Assembly (NCBI GenBank): GCA_043228905.1 | Contig: JBHGNT010000002.1 | Coordinates: forward strand, 12,276,001-12,340,000 | DNA: 64,000 bases | Direction of reading: 5' to 3' | DNA from: Azolla caroliniana | Lineage: Eukaryota; Plantae; Polypodiophyta | Shown: in pieces, positions 1 through 64,000 of the stretch | How positions within the stretch are numbered: the first letter of the stretch is position 1 | Layout: every line of letters begins with the position of its first letter | Translations under genes and position numbers: made by a program | The notes under the pieces: model-generated | Told to the model about the DNA's origin: nothing | The model's input: only the letters and a program-made list of their open reading frames with translations | The model's database searches: none

Positions 1-604
1 CAGTATGTTTTTCGTGGAAAACCCTAAATGGGAAAAACCACGGGAGTCCTCAAACTCCAACTCACACTATACACAGAGATATACAATGGTGAAGCTACAA
101 GGCAACAACCTTGAGCTCACTGTCTTCGCCACAGGCGGCGGCAATACGCAGAGGCAACGACCTCTTCGTCTCTCTCTCTCTCTCTCTCTCTCTCGGCTGC
201 TCTCTTCACTCTCTCTAAGTGAAGAACAAGAAAAAAATAAGCAACAACAGTAAAACTGTTTGCCCTAAGTCATATTTATACACATATGACTTTCGGGCTA
301 TTTACAAATATAGCCTCAAGGGCTCTTGGCAAAACATATTCACAAACATGTCCCCGCATCCGGATCTCTCTCCGGGTACATTCGTCATCCGGCTCCGTAG
401 CCGGGGTATTCATCATCCGGCTCCGTAGCCGGGGTATTCATCATCCGGCTCCGTAGCCGGGGTCTTCGTCATCCGGCTCCGTAACCGGGGTTTTCAGCAT
501 CCGGCTCCGTAACCGGGGTCTTCAGCATCCGGCTCCGTAATAGCTTCCGGGCTTGCCGTCATTCATCTCCGGACATCCCATCCGGAGGGACCGAAATCCC
601 AACA
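1..604 (-). mobile_element. LTR (5' or solo) of an LTR retrotransposon inserted into the gag of a Tcn1-like element; continues beyond the window start
   Basis: The minus strand begins TGTTGGGATTTCGG at 604, exactly where the flanking gag breaks (ADI|; the homolog near 43595 continues DIPWDD). It contains tandem repeats, a TATA-like stretch (~265-310) and a CT microsatellite. The motif gtggaaaaccctaaa..gggaaaaacca recurs at ~37636. Confidence 0.7.
381..545. repeat. 28-bp GC-rich tandem repeat (~6 copies) inside the LTR
   Basis: Unit catccggctccgtagccggggtattcat recurs with 28-bp spacing (e.g. 385, 413). Confidence 0.9.
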
Positions 605-1202
605 GGATATCGGCGGCGAGTAGGCGGAAATCTGCAGCATATGCGGAGGCTGGACGGTCACCTTGGCGTAATCGCCGGATTTTGTTGATTGCAGTCCTTA
701 TGCTGTCAGTATCTCCAAAACATGCTTTAAACTCACTTATGAATTCTTCAAAATTATTTAGTACTGGAGATTCCTTTTCTAGTAGCGGAGCGAACCATGC
801 TAATGCTGAGCCATTTAACAACGTGCCTACTAAACCCACTCGTGATGCATCGGTGGGATATCGGGACGGATGCATTTGAATAACTAACCGTACCTGGTTA
901 AGAAACCCTCTAAACTGCGATCGCGTTCCATCGAACTTCGTGGGAAGGCCAATCTTGGGTTCTTTATGAATCCCTTGTGCTCCGTGCCCTTGTTGTTGCA
1001 TTGCTACGATGGTTGCTTCGAGTTGTTGCACGCGTAACGCAAGTTCCCCATGCTGTTGTTGCGTTTGCTGCTTTTCTAAGGAAATTTGCTGAAGATCCCC
1101 CAACAAGCGTTGATTTTCTTGTTCCAAAGCATGAAACTTCTCTTTCAAGCATTGAAATTCCGAGAAAACGGATTGATACTCTTCAGCGCTAACGGTGGCC
1201 AT
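605..1202 (-). pseudogene. gag: Ty3/gypsy Gag (capsid) N-terminal part, interrupted at 604/605 by an LTR insertion
   Basis: ORF 522..1202 shows retrotransposon-gag motifs up to LLAADI; the residues after that are read from the inserted LTR. Confidence 0.85.
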
Positions 1203-1303
1203 GGGATGAAGGAAAAGGGAAATAAGAGACTAGTAGGAAAGGAGGGAGACAGAAGGAAGAGGGAGAGAAAAGACCAGACAGGCACCCCAAAATCGGTTCA
1301 AAC

Positions 1304-1437
1304 TGTCAGGAACTCTATTAAGGCAGAGAAGGAATTAGTACTAAAAGAAGGATTAGTACTATTGTTGGGGAATAGTACTAAGACAGAGAAGGATTAGTAC
1401 TATGAGAGGTGTCGAACTTTTGAGAGAAGGAATGAGT

Positions 1438-1484
<47 letters not shown>

Positions 1485-1775
1485 ATGATGCGAAAGATAT
1501 ATGTATTATATGAAGGAAGATATACAACAGTAGTTAGAAGGCTTAAGACTGGCGTTGAACCGATTTGGTTCGAACTAATGCCTTGCGCCTCCTTTTATAG
1601 TGTCTTCAGGAATACTCCTGAAGTTTCTAGAATGTTCCAGAGAAATCTGGAATATACATCAATTTCCCAATAAAACCTAAATGAAAATAATGTCCTTCAA
1701 ATTACAATTCATAACCTAATGGTAAAGTCTCGACCCGTGTAACAAAAGGTTATGGGTTCGAGTCTAGTTATGACA
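1304..1775 (-). repeat. 5' LTR (472 bp) of the Tcn1-like element
   Basis: Inverted 5-bp termini TGTCA/TGACA, TATAAAA on the minus strand at 1599-1593, and an (AG)n tract. Related LTR pieces occur at 42780-42949 and 61118-61284. Confidence 0.85.
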
Positions 1776-1819
1776 CCCTCCAAACCGGGGACAAAGGAGA
1801 AACGAGCAACAGTCACAAG

Positions 1820-4800
1820 GTGTACTGTTATTACTGCCGTAAGGAAGGCCACTATAGTAACCAATGCCCAAGCAAAACCAATGACAAGCAGCTGGAAGTC
1901 AACATGGTTACAGCCGAAATAACAGAAGTACAGCAGATCACAACCCGGTCAAAGGGAAAGACCGCCGAGTGGGAAGCCCAGGAGGCAATCAGAAAACAAG
2001 CGGCGCAATGGATCAAGGAGGCCAATGAACAGAATGCGACAGAAGTAAGAGACCAAAATATGCCAAAAGACGAAGAAATCATACAGCAAGGAGAAAACCC
2101 GACGTGGCAAGCGCTACAGGACTGTCAAATCGTGCTGCCGTTAGCACGGCTACTACAGTTGGTGCCACGGTTTACGGCAGACTTACAGGCATCCCTGAGC
2201 AAACCGAAGCCGACACCAGCACCGGCATTCTTCTCCAACCCGGAGGAAGGACCAGCGGTGGTCGATACAAGTAGCCCGGCGATCACGGCAATCGTGAAAG
2301 GAAAGGAAATTGCCGGAACGATTATTGACGGAGGCTCCGGGGTAAATGTCATCAGCCGACAGACATGCGATAACCTGGGCATCCGGGAATGGGAACCATA
2401 CCCCTTCTGGTTACGCATGGCGGATACCAGCTCAGTCCGACCGACCGGGCTTATCCGGGATTTGGAAGTAATGATCGGAGGCCACGTATTCCGGATATCG
2501 GCCGTGGTGCTGCAGCTGAATGTACAAGGCGCGTACCCCCTACTGCTAGGACGACCATGGCTGCGAACGGCGCATATCAAGCAGAACTGGCAAAAGAACA
2601 TGATCACATTCCGGCGAGGGAAAACAAAGGTACGAGTAACGACGCAACCACGGGTGATCGCCAGTAAGGAAGCAACTCCATTATATGCGGAAAGCATCAA
2701 CATGTTGGAGGGATTACCGGACGAGGAAGTCGAGCGGTACCTCGAGGAACACCCACGAATCGTCCCACTATTTGAGGTGGATATCACGGTGGCAGTAGAA
2801 CCGTACATTACGACACCGGATGAACCGGACCAAGCAGCGATCCGGGAACTGTGACAAGCGCAGGAATCCCTAGAGAGGGAAATGACGATATCCCAGAGGG
2901 TAAAAGCATCCCAACTAGAGGAGGTGGACCTCGGCACAACAGACAAGCCCCGACCGGTAAATGTCGCAAAGGAATTGCCGAAGGAAGAAAAGAAGGCAAT
3001 GGTAGCATTATTAACAGACTTCAAGGATGTGTTCGCGTGGTCGTACGAAGACATGCGAGGGCTGGACCCCCAACTCTATCAGCACCAAATTCACCTAAGT
3101 ACGGACGCGAAACCGATCGCTCAACGCAGGTACCGGATGAATCCGAATTATGCGGCGAAGGTGAAGGAGGAAATTGATAAGCTCCTCCGGGTCGGATTTA
3201 TCCGACCGGTCAAGCAGGCAACCTGGCTGAGTCCGATAGTGGTGGTCCCGAAAAAGAACGGCAAAATCCGGGTATGTGTGGACTACCGAAAACTAAATGC
3301 CGCAACAGTGACCGATGCGTTTCCACTACCATTTACGGACGGGGTGTTAGATGCGGTAGCCGGCCACGAAGTTTACAGCTTCCTGGATGGATTTAGCGGC
3401 TACAACCAAATACGAATGAACCCGGCCGACTAGGAGAAGACAGTGTTCGTGACGGAATGGGGAGTGTTCGTCGCGGTTGTGATGATGTTCGGACTAAAGA
3501 CGGCTCCAGCGACCTTTCAAAGGATAATAATGGAAATTTTCGGGGAATATATCCCCAGTTTTATGCAGGTCTTCCTTGACGATTTCGCGGTCTACAGCCG
3601 GCACGGAGAGCATCTCGATCACCTCCGGCTGTGCTTGGAGAAGTGCCGCGAGTACCAATTGAGCCTGAACCCGGCCAAGTGCATCTTTGGAGTGGCAAGC
3701 AGCAACTTACTAGGGCACGTGGTGAGTAAGGAAGGAATCGCGGTAGATCCGGATAAAGTCAAGGCGATTCTCAAGGCACCAGCACCAAATAACGCAAAGG
3801 CTTTAAGCCGGTTCCTGGGCCAAATAAGGTGGCATAGCCGGATGATACGGCACCTCGCAGACTTCGCTACACCATTACATACCGCCGTACACAGGGTACC
3901 CTTCCTATGGGCGGAGACGGAGGAGGAAGCCTACCAAGCGTTGAAGGTTATGTTGTCGCAAGCTCCGGTGGTGCAACCGCCGGATTGGAGTAAAAGCTTT
4001 CACGTCTTCGTCGACGCGTCGGACGTAGCAATCGGCAGCGTTCTGATGCAACTCACGGAGCCGAAATGGTACCGACCGGAGTACTATGCAAGCCGGAAAC
4101 TCTCAAAAGCAGAACGGAATTACTCTACGACAGAACGCGAGGCATTGGGAATGGTGTATAGTGTCACAAAGTACAGGCACTATCTGCCCGGAAGGAAGTT
4201 TTCCTTCCATGTCGACCATTCGGCACTACTCTACCTGGTCTCAAAGGCATCCCTGATGGGAAAAATGGCACGATGGACACTGTTGTTACAGGAATTTGAA
4301 TTCGACATTTTCCACCGACCCGGGGCGCAGCATGCGGTAGCGGACTACCTAAGCAGACTCGAATCCGGAGAAGCAGGGGACGGCGTCCAGGATGAGTTCC
4401 CCGACGCCGAGTTGTTCCGGATCACGACGAAACCGGCAACGGATGCAATGGTAGCCAATGAAGACACGTGGCTAACTGAGATGCATCAGTTCCTGAGCAC
4501 CGGAGTACCTCCGGAGAACATGGATTGCGATGAAAGGAAAAGGGTAGCAGTAAGAAGCAGACATTTCTGCTTGGTTGGAGACACCCTCTATCACAAGGGG
4601 GCAGATGGCATCTGGAGACGAGCAGTGCGGAGCGATGAGAGGGATTTAATCCTCAGGGAAGCCCACTGTGGAATTGCCGGCGGGCATTATGCCGGCGACG
4701 CAACCGCTCGGAAAATATGGCAGAGCGGACTATGGTGGCCCACCACCCTAAAAGATACCATGAAGTATAGCAGAGAATGCGATTTGTGTCAACGACTGGG

Positions 4801-5886
4801 CCAACCCACGGAGCAGGCCCGGATGCCACACCACCCGGTCTTGCCTTTGGAACCGTTTCAAAAGTGGGGTTTGGACTTTGTCGGTCCCTTCAAGCCACCG
4901 GCAACGCAAAGTTCCTGTTCGAGTGCATATGGTGCCGATATGGATGCCCGATCGAGCTTATAAGTGACCAAGGAGGACATTTTCTCGGGCAGGTAGTAGA
5001 AAGCCTGACGTCATTTTACGCGGTGGTACATAAAAGGAGTACTCCCTACTACCCTCAAGCCAATGGACTAGCGGAATCAACGAACAAAACTCTGCAGAAC
5101 ATCCTACGAAAAATTGTCAACGAGAACCGGACCGACTGGGATAGGAAATTGCAAAGCGCGCTATGGGCGTACCGAACAACGTACAAAACCAGCATCCGGA
5201 CAACCCCGTTCCGACTAGCATTCGGTTTAGAAGCGGTCATGCCGGTAGAGTTCCAGATCCCCAGCTTACGGATCCAGGTAAAGGAGCGCTTAAGTGAGAA
5301 GGAGTCCGAACGAATCCGGCTGGCGACGTTGTTGGAATTAGAAGAAAACCGAATAGCCAGCTTACTACAACTCGAACTGGAGCAAAGGAGGAGAAAAGCT
5401 TTCGTGGACCGACACCGACGTAGCAACGAAAAGGAGTTCGAAGTCGGGAAACCAGTGCTACTATTCCAGACACGGATGGGGAACATGCCGGGAAAGTTGC
5501 AGTTTCGGTGGACCGGACTGTTCTGGATCACCAAGGAGTACAATGGGTCGTATCAGCTCGGCACGTTATCTGGAGATGTCATCGGTAAGTGGGCAAATGG
5601 GTTTCGGCTAAAGCCGTATAAGGGAAATATGCCAGCCAACCCGTTCAAGCAAAACCCGGAAATCCGGCAAGATGAGGAACCGACACCGACAGACACTGCT
5701 GAAGATATTCGGACCGAGGAAGAACCGACACCGATACTGACAAAGACTATCCCGGAAAACCGACAGAAGGATCCGGTATCAACGCAACCGACCCGAACAA
5801 ATCAGGGGGGACCAGAAGATGATGTGGTCCATACAAAAAAAAAAAAAAAAAAAAAAAGACGTGGGCAAAATCGACGCGAATCATAG
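1820..5886 (+). pseudogene. pol: Gag-Pol polyprotein of element A with premature stops and an integrase deletion/frameshift
   Basis: ORFs 1820, 2882 and 3443 share one frame, separated by TGA (2852) and TAG (3431). About 100 bp is missing near 4905 relative to element B (the RYVILAMDYCTKWVEA segment is absent). Confidence 0.9.
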
Positions 5887-6031
5887 TAGTGATGGGGAGA
5901 TCACAAGAGGTGGGAGCGCCACCATGCAACGAAGAGGCGCCATGCATTAAAGAAGGACGTGCGCGTACTTGCTATTTAAAGCATGGAACGTGGGCACTCA
6001 CACGCGGCAAACAAGAAAGGACATACTAATT

Positions 6032-9000
6032 ATGGCGGGAGAAGAACATGCGCGGGAAACGAAAAAGGGCGGCTCGAGGCAAGAACCACTATATAAGACA
6101 CAGGCCTGCGAAGGACTTAATTTTTATGAATTTTCCTACACACAGGCGCAGAAGCACAGAAGAGCGATCCGACGCACAGCGCACACACAGCCCGATCCCG
6201 AACAACAGACAGCAGAAGAAGAATTCGAAACAATGGTACTGTCGGAGGAGGCACGCCAATGGATGAGGGAGAACGGGTTAAAAGGATTGCTGCGGATCGC
6301 CGACGCTCCACCACACGCAGAACCAGAGCAGGCGGCAGCATCGATTGATTTATCAGAAATCACGGAAGGAGCGGTGCAGGCGCTCACGGGGATAAAAGCA
6401 GGAGGACTTCAAACAATCGAAAACCCTTCAAGTGAAATCCTGTTCGAATATTTCGGTGAGTATTCTATCAGCAGCAAGGCGTACCGAACACAGGGCAGAG
6501 AGAACCTGCTATTCGGAGAAGTGGCCCGCGCCATGATGGAATACGGATTCGTGAATCCTCGTCCCCCGGCCATAGCCAGGTACCGGGCAGCGTTCTTAAT
6601 TGCAGCGTACGAAGGATTACAAGTAGACTGGCTCCATTTCATAACCGAAGGATTGAAGGAGGCCATCAAGAACCTGGTGGAAGGAAAACAGCCATGGGCC
6701 GGGATAGCACAATGGCTAACGGTGTTAGTCCCACCGGTACTCCCCATCACACAAAAGAAAAGAGGTCGGCAGGAGACGACGCCGAAAAAGGTCACAAAGC
6801 GCCGACAAATCCTGGAGAAACACACCCCCGGATGGACCCAGCAAGAAGCAGAACAGCGGGGGGAAGGACCATCCCGACAGCAACAGGAACCGGCAACAAA
6901 GGCAAAACCAGCAGGAAAAGGCAAAGGGAAATCGGCCGAGGAGGAACCGGTAGCGCTCAAACCAATCCATATAACGCTGCGACGGCCGGAACCGGAACCA
7001 GAGGTCTTTATACAAAAGGTCCGTCTGGTAGCCGCACCGGAGGAGGAAGCTGAAACAGAAGACTCATCCGAACCACTGGTAAGACTCCCAGCAAGACAAG
7101 GTCGGGAGAGACGGGCGAAAGGACCGGCTCCACCAATTGACAAAACTCAGCAGAGGGCACAAGGACCACCTCCAGTAGCCGAGGCGGAAGTAGTACCGGA
7201 ACCCGTACCGAGGGAAGCAGCACCGACACCGGTTGTGCCGGACTTCAGAGAGCCGGTCATCCCAGAGAAGAAGAATGAACAAGCGCCGGAGCCAGAGAAA
7301 AGGCCGGAAAAACAGCCTGAGTTAAGTGAGCAAGGCCACCCCGACACAGGAAGCACAAAGCCACAATGGCTGAGATGGCTTTCGGAGCAGTTATCGGGAG
7401 TAGCGGACCAGTTAGAGGAAGAAGAAACGTGTAGGCAACAGCTAACGCATACAACAACTCAGGAGTTGGTCGCGCTCCGAACACAGATCGAGGAAATGCA
7501 AGGGGAGCTGTTGCAGGCAAGGGAAGGAATTCAACAAGCACAAGTTGTCACCGAGCCAGTCGGGACAACAAGGAAGCAACCAGAACCAGAACCAGAACCG
7601 GTAGCCTTGCAAACCGGCCCTGAGACCGAAAAAATAATAGAAACCTTACGAGAGGAGTTAAAAGCTTAGGAGGCATTAAGGGAAAGAGAAAGGGAGCAGC
7701 GGAAAGTGGTGGAGGATGACAGACGAAAAATGGAAGAAGGCCTCCGGAAAGGCCGAGCCACTAATGACCGACTGCAAGAAGAAAAAGAGAAGCTGCAAAA
7801 GGAGAAGGACCGACTGCGTCGACATGCCGAGCAGGAGATAGAACGACTGCAGGAAGAACTCCGACAACAGAAGGACCGGGACGACCGGTTAAGAGCTCAG
7901 GCAAACCGACGCCTGAAGCAGAAGACGGAGGACTTCGACCGTCTCTACCGAGATCACAAGCAGGCCGAGTCGGACAACAAGAAACGGGCAGCAGACTACG
8001 ACCGGCAAATAGAGAAGCTGAAAGAACAGCTCAAAGAGACCCGATTAGACCTAGCTAAGGCAATGGATGAGGTCAGTGCCAAAAAGGAAGCATTGTCGGC
8101 GGAAATAGCCCAAGCGACGGAAAGAAGGAAGGAATTAGAGGCGCTAAGGCGGGAAAAGCTGGATCTGACCAAGATCAGGAATGAAGAAAAGGAAAGATCG
8201 ACCTTCACGATCAGCAAACTGCAAAGTACCTATGAAAAGCAGAAAGCGGATTACGAGGCCCAGGCTCAGATAATGGCCGACATTATAAAACGGGCAAGGA
8301 AGGAAAAGCAAGAAGCTTATGCGCATGCTAAGGCGGGGGTTGACCGGATCAAGCTCATCATGTCAGGTTGGAGTACCCGAGCTCAGGCAAGCATCAACGA
8401 AAGTACGGAAAAGCTATGGAAGGAGTGGTCACAACAGGCAGCCGAGTTGTAGACACTCCGAGCGGATGCCGAGAATCGGAGGAAGACCGGTGACAAGTTC
8501 TACAAGATGGATGAAGAAAGTATCGTCGCCATTCGGGAAGAATTGTCGGAGGATTTCTACGCTTTAGCGGAAGAACATCTCAAAGAAATCCGAGGGTTGG
8601 TAGAGAGGTTGGATGACGGGCAGCTCGCAACTCAGTTGGAGTTAGAGAAATACGAGCAGGACCGGTTACGACAGGAAGCCAAGGGAAGAACGACGCCAAT
8701 CACTATAAGTGAGGGAGAGCGACCGGCTGAAGTTGAACCAACCGACACCGAACAACCCCGACGAGGAATACCCGAAGAAGAACTTCCGTTCGAAGGAGAA
8801 GAAGAAGAGCAGGAGCAGACCGATGCCGGAGAAGAAGAAGAGCTGAGACCGGAAGACACCAGAGCAGAGGAAGAAGGCGTACCGAGCCGACCAGTCGAGA
8901 CCGGAGAAAGCGACACTGGTAACAGAACAGAGCCTGGAACAGAGGGAGAACAGGAAGAACCCGGACGAAGCGATGAGGAAGCACCGGCACCACAGAATCA

Positions 9001-9145
9001 AGCAGAGCCGGAGCAGCAAATTTTTACGGAACAGCCAACCCAACCGGAGGTCGGAGACCAGGCAGGCAAGGAACAGGAATTGGAGGAAGAAGCACCACTT
9101 GACACCATCGAGCAGAGTGTGCTCGATATTTTGGAGGAAGAATGA
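6032..9145 (+). pseudogene. Extra ORF (ORF3, ~1037 aa) of element A: globular N-terminal domain, basic NLS-like patch, Pro/Glu linker, long coiled coil, acidic tail
   Basis: ORFs 5969, 7706 and 8507 are one frame broken by two TAG codons (7667, 8450) that are Gln codons in the element B homolog. ATG at 6032. Confidence 0.8.
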
Positions 9146-9195
9146 GGCCGGGAGTGGATTCGAAGTGCAAGGCACTTTCCCACGGGCATGCCATG

Positions 9196-9586
9196 TGTTG
9201 GCCGGTCAGAAGAGCAAGGACAAGTGGGAAGGCGGAGTCGGATCGGATAATAGGAAGTAAATAATAGTAGAATTATTATTCGGAGGGACGGATCCGGTAC
9301 AGTTGTACCGATCCGGATCCAGACCGATTCGGATGTCGGTTGCCTAAGCGCATCGATTGTAACCTTGCCGGATGCCTATAAAAGGATCCGATGATTTGTA
9401 AAAGGTTTAGACGGAAGTAATACAAAAGTAATTATTGCGTGTTTATCTGTATCTTTGTATTGTTTACCGTCTGTGCTTAATTGTAATCATCTTACGCGTG
9501 TAACCTAGCATCCAATCCCTACCACCCCTTTGGAGAAGTGTCGGATAGACACCTGTGTTGAGGCTAGTCCGGCCAAGCAGACAACA
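9196..9586 (+). repeat. 3' LTR of element A
   Basis: TGTTGG...ACAACA termini with an internal TATAAAAGGA; aligns by eye with LTRs 46406-46875 and 59851-60316. Confidence 0.8.
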
Positions 9587-11262
9587 TAAAGCCACAAGAC
9601 TTTCACATCCCTTGGAAATTCCCAACAATATGTGGGAAAGTATATCCATGGATTTTATTGTTAGCCTTCCTCGCACCCAAAAAGACCATGAAGCCATTTG
9701 GGTTGTGGTTGATCGACTAACTAAAATGGCCAGATTTATTGCTACTAAAACCAGGGTAACAACTCTTGAATTGGCTTACCAATTCGTTGACGAGTTATTT
9801 CGTTTTTATGGGTTACCGATGGATATCATGAGTGATTGAGATCCAAAGTTTACTAGCGACTTTTGGACGCAAGTCTTTAAGAAGTTAGAAACTAAATTGA
9901 GCATGAGCTCCACGGATCATCCTCAATCCGATGGATAGACAAAACGAGTAAATCAAATTATTGAGGACATACTTTGTGCATGTGTTGGTATAAAACCAAC
10001 AAAATGGGAACGTTATCTCCCAATTTTGGAGTTTTCTTATAACAGCTCCAAGCATACATCGACGGGATATAGTCCTTTTATGTTGATGTATGGTTTTCAG
10101 GCATGAGCCCTGATTGATGTTAATATACATCATGATGAGTTGTGAAGTACACAAAACTTTCTTCGGGATATGCAAGATATGTTGCATATTGCATGAGAGA
10201 ATATAAAAATAATAGAGCGTGTTTTTATGCCGATCATAATAGGCAACCTCGTGTATACAACCCTGGACAAAAGGTATTTTTAAATGTACCTCACAATTCT
10301 AAGACATTGTCTACGGGTAAGTGTGCTATGTTAGCCCCACGGTTTTGTGGAACTTTTACAGTCCTCAAACCCATCGGTTCATCATCCAATTGTCTCAGTC
10401 TTCTTAATGGCGTTGAAATCCATTCATTTTTTCATGTAAGTTGTCTAGAAGAACTTCTAGGTTCTCGCGACAATACAGTTACAACTAAAACTCTGGTTAC
10501 TTCAAAAGAATTATCTTCCAAACCACATGTACCAGAAATAATTTTCGATGTTAAAAAAAAAATTGTGTTCTAAAATAATCCGAGAATTCAAAATTAAATG
10601 GATGGATAAATCTATCAAAGATGCCGCATGGGAATACGAAAATACTCTTAGAACTAACTTCCCTAACTTTCCATTGCAAGAGTGCAATGTTTTAAAGAGG
10701 GGGGAGTATGTTATGGTCATGACCATAAAATATCCCATGGTGAGAATTTACCGTCGTATTCTATACACGTCCACGATAAAGTGTGAGGGTTAAACGAGAG
10801 TGTAAAGAAGACCTTTTGGTGGTGGGACCCTGGACTGTTTAAGTGTTGGTCCCGGGGCACCTATCCTGGCGCATTCTTGCTTGCTTGCTTGCTTGCTTGC
10901 TGAACCCGGGTTGGCGTTAGCTAACCGCCTACCAAACTTGACCTGCTTTCATCTTGGGGCCTGACCCGCTTTATTCCTCGTCGTTGAGGGCGTGCTTGCT
11001 TGCTTGTTGGGGCACTCGACCACAATAAAGGGAGAGAAGCTTTCACGACTTCCCACGGTGTGGCCATTACTCTCAAAGGGTAAGCTGGTTTCACCGTTAT
11101 GAGCCAGTTATTGAAAAAGCGTTCGCACGCTTGTGGGGTGAAAGGCCAGAGGAGGACTCCTTTTCCCTCTTCTTGTGGTCCTTCGGACTTCAACAAAGGA
11201 ACGGCGGAGTCGTAGCTCTTTGATTCACCCCTAACCACGAGTCATCCCCGTATTTTGCCACA
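9587..11262 (+). mobile_element. Degenerate Ty3/gypsy chromovirus 3' end (integrase, chromodomain remnant, PPT, 3' LTR from 10709); target of element A; right end approximate
   Basis: HPLEIP..WESISMDFIVSLP..VVDRLTKMA integrase motifs, an FKIKWMD..AAWE chromodomain-like tail, and PPT aagaggggggag followed by TGTTA at 10709. Confidence 0.7.
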
Positions 11263-14242
11263 TACGTGAGTTCAGTCCTCCAAGGCCTCTGTGGAGAGCT
11301 CAATTCAACTTGCTCGTGGCTAGATCAATCGGTTTCGGGTCAAATAGATTACTTTTAATCCTCGGGATTGAGACTGCATGAGGCTGCACCAGAAAGTTCA
11401 TCAGGAGATCCCAGTCAACAATGAGTTGTCAGTTTCATTTGCTAGAGCATTTGCATATGAGTACTGCAAAACAACGAAGGAATCCAGAGACCCTGAAATG
11501 TATAGGGTAGCTTGGGCAGTCTATGGTGAGGCATCGGTAAAAAGATGTTGAAAGATGGGGACCTTGGCACAAAAAATAAACAGATTTTGGAGCATGGCAG
11601 TTGTTGATGCAACTGCCGACTCCCAGCAAGACCGGGGGCATACACCACACCGACACCCAAGGAAAGCCAATGTCGATGATACAGGTGAGACATTGGTTAG
11701 CTATATGCTAAAAAATGTCCATGAAGCCTGTGAGACATTGACATTTTTTAAGACTGATTTAGAGAAAGCCACAATGGCTTCTGCAATGGAGAGCAAAGTT
11801 ACTTCCGTTGTTACAACGATTAGAAATAAGATTCAGGTAACTATTGTTTTGCTGGTATGTGATTGTGTTATAAATAACTTTAAGGGTAAAATGTGCTAAT
11901 CAAGCATTATTTGGAATAGGTTGCGCAACAAGAGCTTGAATTAGAGGGGCCACTGGATCCCCAACGTAAAATACAACTGCAAATAGAGATCCAGGTTCTT
12001 TCAATGAACCTGGACCTTCTAGGTGTAAATACTGTTGCAGATTACAATTTGGATAAGCTTCAAGTAAGTTAACGATTCCTGACCAAAGTTGGTGTATCTT
12101 TCAACAACAGGAATAATTAATCGGTAAATTTCTCTGTTGCGTTGAAGGAACAATACATTCATCAAGAACAGGTAGTTAGCTGCCTTAAGAAGCAGCTACA
12201 TTTTGTGGAGGGAATGGTAAGGACCAGACAGGATTTGGACCTGAACATTCTTGCTCCCTTACCAAATGAAGGAGAACCAGAAAATGATTTATTGACAGTT
12301 CAAACACGTTGCATCGCTTGCGGGTTAGGTGTGGAGGACAAAATTGCGTCTTTGTTGGTTCACCTACAACCATGCAACCACACATACCATCTGCTTTGTT
12401 TTCAACATGCCTGTCAAATTGTTGCATTCTGTTTGGGAGATTGCAGTACAGCTCTACCAAATGAGTGGAGAAAACTAACAGGTATACCATACTATAGCTA
12501 ATAAGCTTAGTCTTTTCTAATTAGCTAAGCCGTAAAAAGTATGGAAACTATTTTGTTGCTATCGTTGTAGCTAATTAGCTACTACCATAGTTGATTAAAG
12601 CAGTTAATAGCTATCCTATTAGTTAATTAGCTACTGCCATAGTTTACTACATTAGTTAATTAGCTAAGTGGCAGCTAGTTAGCTACTAGCTAATTAGCTA
12701 TCCTACTGGCAACTAGTTAGCTACTACCTAATTAGCTACTCATAGCTCTAATTAGCTAGCACCATAGTTGTGTAAAGTAGCTAATTAGCTATCCTACTAG
12801 CTAATTAGCTACTGGCAACTAATTAGCTATCCTAGTAGCTAATTAGCTATCCTACTAGCTAATTAGCTATCCTACTAGCTAATTAGCTATTGCCATAGTT
12901 GTGTAAAGTAGCTAATAAGCTATCCTAGTAGCTAATTAGCTACTGGCAACTAATTAGCTATCCTAGTAGCTAATTAGCTATGGTACTAGCTAATTAGCTA
13001 GTACCATACTTGTGTAAAAAAGCTAATTAGCTATCCTACTAGCTAATTAGCTATGGTACTAGCTAATTAGCTAGTACCATACTTGTGTAAAAAAGCTAAT
13101 TAGCTATCCTACTAGCTAATTAGCTAGTACCATACTTGTGTAAAAAAGCTAATTAGCTATCCTACTAGCTAATTAGCTACTGGCAACTAATTCGCTATCC
13201 TACTAGCTAATTAGCTATCCTATTAGCTAATTAGCTACTGGCAGCTAATTAGCTATCCTAGTAGCTAATAAGCTATCCTAGCTACTACATAGTTGAGAAA
13301 GTAGCTAATTAGCTATCCTAGCTACTACCATAGTTGAGTAAAGTAGCTAATTAGCTATCCTAGCTACTACCATAGTTGAGTAAAGTAGCTAATTAGCTAT
13401 CCTAGCTACTACCATAGTTAGTAAAGTAGCTAATTAGCTATCCTAGCTACTACCATAGTTGAGTAAAGTAGCTAATTAGCTATCCTAGCTACTACCATAG
13501 TTAGTAAAGTAACTAATTAGCTATCCTAGCTACTACCATAGTTAGTAAAGTAGCTAATTAGTTATCCTAGCTACTACCATAGTTGAGTAAAGTAGCTAAT
13601 TAGCTATCGTGCTAGCTAATTAGCTATCCTAATTAGCTATCGTACTAGCTAATTAGCTATCGTACTAGCAAATTAGCTATCCTAAATAACTGCCATGTTA
13701 TTGTAGAATCTTGTGGATTAAGGACGGCACATGATGTGTCTGGTGCTGATGACGCTGCAACAGATGAGGATACTGCTGCCAACGTGGCTGAAAGTAAGAG
13801 TCCTGCTATCACATCTCCTTCAAATCAGCACCACCCTATTCTTTTGGAACAATGTACTGAATTAGGCAACGATGTGAAATGCCATGAAATAGTGGAAACA
13901 ACATGTAAAACTGAGGTTCACAACAACAGTGTTTATGAACACTTGATGCAACATTTCTTCGAACCTCAAGACCTTGATTCCACCCCACCGAGCCCAACTA
14001 CTAAAAATGTCCAAACAGATCCCTCTGTACTTGAAAAGCTAGTTCAAGAAACGGCTGATGTGCAATTAGTTGTTGAGGCGATGGGAAGGTTGTCGGAGGA
14101 GGACACACTTGCGCATTGGGTGAAAGAAGCAAGGCTAAATGGGCAACCGGCCAGAAAAAGGCTGAAGAAGGGGCCACGATCGGGAACAAGACCAGTTACT
14201 TGGTCAAGGGGCCAAGACGTAGTGGAGCAAAATACTGTTTAG
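11263..14242 (+). pseudogene. Spliced gene for a coiled-coil/RING-H2 finger protein (putative E3 ligase) with lesions; probable transposon cargo
   Basis: RING-H2-like CIAC..CNHTYHLLC..CLGDC in ORF 12142-12501. GT-AG introns 11837-11919 (phase 0) and 12482-13706 (phase 1) both keep the frame (KLT-E-SCGLRTAHDVSGADD). The middle junction near 12064-12110 is uncertain and premature stops are present. Confidence 0.6.
12500..13690. repeat. Satellite array built on the palindrome TAGCTAATTAGCTA (20-bp and ~41-bp units) filling an intron
   Basis: Dozens of agctaattagctatcctact-type monomers and ctactaccatagttgagtaaagtagctaattagctatcctag-type units. Confidence 0.95.
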
Positions 14243-14466
14243 TTGGATATGATTGTTAGCTTAGGGATTTTGCTAGGGTTTTATGAAGTTTTATTATCCT
14301 GTTGGACAAGTAAAACCTCAGATTGGTTGTTGCTTGATCCACATTATGTAATGGAACTCTATGATGTTTTCCCAAGATAATTTGAAGAGTGTTGTTCTAT
14401 GACTGAAACTCTTTGATGTTCAGGATGTTGTTTTGTGAGACTATTAGTTACTTTGTGAGTGTGAAT

Positions 14467-15467
14467 ATGTTGGTGTTTTCTGATGTTGCAGAGTCTAAAG
14501 GGTTTGATTCTATTGCTCGTAAGGCCAATGGCAGTGTGGATACTGTTGATGTTGCGGCATGTTTAAGGGCCCCATCTTGAAAGTAGATGTAGCAACTAAC
14601 ACAAGTGATTTGGTCACACAAGTTGATCAAGCATGTTGCACAGATGACTTGGTGTTGCAGGTAGATGCAACATGTGATACCAGTGGACTGATATCAAGCA
14701 GATCAGTAGCTACATGCACCGAGGTAATCCAAGGATTGATAACTAAGTCGACAAAACAAGAGCACCAGAATGTGAAGCCAAGCCCAACATAGTCGACTAG
14801 GGGTTTGAAGAGGAAAAGGACGCCAGTTGTGTCGGCCGAACCTGAGCTGATTGAGATTGATCGTGTCCTACCAGAAAATGGTGTAACAGCGGCTCAGTTT
14901 CAGGAATGGAAACCTAAACCACTAGAAGTCGAAAGAAGAGCCTTGATCTTGGAGCTTGATAAAGTCTTGATGAGTGTGAGATATATGCAGCCAAGGAGGG
15001 ACGCGAATCAGTTTCTAGAGTGGGCTGTGCAATACTTTGATTTGTTTATTTGGAGTGAAAAACCAAAATCAGATGTGTGGAAGTGTTTAGTAAGATTCTT
15101 CCCAAAATGGCGAAGTCGTTTTAAAGGTCAATGGGCACGAGAAAATTGTGAGCAAATGGAAGCTGTAAGATTCAAGAGACTTTCTGATTTTTGGGCTACT
15201 TGGCCTGAATATAATGCCGACAATACATTGATTTTGGATACAGAACATTTCCGGCACTACTTCAATATTCGGAGATGCTGTCTCATTCTACCCGAGGAAA
15301 TGCCTGAACAGTGCCTGGTGCAAACAGTGAGCTGCCAACTAGGTGCATGGTTGTGGACTCCATACCGAGATCGATATGTGGATAATATATGTAGACTCGT
15401 TCCACTGACTAGCAAGAGCTTAGCTGTTTATAGGAGATTTGTAGACATTTCCAATGGTAATTTATAA
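14467..15467 (+). pseudogene. FCP1/NIF (CTD-phosphatase-like, HAD superfamily) domain protein with a substituted catalytic motif; probable transposon cargo
   Basis: ALILELDKVL (DxDxT position), RRDANQFLEW..FDLFIWS and FKRLSDFW..YNADNTLILD match the NIF pattern. ORFs 14559 and 14805 are in frame across a TAG, and KRKR is NLS-like. The 5' start is tentative. Confidence 0.6.
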
Positions 15468-15815
15468 ATATGTAAAGAGATGACATTATTCAATGAAGAA
15501 TTTAATTACTTGTTCCCACTATACTTATCTACTGTGTAATTTGAGGAATATGTTGTAGATTGTTGATTTCATGCTATTGATGACTATTTAGCTATTGACA
15601 GCTAATTAGCTGCATTTGTACAGCTAATTAGCTACTGATGACTATTTCGCTATAACTTATAACTTAAAACTTAACAAAAAAGACATGATTTTATTGAGAA
15701 AGAAGCACAAAAAGCAGACTGTATACAAGAAATTGATTCTCAAACGAATTTATTTAACTGTTTTCGTGAAATACATGTTTGTTTTACAAGAGAACATGGT
15801 AATTGCTACTTGTAG

Positions 15816-17656
15816 CTACAAATTCCATGGCATACTATTGTAAATACATTCATACACATTAGCACCAATAGTGTATAAACCTAAGCAGCTATTGTATTCT
15901 GACATTGGGACGTTGATGCACCTGACCAAATGAGAGTACATGTATGCCGCTGGTTTGTCTTCTAACAGCCTGTACACATATTCGTAGTCATCTAGTTTTG
16001 CATAAAAAATGCCTTCAATGTAGAATGTCCCGGCAGATACAAAATTTCCCCATGCATCTACAATATTCTGCCTTGCACACTGTTTACTAACCGTGAACTT
16101 CAATATATAGAAATCAGCACCCTCTGAATTGCCTTCTTCAGCATTTACAGCGAAGTTATCCCCAACGTTCAGGACATCACTCAAAGTATCTCCAAGTCCC
16201 TCATATGTGAAGTCAGCATTCTGCCCTGTTTCTCCATCAACTGCTTCCTTATCATTCAGAGTGTGATACTCCCAATTCTGAAAGTATGCTTTGTTTAGAC
16301 AATATCTCCAATTCCCAGCACACAATGGAAGCAAAAACAAGTCAATTCTCTAACCGCAATACAATGACCATCCAACCTGGAATAACCGCGAACAGCATGC
16401 AGAGATCGCAATTCGGGAATTCCTTGGCACTCCTAGGTATTCTCCCTATTTACTTCATCTATCTTCACTTCCCAAAATTCACGTTTGATATCTCGGACTT
16501 GCGAGGAATAAACACCTGTTGCACTCGTTGACATATTTGTTCTTAAAAATTCAACTACATGTGATGCACAATTCATGTGCACACCATCTATCTTTAGTTG
16601 TTCATGGGTAAGTGCCCGCTTTATAACAGCCCCTGCACCATCATGTTCACCTTTACCATGGCCAGACCCAAAAAAATTCCATCTCATCTCCAAACCTGTT
16701 ATAGCAGGATACCTCCCCACAAAATAAAATGGACGTCGAGCCTTGAATTGTGACGTAGCTCTGTCAGACCAGACCCAATGTTGAGTAAGCTCCAAACGTT
16801 GAGCTAATAACCACTGCCAATGTAACTTAAAACTGTGTTGGACGAACAAGGTATCATGCTTCTTATCATCGGAAATAAAGAAATGAATTACCTTTTTAAC
16901 ATCACCTGAAACTCGAAAATATGTTATGTGCACAAAAATGGTTACCTGAACTGAACACCAATGCATAGATTGAATTTCATTCTACTGCTTGAAAGTATAA
17001 TTCTCTGTGAAATCTACTACTGAGACTACTACATCATTTGGGAAATCAGATATGGAAGTCTTAAACTGATGGGCTTGCCATGAATAAATGAAGTTGTGTT
17101 TAATGAACTTTCCTAGAGATACTACAAACAGAGACACCAAATCCCTTGGTTTAAGCATCTTCCGAACTAGATCCTTTCTTTTACACACCTTTCCTTCGAA
17201 ATTGGTGTTCACTGACTCAAAGAACTTCACAGAGATCAATATTTCACTACTCAATTCATTTGGACACCACCTAAATCTAGTAGGGCCACAATCTTGACAT
17301 AAACCCATGACACATTTATGAATATGGAAGATAGCGTCAGTTTCTCTCGGACACAATATTGAATCTAATAAATAACTCATGGAAGAGATAACGTGCTCAA
17401 ATGATTTACACTCCTCTTGCGGGCTTGATCGACAGATTGGGCACCCACATGTGCAAACTGTATTAGTTAGGGATGCGCTATGGTGATGTAGTAGATTAAC
17501 AGAGTCCTTCAGGAAACCCATCTGTACATGGTAAATGCAACAACATGTGTATCGATCCTTTAAGCATCTCACAAAGTGTGGCTTAAGAGACTCGAATGTT
17601 CGTAGTTGAACTTTGATAGTTGGATGCATTCGTTTGAACCTAATAAATAAATCGAC
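15816..17656 (-). pseudogene. Sola2-like DDD transposase, degenerate; upstream exons lost
   Basis: Motifs TCCCIYH, CxxGLCQDCG, VVDFTENY, EIQSMHW, ISDDKKHD, WSDRATSQFK, WNFFGSGHGKGEHDGAGAVIKR and RELTCFCFHC. Stops at 16982 and 16433 and a frameshift near 16320. CAG acceptor at 17659-17657. Confidence 0.75.
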
Positions 17657-17689
17657 CTGCGTAATAAAGGGGAATTAGTTATTCTCGTA

Positions 17690-18960
17690 ACTAGCTAACT
17701 ATCCTAGTAGCTAATCAGCTATTCTAGTAGCTAATTAGCTATTCTAGTAGCTTATTAGCTATTCTAGTAGCTTATTAGTTGTTCTAGTAACTAATTAGCT
17801 ATCATGGTAGCTAATTAGCTATTCTAGTAGTTAATTAGCTATCATGGTAGCTATTCTAGTAGCTAATTAGCTATTCTAGTAGCTTATTAGCTATTCTAGT
17901 TGCTTATTAGCTATTCTAGTAGCTTATTAGCTATTCTAGTAGCTAATTAGCTATCATGGTAGCTAATTAGCTGTCCTAGTAGCTAATAAGCTAATTAGCT
18001 GGTCTAGTAGCTAATTAGCTATCATGGTAGCTAATTAGCTGGTCTAGTAGCTAATTAGCTATCATGGTGGCTAATTAGTTGTCCTAGTAGCTAATTAGCT
18101 ATCATGGTAGCTACTTAGCTTTCCTAGTAACTAATTAGCTATCATGGTAGCTAATTAGTTGGTCTAGTAGCTAATTAGCTATCATCGTAGTTAATTAGCT
18201 ATCATGGTGGCTAATTAGCTGGTCTAGTAGCTAATTAGCTATCATGGTAGCTAATTAGCTATCATGGTGGCTAATTAGCTATCCTAGTAGCTAATTAGCT
18301 ATCATGGTAACTAATTAGCTTTCCTAGTAACTAATTAGCTAGTTAGCTTTCCTAGTAGCTAATTAGCTATTCTAGTAGCTTATTAGCTATTCTAGTAGCT
18401 AATTAGCTATTCTAGTAGCTTATTAGCTATTCTAGTAGCTTATTAGCTATTCTAGTAGCTAATTAGCTATCATGGTAGCTAATTACCTGTCCTAGTAGCT
18501 AATAAGCTAATTAGCTGGTCTAGTAGCTAATTAGCTATCATGGTAGCTAATTAGCTGGTCTAGTAGCTAATTAGCTATCATGGTGGCTAATTAGTTGTCC
18601 TAGTAGCTAATTAGCTATCATGGTAGCTACTTAGCTTTCCTAGTAACTAATTAGCTATCATGGTAGCTAATTAGTTGGTCTAGTAGCTAATTAGCTATCA
18701 TGGTAGTTAATTAGCTATCATGGTGGCTAATTAGCTGGTCTAGTAGCTAATTAGCTATCATGGTAGCTAATTAGCTATCATGGTGGCTAATTAGCTATCC
18801 TAGTAGCTAATTAGCTATCATGGTAACTAATTAGCTTTCCTAGTAACTAATTAGCTAATTAGCTTTCCTAGTAGCTAATTAGCTATTCTAGTAGCTAATT
18901 AGCTATTCTAGTAGCTTATTAGCTATTCTAGTAGCTTATTAGCTATTCTAGTAGCTTATT
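17690..18960. repeat. Second TAGCTAATTAGCTA satellite array (20-bp monomers, ~516-bp higher-order duplication) in the inferred transposase intron
   Basis: Monomers agctaattagctattctagt and agctaattagctatcatggt. The variant agctaataagctaattagctggtc occurs at both 17981 and 18497. Confidence 0.95.
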
Positions 18961-19042
18961 GTGGTGGTCCGGGACACATAGCAATCACCTGCCCACATAC
19001 GCCAAAACGACAAGTAAATCAAGTAAGTACTAGTGAGAAAAT

Positions 19043-22000
19043 TGGAGTGGCAAGCTCAACCGGATCCGAATCGGCATCCAGAAGGGTGAGCCGGTGAGTT
19101 GGGGAGCCAGTGAGCTGGATCAAGCAGTAACCGGAAGCCAAGTACCAGCTAGTCTACTAGGGAGTTAATATCTCGTAGTTAGTGTCCAACGCTCATGTGA
19201 GCATTGAAGTACACCATACTTCTATCAGTCCGAATAGACTTGTATAAAAGTGTTCACTAAACACATACGATGTACAAACTGAGTAGTATTTTTTTAATTG
19301 AGTATTTGTGTGCTCTCTCTCTGTCTCTGTCTCTCCCACGTACTGTTAAGCTCTCCATTAAACCTGTTTTCTGCTTTCTGTTTTCTATTGCTTCCACACG
19401 CTATTTGTTTCCACATGATATCAGAGCGCGAGGGTTGAGAACCTCTGCAGCCGACATTCGCTTTCGAAAGAAGAAAACCTAACCTTTGTAAAAAACAAAA
19501 AAAAAACAAATGGATAGAGGAATGGCTAGCTCGCTCCCGGTGAAGAAGCTCGACAGATCCAACTACGCATCTTGGTCATACAAGATGCACCAGTACCTGC
19601 TTGGGCATGGTTACTAGAGCTATGTCGACGGAGCTAACAACACAGCACCTGATGTGGCACACAAGGATTTCTCTGTGTGGGAACAATCGGCAAGCAGAGT
19701 GATGTACTGCTTTGTGTCCAGTGTCAGAGACCAGCTGTTGAGCCACGTTTGAGATGCCAAGACACTGAAAGAGGCTTGGGGAAACTTGAAGAAGGTGTTT
19801 GCCTCAAGCACTACAACCCAAGAGCTGCAACTCCGACAGGAGTTGAGCAATGTCCGACAGAAGGACATGTCGGTGGCTGATTACACGGCCCGAATCAAAG
19901 AGATCTGTGACTCGCTTGCTTGCCTCTATCAATGTCACATTAGAGGAAGACGAGATGGTACAGGTCTATCTTCAGGGCCTGGCGTCTAAGTTTCGAACTT
20001 TCAGGACAGCTATATGTACAAGGGAGAATACGCCGTCATTTTTCGACTTACAGTCGATGCTCCTTGTAGAGGAGAACCACGCCAGTACGTCAACAAGTGC
20101 ACCCATCGACAACCGGATGTTGTACACGGAGGCGGATCGGCCCCGTGGGCGTGTTGGATGAGGCGGGTCGGCACGCAATGGAGGCGGCCGGCAAGGGCAA
20201 GACCGACAACACAAAGACCATGCCGACAACAGTTCTAGGACTTCCACAAGCAGGGGGAGTCAAGGTGACGCCGGAGGCCAGCAAGACAAATCCATCACGG
20301 AATGCTGGTACTATGGCAAAAAGGGCCACAGAGAAAGCGAGTGCTGGAAGAAGCATGCCGATTCGGACAGATCTGGACACGGCAAAACCGGTCGAGAGAG
20401 CTGGCAAAGCTCGCACTACGCGCAAGGATCGAAAGGATCCGGAACCGGGAAGACTGGTAAGGGGCCAGCCTTGGAGATGAAGCACGAGGCAAATTCGATG
20501 AACAAGATCACTTTCAAATAGGAGGAAGTGCGCCGATTCGGAAACATCTGGATCCGGCAAAACCGGTCGGGAGAACCAGCAAAGCTCGCACTACGCGCAA
20601 GGATCAAAAGGATCCGAAACCGGGAAGAATGGGAAGGGGCCAGCCTTGGTGATGAAACATGAGGCTAACTCGATGAAGAAGACCACTTCCAAATCGGACG
20701 AAGTGTGGTACGTTGATTCCGGTGCATCAAATCACATGACGAACCACAAAGAGTGGTTCTCCTTCCTAGAGAAACCAGAACAACCGGGAGTTGTCGAAAG
20801 CGGAGACGACACTCCTCACCCAATCGTGCATATCGGTGATGTCCCTTTGAGCCATGTCGGACAGAGGGGGAAGCTTATGAACGTATTACACATTCCGACT
20901 ATCACGAAGAACCTGGTGTCGGTTGGACAAATCGTCGACCAGGGAATGCAGGTGCGGTTTACGCACCTCACGTGCTTCATCGAGGAGGAGGGCCAGATTA
21001 TTGCGCAAGGGCGCAGAGACAGGAGCATGTTCATCCTCAACACCAATGATGTCAGCACCGCTTTGTTTGCCAAAGGACAGAAGATTGAATCCGACATCGA
21101 TCTTTGGCACAAGCAGATCGGCCACGTCAAATACCAGAGGCTTTAAGACCTACAAACGAAACAAGTTGTTTTCGGTTTGACGAAATTTAGTGGCCGGAAG
21201 GCCCAAGTATGTGAGGCCTGCCAACTCGGGAAGCAACATCGGCTTCCATTCCCCACTGAACGAAACCGTAGTCATAACAAGCTCGACCTTATTCATTCGG
21301 ATGTATGGGGACCGGCACAGAACGTGAGTCTTGGCGGGAGTCGATGCTTCGTCTCCTTCATCGACGACTATAGTCGACACACATGGATCTACCTCATTGA
21401 GCGGAAGAGCGAAGTCTTCGACTGTTTTTGGAACCTCCAGAGCATGGTGGAACGGGAATCGGAGAGGAAGATTAAGTGCCTGCGGTCATATGGCGGAAAA
21501 GAATATTTTTCCGGCCAATTCAACAGTTATCTGCAGCAAACAAGAATTCGGAGAGAGTTCAGCTGCAGATACACACCGGAGCAAAACGGTGTGGCCGAAA
21601 GGAAGAACCGGTCGCTTGTCAACGCGGCAAGGGCAATGCTGGAAGACAAGAGCATGCCCCATTTCTACTGGGCGGAGGTAGTCCGGACGGCCGTCTACGT
21701 CCAAAACCGGATCGGTGACAAGGTGTCCACGCGTGAGCTGTATTTCGGGCGCAAGCCGAATTTGAGACACCTTTGGATTTTTAGCAACATAGCATACGTG
21801 CATGTGTCGAATGAGAAGCGGAGGAAGCTGGATGCAAAATTGGAGAAGTGCATCCTCGTCGGCTACTCACATGAACAAAAGGGGTATAAGTGTTATAACC
21901 CCCGGATGAAGCAGGTCGGAGTTAGCCTCGATGTTGAGTTTGACGAGACGTCATCATGGTATGCCTTACCGGCTCCGACTTCCGACCGCGACCCGATATC

Positions 22001-24954
22001 GGAGGATGAGGCTAGTGAGCCTGAACCAGTCCAGATAGAAGATGATGAATCCGGGATTCAAGAAGAGAATCCGGAATCGTTTCGGTTGAGTGGGCCAAAC
22101 GAGAGACTGGGTCAATCCAACCAATCAGAAGAGGAATCGGCAAGTGGTGAAGACTCTGTCGTGCTCTCCCCGCGCAAGGAACCAAGGAGATGGTTCATGC
22201 ACAAAGAGAAGGGGAAGAAGAAGATGCCGGATTATGAAATCGGTAATGATGAGTCGGATCAGAGCGGATCCAACTCCGGAAAGGAAAATGACGGCTCTTT
22301 GGCACCAAAGAGCGAACCAGCCAAGAAGGGCCTCAAACCGGGTAACAGTGGGTTACGCCGGTCAACCCACCAGAAGGAACCTGTTAAGCGGTACAAGTAC
22401 AATGAGTACATGGCGCATCACTATGCGTACATGACCCAAGTGGCGGAAGTGCGTGAGCCGGAGAGCTACGCAGAAGCGGCAAGGGATGCAAATTGGTGTG
22501 CCGCTATGGAGGAAGAGATGCGGGCACTTGATGCCAACGATACATGGGACCTGGTTGACCCTCCCCATCATAGTAAACCGATCGGATGCAAGTAGGTGTA
22601 CAAGGTAAAGTACAACGTTGACGGTTCAGTTAACCGGTTCAGCGAAGATGACGACGGTTCGTGTGGTGCTGGCGGTTGCTGCGCCAAGGGAGTGGCATCT
22701 TCACCAGATGGACGTGAAGAATGCATTTCCTCAAGGCGATCTAGAAGAAGAGGTCTTTATGAAACAACCTCCTGGTTTTCAGTCGGTGATGAACAAGTCG
22801 GTTGTATGTCGGCTGAAGAAGTCACTTTATGGCCTGAAGCAAGCCCCCTGAACTTGGAATGCAAAGATTACACACCGGTTGCGTAAGTTGGGGTTTGTGG
22901 CATCCAAGTTTGACTCTTCATTGTTCATCCGGCAAGGTTCGGACGGTCCAGTTTGCATCTTGCTGTATGTTGATGATCTAGTCATCACTGGATCGAGACT
23001 CGATGAAATCAACCGAGTCAAGTCCCAACTATCAGACGCATTTGAGAGGAAGGACCTAGGGGACCTTCACTATTTCCTTGGGATCGAGGTGATCCGAACC
23101 CCCGACGGCATATTGCTCTCACAAAGACACTATGTGTTGAATATGATGTACAAGTTCGGCATGACGGAATGTCACCCTATTTCTACACCCTTGGACCGGA
23201 AACAGAAGCTCTGTCCCAACTCCGAACCGGCCTACGATGAGAAACGGTTTCGACAAATTGTCGGAAGCCTTATATATTTGACCATCACCCGACCCGACAT
23301 CAGTTATCCGGTCGGTGTGATTAGTCAATTCATGCAGAAGCCGACCGTCGAGCATCTTCAGTGCGCGCACCGAATACCGCGGTATGTGAGCGGCACGAAG
23401 GACCGGGGACTGTTATACCGGCGAGGTATGACCGAAGAGCTAGTCGGCTACATGGATGCCGACTGGGCCGGCGATGCATCAGATCGTCGTTCCACTTCCG
23501 ACTATATGTTTTCCCTTGGTAGTGCAGCTGTTGCGTGGAGCAGCAAAAAGCAGCCAACAGTGGCTCTGTCGAGCACTGAGGTTGAATACTGGGGCGCTAC
23601 CGTTGCCACCTGTGAAGCCATTTGGCTTCGGCGACTACTGCAAGACCTGCGGATCGAGGTGCCGACCCCAATCCTGATCTACTGCAACAACATAAACAAC
23701 ATGCAGCTCGCCAAGAACCCCGTATTCCATGCTCGCACAAAGCACATCGAAGTGCACTACCACTTCGTGCGTGAGCATGTCCTGAGCAGTGAAGTCGAAC
23801 TTCGGTATGTTCATACAGATTGGCAAGTTGCCAACATCTTCACCAAACCGCTCGGATCGGATAAGTTGCAGCACTTCACCAAAATGCTTGGTGTTCAGCA
23901 TCTCGACGTGCCACACTTGAGGGGGAGAATGGGCAAAGACACCACCGGAACGGGCAAAGGCAAAGAGACTGCTGATTGCACCGATGGGGGAAGAACTGAC
24001 AAGGGGAGAGACAGGAAGAAGAAAGGAGGCGAGTCGACAAAGGAAGTTGACACATCCGAACAAATCGGAACAAGCGGCAGCGGAGGCAGAGTCAAGAAGG
24101 ACAGAGCCGACCGGAAGAAGAAGGCCAAGACCCGGACATGGTCCAATGTGGTGAAGGGCCTGGAACCAGAAGACGAATCGGGAGCAACCGATTCGAACAA
24201 GAGCTGGAACGAATCGGAGACAGCCAATTCGGTTCTACAGAAGGATTCGGAAGAACCGGATCAATTCAAGGCCAAGAGGACAAGAAGGCAGCAAAAGTCG
24301 ACGCCAACACGAAGGGATCAGCGAATCGGCAAAAGCCAAAGTCACAAGAACGAGGGAGTTGAATTGGGCTTGTTGAGTAGACAAGCCGACCAAGGAAGTC
24401 GAGGTGCGCAGGAACATAAGGGTCGCGGAAAACGGGACCAGACCGGACGAGGAGCACGAGCGAGGCGGAGTGACGCTAGAAGGAGCCAGGTGGAAGGACC
24501 GGTTGTCATAGAGACTGACACTACGATCTGACCTCAAATTGAGCTTGAGGGGGGGTGTTGAGTGGCAAGCTCAACCGGAACCGGATCGGCTGAATAAGCC
24601 TGAGCCGGATCGACATCCAGAAGGGTGAGCCGGTGAGCTGGGGAGCCGGTTAGCTGGATCAAGCAGTAATCGGAAGCCAAGTAGCAGCTAGTCTACTAGG
24701 GAGTTAATATCTCGTAGTTAGTGTCAGACGCTCGTGTGAGCATTGAAGTACACTGTACTTCTGTCAGTCCAGATGGACTTGTATAAAAGTGTTCACTGAA
24801 CACATACGATGTACAGACTGAGTAGTATTTTTTGAATTGAGTTTTTGTGTGCTCTCTCTCTGTCTCTGTCTCTCCCTCGTACTGTTAAGCTCTCCATTAA
24901 ACTTGTTTTCTACTTTCTGTTTTCTATTGCTTCCGCACGCTATTTGTTTCTACA
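19043..24954 (+). mobile_element. Full-length Ty1/copia element F with AAAAT target-site duplication
   Basis: LTRs 19043-19415 and 24556-24954; PBS tgatatcagagc (tRNA-iMet-like) at 19416; PPT 24541-24555; AAAAT at 19038-19042 and 24955-24959. Confidence 0.92.
19510..24531 (+). pseudogene. pol: Copia gag-pol of element F (stops, frameshifts, gag duplication, RT deletion)
   Basis: WYVDSGASNHM protease, CEACQLGKQ and HSDVWGP integrase, HQMDVKNAF and LLYVDDL RT, DADWAG..TKHIEVHYHF RNase H. Confidence 0.9.
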
Positions 24955-25149
24955 AAAATTAATTCCAATTTCCCAGTTAGATTATCTATCCCTAGTAGCC
25001 CCACATGTCTAGGCCAATCCAATAGTTTTGAGGTCTTGAGTCAGCTTGATGAAATATTAAATGAATAAGTCCAATCAAAATCGGAGCCATTCGGTTAGAA
25101 AAACCAGAATACGTAAAGTCAGCCCCAAGTAGTGGTTCCATTTTATCGA

Positions 25150-28100
25150 ATCATGTTAGTAGAGTTTTTTCAGCACAACTTGAGCTTAGCACTTCTAGGT
25201 GACATCGAGTTCTTGCATCTGCTCTCTTAGATTCAGGATCCAACTCTTGTTTTATGGACAAAGAATTTGCTTTATCCCAAAAAATCCTATTGAGAAACCT
25301 CCTTTGTCCTGCATCCGTTGTAGTCATTGATGGTCGCCCTATTGCATCTAGGGATATAGTCGAAGAATCCGAGCCAATTCGAGTAGTCCTTGGTAGCTTT
25401 GCTTGTGTGATTTCCTTCAATATAACTAGTAGTCCTGAGCATCCGGTTATCCTTGGTTTCCCTTGGTTTGAGCTTCATAATCCTAAAATTGACTGGAGAA
25501 ATCGAGCAATCAATGATTTCCAGTTGAAACCTGAATGCAACAACTTTGTTACTACCAACCAAGATTCAAAAACTCACCAAATCTCGCTCATATCTCTACA
25601 AAACTTACGAGAAGACAGGCGAACAAATGAAATGTTTGTCTTTGCAGTAACGGCAAATCCATCCTCTAGTTCACAAGGGGCATGTACTCACCTCCCTACT
25701 AAGTACTTGGATTTTGAAGACATCTTCAACAAAACTAAAGCTAGTTCTCTTCTACACCATCGTCCTTATGATTGTCCGATTGATCTACAACCTGGGAAAG
25801 AGCCACCATTGATCACCTTCTAAAGTCAAGGCCCTTCGAGAGTATATAGATGAGCACTTAGCAAATGGATTCATTCGACATTCTAAAAGCCCTACTGGTG
25901 CACCCATATTCTTTGTCAAGAAGAAAGATGGGTCTTTACAATTGGTCATGGATTATCGAGGTTTAAACAAAATCACAGTTCGAAATAGATATGCTATACC
26001 CTTGATATCGAGTTTACTAGAGCGTCTTAGTGGAGCTAAAGTGTTCACAAAGCTAGACCTTCGAGGCGCATATAACCTTGTTCGGATACGTTCAGGAGAC
26101 GAATTGAAGACAACATTTCATACTCGATACGGACATTTCGAGTACATGGTTATGCCTTTTGGTCTCACGAATGTGCCCACAGTTTTTCAACACATGGCGA
26201 ATGATATATTTCGTGACTTCTTGGATTCATTTACCATAGTATATCTTGATGACATCTTGATCTACTCAAAAAGTCAAGAAGAGCATGACACACATGTCCG
26301 CGAAGTCCTCCAACGCTTACGAGAATATGGGCTTTATGCCAAACTCGAGAAATGTAGCTTTGATCAAAACCACGTGGAGTTTCTAGGGTATGTGGTTTCA
26401 CAACAAGGTATATCTATGGATCCATCCAAGGTGCAGACAGTTCTAAATTGGGAAACACCTCGCTCAGTGCGTGATGTTCAGTGTTTCTTAGGATTTGCGA
26501 ATTTTTACCGCAAATTTATCAAGAACTACGCGAACATCGTGATGCCTCTCATGGAGCTTACACGAAAGAACAAGTCGTTCAGATGGAGTTCCAATGCGGT
26601 CAAAGCTTTTGAAAACCTAAAGAGAGCATTCACTTCTGCTCCTATTCTACTTCATGTTGACCTAGAAAAACCCTTTATCATCAAGGCGGATGCGTTTGAT
26701 TTTGCACTAGGAAGTATCTTGTCGCAGGTTGGAGATGACGGAAAACTGCATCCAATTGCTTTCCATTCACACAAATTCGAAGCTGTAGAGATCAATTATG
26801 AGATTCACAACAAAGAGCTCCTAGCCATTATAGACTCGTTTGAACAATGGAGACATCTCTTGGAAGGTTCTCCCCACCAAATCATTGTTTACAATGATCA
26901 TAAAAACCTCACATACTTTCAAAATGCTAGAGGCTTGAGTCGACACCAAGCTTGTTGGGCACAATTCCTGACACATTTTGACTTCCTCATCACATATCAC
27001 CCTGGAGTACAACAAGGAAAGGCAGACGCTCTATGACGACGATCTTATTTGGCGCCACAACCAGGTGAGCCCACATTTGATCATCAAAAGCAAGTCATCC
27101 TGGGGCCTAATCAGTCACGACTATTAACTATTAATGCTTCTAAAGCACCTGAAGATTCCAGGCTCCTTGATTCAATCCGAATAGGTATCATTTCTGTTGA
27201 ATTTGCTCAAGTTGTATTGAATCATATAATTTCCGATTGTGCGTCTTCTTCAAAATCCAAGTATCCTTGTAAAGATTATAACCAGTTTCAATGGAAAAAT
27301 GGGTTACTTTTTCGTAACACTCTTTTGTCCCCAATGGTTCATCTCGACTCCAAGTAATGCAATATTTTCATGACAACCCAATGGCTGATCACTTTGGAAT
27401 CCACAAAACTTTGGAGCTAGTTTCTCGAAACTATTGGTGGCCTCATTTTTGGGATTTTGTTGAGGATTATGTTCGTACTTGTGACGTGTGTTGTCAGTCA
27501 AAGATTCCACGACATTGACCATATGGGTTATTACAGCCATTGCCAGTTCCTACCGGTCCATGGAAATCCATCTCTGTGGACTTTATAACAGATCTTCCAC
27601 TTTCAAAGAGTTTTGACGTTATCCTCATTGTAGTAGATCGATTTACAAAGATGGCGCATTTTCTTCCATGCATGAAAACTATCAACAGTAATGAAACTGC
27701 AGACATCATTATGAAAGAAGTATTTCGGCTTCATGGTCTTCCAAATGACGTCATTAGTGATCGTGGCCCACAATTCATTTCAAAATTCTGGAAACACTTG
27801 CTTGAGATGCTCAAAGTCTCTTGTAAACTTTCTTCAAGCTATCATCCACAAAGTGACGGTCAAACCGAACGCACAAATCAAACTCTAGAACAATATCTTC
27901 AATGTTTCATCAATTATCAATAGGATGATTGGGTGGATTTTTTACACTTTGCAGAGTTTGCATACAATAATTCGGTTCATTCTTCAACATGATATACTCC
28001 ATTTTTTGCAAACATAGGATATCATCCCCGTTGGATGATGATCGAACATCCAGAAATCTCGAAAAATCCTGCCACTAAGGACCGTCTACACCAACTTCAA

Positions 28101-28695
28101 GAAGTTCATGTTGCACTTTCTCACCATTTTGCATACGACGCAAGCCACACACAAGAAGGCTACAGATCGTCATTATCTTGACTCTTCACCAGAGGAACCA
28201 AAATTTCGAATTGGGGATCGCGTACGGCTATTACGATGTAATGTGAAGACCACTAGACCTTGTGATAAGTTGGATTATCAACGACTTGGTCCATTTATTA
28301 TCTCTCATCAAATCAATGATGTTGCATTCCGCCTTGATCTGCCCCCACGCATGCATCTACACCCAGTATTTCATGTCTCATTGTTGGATCCTTACAATGC
28401 TAGTTCCATTCCAAATCGGGTTGTTCTACCCCCACCTCCGATTCAACTTGTTGATGGCCCAGAATTCGAAGTCAAAGCTGTTCTGGACTCCAAGATAGTA
28501 CGTAAGAAGCTTTATTATCTCGTGGACTGGTTAGGTTATACACCTAATGATCGTACTTGGGAACCGGCCAAGAACCTTGGCAATGCCTCCGATTTGGTAG
28601 CTGAATTTCATCGTCAATATCCAAATAAACCAAGCCCCAATTCATGCATTACGACTTGTGGAACTCGTCATCGAAGGAGGGAGATGGTGTCATGA
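25150..28695 (+). pseudogene. pol: Pol of element G ending in a type-I chromodomain
   Basis: ORFs 25254, 25942, 27540 and 28108; C-terminal FEVKAVLDSK..YYLVDWLGYTPNDRTWEP. Confidence 0.9.
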
Positions 28696-29138
28696 GTAGA
28701 TGAAACCCCATGAGGTTTAGGGTGACCTCCTAAGGAGAAGCACTCAACTCTAGCCATTACGTTATATATGTTCTACATAAAGATATTATAATTTACTTTA
28801 TTGTAATATTGATAATGTAACCCTATAAATATCCAAAGGGTGCCATGACCCTTCAATATCCTAAAGGGTGTCATGACCCTTCAATATCCCAAAGGGTATC
28901 ATGACCCTACAACATCCCAAAGGGAAAATGACCCTACAAACATCCAAGGGGCATATACTACTCCTATATAAATAGGACATATTGTATTGTTAGAACCATT
29001 CTGGTTCAACACCAGTCTTTGGCAAATATTCTAGTTCTTGCTCTTGTATATTTTCCTATTATAATAAAATGTAGTCATTGTTCTCTCTTTCTTTTCCTCT
29101 CTTGTTCAATCTTCTTTTGTCAAGCTAAGGCCTTGACA
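28688..29138 (+). repeat. 3' LTR of element G with internal ~28-bp palindromic tandem repeats
   Basis: TGTCA...TGACA termini; aagggtgtcatgacccttcaatatccc-type units at ~28828-28950; TATATAAATA at ~28965. Confidence 0.85.
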
Positions 29139-29199
29139 CTTTCTGTTTTGGTTGTATAAGAACCGACCAAGCTACCTTTGCTATAGTATTATCTACACT

Positions 29200-30200
29200 A
29201 GCATTCCCCCAAATAAAATTCTACACTAGCCGTTGAACTTTAAGCATTATTGACCTAGAAAACAACCATGTAGACGCTATATACCAAATGAAGGACAAAA
29301 GCACGGAATTAGCAACAACTACACGTCCTACTAGGGATCACTTTTCCTTATTCCAATATATTAGCTTATTCCTTAATCTTAACAACAAGGGCGCACTCAT
29401 ATCTTCTACATTTAATCTTAACCCCACTATACATCCTAAATATCTAATGGAATGCCCTTTAGGGATCCACGTGAATCCTACCTACACTAGGTACATAAAA
29501 TGGTGGATCTCCTAAAGCCACCCAAAAACTTGATGAGTTATCCGAATTAATCCATGCACCCAATGCATCTGAGAAGTCATCCACAACGTTTTGAACCTGC
29601 AACAAGTTAAAGCTTCAATCGCCATTTTGACAAATGATAGAGAATGTTCACCCACACCACTTCACCTAAAGCTTGCAACTTGAGCTTCAAGAGCATACAA
29701 AATGAAGCCTTATATTAGAACCAACTTCCAAGTTGTAGGGACAATGACATATCACTAGCTTCTTGCATAGGTTTGTACCACCATTAAAATGGGTAAGGGA
29801 TCACCATTGAGATAACAAAGGCGACAACAATGGAGATTGTGTGTACCAAGATGCAAGGCACATGGGTCATAATAGCCCTAGATTATGGAGATAATTGGTC
29901 ATGAACTTAGAAGTTAGATCCACTTCGAGACACCCAATGCAACTAGTCAAAAATTTGTCATAGTTTTGCTCCACTATGACAAACATTTCAGGGCCATATC
30001 TCCTCATCGATGCTTGTCCCATAGATAGTAGTTATGCATCTCATTCTTGTAAAATCATGCGAAGAATCATTACCAAAATCGAAACCTCCTACATGCATCT
30101 ATATATCATGGACATTTAGGAAACCTAGATATCTTATTTTGGATACCTTGAACTCTGCCCATAGTTCTAAGCTTGACGTGTCTCATTGACTGATTTTCGG
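29200..30200 (-). mobile_element. Highly degenerate LINE (L1-like) reverse transcriptase remnant
   Basis: Minus-strand fragments VVDDFSDALGAWINSDNS and WIPKGHSIRYLGCIVG resemble the LINE RT motifs 'F..aSG..IN..KS' and 'RYLG'. Confidence 0.45.
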
Positions 30201-30892
30201 GAAGTCATGACAGCAAAGAAAATCAAAATAGTAGTCGTTCAAATTTTTTTCTTTTTTTCTTTTCAAGTTATGTACGTTTCATCTTGTTAAACCCATTACA
30301 TACATACATGGGTTTGGGGTGGGGGTGCTTCATAAATGATAGTTGGACGCATGTGGATGTTAATGATTAATAAAATATCGTTAGAATCGTCGTCATCGTT
30401 TGAGGACGTACGTATAGTAGGTGGTGAGCACATGGGCCGACTCGATTATTTGTCGTGGATCTCTCCTCATATATGTATTGTTCATGGGTCGACTCTCTAT
30501 TGTTCATGCATATAACTTGAAGTAGACACTAACTATAACTTCAAGCAAAATACGTCTGTATGCATAATATGTATTTGTACGTATGCCTCTGTATATACAT
30601 ACATACAACTTGAAGTAGATACTAACTAACTATAACTTCAAGCAAAATAGGTTGAAGGCGAAGTGGGCGGACATTTGGTCTGAAGAACCCCCCCAAAACC
30701 CCATTGCCAGCGTGCGTGTGAAAAGGGCTTCTTCTTCTTCTTCTTCTTCTTCTGCTGCTGCTGTTTCTGGATGAGTGTGGAAGCATCTAGAAGATTAGCC
30801 CCCCCCCCCCCCCCCCCCTTCTTTCCCTTTTCCTACTCACTCAATCACTCACTCCTTTCTCTCTGTGTGGATCAGGTAGCGAGCATCCATCG

Positions 30893-30893
<1 letters not shown>

Positions 30894-30974
<81 letters not shown>
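30894..30974. repeat. (CA)n microsatellite just upstream of the Cpn60 alpha start codon; (CTT)n and a C20 run lie further upstream
   Basis: About 40 CA units seen directly; CTT run ~30728-30753; poly-C 30799-30818. Confidence 0.95.
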
Positions 30975-30976
<2 letters not shown>

Positions 30977-30998
30977 AACAGCACTCGACTTCTCAGCC

Positions 30999-31443
30999 AT
31001 GGCAGCCCAAGCTCTTCTGAACCATGGTTTTCTCGCTTCTCTGTCATCTCCCACTGCCTCCTCTTCCATCTCTGTAAGTTGTTCTTTTCGCTTCTTCTAG
31101 AAATGAATGATACGAGCAATAATTCAGAGATGACACCCCCCAAACCCTCTCACAGTTGAGGAATGGCTCACACTGACCTTGTTGTGTGCTTATTTTTGTG
31201 TCTTCGTGTTGGAAATGTGTAGAGAAGGAAAAGCTTTCAAGGAAAGCAACTTCAGAGTACGCTCCATTCCTCCTCGTCTTCTCATGCGAGGAGGCACTCG
31301 TCTTCTCTTTCGGTGAGAGCGAATTCGAAGGACATTGTTTTCGATCAGAAGTCACGGGCCGCATTACAAGCAGGTATTGACAAGCTTGCAGATGCTGTTG
31401 GTGTCACGCTTGGACCCCGAGGTATGAAAGCCACGCCTTTTCA

Positions 31444-31480
<37 letters not shown>

Positions 31481-34400
31481 GGTGGTAGAAGGCACAAAAT
31501 TATAATTTTGTGGTGTTTTCAGAGTCTTTCCTCGCATGCTGTCTGTATCTTATTTTTTCCCTCTCATGGAAACTTACAAAGTAGATTTCTTGAAGTCTTA
31601 CAGGCTAATATGTTGTTCTTGTAGAGAGAGAACTCCCTTATATTGTTTTGCTTGCTGTTTATTTTTCTAGTATTTTACGGATATGACTTAAGAGGACTTC
31701 TACAAAGTTTTGCAGTACAGGAATTCTGGTTTCGTTTAGTTTTATATATCATTTTTGTTGGAAACTTAAACGAATGTTTTCTCAAATCCCATGCACAGGG
31801 CGGAATGTTGTGCTAGATGAGTTCGGTTCACCAAAGGTCATTAATGATGGAGTAACCATCGCCCGTGCGATCGAGTTGCCCGATCCCATGGAAAATGCTG
31901 GTGCTGCTCTTATAAGAGAGGTGAAGTTGGATAGTTCTATCTTCTTCTTTCAAAACAAAAATAAAGCCTGATAAACATTTGTCCAACAAAACATTGATTT
32001 CAAAATGCATTTCATTAAGCTCTTTGATGTTTATGTTTCTAACATATTTTGGAAGTCAAAGTTGAATTTTGATGTTTTGTTAATACACATTGCAGTTCCA
32101 AATATTTTGTTAATTGTTAGAACATTGAATGTTATAGTGATGCTATGGTGTTCTCCAGGTAGCGAGTAAAACAAATGATTCGGCAGGAGATGGGACCACA
32201 ACTGCATCCGTGCTTGCAAGAGAGCTCATCAAACTGGGCCTTCTTACAGTAACTTCTGGTGCAAATCCGGTAGCTATTAAGAAGGGAATAGACAAGACAG
32301 TGGTGGCCTTAATTGAGGAGTTGAAGAAAGCATCTCGACCAGTGAAAGGCAGAGAGGATATAAAAGGTTTGTGGGGCTAATTTCACTAGGTTGTGTTCGT
32401 TTTGCAAAACTAACTTGTTACTGAAGGGCAGAGATTTTTTGAAAGTAACTGCACTTCTTACATGTGTAAATGGAGTCTCACAAAAATTATGAATAAATAC
32501 CTGGAACTTGTGAGAGAGTAGGAGTATAAAAGTTTGAAAATAGTGTTGTTCAACTTATTCTGTTGACACTTCCATACGCTGGATGGCTGAGCAATGGTAG
32601 GTATGGAAGCTTTCTATCTAATCAAATTATCAATATTTTTTACATTCGAATTGGCAGAAAATTCACTGCATGCTGGTTTGTCTGTGTTTGGCTGAGTTTA
32701 CTTTCTCTGCACGAAGTATGAAGAAACCAAAACTACAAATTCATAGCACAGTAATCGGATACTACCCTAAAAATAATGCTGAATTCTAGGAATTTAATTT
32801 AGTTACAAGTTTATTTACGTTGTATTGCGTTTTGTTCCTCATATAGAAAACTAAACTAGCTTTTTAGTGTATGGGAGTGTTTTCTTGTAACACTGTTATT
32901 GTAGTGGGTGCTAACTATTGTTGAAGATATTTGTGGACTTGATGGATAAGTAGTCCTTCTGTGTTCTTGGCAGCTGTGGCTTCCATTTCTGCAGGCAATG
33001 ATGATTCCATTGGCACGATGATTGCTGATGCTGTTGATAAAGTTGGCCCTGATGGTGTGCTCTCTATAGAGTCATCGTCTTCCTTTGAAACAACAGTTGC
33101 TGTTGAAGAGGGTATGGAGGTAAGTGCTGCATGATTTCAGTTTGATTCGTATGTAGCTGAGGATTTTCTGCAGAAAGCTTACCGAACAATCCCTTTCGTG
33201 TAGATTGACCGGGGCTATATATCTCCACAATTTGTAACAAATCAAGAGAAATTGATAGTAGAGTATGACAATGCACGAATTCTTGTGACGGACCAGAAAT
33301 TGACATCAATTAAGGATATACTGCCTGTTTTAGAAAAGATTTCACAACTCAATTCTCCCCTTGTTATTATTGCTGAGGATGTTTCTGGAGAAGCGCTTGC
33401 TACACTTGTGGTTAATAAGTTGCGTGGTATAGTCAGTGTAGCTGCTTTGAAAGCACCTGGATTTGGAGAGAGACGTAAAGCATTGCTTCAAGACATTGCT
33501 ATTGTTACAGGTGAGAATCATGCGATTATGTGAGTAGTACTTGATCTGAATCAAATTTGTTGCTGGTATGAGATCCGTGATTCACATTTTAATTATTTCT
33601 TAGTGAGTAATACATGATTCTAATCAATAATCTGCTTCGCCAATATAACTGAGATGATTTCCCTAATTTTTATAGGTGTGATTTTGACTCAGTGGTTCTG
33701 TTAATCTATGGTGGCCTTACAAGTTTATGTGATGGGTATTCTCTTACAGGTGCCGAGTTTATAGCTAGTGATCTTGGATTGAAGCCTGAAGAGACGACTG
33801 CTGAGCAGCTAGGAACCGCTCGTAAGGTGACCATCACCAAGGACTCTACTACAATTATTGCAGACGCAGCCTCAAAAGATGAGATACAGGCCAGGATAGC
33901 TCAAATTAAGAAAGAACTTGCGGAAACAGATTCTGTTTATGATACTGAAAAGTTATCGGAAAGAATTGCAAAGCTATCTGGTGGTGTAGCTGTTATTAAG
34001 GTGTAAATTGTTCTTGCAGATTGTGAAGTTTTAACCAATTTATTTAGAGATGCTTCTTATAGATTGTGATGGGAGTAATAACTCCTTTACTGTATGTAAG
34101 GAGTGAAGTAAATGGAAAAACTGTTTGGAAGAGGGTTTTTCAGAGTAGCTAGCTTTCCTATTTTCTTATGTGGCTGTTTTCTAATTTAAGAATTACATTG
34201 TTGCAGGTAGGAGCTGCCACTGAAACTGAGCTAGAAGATCGGAAGTTAAGAATTGAAGATGCAAAGAATGCTACATTTGCTGCCATTGAGGAAGGAATCG
34301 TGCCTGGTGGTGGTGCTGCATATGTCCATCTCTCAGCGAGGGTGCCAGCAATCAAGCAAACCATCATTGACCCAGAGGAGAAGCTTGGAGCAGATATTGC

Positions 34401-35060
34401 GCAGAAGGTGAATAAATTATATTTTATTTGATTTAGAGGATAGTAACCGTACTATTAGCCACATTTAATTATCATTATGATATGTAAAGGCCATCTGTTT
34501 TATATATTCCTTATGATACCAAAGGTTTTTTTAAACATTTTTAGTTTTTTGTGTGTTCAGTCAATGAGAAAAACTGGAAACTGGATTGATGATTTCTCGA
34601 TAGGGATAGGCAAATGCCGATTGTTGTAATGCAAAACTTGATTGTGTTAAATTCTATAATCATTAGAACAATGAGTAGTTTAGACAATAACTATGTTAAA
34701 TGATATGCTTTAGGTTCTAAAGGATAGCTAATTTTTCTTACAATTGAATTGATTTCACCTTTTATGGTATAGGCTTTATTGGCACCTGCTTCATTGATTG
34801 CTAACAATGCGGGGACAGAAGGTGAGGTGGTTGTTGAAAAGCTCCTGGAGAGTGAGTGGGAGATAGGCTACAATGCAATGACAGATACATACGAGAATTT
34901 ACTCGAGGCTGGGGTCATCGACCCCGCAAAGGTTACAAGGTGTGCATTACAAAATGCAGCCTCGGTTGCTGGTATGGTTCTGACGACACAAGCTGTTGTT
35001 GTGGAGAAGAAGAAGAAAGCTCAGGTGTCATCATCGCCTGCTGCTGGCATGGCCATTTAA
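30999..35060 (+). CDS. CPN60A: Chloroplast chaperonin-60 alpha (RuBisCO large-subunit-binding protein alpha), 9 exons, 598 aa
   Basis: Exons 30999-31073, 31223-31421, 31799-31920, 32159-32366, 32974-33119, 33204-33510, 33750-34000, 34207-34407 and 34773-35060. All introns are GT-AG and the total of 1797 nt is in frame. Ser-rich transit peptide; motifs [47 protein letters not shown]. Confidence 0.95.
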
Positions 35061-35789
35061 GCATATAATAAGATGCAGAAGTTTTGTTTGAGCAAATGTT
35101 TCTGAAGTTTCTGGAGAGTGAATTATACGTTTTAGAGCTACTTCTGTAACTTCATTTCCACTGAGAGTTATCTGTGCGTATGTATGAAGGGCCTATTTGG
35201 TCCAAATTCTTGTTAAGTGACCGGATTTTTTAGGTTACAAAGGCTAGTATCTGAAGAGTAGAGGAAGAGCATTTATTTCCTTGATAGTCCTAATGATTTG
35301 TAATATCACTTTCTCTGTTTCCATTGGAGATTGGGGAGGGAATATCTGAATTGTAGAGAGTAATTGTTTCTACTTGGTATACAATGAATGATAGTTATTA
35401 ATTGTTTCATGATTTTTATTCATGTAGATTTGAAAGTGCAGGTCGGGATTAAATGATGGCTTCAATTATTCCTTTGTGCATAATTGTGTATGTGATGGCA
35501 GGTGGATGTTATAATTCTTTAGTTTGTTGAGCTTGTTGGTTTGATTTGGTTTACAATTTGAACTGCTGCTTGGTGCATAAATAAATATATGCCTTTGGTC
35601 AAATTGAACGAATTGATCTAAGTAAACTGATTGGTGTGTTTAGAATATTCAACGTTCTAAACAACTCCGACCAAAATCAACAAAATAGAAGGCTTTGATT
35701 AATTTGAATATTAGCAAAACTTAATTTACACACCACACCCATTCGTTGTATTAACTGGAACTATCTTGTTAAGGAAGTTGTTGAAGAAG

Positions 35790-36820
35790 CTAGCTATAGT
35801 ATTGTTGCATTCCAAAGAAAGCAACACCTATGAAGGGTGGTAACATTAAGAATAATGACAAATCCAGCATAGAAGAAGAAGAAGAAGATGATGATGATGA
35901 TGAAAGTATAGAGGAGCAGTTAAAGAATGTGGCATAGAGTGGGGTTGGGTTGGGCAGTGGTGGAGAATGTTGATAAATGAATGAGGTAGGTGGTGAGTAT
36001 GGGGAAAGATGGAGGCCATTAAGTAGAAGGCAGGTGGTGCCGTTGTCACCGTCGTCGATTGTGAGATAAGAGGGGTTGACGAGGCTTTGATCCCATTCGG
36101 AGGAGGCACAAGAGAGTATGATGTCGGTTGCATAGCAGGGGCATCTCACTTGTACACTCATGCTGCTGGCTGGGTGGTCGAACTGCAAGTCCCTTTGCTC
36201 TATCACAATAGAGGTTGCTGCGTCACACTCGGTTGTGGTGGCTGTAAGTTTAAGCACATTTAAACAACTACAAAATCAGAATACATACATACATACATAC
36301 ATACATACATACATACTTGGACATAACATGACCTTTCCTATTTACCTACCAACTGACACGGCCTCATGATATATACTATCTCCCATTAGAGCCCTCTAAT
36401 CCTACTTACTGGCTTATATCTACACAGACATTTAAGGTTTCCATTCGGCAGTCTTACCGAATTCCATCTTGATAAAATCTGACACACATGTACACTCTGT
36501 GGGTGTTCAGCACGTTTGGGAGGGCAAGGTCAAGGTCAAGGGCCATTCATTCATTATCAAAGTTAATGCGGCCCGTGCTATTAAAGAAATCAATAATTGA
36601 TGAAGTTTGTTGAACCCCCTATTTCATGTGATGCGTGGTGGTGTAAGAGAATTAGAAACACCAATAAATGAATCATGATGGGTGCATTAATCAGTAACTA
36701 GAGGTGAAGAATCATAGATCTAAGTAAGTACATACCTGCTGCACTCCTGATCATAGAATGAATGGTCACCATGGCTATGATGAGGAGAAGAACCCAGATT
36801 TGACCACAGAACATCACCAT
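35790..36820 (-). CDS. TPD1-like secreted Cys-rich protein with a Ser-rich linker and hydrophobic C-terminal (GPI/TM-like) tail, 2 exons, 178 aa
   Basis: Exon 1 (36820-36736) encodes signal peptide MVMFCGQIWVLLLIIAMVTIHSMIRSAA. A phase-1 GT-AG intron joins in frame to exon 2 (36241-35790). Exon 2 reads C..IVIEQ..VQVRCPC..DIILSC..LVNP..CLLLNG..SFIY..C, the TPD1 family pattern. Confidence 0.75.
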
Positions 36821-37599
36821 TTGCAATTAAATTAAGTAATCAATAACTTGATTCAATCAAGAATGGCCTTGTTCTTCTTTTCTCCTCTTTGATCCAAATA
36901 AAATAGAGGATAAAATTATGGCTAACCAACTTTTTGTTGACTTCTTTGGCAATCATTCGTTCCCCTTTGACTTGACCTGACTTAACGTTGCGCCCCCCCG
37001 CAAGTGATTGGTTGCTTCCTTTTTCCTTGACTCAGTAAATTAGATTACTTAGTTTTCTTTTATTATCTATTAAATACATAATGAAGGGATAGATAGAACA
37101 GAAATAGGAAACTTTCCTAAGGTTACTTAGTTCAACCACCCAAGCTCTGCCTTCCAAATGAAATACCCCCCCCCCCCCTATAGGCTATATGCTGTACTTA
37201 TGCCAAGGCCTATAGTTTTTCCAACGACACAAGCGATTGATAGTTAAATTCAGATACAATTATATTGTCAACATTTGTGCCCTAAGTAATAATTTGAGAC
37301 ATTTGTGGGCTATGAGTCTTGTGGTAAATTTGAAGTTCATTTCGTTAAGTGTGTCACATGCCAACATGTTTGATCCCTTCCTTTCTTTTTCAAGATAGAA
37401 AAGAATGGAGAGAGTAAGGGGTCATCATTCTTCAACCCATCCCATGATATCGCGATACAATGACTTGAGTTAGACGTGAGTTTGTTCAGTCATCTCCTTT
37501 GACCAATCAATTGTTTGTCTTGATATATACGGGGGTGGGAATCGGCCATCCACTTGCACTACTACTGACCACTCAGGGATATGATTCAACCAACAAGAA

Positions 37600-38407
37600 A
37601 AACAAAACAAAATGCAAAATAGAGACACATGATACGTGGAAAACCCTAAAACGGGAAAAACCATGGGACCCTTAGGGCACCAAAGATTTCATTATGACAA
37701 AGTGTACAGGTGATTACAATGTCTCTAGATCACACTACAGATTTCCCAATCTCAATGCCACAACCTTGACACAAGCCTTGTCTCACATAGTGGACGGAAA
37801 CTAGCTTTGGTTTTCGGCCTTACGGTTGTGTCATGCCTTTCGGCCTTTTGGCTGACCCTTAGCCGGCTTTCAGCCGAACCTTCTCCCATGAGAAGGGACA
37901 CAAATAACAATTGGCAACGAACCGAACCGCTAAACCGTGGTTTAAACGGTTTAACGGTTTTTTATTTTTTATTTTTAAAAAATTTTAAAAAATATTTTTA
38001 AACAATCTTTTCATTTTTAGACCTTATTCTCACATTTTAGGAACATCTTAAAAATTTTAAAAATTTTAAAAAACGAAATATTATAAATTAAATAACAAAT
38101 TAAAAATTTGACCTATGTTGAAAACTGAAACCGAACCACGAAACCACGGTTTTTACGGTTTAATGGTTTGAAAAATGTTTAATGGTTCGGTTTAACGGTT
38201 TCGTGGTTTGGTTTGGTTTAGTTCAGGTCTCAAAAAATTTAAACGGTTCGGTTCCAAATCCGAACCGTTGCCGATTGTTAGACACAAACACAACATGCCC
38301 AAGTCATCTCCATGACTTCATTACGATTCTTAAGTTCTTCTCCCATGAGGAGGGACGCAAACACAACATGTCCAAGTCATCTTCCTGGCTTCATTAAGAT
38401 TCTTACA
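37600..38407 (-). mobile_element. LTR-like remnant related to the LTR at 1-604, interrupted by a MITE; left boundary uncertain
   Basis: Shared motif gtggaaaaccctaaa..gggaaaaacca at ~37636; a ~72-bp internal duplication split by the MITE; ends ...tcttaca at 38407. Confidence 0.45.
37905..38280. mobile_element. hAT-type MITE (376 bp)
   Basis: TIRs taacaattggcaacg / cgttgccgattgtta (14/15 match); 8-bp TSD gacacaaa at 37897-37904 and 38281-38288; many aaccg/cggtt subterminal motifs. Confidence 0.9.
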
Positions 38408-38419
38408 TTTTCTTGTTAT

Positions 38420-39000
38420 TAATGGCTACAAATACTCCTCTTTATTCTTAAGATTTGAGTTCTTTGAAAAAGTTGTAGACTCAAAATTGGTGTGTGAGTC
38501 ATTGTTATAACTTCATCCTGCGTCACTAAATTTATCGCCAACTTTAGGGGAAAAAACTGAGATGACGAGGTAGAAAGTTGTTGTTGGAGTAGATGATCGT
38601 TATTCATTGGATTGTGTAGAGTAGACAATCGTGGTGAAGTTCATTCATTGGCACAAACTGTTGTCCACAATATCTTATAGAATGGCGACACATGTTTTTT
38701 ATGCATTGCTGAGCGAAGCATTTTGGATGATCTGGCAATTCTCTCTCCCTTGTTGGTTCTCTGTTAAGTAACAAGTTGGAAGTATATAGAATCAATCTCC
38801 CTATCTCACTTAAGGGAAGGATATATGGTTGGTCATTGACCTTCACATGATGTTTTTGGAATTGTGTTGGTTTCATTTCCATATAATTTATATGGTGCTG
38901 CCGATTAGACTTCTCTTAACTAATAGAAGGACATTCTTTTTGGGAGAAAAAACATTCAATTTTATGGTATGAAAATGCATGATGGGCAAGATTTTGTGGC
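38420..39000 (-). mobile_element. Possible highly decayed Mutator-like transposase remnant
   Basis: Minus-strand fragments (LPDHPKCF..CIKN, YNNDSHTNFEST) are reminiscent of MULE 'H..C..H..N' and 'TNxxESFN' motifs; weak. Confidence 0.3.
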
Positions 39001-39367
39001 AAGAGCAAATGATATACGAAAGATAATTGATGCCCTCAAAATCTATGGATTAATTGTTGGATTGCATGTTAACATTAACAAGCTTGACATGTTAACAAAT
39101 TTGTTAAGGGACTACATACCATGAATGTGGAAGCAAATTTACAACTTGTTAGAGACCCACTTACTCAACAAAGAATTCATTCGAATGATATGTGAGTCAT
39201 TTTTATTCAAGTTTCCTAGGCACATGTTTAGGAAATTTTTTTGGTTGAATAGATATGAATGGTGTAATCATAAGGTCTTTGGTGAAGGCCTATTGCTGGA
39301 GCCTACATTTTCTAAATAGTCCTTCAGACAATCATTATTTGATTGTCTACAACTTAGGGGTATCCCA

Positions 39368-39706
39368 CTTCAACCATATATTCTTTACCTGGAGTTCCTC
39401 TTAAGAATGTTCTTGTGTTGTGGTCATTTTGCACATTTCTCATTGTTATTTTGTAGGTTCTCACCTCATATTGAGGATCCCCATTAGTAGTGATGTAAGT
39501 GAGAGAGGGAGAGCTTCGACATCACCACTGATGGCTTCTTCAACCATATATTCTTTACCTAGTGTTCCTCTATGAATTTTCTTGTGTTGTGGTCATTTTG
39601 CACATTTCTCATTGTTATTTTGTAGGTTCTCACCTCATATTGAGGATTCCCATTAATAGTGATATAAGTGAAGAGAGGGAGAGCTCAGCATCACCACAGA
39701 TGGCTT
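39368..39706. repeat. ~170-bp tandem duplication
   Basis: cttcaaccatatattctttacct... starts at both 39368 and 39538. Confidence 0.9.
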
Positions 39707-40823
39707 GTTAGCTTTTCACGGTTGACCAAACATGGCCATTGACAAAACAACTACCATCTCTTCCTAGTGCCTTGTTTAGGCCAAAATGTTCATTGTAGAT
39801 CGCCTCATCATTATCATCTTCAGCAAAATCTCCAGGCTATGATAGTGAATAACAAAGTCATCATAATCATCGTCACTATCTTATTGAAGAATTTACAAAT
39901 GACAATTACTGAAATGTAGAGAATAAGTCATAATGAACATCTAGAGCTATGGTATGGCCAAGACAAGGTGAGTTGTGATCGAAGAGAACCACAAAAAGTA
40001 TACATTTTGTTTTGGGTGTTGGAAAAAATTATGTTAATTATCAAGTTGTGTGTTTTCGTCCATTAACATGTGTTTGTGGTTTTGTTTTTGTGGCAGTCTT
40101 ATGTCAAGCCCTCCATCTTCTTTATAAAACAGTAACAATAATTCAACAGAAATAAACAAATCACAGATGATAGGCTTAATATTCCATAGTGAATGAGAAC
40201 AAACCCAACAAGGTCTGTTAGCTCAGAAGTTTATAACAAAGAAAAAATCATTGAGAAACACAACGATAAAGATGCGTTTAAAACCGATTGTCTAATTTCT
40301 CATGTATTAATCATCTTACCACAGAACTTATTTATCTTTAGTATACTTTTCATGTTTTTCATCGTAATCACTAATTCTCTCCCATCACTACCTACTGACA
40401 ATATTCATATTCGAGCACCACAAATATACACAAAGCATGTTTTCTGTAGTGCATTGTATGGTTTGTAAGTTGAAAAATTGTTTCTCAACGCTAGCAGAAT
40501 GGAGGACTCCCATCATTTATGTCTTTGACAATTCAGAGCTTATTCAAAGTAACACATATATGGGATCTTGCACCATTTAGATCATGGAAACTTGCTTCAT
40601 ACATTTTTCTACTTGAAACATTTGGTTAAACTTCTCATCGACGATATTTGTTTCTTTGTTCATATATATATACATGCACTTCATTAAACATATGCAATAC
40701 AACACTTCAATCATGATACTCAAAACATATGCAGTACAATAAATATCATAAAACATTTGTCATGCCAGGTTCTACAATTTTAAATAAGGTTCATACATAT
40801 GTTGGTGCTGTTCACACCAAATT

Positions 40824-40991
40824 CACAAATTCTGCCCCTTTTTGAAAATATGTGACTATGGAGATAGAATTCCAGCAAAGTATGAACACTTCTGTGATAT
40901 TAACAGCCACAAATTCTGCCCCTTTTTGAAAATATGTGACTAGGGAGATAGAATTCCAGCAAAGTATGAACACTTCTGTGATATTAACAGC
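40824..40991. repeat. 84-bp tandem duplication
   Basis: cacaaattctgcccctttttgaaaatatgtgacta... starts at 40824 and 40908 and is nearly identical. Confidence 0.9.
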
Positions 40992-41180
40992 TGCCAACAC
41001 CAGAAACTTTGAACATGTGATGTCAAATATGCATCACGCCCAACACGACGAACATAGGTGAATGGAGTGTTTTTAATACCAGTACAGAATACAGGATAAC
41101 CAATATATAAACTTACCCATTTGAGTATTATAATTCTCTTTTATCCTTCTATAGAGTATTCCAAAAAGATTTCTCCATGT

Positions 41181-41803
41181 TCACAATGCCATTTCTGCTT
41201 GTAATGCTGCAAGTTCTTCCTCTTCAGTGGGTTTGTTAGGCCTTTGAGGAATTCTAGAGGGAACTGAAGGCAGTGTGGGAGCACTAATTGCTGGCTGAAG
41301 TAATTGCTCCTCTAGGTTTGCGCCCTCTTAAGTCTTCCAACTCAGCCTCCAGTTCATCCTAATTTCATACAAATATACTTCTTAAAGCCATTTCTCACTA
41401 AACTTTTAGTAGCTTTCATTTTTTATTTTTTCTTTATTATAAATCTGTTAAGAAGACTTTGCCTCACACTTGTCTCATGTCGCAGTCGAAATACTTTCTC
41501 TCAAGCTACTTCTACATTAATCTTAAATTTAGGGATTCACGTGGCAGTTAACCAATCGAAACTTCCTTTATTTATGTAGAAATTGGAACTTTCTAATTTA
41601 AGATTTTTTCCCACTCATTTTCTGTAGTACTAACATTTAGTCCTTGCAAACAAAGAAAACAAGAAAAGTCATCATACTCATTTGCATGACCTCATCAAAG
41701 TCTGCAACAACACCAATAGGTGTTGCCAATGCCTCCTGAATTTGCTTCACGGTCTCTGTTTGTTCATTTATCTGATCCATGGTTTTCTCCACATCATCAA
41801 TAT
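41181..41803 (-). pseudogene. VPS32: SNF7/VPS32 (ESCRT-III) gene fragment: last two exons, frameshifted and 5'-truncated
   Basis: IDDVEKTMDQINEQTETVKQIQEALATPIG..DFDE | DELEAELEDL..EEEELAALQAEMAL*. GT-AG intron 41690-41359; one extra base after EDL. Confidence 0.85.
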
Positions 41804-42340
41804 ATATGGCTAATCCTGGTAGATCTCATTGGGAGGCAATCAAAACTATCTTGAGATATTTGAAAGGAACCAAAGGTAAATGCACTATCTCCTACAATGG
41901 CTGAATATATGTCAGCAGCAGAGACTTCCAGAGAAGCCATTTGTTAGCCCGCTTGTGCAATGAGTTTGGGATGCCTGAAAAAGCATCTGTTCTTCGATGT
42001 GATAGCCAGAGTGCCATATGTTTGGCAAAGAATGCAATGTTTCATGCTTGCACAAAGCATATTGATGTGAGATACCACTTCATCGGAGAAGTCTAGAGGA
42101 TGGCCTAATCACATTGATCAAGGTGAATACTCCATAGAATCCTCTAGATGATCTCACAAAGTGTCTACCCAAGGCACAACGTTCGCTATGTATAGGGATG
42201 GTGAGAGTTATTTAACTTAAAGGAGATAAAGGCCCGAAGGACTCTCCCTTTTTGTATATTTTGACCCTTCAATGTGAAAGCTCCCTTCGAGAGCTATCTA
42301 GACATATCTTTACTATATTTTTGGCCTTAATTTGGGGGGT
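41804..42340 (+). mobile_element. Copia RT/RNase H remnant
   Basis: YMANPGRSHWEAIKTILRYLKGT and CDSQSAICLAKNAMFHACTKHIDVRYHFI; G-rich PPT-like tract near 42333. Confidence 0.75.
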
Positions 42341-42509
42341 TGTAGGCATTTACATTAGCTTTATAACTTTTGGTCATTGGCCGTGTGTGAACATGCCCAA
42401 ATGACCTAAAAATTATTTATCAATAAGAATTGGTCCCAAATCTCTCACAATGAGATAGGGACTTTTAATGGCTACGGTTTCTACTTTCTCTCTCCTCACA
42501 CAATAGATA

Positions 42510-42779
42510 AAGTATGTTAAATACGTTAAATACTTAGAATACGTGTAGAATACTTGTAAAATACGTTAAATACTTCTTAAAATTCAAAGTTTTTTTTTTC
42601 AAAAATAAGGAAATATGTTTTGAAATGATAAATACTTGTTAAATATGTAGAATACGTCAAATTTTTAGAATATGTAGAATACGTCAAATTTTAAAAAACG
42701 GTAGTTCTAAAATGTAGAATACTTCAGAGTATTCTAAAACGTACTCTAAACATAGAATACGCGTTTTTTAACAACTATG
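42510..42779. mobile_element. Probable truncated AT-rich MITE with repeated agaatacg motifs
   Basis: Multiple tagaatac/aaatacg repeats ending in a TIR-like tttttaacaactatg; no partner TIR found. Confidence 0.35.
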
Positions 42780-44926
42780 CCTATATATTCTCTTCATATA
42801 ATATATATATATATATATATTGTTATCATCGTTCTCTCTCTCTCTCTCTCTCTCTCTCCCCCCTTCTCCTAAGAGTTCTACACCCCTCTTAGTACTAATC
42901 CTCATCTTTTAGTACTACTTCCCTCTCTGTTTTAGTACTATTCATGACAATTTGAACTGATTTTTCCTTCCTTCTATCTTCTTACTTATCCCTCCATTCT
43001 CTAATACTATGGCAACTATTAGCTCTCAAGAATATCAATCCGTTTTCTCAGAGTTGCAATGCTTGAAAGAGAAGTTTCTCGCATTGGAACAAGAAAATCA
43101 ACGGCTGTTGGGGGATCTTCAACAAATCTCCTTAGAAAAGCAGCAAATGCAACAACAACATGGGGAACTAGCGTTACACGTGCAACAACTTGATGCAACC
43201 ATTGTAGCATTGCAATAACAAGGACCAAGTACGCAAGGGATTCATAAAGAATCCAAGATCAGTCTTCCTATGAAATTCGATGGAACACAATCACAGTTCA
43301 CGGGATTCCTTAATTAGGTATGATTAGTCATTCAAATGCATCCTTCCCGATATCCTACCGATGCATTAGGAGTGGGTCTAGTAGGCACATTGCTAAGTGG
43401 CTCAGCTTTGGCATGGTTCGGTCCGTTGTTAGAAAAGGAATCTCCATTACTAAATAATTTGGAGGAGTTTATAAGCGAGTTTAAAGCTTGTTTTGGAGAT
43501 ACTGATAACATAAAGACTGCAATCAACAAAATCTGATAATTACGTCAAGGTGATCATCCAGCCTCCGCATATGCTGCATATTTCTGTCTACTTGCCTCCG
43601 ATATCCCCTGGGATGATCAAACATTAATGGAACAATTTCGATAACGGCCTACGAAATGATGTCAAAGACTTACTCATGACTTTCCCCGAAGAACCAAAAT
43701 TGTTCATAGAGGCAATCAGTCGAGCGATAAGATGCGATAACCAGCTTTTCGAGCGATGTTCGGAACGCTAATTACAAATGCCAAGGACCAGGTCGGAGCC
43801 CACATACGCCTCAGTCGCAAAAAAACCATTTGCAAGGGAGTCATACAATGCATCTTCGGAAAATACTCCAACACTGATGGAAATCGACACCACACGTCGT
43901 CGTGGTCCATTGTCGGAAGAAGAAAAGCAATGACGCTGAGCACATTGCAATAAACTATCCACATAGGCCAAGAAGATAGGTAAATCAAGTAGTAGGTTGT
44001 ACTAAACCCGAGTTTATTTCATTAGAAATTTCTGATCATTCTAATAGTACTAATAGCCCAACTCTATCTAACAAATTTGAAGTCCTTAGTCAATTAGAAG
44101 AAGAGGTAAACAACTAAGTCCAGCCAAAATAGGAACCGTTTGGTTGGACAACCCTAGATCTGTGCAACCCATTAGTGGTTCCATTCCATCTAAGCAAGTT
44201 AGCAATGTGTTCTTAGCTCAAGTAATGGTTAGTACTAAAAGTACTCCTCTAGTACATGTCTTAGCACTCTTAGATTCCGGAGCCAACTCTTGCTTCATGG
44301 ATAGGAATTTTACCCAAGCTCATCAGATATCCCTAAGAAAACTTTCTTGGCCCAATATCTGTAGTAGTTATTGATGGTCGGCCCATTGCTTCCGGAAATA
44401 TCTTAGAAGAGTCAGAGCCAATTCAAATTGTCCTAGATAATTTGGTGTGTGTAGTATCATTTAATATAATTAGTAGTCCAGATCACCCAATTGTCTTGGG
44501 GTTACCATAGTTCGAATTACATAACCCAGACATAGATCGAAGAACAAGAGAAGTCCGGTATCGACAAACCCAAGGACCTACTCATAGGATTGCAACTATT
44601 TCGCTACATCAATTGCGTGAGGAAGGACGCAAGGAAGCAATGTTTGTCATCATAGTATCAGTAAAACCTTCCAACACCACTAGAGAGGAATCCACAGATT
44701 AACTTCCAGAGAAGTATCGTCATTATGCCGACGTGTTTGGTAAGGTACAAGGCAATACGCTTCCTCACCACCAACCGTATGATTGTCCCATTGATTTACA
44801 ACTAGGAAAAGAGCCACCATGGGGACCGATGTACAACTTGTCACCAACCGAGCTAGAAGTCCTTCGAGCCAACATAGATGAGAATTTGGCAAATGGTTTC
44901 ATTCGACATTCGAAACCTCCAGCCGG
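42780..44926 (+). mobile_element. Tcn1-like chromovirus I (partial 5' LTR, gag, protease, RT start), interrupted by copia C
   Basis: LTR ends TGACA at 42949; gag MATISSQEYQSVFSELQCLKEKF is close to ORF 522-1202; protease ALLDSGANSCF; RT start PYDCPIDL..GFIRHSK. Confidence 0.85.
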
Positions 44927-45112
44927 TGTTGAATACGGGCTTCTAATGGACGTATTCACATTATCTCCTTTTGTACATACTAGGCTTAGGCTATTTATGT
45001 AAATAGTGAGAAGGGCAGTTGTCCTAAGCCAGTCAGTATATAAACTGACTTTATAACCTAGTTAGGTGTTGGTTGCGTTAAGTTGTAATACACTCTTGAC
45101 ATTGTGCCTAAT

Positions 45113-45153
<41 letters not shown>

Positions 45154-48100
45154 CGTACTAGTTGGTTTCTTTTCTGTCTTCGATGCCATCAAAACTATGA
45201 ACTTGCATCCATTTACGATCTTATCCTAGAAGTGTGTTGATCTTGTTCCGCATTAGATGACGGTGTACCCAACATATGGTATCAAAGCGATGTTTGTTTG
45301 ATTCCACTGCCGCCATCTATTTGACCTCCATCGACAACTCTTCTCCTGTACACCTTGAAGACCTCAATTGGCAACTCCTCTTGAAATCACATCTGACAAA
45401 GAGAAACAACCCCAATTTGTGTTTCATTCAGTTGAACGACACTCGGGAGGACCAGTTGGATCCGTCCCTCTCATCGTTGCAGTTACATGAAACAGGATGA
45501 TCGGCCTGGTGAATCGCACATAATTAGTGTTGAGAAATCTTGGAAAAATCGACATTTAAAATCGAACAATCAAATCCGGGTTCAATTTGACTAAGTCAGT
45601 TGATTGTAGTCACTCCGAACAGGATTCATCTATATTCAAAACCGACACGACTTGTGTCCAACTCCAGTTAGAACAACATCGAGTGAGTCTGGCTGCTACA
45701 CTCCACCACAGTTCGTAGCTAACTCCAGACAAAGTCTATTAAACCAACACATATGACATCAACATCTGGCTCATCAGAGATGAGTCTAAGGAAGTTCGAC
45801 GGATCGTACTTCAACTTTTGGAAGGAGCAGATGTAGGACTATTTAATAGTCAAGGGGCAAATTGACCCCATTGAGAATGAAGACCCTCTAGAAGGATACA
45901 AACCGCTTGAATCGGAAAAGCTCGACAAAATCGTTCGAGCCACCATTCGGATGCACCTATCGGAGTTTGTGTACTTCACGGTGCAATCGTGTTCGACTGC
46001 CTTCCAACTATGGAAGACACATTCAGACACTTACAAAAAGAAGGTCGCCGCCACCAAGATATACCTGATTCGGCGCCTTTATAACCTTCGAATGAAAGAG
46101 TCTGACTCAGTCCACGCACACCTGAACAAGTACGAAAGCTTAAGCTCCCAAAATTATCGAGGATGAACTAAAAGCAATGCTGCTCATGAGTAGTCTCCCT
46201 CCTTCATGGGAAACTTTCGTTACAACCATGTGCAATGTGTCGGCAACTGCCATCAAGTACTCCTCAATCACGAGTGCAATTCTAACTGAAGCAGCTCGGA
46301 GAAAATCGTTTGCCAACGATTCAGACAACAACGCTTATGTAGTACAAGGTTCGACCGATTGATCGAATAGCCGTGGAAGAAGTTCCTCACGACAACCGAA
46401 CAATCTGTTGACCAACAAAGACTTAAAAGCCGGATAAAGTCCAGAATGGGAAAGGGATAATTATTTTAGAACCAGGAGTTGTCATCTATAATTATTATAT
46501 TTTGAGAAGCGAACGGACGGACCCGGAATCTCCGGATCCGGACCGGTTCGCGGCCGGTTGCCGATTGGCACCGGTTCCTAACATAGAGCCGATGACCTAT
46601 AAAAGGACCCAATTAGATTGTAATCAGAGAGTGGTTAATTAATGAAAGTGTTGTTCTACATCTTGTTTAATCTTTGAAGCTTTAGTTAATTACCGTTCTG
46701 TGCTTAATAGAATCTATCTTACGTGTGTATTACGATCATTAACCACGCTGGTTAGTAGCCGATTAGGAATACATTTGTATCACGGTCTACGCCTACCCCA
46801 CTTGCACCACCCCTTTGGTGAAGTGTCCTAGAGGGACACCCTGTGTTAGGGCTAGTCCTGCCCCAAGGAGTAACACAGTTTTTGGCGACCACGATTCCTG
46901 CTCAAGCATAGTGAACAACGGGGGGCATGGATGACTAGACCAACAAACGACCCAACAACGGAGCGAGCGAGACGACTCTGACACCGAAAGATGGAGGAAG
47001 CGCGAAGTGTACCACCAGGCAGCAGAAGAAATCCACGCGGATTGATCCTTTTCAAAGGTGATCCGGCGAGTGATCGCGGAGTCACTTCGTTTGCAACAAA
47101 TTTCCCATCCAGACGAAGGAAGCAGTTTAAGTAGTCTGAAGGAAGCAGAATCCATCTTGCAAGCATTGGCAGGGGAGAAGGCGATTCAGAACCATTTTCG
47201 GCATTTGAATTGGATTCGAACGACGAGTATAACGCACATTCGAATTACCGCAACAGTCACAACATCCCGGACAGACCAGAGGACGAAGAATCAGATAATA
47301 TACTGACACCAGAACCGGCGATAATAGAACTGGAAGCTTCAGGAAGGCACGAGGCGGATCAACCTCCGACACCGCCACGCAAGCCTCCAAAGGAGGAGGA
47401 GGGAAGACCTTCGACGCCAAACAAAGAGGAGGACAGAACTCCGACATCGCCTCCGAAAAAAGAGGAGGAAAAACCTCTGACATTGCCTCCAATAGAAGAG
47501 GAGGAGAGACCTCCGTCACCACTAGCTCGAGTTCCAACACCGGACGACGATATGCCGTTCCAATATCCCAAGTACCGGGATGATCTGGACGCGGACACCC
47601 ATGTGTATACATTTCTACAAACATGGGAAGCAAACCATGTGTCGCAATGCTTAAACATTGCCGAAGCAGAACGATCGAAGATTGCAGAGTTCGGCATGAC
47701 TTTGGAAGGACCAACCGCACGATGGCGGTTGACGCACCTTCCCGACATCATCATTACGTTTGAGGACTTGAAAACCAGATTTTTACAGTTCTTCCATAAG
47801 GAGGTGGATCAACGAGAGATGGTCGGCCTATTCTACACCATACGGAAACCATTCAGCAATTCGTAATCCGGTTCCAGCGGATGCACAACTAGCTAAGTCG
47901 GGCACCACTAGAAGTAGAGGCTAAAGCAATATTCCTAGCAGCACTCCGGGAACCCCTGTGTACGGTGTGCGCAATCATTGATTTCCGCACCAACATGATC
48001 AACCAGGTCATAGACTGGGTCAGGGAGATGGAGAAAACAAGCTCGTGGCTAACAATGGGGGCACTCCAGCGTGCATTACCGACAGAAGAAGACCTACGTT

Positions 48101-48705
48101 TTTGGCAAGCTATACAATGTACGACTTGTTTCAATGCCGGGCACTCCGCAATAGAATGTACTCGGTGGCAATGAAGATCTATCGTACTCGGTCACAGTGC
48201 ATGTTATGCTATTCCAGGTCGCACACAATGGACCGATGCGAATATAACTTACTGAACCGACAAGCGGCACTGGTAAGACAAATTGATACCTGCAGCGACC
48301 AGGAAGAGGAAGAAGAACGTTGGCATCGAGACGAGAGTTACCGGCTAGTACAGGATGTCCGATACAACGACAAAAGGGACACTTATGACCGGGACCGGTA
48401 CGATAGGTACAGGGATTATAATGGTGACCGTTCTGATCGCGATCACTCTCCAAGTTACAACCGGAGGAGAGAGGATCAACAACGGGATTATGAAGATCGA
48501 CGCTGACAGGGATACAAGAACCATCGATGTTTTAATAAGAAAAGAAACACCCGAAAGGAGGAGCGTCGGGAACTGGCGAAGGAATACCCACGAGAGCCGG
48601 AGAGAGGCTTGAGTGGCATCCAGCCAGAACAAAGACGAACGGAAGAGCCTAATCGATTGACAATAGGATTTCAACCAAGTACTGGGCCAAAAGCAGAATC
48701 CAGCA

Positions 48706-51700
48706 TGTAAAAAGTAACGTGTGGAAGCAAGTATGAAGACCGAACAAAAGGAAGAAAACTCAGGTTTAATGGAGAGCTTGAGCTTACGCAGTATACGCGA
48801 GAGAGACAGAGAGAGAACACAAGGACTATATTCAACAATAATACTCAGTCTATACATAAGACGTGCTCAGTGAACACTTTTATACAAGTCCTAGAAGTAT
48901 TGACCGAAGTACTGACAGTACTTCAATGCTCATCAAGAGCTCCTACACTAACTCCCAAATATATTCCTCACGGAATATCTTTCCTAAAGACCTCTCGGTT
49001 TACGCACTCGGCCTAACCGATCGGTCCCAACCGATCCGGTCCTCGGCTTCTTCAGCCGATCCGGCTGATGTTGAGCTTGTCTCTCAACACTCCCCCTCAA
49101 GCTCAACTCGAGGCTCTTCGGGATCCTCGGGCTCACAACTCCGGTTCCTCCTGGCTTCACGCCTTGCTCGCGCTCCTCGACCTGTTCGACTCTGCGCGCT
49201 TCGACCCTTACGGTCGGCTTGTCTGCTCATGTGACCCTTATCAGCTCTTCTGCTATTGTGGTGTCGACACTTCTTCTGCTGCCTTTTCCTCTGCTTGGGC
49301 CTCGGTTGATTCAACGTGTCTGAATCAAACATCCGAACCGACTCAACTACTTCCGATCGGTTTTCTCTCTCGTCCGAGTTGGCTGTCTCCAACTCGTCTT
49401 CGGTCTTCTCGTCCTTGATTGCATCATCTCCCCCATGCGTGGTTGGCATCGGCTCTCTCCTTCGGCTGCTCCCCTTCTGTCTGCTTCCGAACTTTTCTGC
49501 GGGTCCGCCCTCGGCTTCTTCAGCCGATCCGATGTCGAACTTGTCAACCGACTCAGTGTCGCGGTGTCCGCTCCTTTCCTACTGCCTTGCTTGGTCGTTC
49601 TGGACTGTTCTCCCCCTCAAGTTCGGCACGTCAAGGTGACGCAACCCGAGCGCACCTGAGAATTGCCGCAACTTGTCCAGATGAAGCAGCTTTGTGAAGA
49701 TGTCGGCAGTCTGCCGATCCATCGGCACGTACTGAAGTTCGACTTCACCGGAAAGGACATGCTCACGGACGAAATGGTAGTGCACCTCAATGTGCTTGGT
49801 CTGTGCGTGGAAAACAGGGTTCTTCGCGAGCTGGATGCTGCTGAGGTTGTCGCAGTAGATCGTCGTCGGATCTGACACCTCCACGTGCAGGTCCTTAAGT
49901 AGCTGCTTCAACCATATGGCTTCGCATGTCGCGACAGCCGCTCCTCGGTACTTAGCTTCGGTGCTCGACAGTGCAACTGTCGGCTGCTTCTTACTGCTCC
50001 ACGCGATCGCGGCACTCCCGAGGGAGAACGCGTATCCAGACGTGGATCGGCGATCGGCGGCGTTGCCAGCCCAATCAGCATCGATGTAACCAACTAACTG
50101 CGCGGCTGTACCAGTCCGATATAGCAGTCCTCGGTCCTTAGTGCCACTTACGTATCGCAGTACGCGTTGCGCACACTGAAGGTGCTCCTCGGTAGGTCGC
50201 GCCATGAACTGATTGATCACCCCGACCGGATAACTGAGGTCGGGTCGGGTGATGGTCAAGTATATGAGGCTTCCGACAATTTGCCGGAACCTCGTCGGGT
50301 CACATAACTTTCCCGTATCGGGACGAAGCTTGATGGTTCTGTCTAGAGGAGTTGAGACGGACTTACAGTCGGCCATCCCGAGTTTGAAGAGCATACTCAG
50401 CACGTAATGACGTTGGCTGATCAATATGCCTTCGGGGGTACGGATCACTTCGATCCCGAGGAAGTAATGAAGGTCCCCCAGATCCTTCATGTCGAACGAT
50501 GCCGCAAGCTGAAGCTTCACGCGGTCGATTTCACCTAGGTCGGCGCCGGTGATGACCAAGTCATCAACATAGAGTAAAATACTAACCGGTCCGAGTCGAC
50601 CTTTCCGGATGAACAGGGAAGAGTCCGATTTTGACGTGACGAAGCCCATCCGACGCAGTTGTTGCGTGATCTTTGCGTTCCAGGCATGTGGGGCTTGCTT
50701 TAGTCCATAAAGGGACTTCTTCAGTCGGCATACTGCCGAGGAGTTCGTTCCGAAGTGAAATACGGGGGGTTGTACCATGTATACCTGTTCCTCAAGGTCA
50801 CCTTGTAGGAACGCATTCTTTACATCCATCTGATGTAAGTGCCACCCCTTGGCCGCGGCTACCGTGAGCAAAACACGGACGGTCGTCATTTTCGCTACCG
50901 GCGCAAACGTCTCATCGTAGTCGATGCCGTGTTTTTGCGTGTAGCCCTTTGCCACTAGCCGAGCCTTGTACCGGTTGACCGAGCCATCGGTGTTGTACTT
51001 GACTTTGTACACCCATCTACACCCGATCGGCTTCACACCCTTCGGTGCGTCAACCAGGTCCCAGGTCTTGTTCTCCGCCAATGCGAGCATCTCTTCCTCC
51101 ATTGCGGTGCGCCAATTCGCGTCCTTCGCCGCTTCTGCGTAGCTCTCCGGCTCACGCACTTCCGCTACACGGGTCATGTACGCATAATGATGCGCCATGT
51201 ACTCGTTGTATCCGAACCGCAAAACAGGATTCTTATGGCGGGTAGATCGGCGTAATCTCACATTAGCCGATGTCGAGGCCTTCTCAGTCGACGTGGTCTT
51301 CACCTTTAAAGACCCGTCACCAGTTTCCTCGGAGTCGGACTCGCGTCGGTCTGACTTGTTCTTATCCGTGCCGGAATCCGACACCTTCTTCTTCCCTTTC
51401 TCTTTGCGCGTAAGCCGTCTCCTCGGCCTCCTGCGCGGGGAATGCACGGCCGAGTCTCCACTACTCGCCAGCTCTTCATCGGACTGGTCGTACCGACTCA
51501 GTCGTCCAATCGGTCCACTTAAACGGAGCGAAATCGGACTCTCTTCGCGGGTCTCCATTTCGGGCTCATCCGGAGGCATCTCGGCCTTGCTGACGTCATC
51601 GTCAGAGCTCGGATTGGAGTCGAGGTTCGTAGTCGGGGGCAGGTACCAGGACGCGGACTCGTCAAACACAACGTCGCGGCTGACACGCGCTTGTTTGGTG

Positions 51701-54378
51701 CGAGGGTTATAGCACCTATAACCCTTCTGCTCGTCCGAGTAACCGACCAAGATGCATCTCTCGGCATTTGTGTCCAGCTTCCTCCTTTTCTCCTTCGGTA
51801 CATGCACATACGCAATGCTACCGAACACCCTCAAGTGTCGTAAGTTCGGCTTCGTTCCGAAGTATAGCTAGTGTGCAGACACCTTGTCTCCGATCCGGTT
51901 GTGGATGTATACCACGGTCCTTACTGCCTCGGCCCAGTAGAACTTGGGCAAGCTCTTCTCCTCCAGCATTGCCCGTGCCGCTTCCACAACTGACCGATTC
52001 TTTCTCTCGGCCACGCCATTCTGCTCTGGCGTGTATCTACAACTGAATTCGCGGCGAATTCCCATTTGTTGTAGGTAACCGTTGAATTGACCGGAAAAGT
52101 ACTCTTTTCCGCCATCCGACCGCAGGCACTTGATCTTCCGTCCTGTTTCGGCTTCCACGAACCCTTTGAGGTACCGGAAACAATCGAAGACTTCGCTCTT
52201 CCTCTCAATGAGGTAGATCCACGTGTGCCGCGTGTGGTTGTCGATGACGGAGACGAAATATCGGCTCCCGCCAAGACTAACGTTTTGTTCCAGCCCCCAT
52301 ACATCGGAGTGTATAAGGTCGAGCTTGTTCCGGCTCCGGTTTCGCTCGTTGGGGAAGGGAAGTCGGTGTTGCTTCCCCAGCTGGCAGGCTTCACAAATTT
52401 GTGCCTTTCGGCCACTAAATTTGGGCAATCCAAACACTACCAGTTTTGTTTGCAGATCTTGAAGCCGCTGGTAGTTGACGTGGCCTATTCGCTTGTGCCA
52501 CAAGTCGATGTCCGACTCGGTCTTTTGTCCCTTCGTGAACATTGCGGTGCCGCCGTCAGTGGAGTCGAGGATGAACATCCTCCCTTCTCTGCGCCCTTGC
52601 GCAATCACACGACCTTCTTCCTCAATGAAGCACTCGAGGTGTGTAAACCGAACCTCCATCCCTTGGTCGACGATCTGTCCGACTGAGACCAAGTTTTTCG
52701 TGATTGTCGGGACATGCAACACGTTCATGAGTTTCCCTTTCTGCCCGACATGGCTAAGGGGAACTTCTCCGACATTCGCGATCGAATGCGGATGGTCGTC
52801 TCCTGTTGCAACTACTCCAGGTTGTATCGGTTTTTCAAGGTACGAGAACCACTCCTTATGGCTCGTCATGTGGTTTGACGCGCCGGAGTCTACGTACCAC
52901 ACCTCGTCCGATCCCGGGGTGCTTTGTTTCATTGAGTTTGCTTCGTGTCTCATCACGAAGGCAGGCCCTTCTCCGGCTCTCCCGGAGTCTTCGGCGTAGT
53001 GCGATCGCTGCCGATATCCCTTGTCGGTATGTCTGGAGCCGTTTCCAGAACCAGTTCTCTCCGAATCGGCGCGCTTCTTCCAGCACTCACTTTCCCTGTG
53101 GCCTTTCTTGCCATAGTACCAGCACTCCGCGATGGCCTTCCCTTGCCGGTTCTCATCGCTTCGACTCCCCCTATTTTCGGAGGGTCCGGAGTTGCTATCA
53201 GCATCACTTCGGTGCCTTCTTCCTTGATCTCGTCGGCCGCCTCCATTGCGTGTCGACTCGCCTCGTCCTCCACGTCCACGGGGCCTTTCTCCCTCCGTGT
53301 ACAACATCCTGATGTCGGTGTGCGTGCTTGTAGACGCACCCGCGTGGTTCTTCTCCACCAGGAGCATTGACTGTAAGTAAAAAAATGACGGCATATTCTC
53401 TCGGGTACACACAGCCATCCGGAACGCTCCGAACTTCGACGCCAAACCTCCGAGACAGATCTGGACCATCTCGCTCTCCTCGATGTTCACCTTTATGGAG
53501 GCGAGGGAGTCGCAGATATCCTTGATCTTCGAGGTATAGTCCGCCACCGACAAGTCGCGTTGTCGTAGGTTGCTCAACTCCTGTCGGAGCTGAAGCTTCC
53601 TGGCTGTGGTGCTCACGGCGAAGATCTTCTTCAGATTTTCCCACGCATCCTTCGGCGTCTTTGCATCCCGAACATAGCTCAATAGCTGTTCGCCCACACA
53701 CGATGCGAAGCAGTATAATACCCTGCTCGCTGATTGCTCCCACGACGGGAAGTCTCTGTGTGTCGATTCAGGTGCCGCGTCATTAGCTCCTTCGACATAA
53801 CTCCAGTAGCCGTGCCCGAGCAGGTACTGGTGCATCTTGTAAGAACAAGACGCGTAGTTGGTTCTGTCGAGCTTCTCTATTGGAAGCGAGCTCGCCATGC
53901 CTCTATCCATCGTTCTTCTTGTTCTTCTTCGTCAAGCTGTGTCGGCTACAGAGAGGTTCTCAACCCTCGCACTCTGATACCATGTAAAAAGTAGCGTGCG
54001 GAAGCAAGTGTGAAGACCAAACAGAAGGAAGAAAGCTCAGGTTTAATGGAGAGCTTGAGCTTACGCAGTATACGCGGGAGAGACAGAGAGAGTGAGAGAG
54101 AGAAAACACAAGAACTATATTAAAACTCTATTCACAACTCTATACATATGTGTGTTCCATGAACACTTTTATATAAGTCCTCGAAGGATTGACCGAAGTA
54201 CTGACCGTACTTCAATGCTCTTTAAGAGCTCCTACACTAACTCCCAAATATATTCCTCACGGAATATCTTTCCTAACGGCTTCCCGGTTTACGCACTCGG
54301 CCTAACCGATCGGTTCCAACCGATCCGGTCCTCGGCTTCTTCAGCCGATCCGGCCGATGTTGAGCTTGTCTCTCAACA
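48706..54378 (-). mobile_element. Ty1/copia element E (same family as F), no matching TSD
   Basis: LTRs 48706-49089 and 53983-54378; PBS tggtatcagagt at 53982-53971; PPT 49103-49090; the flanks cagca and atagt differ. Confidence 0.9.
49579..53910 (-). pseudogene. pol: Nearly intact copia gag-pol of element E (one in-frame stop near 51868)
   Basis: ORFs 51868..53910 and 49579..51834 carry all copia domains (WYVDSGAS, HSDVWG, YKARLVAKG, YVDD, TKHIEVHYHF). Confidence 0.92.
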
Positions 54379-56175
54379 ATAGTGTCACGAAGTTCCGACA
54401 CTATTTGTTGGGCCGTAAATTTTCATTTCACGTAGACCATTCCGCACTTTTATACTTGGTCTCTAAGGCATCCCTCATAGGTAAGCTGGCCCAGTGGACA
54501 TTGCTACTATAGGAATTCGAGTTCGAAATTTATCACCGACCAGGTATACAACACGTGGTCGCCGACTATTTGAGCCGGTTAGAAACTGACGAGACCGGTG
54601 ACGGCATACCAGATGAGTTTCCGGATGCCGAACTATTTAAAATTACAACAGAAACCACGGCGGATAGTACAGTTCCGGACGAGGACAAATGGCTAGCAAA
54701 CATGCATCAGTTCTTAAGCACGGGACTACCTCCGGAAGAGATGAACAGAGACGAGCGGAAATGATTGGCGGTCCAAAGCCAACATTTTTGTTTCTTACAA
54801 GACACCCTATACCAGAAGGGAGCCGATGGAATATGGCGGAGAGCGGTGCGGTGTGATGAAAAGGCCACCATATTACGGGAAGCACATTGCGGAGTCACCG
54901 GAGGAAACTATGCCGATGAAGCTACAACAAGAAAGATATGGCGAAGTGGGCTATGGTGGCCAACGACACTGAAAGATTCGGTCTGATACACAAAGGAGTG
55001 TGATTTGTGTCAACGAATGGGCCAACCGACAGAATAGGCGCGGATGCCTCACCAGCCGGTACTACCCTTGGAACCATTTCAAAAATGGGGGCTGGATTTC
55101 GTCGGACCATTCAAGCCGCCAGCCATGCAAACCAGCAACAGATATGTCATTCTCGCTATGGATTATTGCACCAAGTGGGTAGAGGCCAAGGCTTTGCGAG
55201 ACAATACCGCGGCATCAACGACGAAGTTCCTTTACGAGTACATCTCGTGCCGTTACAGATGTCCAATCGAATTAATTAATGACTAGGGTGGACACTTCCT
55301 TGGTCAAGTAGTGGAGAGCCTAACAACGTTCTACGTGGTAGTACACAAGCGCATCACTCCATACTACCCGTAGGCCAATGGACTGGTCGAGTCCACCAAC
55401 AAGACACTACAAAACATCCTCTTGAAGATCGTCAACGAGAACCAGAACGATTGGGATACAAAGTTGCACAATGCATTATGGGCTTACCGGACGGCATATA
55501 AAACGAGCATCAAGACGACACCATTCCAGTTAGCGTTCGGACTAGAAGCGGTGATGCCGATTGAATTTCAAGTACTGAGCTTACGGATACAAACTCGAGA
55601 GCGACTAAGTGAAAAGGAATCATAGAAAATCCGATTGGCGGCAGTATGTGAGTTGGAAGAGCATCGAATAGCGAGTATCATGCAGTTGGAACTAGAGCAT
55701 CGACGAAGGAAGGCATTCGTCGATTGGCACTGAAAGGGCAATGGGAAGTTGTTCGGAATCGGCCGGTGCTCGTGTTTTAGACCCGGATGGGTAAGATGCT
55801 GGGCAAGCTATAATTCCGGTGGACCGGACCATACTGGATCACGCGAGAATTCAACGGTTCTTACCAGTTAGGCACGCTTGCCGGCGAAGTACTGGACAAA
55901 TGGGTAAATGGGTTCTGGCTTAAACCCTATTACGGGCCCATGCCATTAAACCTGTTCCATCAGGTGGAGACCGCCGCGGTAACCGAAAGCGGCACGTGTT
56001 ACCAGACAACTGGGACTAATGCTTGATTATTAAAAAAATGAAAAATAAAAAAAAACATCATGCATAGGCGAGGAGCGAACGTGCACTTTGAAAAGGTGTG
56101 TGGTTGGTGGCTAATTAAAGCCTATTTAAAAGCACACCATGTGTCAACCCACTGCTATTATAGTACACGACGTGC

Positions 56176-59100
56176 ATGCACGAGAATCAAGAAAAGGCGC
56201 CAATGCATGAGAATCAAGAGACAAGACCTCCGCCTCGTAGAGTCCCTCTCATTTCGCGAGAACAGAGCACTAAGCGCACACATGCGATTAAGAGTGATCA
56301 GATGAACGCAAGAAGAACACACAGACGTACCAATTCTACCAAGTCCCACAGACTCAGACGACAATATGGAACACATGGCACTCTTGGAAGCAGCCAAGAA
56401 ATGGTTCAAGCAACACGGGTTGGAAGGGTTCCTAAGAATCGTTTAGGCACCTCCACACAGCGAGGCGGAGAAAGTCGTGCAGGAGATCGATACGAAGGTC
56501 ATCACAGAAGAGGCCATCCTTGCCATGACTGGCTTACCGGAGGGCGGAATATTCATGATCTACAACCCTTCACCAGAGATGCTCACGAAGTTCTTCGGTG
56601 AGTAGTCCCTGGCCAGCAAGGTGTACTGCACACAAGGCAGAGAGGACGCTCTATTCCGAGAAGTTGCTCGTGTGCTTCATGAGTATGGGCATGTACACCC
56701 TCGACCCCCGGCTATGCTGAAGAACAAAGCCGGTTTTATTATAGCGACTTATGAGGGAGTATAGGTCGATTGGCTGGTTATCATCGCTGACCGTCTGAGC
56801 GCAACCATAGACTCAGTAAAGGATGGCAAGAAGATGTGGACGGAGGTGGCGCAATGGCTCACTCTTTTAGCGCCGCCGGTAGAGCCGATACAACTGAAGA
56901 AGCGGGGGAGACCGACTGAATCAACCCCCAACCAATCTTCAAAAAGGCAGCAACTCCTAGGTAAACAAGTGATCAGATGGAAAGCGACCGACTCCTCATA
57001 GACGGTGAAGGAGTAGCCTAGTCGGAAGCGTACGGTAGAGAAGGAGACACCGGTGAGACCCTTAAAAATTAAGCTACGCCGGTCGGAACAACAACAAGAG
57101 CAAGACCCCTTGGCGGCATTAATCAATAGCGGAACCCTAGAGGAGCAGGAAGAAGAACCTGCCAAGCACCTATTGCGTCACAAACAGACACGCGACGAGG
57201 GCCACAAAGGGGAGTAATCAAGTCCGATAAAGGACAGTATACCAAAGCCCCGCCTCGAGGAGCCACAGCCAAGGAAGGAGTCAAAACCGGTTCAACCATA
57301 TCCGGTGTTAGAAGCACCTATGCGGCAATAAATAGCGGAACCGGATGTTCAAAAACCGGTGATTGAATTGCCAGTGTTGCCAACGCATCAGCAATAGGAA
57401 CTGCTACTAACTACCTAGAATAGGTTCCCGGCGAGTGAGGAAGCCACACCACGACCAGAACCGGCACGACAACAAAGCACCGGCAGCCAATGGCTACGGT
57501 GGATAGGAGAACAAGTGGCTGGGGTGGTGTGCCACATAGAAGCAGAAGAAAGAGCACACATGGACTGGTTGCTCGCCACAACCGAAGAACTAGAGAAGGC
57601 TCGGTTGCGAATCTGGAGCATGGAACAAGAAATGGAAAAGACCAGAGAAGAGGCGGCTAAGCTAGTCATCGAAGGACCAAAACAATTAGAACCGGTGGCA
57701 CCGGTGAGTGTTCAGAATAATAAGACCCCAATGACTGAAACAGTCCCGTATACGAATAAGGCACAGGAACAAGAACTTGCCACGATGAAAGAAGAATTGG
57801 AAGCCCAAGAGGCCTCAAGGGCTAGAGAACGTAAATGGAAAAAGGCGGCGGAGGAAGAACAAAAGAAATTAGCCGAAAGCCTCCGACGAGCCGAAGAAAG
57901 CCTATGACCGACCAAAGGAAGTAAAAGAAAAACTCTTGCAAGAAAAGGACAAACTCCGGCGCTCGGCGGAAGTAGAGATCAAGTGACTCAAGGAAGAGCT
58001 CCGACAACAAAAGGACCGGGAAGACCGTGCTTGCTGTCTAATCAGTCAAAGGTTGAAACAAAAAACGGACGACTTTGATCGACTGCACCGGGATCACAAA
58101 CACTTGGATGCGGAACACAAGAAATTGATCACCGAAAGTGACCGACAGTAGGAGAAGTTACGGGAACTTCGAGATGAGGTTAACCGGACAACGGCGGCCC
58201 TGGCAGAGGAACAGTCAAAGGGGGCTGAAGCAGCTAAAAAACTAGCGAAAGCAACGAAGGAACGGATGGAGCTGACCCGACAACACTATGGGGGAAAGGA
58301 ACGCGCTACAATGGCTTTGAACAAAGTTCAGACTACCTATCAGACACAATTCATACATTACAAAAGCCAAGAAGCGGCAACCGAGTGCCTGGGGAGAATA
58401 AGTCGAAATGGGGTTGGGGCGAATCCGTGATCTAGTGCTGACATGGAGAAACCGGACGAAGAGACTGGTGGAAGAAAGTTTGGTTCAATGGTGGTCTAAA
58501 TGGGCTAAGCAGGCAACGGAGTTACAATTGCTGAGAGCGGATGTGGAGAACTGGAGAGAGGACGGCGACGATTTCTATATATTGAACGCGGAGAACATTG
58601 TAGCCATAGATTGACACATGCATGATATTCGTGATATTCTCCATGCGCAATATTCTCAATATTCGAGAATATGAAATTGGCTCCAAGAATATTAAAAAAC
58701 CATTTTTTTTGTAAAATAAATATGAAAAAATTAATTAATTATTTAAATAAATGTATTTCACCAAAAAAAACAATTATTCATTAATATATTATAGTGTCAA
58801 GAGAGTTTATGAAACTTATTTTAATTAATTAATTTTTTAAAAACGAATATTTTTATATTTATTATACAAATATGATTAGTATGAACTTTGAAGATATGAT
58901 TAGTTTGAAGTACTATTTTTAATGTCAAGATAAAAATATCCATAAATTTTGAGGGAATAAAAAGTGAGAAATTAATGAGCCTTTATTTTATTTATTTATT
59001 AAAAATAAAACGAATACTTATAATTATACATTTATTATAAAAATTTAGCAATGTCAAGTCCCCAAAGTCTCTATTTTATTGTCCCTATTTATTTTCAAGG

Positions 59101-59797
59101 TCCTTTTATTTTATCCTAGGAAATTAAAAAAGAGAGAGTTCTTTATTTTTATTTTTTGGGTTAAACGAATACTTGACTACCCATTTATATTCGTATTCGT
59201 TTGCATTCGAATGGGAAACCCGACGAATGCGAATATGTCAATTTATGATTGTAGCCATAAGGGAGGAATTGTCGGATGACTTCCTATAATTAGCCGGGGA
59301 ACAATTGGCAGCGGTGAGGATTGATGGAACAGTTGGACGACGACCAGCTGGATACACAACTCCAGTTCGAGCGGTATGAACGAGAACGACGAAGGAAAGA
59401 GGTGGCCAGAAGAACTGCGGCGATCAATATCAGTGATGAAGAGTAGTCTTTGGAGTAGGCACCGAATGAAGCTAGAACTAGGGGAAGCCAGCTGAACAAA
59501 ACTCCTGAGGAGCGGCCGAAGGATGAAAACCTGCACACCGAAAACCATTAGCAGGAGGAGCCCAAACCAATAGAACCGGAACCAGAAGCCTCGAGACCAG
59601 TGGAATTGGAGAGACCAGAGCAATAGGAGTAGGAGGAAGCCAAACCAACCGAACCAGAACCGGAAGCCTCAAGACAAGTGGAACCGGAGAGACCAGAGCA
59701 GCAGGAGCAGGAGCAACAGTAGACAACGGAGCAACTACCCGTTGAGCATTTAGAACTCTTGGACCAGAGCATTCTGGACATTTTGGAGGAAGATTAT
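56176..59797 (+). pseudogene. Extra ORF (ORF3) homolog in element B, degenerate and interrupted by a MITE
   Basis: Shares with ORF3 of A the blocks ITEEAILAMTGL, YRTQGRE-like, PRPPA, VDW, AQWLTLLAPP, KKRGR, QWLRW.EQ, the coiled coil and terminal QSILDILEE. Confidence 0.8.
58605..59247. mobile_element. hAT-type MITE (643 bp) inserted in ORF3 of element B
   Basis: TIRs catagattgacacatgc / gaatatgtcaatttatg; 8-bp TSD attgtagc at 58597-58604 and 59248-59255; repeated tattcg/cgaata subterminal motifs. Confidence 0.9.
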
Positions 59798-61117
59798 AGG
59801 GCGAACTGTGGGATTCAACGTACAAGGTACTGTCCCACGGGCGTGCCATGTGTTGACTGGCAAAGACTTAAAAAAGCCGGATAAAGTCCAGAATGGTAAA
59901 GGGATAATTATTTTAGAACTAGGAGTTGTCATCTATAATTATTATATTTTGAGAAGTGAACGAACGGACCCGGAATCGGTATGCCGATTCGGATCCGGAC
60001 CGGTTGGCAGTTGGCACTGGTTCGTAACCCAGAGCCGGTGAGCTATAAAAGGACCCGGTTAGATTGTAATTAGAGAGCGGTTAATTAATGAAAGTGCTAT
60101 TGTTCTACATCTTGTTTAATCTTTGAAGCTTTAGTTAATTATCGTTCTGTGCTTAATAGAATCTATCTTACGCGTGCGTGTATTACGATTATTAACCACG
60201 CCGGTTAGGAATACGTTTGTATCACTGGTCTACGCCTACCCCACTTGTACCACCCCTTTGGTGATGTCCTAGAGGGACACCCTATGTTAGGGCTAGTCCT
60301 GCCCCAAGGAGTAACACAATCAACGAAGTCGGAGCAAGTCCCGGGATAATTGAGTCTGCAACTACTGCATGAAACCCGGACATATCAAAGCCGATTGTCG
60401 TGCACTCAAGGCCAAAAATGATAAGGCTTAGCGAGCTTAGCAGAAGAGTGGCCGACACGAGGAGATCAACTATGTCGGCTCTACAGTTGAAGTATTACGA
60501 AAATGACCTAAACATACTATCAATTGAGAACCCAATCGAATCAGAAGTTTTGCTTACGACTGAAGAATCGAGCACATGGCTCTTAGACTTGGGTGCGTCC
60601 TTTCATGTGACTCCTTATCGATCGCAATTCCGGCAATACACAGCCTGACATTCCGACTCAGTACGAGTAGGAAATTCACAACACTATGACATAATTGGAA
60701 TTGGCACGATAGAGCTCAACCTTGCATGTGGCTCTACATTAGTACTACGCAATGTTCGACATGTACCTCAACTAAGCTCTCAAGAACATTGATCTTAGTC
60801 AGACAATTGGATGAAGACGACATTCGTGCTGGCTTCTCATTAGGAGGGTGGACGCTCAATAGGAGGAACCTCCTACTTGCTCGAGGATCAAAGATACACT
60901 CATTGTATCCCTTGCACATCACACTCAGAGAGGGTGACCTGTTTCTGGTTGACATCCCCGTGTCATCACTATGGCATGGACGACTCGGACACCTCAGCAA
61001 GGCCGATGTCACGCACTTATCCAGAGCCGAATACATCCCCAAACTCTCCTTCTCGGATCATCAATTCTACGAGCATTGCCAATACGGTAAACAGACAACC
61101 GCTACACACCCATCATC

Positions 61118-61225
61118 TGTCAAGAATAGTACTAAAATAGAGAGAGAATTAGTATTAGAGAAGGGAAGTACTATTAGTACTAAGAGGACGGACTGCGTAA
61201 GACTCACGAGAGAGAGATAGCAAAG

Positions 61226-61264
<39 letters not shown>

Positions 61265-61284
61265 AGAAGCGTATAGTGAACCGT
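61118..61284 (-). mobile_element. Tcn1-like LTR end inserted in copia C and itself interrupted by copia D
   Basis: Begins TGTCAAGAATAGTACTAAA, similar to 1304-1480, including the (AG)n tract. Confidence 0.7.
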
Positions 61285-64000
61285 TGTAGGTCCAATACAT
61301 GGACAATCAACTTTCACTCTCAGATTGATAACTCCAATTATACGATAAATCTAAGGCTGCAATTTTATACACAGAAACTGCATAGAACGAGCTTTCCAAA
61401 GAGTGTTTAAACATAAGAAATGGCTATATATTCATTAAGATATGAATCTTACAAAATAGCTGATACAAAAGAGACCGTGAGAGAGAGACTAACAATGTAT
61501 ATCAAAGAAAATCTATAGAACTTCTCACTTACATATGACACTCGAGGTATTCCTCTTGCTCTCCTTTTTTCTATATGTATAGAACTCATTTTATACCTAT
61601 TTATACCTTATGTTTATGCTAGCTACTTACAATTTGACTCACCTATTAGACGCTACTTTTGTAGCCACTGATTTTGTGTCTAATTCTCACCTACCACATA
61701 TATTTACCCATTATATGCTATTCACTATAGTCTTTAGATAAATATTCACCATACAACTTTATAAACATAAACAATCATAGCTCATGTCAATTTGAGCTTG
61801 TACATTTATCTTCAACACTCCCCCTCAAGCTCATTTGGGAGTTATCTTGAGCCATGTCTTGCAATTTTATCACATCTTTGAAACCTTTTAGTTTAGAAGC
61901 TTCGAGGAACTTTGTGAACATGTCTGCAACTTGATCTTTGGTTTTGATGAACATTATCTCCACATCCTTGCTCAACGCCTTCTCTTGTACATAATGGTAA
62001 TGAACTTCAATATGCTTACTCCGCTCCGCACATGGAAAGTGGGATTGCTTGCTTTCTAAGTAAATACTTGCCATGTTGTCACCGTATATCAGAATGATTC
62101 CCACATGCACTTTAAGATCAGCCAAAAGCTTTTTAAGCCACATTTCTTCACATCTAGCAAATGTTAATCCTCTATACTCAGCCTCCATGGATGAAAGTGC
62201 AACAGTAGGTTGTTTCTTCGAGCTTCATGTGATAGGATTGCTTCCAATCATAAACACATAACCTGAGGTTGATCTCCTATCGTCCTTTGAACCTGCCCAA
62301 TCCGCATCACTAAAGCCTTTGACTTGCAATTCTTCATCACACTTATTAAACAAAGCATGATTAATTGTATGCTTTATATATCTTAACACTCTCTTAGCTG
62401 CATTTAAATGTTCATTTGTTGGAGTTTGCATAAACTGAGAAAGTACACCAACAACATAACATAGATCGGGTCTTGTAATGCTTGCATAGATTAATGATCC
62501 TATAATACTTTTGTATGTTGTTGCATCTTCTAGTATTTCTCCATCACTTGAGCATAGTTTTGTATTTGTATCAATGGGTTAAGTGAGTGGTTTGCATTCA
62601 CTCATTCCAAATCTGAAAAGAGCATCCAACAAGTACTTCCTTTGCATCAAGTAGATGCCACTTTTCCTATAAACAACTTCGATTCCTAAAAAATATTTCA
62701 GCTCTCCTAGATCTGAAATTTTAAATTCTTTCCCAAGCTTTCCTTTTATATCCTTAATCCATGTATTATCATTCCCTCTTTCCCTTTCCTTTATCTTCAT
62801 ACCATGGTCTTAGTTCAAAAAAGACCACATCTCGTGAGACCCTTACTTCCTTTGTTATAGGATTATAACACTTATATCCTTTTTGCTCCATCGAATAGCC
62901 AATGAAAATGCATTTTTCTGAACTTGGTTCCATCTTTGTTCTTACTTCTTGAGGAATGTGAACAAAACAAACACATCCAAAAACTTTTAGGTGTGTAAGA
63001 TTAGGTTTTCTACTGGAATATACCTCCTCTAGTGTCAAGTTATGTATTCCTAATGTTTTGCATCTATTCATCAAGTAAACGTCAGTTGTGGTAGCTTCAG
63101 CCCAATAGTGTAATGGTACCTTCATCTCGTTCAACATGCATATTTCGACTTCTGCGATTTGTCTATTTTTCCTCTCAGCTATGCCATTTTGTTGACGCGT
63201 ATATCGACAAGTAAATTTCCTTTTAATCCCATTCTCTTGTAAGAAATCTGAAAAATCATTGGAGAAGTACTCCCCTCCACCATCGGATCTTAAGATTTGA
63301 TATGCGTTCATGTTTCTTTTTCAACTTCATTTTTGAATCTCTTGAATATAGAAGACACATCCAATTTTTGTTTCATACAAAACAACTATACCTTTCTTGA
63401 ATGATCTTCAATGAAAGTGACGAAAAATCTATTAACAGCCATTGATGACTCTCGGGTAGGTCCCCATGCATCTGTATGTATTAAATCCAAGACATTTGGG
63501 GCCACATAATTGCTCCTCTTGAATGGTTGCCTTGTTTGTTTACCTAATTGACAAGCTTCATACAATTCATGTAATCCAATACTATTAAATTTTAGAAGAC
63601 CTCTTACCACTTCATGTTTGCTCATGTCCTTTAGCTTTGGAATGTTAATGTGTCCTATCCTTTTGTGCCATAAATCTAGCTCGGAAAATTTTCGTGTCGT
63701 GTCCCCAAATTAAATATACATGACCTTTCCATAAGGATTTTGAATGTCCAAGGTGAACATTCTTCCTTCTCGTTTACCTTGAGCAATGACCTTGAAACCT
63801 TCTTTAGGATTCTTTATAAAGCACCCATTTTCATTGAATGTGACATTATAACCGTTCTCTACCATTTGTCCTACTGAAATCAAGTTCTTTGAAATTGTAG
63901 GAACATGAAGAACATTTGATAATACCTTTGCTTTACTTGTTTGTGTCTCCAAGCCTTACATCTCCAATGTGTTCAATCGTGTGTTGAGTATCATCACCTA
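61285..64000 (-). mobile_element. Ty1/copia element D (3' LTR ~61285-61817, degenerate IN/RT/RH with internal deletion); continues past the window end
   Basis: PPT agcttgagggggag at 61831-61818 directly abuts TGTTGAAG. Motifs LRSDGGGEY, LGELKYFLGIEV, FSDADWAG and KHIEVHYHY. The RT N-terminal half is missing near 62770. Confidence 0.85.

Follow-up and report, generated by a model that had tools for sequence, protein, structure and literature searches.

Relation to described transposons

To our knowledge, counter-silencing encoded by transposons has so far been worked out for just a few plant families. The VANDAL transposons of Arabidopsis belong to a superfamily other than Sola2, that of the MULE type. 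Their VANC proteins are described as targeting a short motif that is tandemly amplified in introns and other non-coding parts and that differs among families (PMC5735166). Among the Sola elements, the supplement of PMC3627910 gives the Sola2 motif order as DFAENY..EIQS.HW, SDGAASQFK and F..HGK..DG, and Sola2 elements with a passenger gene, Fanzor1, are known (PMC10741241). The Sola1-1_Ec32 element of Ectocarpus is a large Sola element with an opposite-strand accessory gene proposed to act on its own DNA (PMC12477816).

We analysed a stretch of 64,000 nucleotides from Azolla caroliniana (hereafter the window). In it lies a dead member, truncated on both sides, of a high-copy family of Sola2-type DNA transposons from a land plant. 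The element very probably consists of two parts, a Sola2-type transposase and a convergent accessory gene. It resembles the known Sola2 elements in its motif order, in the lack of any match in a Pfam search with the transposase and in its multi-kb size, but its passenger is N-domain/RING/NIF-like, convergent and apparently spliced, with palindrome arrays in introns. The element shares with the VANDAL/VANC system a transposon-borne accessory protein and family-specific tandem motif arrays in its own non-coding DNA, whereas the motif here is a perfect palindrome and the VANC21 motifs are arrayed in one orientation (PMC5735166). In a Pfam comparison, the sole approach taken to VANC homology, no VANC-type family matched any cargo segment. 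Sola1-1_Ec32 differs in being a Sola1 element with a ParB and DNA methyltransferase cargo rather than RING/NIF (PMC12477816). Outside the Repbase entries and some supplements, our literature search found no description of a Sola2 element with RING/NIF cargo. The reading that best explains the locus, with a probability of about one half, is that of a Sola2 family with a conserved, spliced accessory gene that would regulate its own element through intronic palindromes.

Extent and flanks of the element

The visible element spans positions 11372–18960, and both of its ends were lost at retrotransposon junctions. The initial annotation had it begin at 11263; the span holds from 11372 onwards, but 11263–11371 consists of another repeat and an LTR end. 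The left flank (10709–11371, plus strand) is a gypsy LTR split by a separate 536-bp repeat (10811–11346), as indicated by the joints (10810>11347) and by depth steps, and Pfam identified an SH3_Tf2-1 domain upstream. The right flank (18961–29140, plus strand) is a chromodomain gypsy truncated at its 5′ end and beginning within the gag zinc knuckle; a copia element (19043–24955) is nested inside it. Retrotransposons had been said to hide the termini, and they do lie on both sides, but the right end has been deleted rather than merely concealed, since the right-hand array is fused directly to the gypsy gag remnant and the HTH-bearing exon 1 of the transposase was not found in the window.

Sola2 elements are characterised by short terminal inverted repeats and a 4-bp AT-rich target-site duplication (AWWT). 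The window holds neither end of the element, no convincing pair of terminal inverted repeats was found in related loci, and a scan of 39 loci for terminal inverted repeats plus target-site duplications yielded only AT-rich or microsatellite pairs resembling chance matches. A left boundary is common to three related loci (L037, L045 and L048), in which the right end lies beyond the available sequence.

The transposase

Exon 2 of the Sola2-type transposase (15816–17656, minus strand) comprises a Cys-rich region, the DDD core and a C-terminal domain, and was recognised by its Sola2 motifs and by its identity (94% and 89%) to the intact P0003. The motifs DFTENY, SDRATSQFK and GHGKGEHDG, reported previously, were verified on this strand, and all three catalytic Asp residues are retained. 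In a family alignment compared by eye with the Sola2-2_SP and Sola2-2_HM rows of the PMC3627910 supplement, the DDD triad sits in a Sola2 context. The Sola2 assignment is one of motif context, and the transposase tree was built without the Repbase Sola1/2/3 references. An Atlas search with the transposase returned unnamed eukaryotic clusters and DUF7869. Intron 1 (17657–18960, minus strand), delimited by comparison with the related locus L001, contains palindrome array 2 (17673–18960), and in L001 the same array lies in the intron between the HTH exon and exon 2. An HTH is present in transposase exon 1 of L001 and L002, and the transposase's own HTH could be the array binder.

Structure of the accessory gene

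The accessory gene, on the plus strand, is likely to encode one spliced protein joining the RING and NIF parts, in the order N-domain, helical region, RING-H2-like finger, linker and FCP1/NIF-like domain. Its first visible exon (11372–11836) covers the end of the N-terminal domain, the 5′ part having been cut off by the LTR; it was delimited by the junction and by its match to L014 (59% identity), and at 11372 the junction and the upstream continuation appear as a loose end. The next exon (11920–12063) encodes a predicted helical/coiled-coil region and is indicated by AG/GT sites, by its phases and by matches to L014 and to the Adiantum models P0196 and P0198. The RING-H2-like exon (12148–12481), identified by translation, phmmer and alignment, is followed by a phase-1 intron (12482–13706) with palindrome array 1 (about 12550–13690) and by a linker exon (13707–14242), the splicing of which is deduced from sequence. 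In the linker exon, a candidate phase-1 donor, GTAAGA at 13794, would join the last exon (14492–15467), which contains further linker and the FCP1/NIF-like domain and is indicated by Pfam, homologues and a structural model. The splice phases are compatible across the accessory exons.

The initial annotation counted three genes, with RING and NIF as two distinct cargo genes. The transposase and cargo parts are indeed present, but there are likely two genes, and we consider the separation of RING and NIF quite unlikely. It would fit the linker frame, which without the splice stays open past 13794 and runs through a basic stretch to a stop of its own at 14242, and it would fit the distant relatives with N-domain and RING in which NIF was not found (L009, L048 and L060). 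However, the NIF exon opens at a canonical acceptor in matching phase, 250 bp past this stop, and RING and NIF are fused in P0196, in P0198 and in P0191, a fern model of a separate family. Along both P0196 and P0198, matches to the window follow the order N-domain, RING, NIF. We infer from these fusions and phases that RING and NIF lie in one transcript. The Adiantum gene models, which are predictions without genomic context, include all three domains in 34 of 68 cases (by partly circular profiles), a precomputed PF03031 match in 21 and both RING and NIF motifs under a strict pattern in only 8. Among the fetched loci, the window alone has RING and NIF together; L005 and L008 end too soon. In a run presumed to be of RNA, the depth of the first cargo intron was lower than that of its flanking exons and no joint was displayed; this observation is not counted as evidence.

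Domains of the accessory protein

The RING-H2 protein of the initial annotation was upheld in its C3H2C3-like pattern and its eight ligands (C-x2-C-x17-C-x-H-x2-H-x2-C-x10-C-x3-C), but the last pair is C-x3-C rather than C-x2-C, and C-x4-C in several relatives. The window exon had no Pfam match, and its relatives match zf-RING at E values of 0.001–0.007, below the cut-off. A phmmer search with this exon gave 24 matches, and 4 of the 18 inspected were spurious repeat proteins.

The FCP1/NIF-like domain was confirmed by a PF03031 match (31.1 bits, cut-off 21.8) and by its FCP1/SCP fold: Foldseek matched the model (pLDDT 81.8) to Tim50, UBLCP1, CTDNEP1 and SCP with E values of 2e-7 to 1e-4 and TM scores of about 0.55–0.59. 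Its likeness to the FCP1/SCP/Tim50/UBLCP1 HAD phosphatases lies in this fold and in the Pfam match, and 11 homologues of the exon were found, with 51–97% identity. The FCP1/SCP phosphatases are marked by a DxDx(T/V) motif (PMC5070719), which is replaced by ELDKVL here and by DLNGxL in relatives, and the Asp pair of motif IV is reduced to DTE. Of 47 sequences examined, 31 show motif I, which reads ELDKVL in 28 of them, and DxDx(T/V) was found in none. As the replacement is family-wide, the domain is predicted to be an inactive phosphatase, and the functioning CTD phosphatase proposed previously is not supported, the catalytic motif being altered across the family.

For the N-domain, the best of five models had a pLDDT of 72 and the other four did not exceed 60. 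There was no Foldseek match in PDB or BFVD (best VIA Z 3.3) and no match to a known DNA-binding domain, and these searches demonstrate neither a new fold nor a function. The N-domains of the window group and a distant group are weakly linked (hhalign 63%, E 7e-5), and no link to the Tat-like extra ORF of the window was found. An Atlas search with P0184 gave no usable match.

Linkage, read depth and selection

A cargo module was present in 11 of 24 non-redundant related loci with downstream room, the other 13 showing none. All 11 modules were situated downstream of the transposase and encoded on the other strand, and none was found upstream in a similar amount of sequence; nine of these loci had been found with queries or profiles not derived from them. 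In one group of related transposases with downstream room, cargo was found in none of four loci (L031, L051, L052 and L062), so the gene may be dispensable for cut-and-paste transposition. In L014, transposase and N-domain are joined in a deleted copy. The transposase and NIF cluster members share longest contigs of 17573, 12681, 9606 and 10576, an indirect, subfamily-by-subfamily pairing; the shared longest contig of 8892 is ambiguous, because L003 has that size without NIF.

Summed read depth, which is not copy number and is read here solely for its equality among the parts and its order of magnitude, was about 5,000–93,000 across linker, NIF and transposase in all four DNA runs, from three studies. 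In two DNA runs the 5′ cargo exons had depths of 13,000–92,000, versus 366–2,479 on the neighbouring repeat, and single diverged contigs had depths of 8–57. A host Cpn60 gene rich in introns is found 12 kb from the element, as might be expected if RING and NIF were host genes adjoining the transposon by chance, but the cargo depth equals that of the transposase, the linkage recurs in relatives and L014 joins transposase and N-domain; this reading is effectively refuted and extremely improbable. The cargo is neither a set of single-copy host genes nor always missing beside the transposases of other loci, and the proposal of one multi-gene Sola2-type element is backed by linkage and depth.

Purifying selection acts on the cargo. 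The NIF domain is 71–75% identical between subfamilies with a transposase dS of about 0.74, at which neutral drift would leave an expected 24% NIF identity and about 10 stops, and the dN/dS of the N-domain is 0.30 (first exon versus L014). Prokaryote genomes gave one partial match (L081), which is likely to be contamination, and viral contigs gave no relative.

Palindrome arrays and proposed function

With at most 1 mismatch allowed, the palindrome TAGCTAATTAGCTA matched 85 times, always between 12568 and 18945, and never in 100 shuffles. Its copies number 40 in the cargo intron, 60 in the transposase intron and 2, degenerate, in the spacer between the converging 3′ ends (15573–15653), with none in exons or elsewhere. 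The repeat had been placed in or near all of the genes; it does occupy introns of both genes and the spacer, but never exons. The commonest spacing of array 1 is 20 bp, and array 2 has a 20-bp unit in about 63 copies. In relatives, arrays occupy the corresponding positions and are built of other units (15–224 bp), and many of these arrays contain no palindrome.

Such free variation in unit size and sequence could mean that the arrays are minisatellites made by slippage, with no binder, and that the cargo's action on host proteins is not sequence-specific. We regard this as improbable: one and the same 14-bp palindrome has been multiplied in two introns, with spacers that differ between them, and also occurs in the region between the two genes, and amplification in two separate introns needs selection or copying between introns. 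Helical phasing of the periods of 36 arrays was non-significant (p about 0.06), as slippage would allow, and was rejected as evidence. The CG/CHG poverty of the arrays is not independent evidence, because the arrays descend from few units.

We tentatively propose, at slightly less than even odds, that the accessory protein binds the palindrome arrays and thereby regulates the element that encodes it. A dimer would recognise the two-fold symmetric site through the N-domain, to which DNA binding is assigned by elimination, as it matches no known DNA-binding domain. The RING would recruit an E2 or serve as a scaffold, the NIF domain would bind a phosphoprotein, for example the Pol II tail, without hydrolysing it, and the domains in concert would aid transcription across an element that is otherwise methylated. 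A specifically anti-silencing role of the VANC type agrees with the anatomy of the element but is rather doubtful. Doubtful too is the fuller proposal that a plant Sola2 lineage evolved a sequence-specific anti-silencer with a new DNA-binding fold that reads intronic arrays private to each family, a RING that removes or modifies silencing proteins and a pseudophosphatase docking RNA polymerase II, the NIF-like module perhaps being an effector common to unrelated transposon superfamilies of seed-free plants.

The accessory protein may instead be a transposition cofactor, the transposase HTH binding the palindromes and the RING controlling turnover or targeting of the transposase. The HTH exons of L001 and L002 and the fixed convergent two-gene layout across distant relatives would agree with this, and two-gene tail-to-tail DNA transposons of the Harbinger type are described in PMC12477816. 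However, the arrays occupy introns rather than the visible ends, with one of them some 4 kb away from the 3′ end of the transposase, and the group of loci in which no cargo was found suggests that transposition may not need the gene; we consider a cofactor unlikely. With its intact members, its high copy level, a defined candidate protein and a defined 14-bp candidate target, the family makes counter-silencing testable in a seed-free plant. If a programmable DNA-binder is indeed coupled to a ubiquitin ligase here, the pairing would open another way to change chromatin at chosen loci. Transposon passengers probably also account for dozens of fern gene models now listed as 'hypothetical', which should be annotated accordingly even if there is no anti-silencing role.

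Decay of the copy

Four premature stops interrupt the copy: TGA at 11549–11551 and TAG at 14790–14792 in the accessory exons, and two in the transposase (16982–16984 and 16433–16435). Compared with related sequences, each of the four results from a C>T or G>A change at a CG or CHG site, C>T having been suspected for several of them. There are also two frameshifts, at about 14564 in the NIF exon and at about 16311 in the transposase. C>T changes affect 8% of CG and CHG sites versus 1.2% of CHH sites, a bias in the sequence that points to methylation pressure.

Linkage of the Sola2-type transposase to its cargo

The minus-strand frame at 17656–15816 showed 94% and 89% identity to an intact 604-aa protein, the cluster of which contains 34 members, and 85 transposase homologues were found. 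No match was obtained for the transposase in a Pfam search; the order of its motifs, compared by eye, agrees with the Repbase Sola2 alignment rows in the PMC3627910 supplement. Locus L001 carries a complete transposase gene, consisting of an HTH-bearing exon 1, a 1-kb intron filled by the same palindrome array as in the window, and exon 2. Since this array lies between the two exons in L001, the region 17657–18960 corresponds to transposase intron 1. On this side of the element, the array directly abuts the zinc knuckle of a gypsy; the 64-kb window lacks exon 1. A Sola2-like transposase fragment (L081:860–1518, 40%) on a bacterial MAG contig is likely to be contamination.

The metagenome contig scan yielded 228 relatives, the best 80 of which were examined; 26 redundant loci were set aside, leaving 54. 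We counted 24 of these: 23 had 1.5 kb or more of downstream sequence, and L008 (1.2 kb) was admitted because a match was present. The cargo module was identified in 11 of the 24 loci (from the best 80 of 228 relatives), always downstream of the transposase and on the opposite strand, and never upstream, in 165 kb of upstream versus 162 kb of downstream sequence. These assignments were based on RING (six loci; profile built without them), Pfam NIF (two), tblastn (one) and the N-domain profile alone (two). No cargo module was found in the other 13 loci, several of which are visibly decayed or invaded. Among the members listed (at most 15 per cluster), the transposase and NIF clusters had four longest-contig sizes in common, with subfamily matched to subfamily. 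In the midpoint-rooted transposase tree (40 rows; L014 and L081 were dropped, their matches being too short), a clade of 32 rows had cargo in each of its halves, and NIF was seen only in the 11-row group of the window. The remaining group, of 8 rows, included four loci with enough downstream sequence, and cargo was found in none of them. In L014, an internal deletion has fused cargo intron 2 directly to the transposase core. A related family has one sharp left boundary (TATTTGCAAGCTA) common to three copies (L037:4108, L045:355 and L048:2332), the flanks of which are unrelated; this boundary is likely to be an element end and, in L048, lies at least 16 kb from the cargo start.

Structure and domains of the cargo gene

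Five cargo exons on the plus strand can be chained through canonical splice sites with matching phases. At the visible start of the element, 11372 (a read placement), an LTR end joins the N-domain exon, and relatives run on in frame upstream. In Adiantum nelumboides, each of two gene models aligns, in the same order, with the window's N-domain, helical/RING and NIF regions. Among the 68 Adiantum models recovered, which are spread over many scaffolds, precomputed PF03031 was present in 21, all three domains in 34 (with profiles partly built from one of these models), and both the RING and the NIF motifs by strict patterns in eight. Because the Adiantum models match all the cargo domains in order, we read the window cargo as one accessory gene, with predicted splicing. 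It is possible that there are two genes, or an alternative short isoform, as the linker frame (exon from 13707) is open as far as its own stop at 14242. The initial annotation proposed one element with a transposase and separate RING and NIF genes: linkage in relatives bears out the element, but the Adiantum models, joining the domains in order, argue against separate genes and for a single accessory gene.

The predicted model of the NIF domain (in the last exon, 14492–15467; pLDDT 81.8) matches Tim50, UBLCP1, CTDNEP1 and SCP1–3. Motif I reads ELDKVL in 28 of the 31 sequences showing it (47 examined), and DLNGxL in distant relatives. This change is a family trait, and the domain is therefore predicted to be a pseudophosphatase, rather than to have the CTD-phosphatase-like activity first proposed. 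Eight ligands are present in the RING, the last spacing is unusual, and Pfam support is below threshold. Family and fold searches with the N-domain gave no match.

Selection and decay

Between subfamilies, dN/dS was 0.30 for the transposase (dS 0.74) and 0.30 for the N-domain. NIF sequences, paired by common longest-contig sizes and the tree, were 71–75% identical with open frames, versus 24% identity and about 10 stops in a neutral simulation. Of 1843 sites compared with L001, 73 differ in the window copy, and C>T changes are enriched at CG (8.0%) and CHG (8.4%) relative to CHH (1.2%). The earlier impression that several stops resulted from C>T changes was confirmed, all four being of this type at CG/CHG.

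Palindrome arrays and proposed role

Counts of the 12-bp core are 40 for the cargo intron (12482–13706), 60 for the transposase intron and two for the spacer; the copies are mostly at 20-bp spacing, and none was found in the exons or in the other 56 kb of the window. The repeat initially placed in or near all the genes is thus present in both introns and the spacer, but not in exons. In relatives, arrays occupy the transposase intron or cargo introns, with units that are unrelated or share the core only; the arrays at L003:3672–4611, L005:184–496 and L027:2933–3546 have a TAATTA-like core, as in the window palindrome, and different units. A similar pattern of arrays varying among relatives is described for VANC targets (PMC5735166), an analogy that says nothing of function.

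The element is real. We favour a putative role for the accessory protein as a self-regulator of its own element, the main rivals being a transposition cofactor and a non-specific effector on the host. As a self-regulator, the protein would bind the palindromes as a dimer, and the RING and the predicted inactive NIF would serve as effector modules, aiding transcription of a methylated element. Passengers on record include Fanzor1 in Sola2 (PMC3627910) and a ParB-methyltransferase in Sola1 (PMC12477816), whereas that of the window family is N-domain/RING/NIF. Our literature search, with Repbase and the original Sola paper outside its coverage, returned no description of RING/NIF cargo on Sola2.

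Abundance and surroundings

Summed contig depth, which is no copy number, was of one order of magnitude across linker, NIF and transposase in all four DNA runs, and the 5' cargo exons had depth of the same order in both DNA runs compared there. Single diverged contigs were shallower than the element by a factor of hundreds, and no single contig covers the entire element stretch.

The window is plant DNA in which gypsy and copia retrotransposons are nested. Ferns, conifers and Klebsormidium are the sources of the named homologues of the element's proteins, which makes a seed-free plant the likely host. A spliced, intron-rich Cpn60 host gene (31000–35060) appears alpha-like by eye. The gypsy at 1715–9590, which we take to be Tat/Athila-like, has a long extra ORF region (5951–9145) with no match in Pfam. 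A copia (19043–24955; LTRs 92% identical, 5-bp AAAAT duplication) lies inside a 5'-truncated chromodomain gypsy, and nested LTR pairs at 46425–60270 are spaced 13.4 kb and 5.3 kb, the inner pair being a near-intact minus-strand copia. A separate 536-bp repeat (10811–11346) interrupts a gypsy LTR, and its right portion (11224–11348) reached a depth of 400–590 in two guessed-RNA runs, with far lower flanks.

What the first reader, a model, noticed from the sequence alone, without database searches (positions are those of the whole stretch)
12482..13706. A 1.2-kb intron made almost entirely of a palindromic satellite, with splice sites that restore the RING gene frame
Seen: the donor ACAG|GTATAC (12481/12482) and acceptor TTGTAG|AA (13706/13707) join the RING exon in phase 1 to the 13736 ORF frame. 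Nearly everything between them is TAGCTAATTAGCTA-based repeat. Each monomer carries stop codons, TAG and a CTAAT branch-point-like word on both strands, so the pre-mRNA could fold into extensive hairpins. Inference: the array is tolerated or selected inside a spliced intron and could act as a protein-binding platform or small-RNA source.
Basis: partly seen in the sequence, partly recalled or inferred. Interest (0 to 1): 0.72.

Follow-up and report, generated by a model that had tools for sequence, protein, structure and literature searches.

The report
Palindrome-filled intron in fern transposon
A 1.2-kb run of palindromic repeats lies between splice sites that a related copy also keeps, so it is likely a real intron, inside the second gene of a broken jumping gene (probably from a fern), and the repeats likely act as docking sites for one of the element's own proteins, an arrangement already known from Arabidopsis VANDAL transposons.

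Summary
The array and both splice sites are there. The intron is not in a host gene. It lies in the accessory gene (novel N-domain, RING-H2, linker, probably a NIF-like domain) of a decayed, end-less Sola2-type transposon, tail-to-tail with the transposase. Frame restoration alone is weak (17 of 120 nearby GT-AG pairs do it). Conservation carries the case: paralogue L003 keeps donor, acceptor, phase and next exon around a different 918-nt array with the same AGCTAATTAGCT core. No RNA contig covered this junction; the neighbouring 83-nt intron is skipped in one contig of an RNA-guessed run. A second array precedes the transposase acceptor, and 59 of 59 exact cores in the window lie in the element. 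Cores are 2-3 times more conserved than spacers, and the two arrays of this copy resemble each other more than the orthologous array, as in VANDAL/VANC target arrays. Best reading: an element-specific binding platform parked in introns (binding untested). Main rival: neutral palindrome-driven expansion. This copy is dead (stop, 5' part lost). The scan noted this element design before on other DNA (e1-10618503).

The parts
10709..11348 (+). LTR-like sequence of an upstream Ty3/gypsy element; it replaces the 5' part of the accessory gene and the element's left end
   Evidence: polypurine tract then TGTTAT at 10709; SH3_Tf2-1 ORF upstream; other LTR copies run on differently after 11348 and other gene copies run on differently before 11372
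11372..11836 (+). 3' part of accessory-gene exon 2 (L003 numbering), novel N-terminal domain; in-frame stop at 11549-11551 in this copy
   Evidence: 94.6% to L003; stop absent in L003 and in contigs of X1, X2, X3; homologous to N-terminus of A. nelumboides protein P0101, hhalign prob 97.9
11837..11919 (+). 83-nt GT-AG intron
   Evidence: skipped in 1 contig of RNA-guessed run X1 and in none from X2, X3, X4; P0122 reads through without it
11920..12063 (+). exon 3 (coiled-coil-like, inferred)
   Evidence: open in the spliced model of window and L003
12064..12147 (+). 84-nt intron (inferred)
   Evidence: acceptor anchor found in 4 of 4 copies; the donor anchor matched 3 of 4 (L002 differs by a letter); this join opens the frame
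12148..12481 (+). RING exon; C-x2-C...C-x-H-x2-H-x2-C...C-x3-C (RING-H2-like) at about 12310-12444
   Evidence: 8 ligand positions invariant or >=90% conserved in 15 homologues; weak profile hits mostly to RING E3 ligases, best E 0.004; no Pfam hit for the window exon itself
12482..13706 (+). the finding: 1225-nt phase-1 GT-AG intron; array of 45 AGCTAATTAGCT cores at 12496-13678
   Evidence: same donor, acceptor and phase in L003 around a 918-nt array
13707..14242 (+). exon 5 frame (acidic linker); probably ends at a donor near 14195-14220
   Evidence: 79 of 100 letters identical to L003 over its start, with an in-frame 9-nt gap; in-frame 18-nt insertion in an X3 copy, frame-breaking gaps listed only from 14242 on
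14493..15467 (+). downstream coding region with a NIF/FCP1-like domain (ORF 14793-15467; motif I reads ELDKVL, a likely pseudo-phosphatase); probably the 3' end of the same gene; broken by a frame change and a stop
   Evidence: Pfam NIF E 1.3e-7; P0100 has RING + NIF, P0101 has N-domain + RING + start of NIF; junctions not resolved; direct BLAST to P0100 not significant
15573..15653 (.). short cluster of the same core (2 exact copies) between the 3' ends of the two genes
   Evidence: absent from one X3 copy
15816..17656 (-). main exon of a Sola2-type DDD transposase with a BAH-like C-terminal domain; 2 stops and 1 frameshift in this copy
   Evidence: 94% to open P0001; motifs match Sola2 rows in a PMC3627910 supplement; integrase/RNase H fold Z 9.7, rmsd 3.5, 155 aligned; BAH Z 6.0-6.6
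17673..18960 (.). second array (60 cores, 54 of 59 spacings 20 bp) just upstream of the transposase acceptor at 17657(-); likely the 3' part of a transposase intron whose donor is lost
   Evidence: homologous ORFs begin at or just after the same Q|V/M position
18957..19040 (+). Ty3/gypsy gag zinc-knuckle fragment abutting the second array; the element's right end is lost here; a copia element follows (about 19041-24954, AAAAT on both sides)
   Evidence: Pfam zf-CCHC E 0.001, below the curated cut-off

Best explanation
The stretch is a likely genuine intron in the accessory gene of a decayed Sola2-type DNA transposon, filled with tandem copies of an element-specific 12-bp palindrome that likely serves as a binding platform for one of the element's own proteins. 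Shown: the array, the GT-AG ends, their conservation in a paralogue, the broken state of this copy, and the same core beside the transposase acceptor and nowhere else in the window. Inferred: (1) active copies splice this intron; (2) the motif was amplified by slippage and copied between the element's two introns, the places where it costs no coding capacity; (3) a dimeric element protein (the accessory N-domain/RING/NIF-like protein, or the BAH-tipped transposase) binds the palindromes and keeps the element open or activates it, as VANC or TnpA do; (4) the spliceosome tolerates 134 AGs and 40 branch-point-like words because most are weak and predicted to be buried in core-to-core hairpins.
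For: Intron: L003 keeps donor, acceptor, phase and exon 5 start; its five-exon model is open for 434 codons, 36 of them past this intron. Of the three acceptors that fit donor 12482 (13676, 13706, 13763) only 13706 is kept in frame in L003 (alignment). The donor is present in 4 of 4 copies, and an X3 paralogue diverges right after it. 7 of 15 short homologous ORFs inspected carry G-K or G-I near their end, as read-through of a phase-1 GT would give. The gene's 83-nt intron is skipped in an RNA-guessed contig. Platform: 59 of 59 exact cores lie inside the element. Pairwise divergence of cores is 0.07-0.17 against 0.23-0.50 for spacers in the main unit classes of all three arrays, unchanged at 2-4 allowed mismatches. 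The two window arrays share 8 30-mers (both strands counted) but no 20-mer with the orthologous L003 array. Main spacings 19-20, 31-33, 41-42 bp are near 2, 3, 4 helical turns (not tested statistically). CG+CHG are 8% of cytosines against 22% in the host gene's introns. Precedent: VANC21 binds motifs arrayed in VANDAL introns that gain, lose and diverge together (PMC5735166 passages). Masking: mean unpaired probability of CTRAY words 0.12-0.18.
Against: No binding, methylation or expression datum exists for the array. The accessory N-domain has no Pfam, PDB-sequence or usable Atlas match and folded poorly (pLDDT 45), so it is not shown to bind DNA. Palindromes can repair themselves and expand by hairpin slippage, which would preserve cores without selection; cores were also picked by likeness to the motif and spacers fall in sub-types. 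One class shows no difference (18-bp units, 0 vs 0) and one little (31-bp, 0.22 vs 0.31). Spacings 13, 15, 18, 28, 47, 59, 67 are off phase. In a 12-site matrix the true acceptor ranks only 9 of 134 (L003: 6 of 109), and in L003 it is not more open than internal AGs (68 of 108 as open or more), so masking does not single out the real site. At least one 60%-identical subfamily shows no core in the first 30 nt after the donor. L003 switches from 97-100% to 84% identity to L001 near the RING exon end, so it may be a recombinant or a chimeric assembly, and it is the only copy spanning the intron.
Confidence: 0.5

Rival explanations
1. The intron is real but the array is a neutral minisatellite: a perfect palindrome seeds hairpin slippage, repairs itself, is copied between introns by ectopic conversion and survives only where it is spliced out.
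For: Units differ in length along the intron and between copies; near-identical recent 41-42-bp blocks (96% matches); extreme predicted hairpin stability; the second array ends at a deletion-type junction; the window and L003 arrays share no 20-mer.
Against: Cores stay while spacers turn over in all three arrays; a third cluster lies between the genes; an unrelated array in intron 1 of L003 shares the CTRATT half-site (16 against 0.36 expected).
Confidence: 0.3
2. The array recruits a host factor (the core holds TAATTA, a homeodomain-type site, recalled) and works as an intronic enhancer for the element.
For: Intron 1 of L003 carries 9 copies of TTAGGGTTT, a telobox-like host motif (label recalled; count), so this gene does collect host-type words in introns.
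Against: The core occurs nowhere else in 61 kb, including the host gene; a perfect 12-14-bp palindrome is longer than a typical host half-site.
Confidence: 0.1
3. The excised intron or pre-mRNA folds into long stems and feeds small RNAs that silence or tune the family.
For: z about -30 (window) and -11 (L003) against 12 shuffles each; RdDM targets VANC-bound repeats (PMC10398659 abstract).
Against: Predicted perfect stems are mostly 12-20 bp and any palindrome array folds like this; no small-RNA data were available.
Confidence: 0.06
4. The stretch is not spliced; the gene ends after the RING exon and the GT-AG fit is chance.
For: 17 of 120 nearby GT-AG pairs open the frame; modest splice-site scores; only one spanning paralogue.
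Against: Conserved ends and phase in L003; in-frame gaps in exon 5; annotated A. nelumboides homologues continue RING into an acidic linker and NIF (automated models).
Confidence: 0.04

Closest known systems
VANDAL21/VANC21 anti-silencing system of Arabidopsis (PMC5735166, passages seen; PMC10398659, abstract seen)
   Same: Short motif piled up by tandem repeat formation in introns of the transposase and accessory genes and in intergenic DNA; arrays differ between copies and units diverge together; an accessory gene beside the transposase.
   Different: VANDAL is Mutator-like, this is Sola2-type; the motif here is a perfect 12-bp palindrome, not YAGTATTAY; the accessory protein has a novel N-domain, RING-H2 and NIF-like parts with no Pfam match for the N-domain; binding and hypomethylation are shown for VANC and untested here.
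Sola2 DNA transposons (alignment rows in a supplement of PMC3627910; superfamily summary in PMC10741241, passages seen)
   Same: DF(A/S)ENY, EIQSxHW, ISDD, SDG.A.Q(Y/F)K, HGKG..DG motifs; DDD triad; known to capture second genes (Fanzor1 in amoebozoan Sola2).
   Different: Second gene is a RING/NIF-like gene, tail-to-tail; repeat-filled introns; BAH-like C-terminus; TIR and TSD lost in this copy.
Spm/TnpA and transposase-intrinsic activation (bioRxiv 10.64898/2026.08.24.746577, abstract and outline seen)
   Same: Precedent that a transposase or derived protein activates cognate copies sequence-specifically, so the transposase is also a candidate binder.
   Different: Different superfamilies; not tested for this element.

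Membership tests
Spliceosomal (U2) intron | GT...AG ends in a phase that opens the frame | tested here: met
   weak alone (17 of 120 pairs)
Spliceosomal (U2) intron | ends and phase conserved in homologues | tested here: met
   both ends in L003, donor in 4 of 4 copies
Spliceosomal (U2) intron | removed from RNA | tested here: inconclusive
   RNA-guessed runs laid (X1, X4 on both flanks, X5 on one) have no cover at either side of the junction
Spliceosomal (U2) intron | strong acceptor or branch point that outcompetes internal sites | tested here: inconclusive
   rank 9 of 134 in a 12-site matrix
Sola2 transposons | DDD triad within Sola2 motifs | tested here: met
   D206, D289, D330 invariant in 24 of 24 aligned homologues; motifs compared by eye with supplement rows; no profile search against Repbase
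Sola2 transposons | RNase H/integrase fold | tested here: met
   VIA Z 9.7, rmsd 3.5, 155 aligned; Foldseek gave no hit at E<=0.001
Sola2 transposons | terminal inverted repeats and 4-bp TSD | not testable with these tools
   both ends replaced by retroelement DNA; no genome held; L001 and L003 too short
VANDAL/VANC | Mutator-type transposase | tested here: not met
   Sola2 motifs; 0 Pfam families at E 0.05 for P0001 and P0002
VANDAL/VANC | VANC homology of the accessory protein | tested here: inconclusive
   no Pfam hit for the N-domain or RING exon; no direct comparison with a VANC sequence was made
VANDAL/VANC | motif arrays in introns and intergenic DNA of the element, evolving in concert | tested here: met
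VANDAL/VANC | element protein binds the motif and removes methylation | not testable with these tools
   needs ChIP/DAP-seq and methylomes
RING-H2 E3 ligase domain | eight C3H2C3 ligands | tested here: met
   last pair is C-x3-C; ligase activity untested

The most novel reading that the evidence does not exclude
Sola2 transposons of seed-free plants evolved, independently of VANDAL, a self-addressed anti-silencing system: a novel-domain/RING/pseudo-phosphatase protein docks on phased palindromes in the element's own introns and ubiquitinates or displaces silencing factors, and the palindromic design lets the same array hide its branch-point-like words in RNA hairpins so that the intron still splices.
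Probability: 0.2. Interest if true: 0.72.

Novelty: new variant of a known kind. Interest (0 to 1): 0.42.

Why it matters
If the platform reading holds, sequence-specific self-activation through intronic motif arrays arose in a second transposon superfamily and in seed-free plants, with a ubiquitin-ligase-like effector and a known 12-bp target, which makes it directly testable. The intron is also a natural test of how a plant spliceosome picks one acceptor among 134 AGs and 40 branch-point-like words. If the neutral reading holds, it is a minisatellite in a dead transposon.

Tried and rejected
No whole genome held. No holder on record as RNA was listed (X1, X4, X5 are guesses) and none covered the junction flanks: no evidence either way. 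Longer homologues of the RING exon: 0 of 414 candidates. 4 of the 27 hits were long multi-stretch proteins that proved to be bacterial Ig/cadherin repeats (P0088, P0089, P0092, P0095) and were dropped as chance. N-domain model pLDDT 45, not fold-searched; Atlas gave nothing usable; PDB sequence search nothing real. Viral contigs: 0 loci for the transposase (144 pattern hits, none confirmed) and 0 for the array pattern. Rejected own idea: a transposase donor at 18988(-), used; that DNA is a gypsy gag fragment, so the donor ranking for the second array is void. Rejected: an apparent short GT..AG join in L002 (what follows looks like an insertion). L004 breaks off within the RING exon and was not used. 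Helical phasing was not tested statistically (few independent spacing classes). Literature: 0 papers hold TAGCTAATTAGCTA; the listings showed no paper on such arrays in Sola2 or fern elements (listings only). The original Sola paper and the 2011 DDE/D survey were not held. PMC12477816, PMC5751038 and bioRxiv 2021.09.26.461848 (passages) added nothing on the intron. Two of the 14 supplementary files of PMC3627910 were not searched, and bioRxiv supplements are closed.

Full report
Observation. The donor (12481/12482) and acceptor (13706/13707) are as described and give a 1225-nt phase-1 intron that opens ORF 13649-14242. The 12-bp palindrome AGCTAATTAGCT occurs 59 times exactly in the window against 0.01 expected: 28 in this intron, 2 at 15600-15633, 29 at 17729-18904, none elsewhere. 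With up to two mismatches the intron holds 45 cores spanning 96.6% of it; the core itself is 44% of the letters, in units of mainly 20 (18 of 44 spacings), 33, 18 and 41-42 bp. All six frames are closed. The strand folds at -504.8 kcal/mol against -352.9 +/- 5.0 in 12 shuffles.

Context. The window is plant DNA rich in LTR retrotransposons with one host gene, a chaperonin-60 alpha-like gene (name from my reading of the translation). The named homologues of the accessory gene are from the fern Adiantum nelumboides, and those of the transposase from that fern, two conifers and Klebsormidium; the host is probably a fern, not identified. The RING gene lies tail-to-tail with a transposase at 17656-15816(-), 94% identical to an open protein but carrying two stops and a frameshift. 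Its invariant residues match the Sola2 motifs in supplement rows of PMC3627910 (a lead from e1-10618503, checked by eye). The model has an integrase-type core (Z 9.7, rmsd 3.5, 155 aligned) and a weaker BAH-like C-terminus (Z 6.0-6.6, below the level the tool calls safe). One X3 contig bridges the NIF region and the transposase end, so the pairing is not unique to this copy. Both element ends are replaced by retroelement DNA: at 11348-11372 and at about 18960, where a gag zinc knuckle abuts the second array.

The gene. Four related loci were found. L003 gives a five-exon model, open for 434 codons until the locus turns into other DNA, with introns of 497, 83, 86 and 918 nt. The window copy has lost exon 1 and the start of exon 2 and has a stop at 11549 that relatives lack. 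The product has a novel N-domain (24 homologues; related to A. nelumboides P0101), a RING-H2-like finger, an acidic linker and probably a NIF-like domain whose motif I reads ELDKVL. The NIF junctions are not resolved and rest on automated annotations. The 83-nt intron is skipped in one contig of an RNA-guessed run, and P0122 lacks it.

Is it an intron? Frame restoration is cheap: 17 of 120 GT-AG pairs near the edges do it. But L003 has the same donor, acceptor, phase and next exon (79 of 100 letters, in-frame gap) around a 918-nt array of 27 cores with different spacers. The two alternative in-frame acceptors are not kept in L003. The donor is present in 4 of 4 copies, a more distant X3 paralogue diverges right after it, and 7 of 15 short homologous ORFs carry G-K or G-I near their end, as read-through of a phase-1 donor would give. 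Limits: L003 is the only spanning copy and may be mosaic, and no RNA contig covers either flank. I put the intron at about 0.9.

How could it splice? The intron has 134 AGs and 40 CTRAY words. In a small matrix (12 acceptors, 11 donors from the host gene and this element) internal AGs average -0.5 bits against 2.7 for the real site, which still ranks only 9 of 134; the CTRAY words are predicted paired (mean unpaired 0.12-0.18). In L003 and at the transposase acceptor the last CTRAY lies 22 nt upstream and is more open (0.43-0.45). This fits hairpin masking, but in L003 the real acceptor is no more open than most internal AGs, so masking is a suggestion only.

What is the array for? For a binding platform: confinement to the element; presence beside both genes' splice sites and between the genes; cores 2-3 times more conserved than spacers in the main unit classes (0.07-0.17 against 0.23-0.50); sharing of 30-mers between the two arrays of this copy but of no 20-mer with the orthologous array; main spacings near whole helical turns (untested); few CG/CHG sites (though this follows from the core). 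These are the hallmarks reported for VANC21 targets, which lie in tandem repeats in the introns of VANDAL genes and diverge together (PMC5735166 passages). Against: no binder is shown, the N-domain is structurally dark, palindromes can preserve and amplify themselves, and one subfamily seems to lack the core at the intron start. I give the self-binding platform 0.5, neutral expansion 0.3, host-factor enhancer 0.1, small-RNA source 0.06, not an intron 0.04.

Comparison and novelty. It works, most likely, like a VANC-type target array, but it is not a VANDAL: the transposase is Sola2-type. Sola2 membership rests on motifs and fold; TIR and TSD cannot be tested here. My searches listed no paper on such arrays in Sola2 or fern elements; the original Sola paper was not available. 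This scan already noted a complete Sola2 element with a RING/pseudophosphatase gene and palindromic arrays on other DNA of this genome (e1-10618503, unreviewed; I did not see its sequence) and many Sola1-like elements with intronic palindrome arrays, so the design recurs in this genome. Verdict: a real, likely spliced, repeat-filled intron in a dead transposon copy; a new variant of a known kind; interest 0.42.

Noticed in passing
L003:61-557 (shorter in L001:3400-3624): Intron 1 of the same gene is filled with a different array: 9 TTAGGGTTT (telobox-like, label recalled) and 16 CTRATT words against 0.36 expected; it shares a CTRATT half-site with the palindrome. Absent from the window copy.
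   Followed up: partly
window 15816-16200 (-): Transposase C-terminus is BAH-like (several BAH domains at Z 6.0-6.6): a possible chromatin reader on a Sola2 transposase; not folded alone.
   Followed up: partly
window 18957-19040 and 24955-29140: A copia element (AAAAT on both sides) sits inside a Ty3/gypsy chromovirus-like element whose 5' part is missing exactly at the edge of the second palindrome array, a possible hairpin-linked deletion.
   Followed up: partly
window 30999-35061 (+): Intact host chaperonin-60 alpha-like gene, 9 exons, open frame; used as splice-site training set.
   Followed up: partly
window 12064-12147: The inferred acceptor is the rarer AAG; L001 and L003 have CTAAC just upstream, the window and L002 do not.
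   Followed up: no
proteins P0149/P0167 and P0043/P0098: Transposase and accessory-gene proteins list equal longest-contig lengths (10576; 8136), a hint that they share contigs, also in a distant subfamily.
   Followed up: no
window 11224-11348: This part of the LTR-like sequence has high depth (about 490-590) in both RNA-guessed runs laid; contig depth only.
   Followed up: no
L001:900-2600: A decayed pentatricopeptide-repeat-like reading (recognised by eye) lies upstream of that copy of the element.
   Followed up: no
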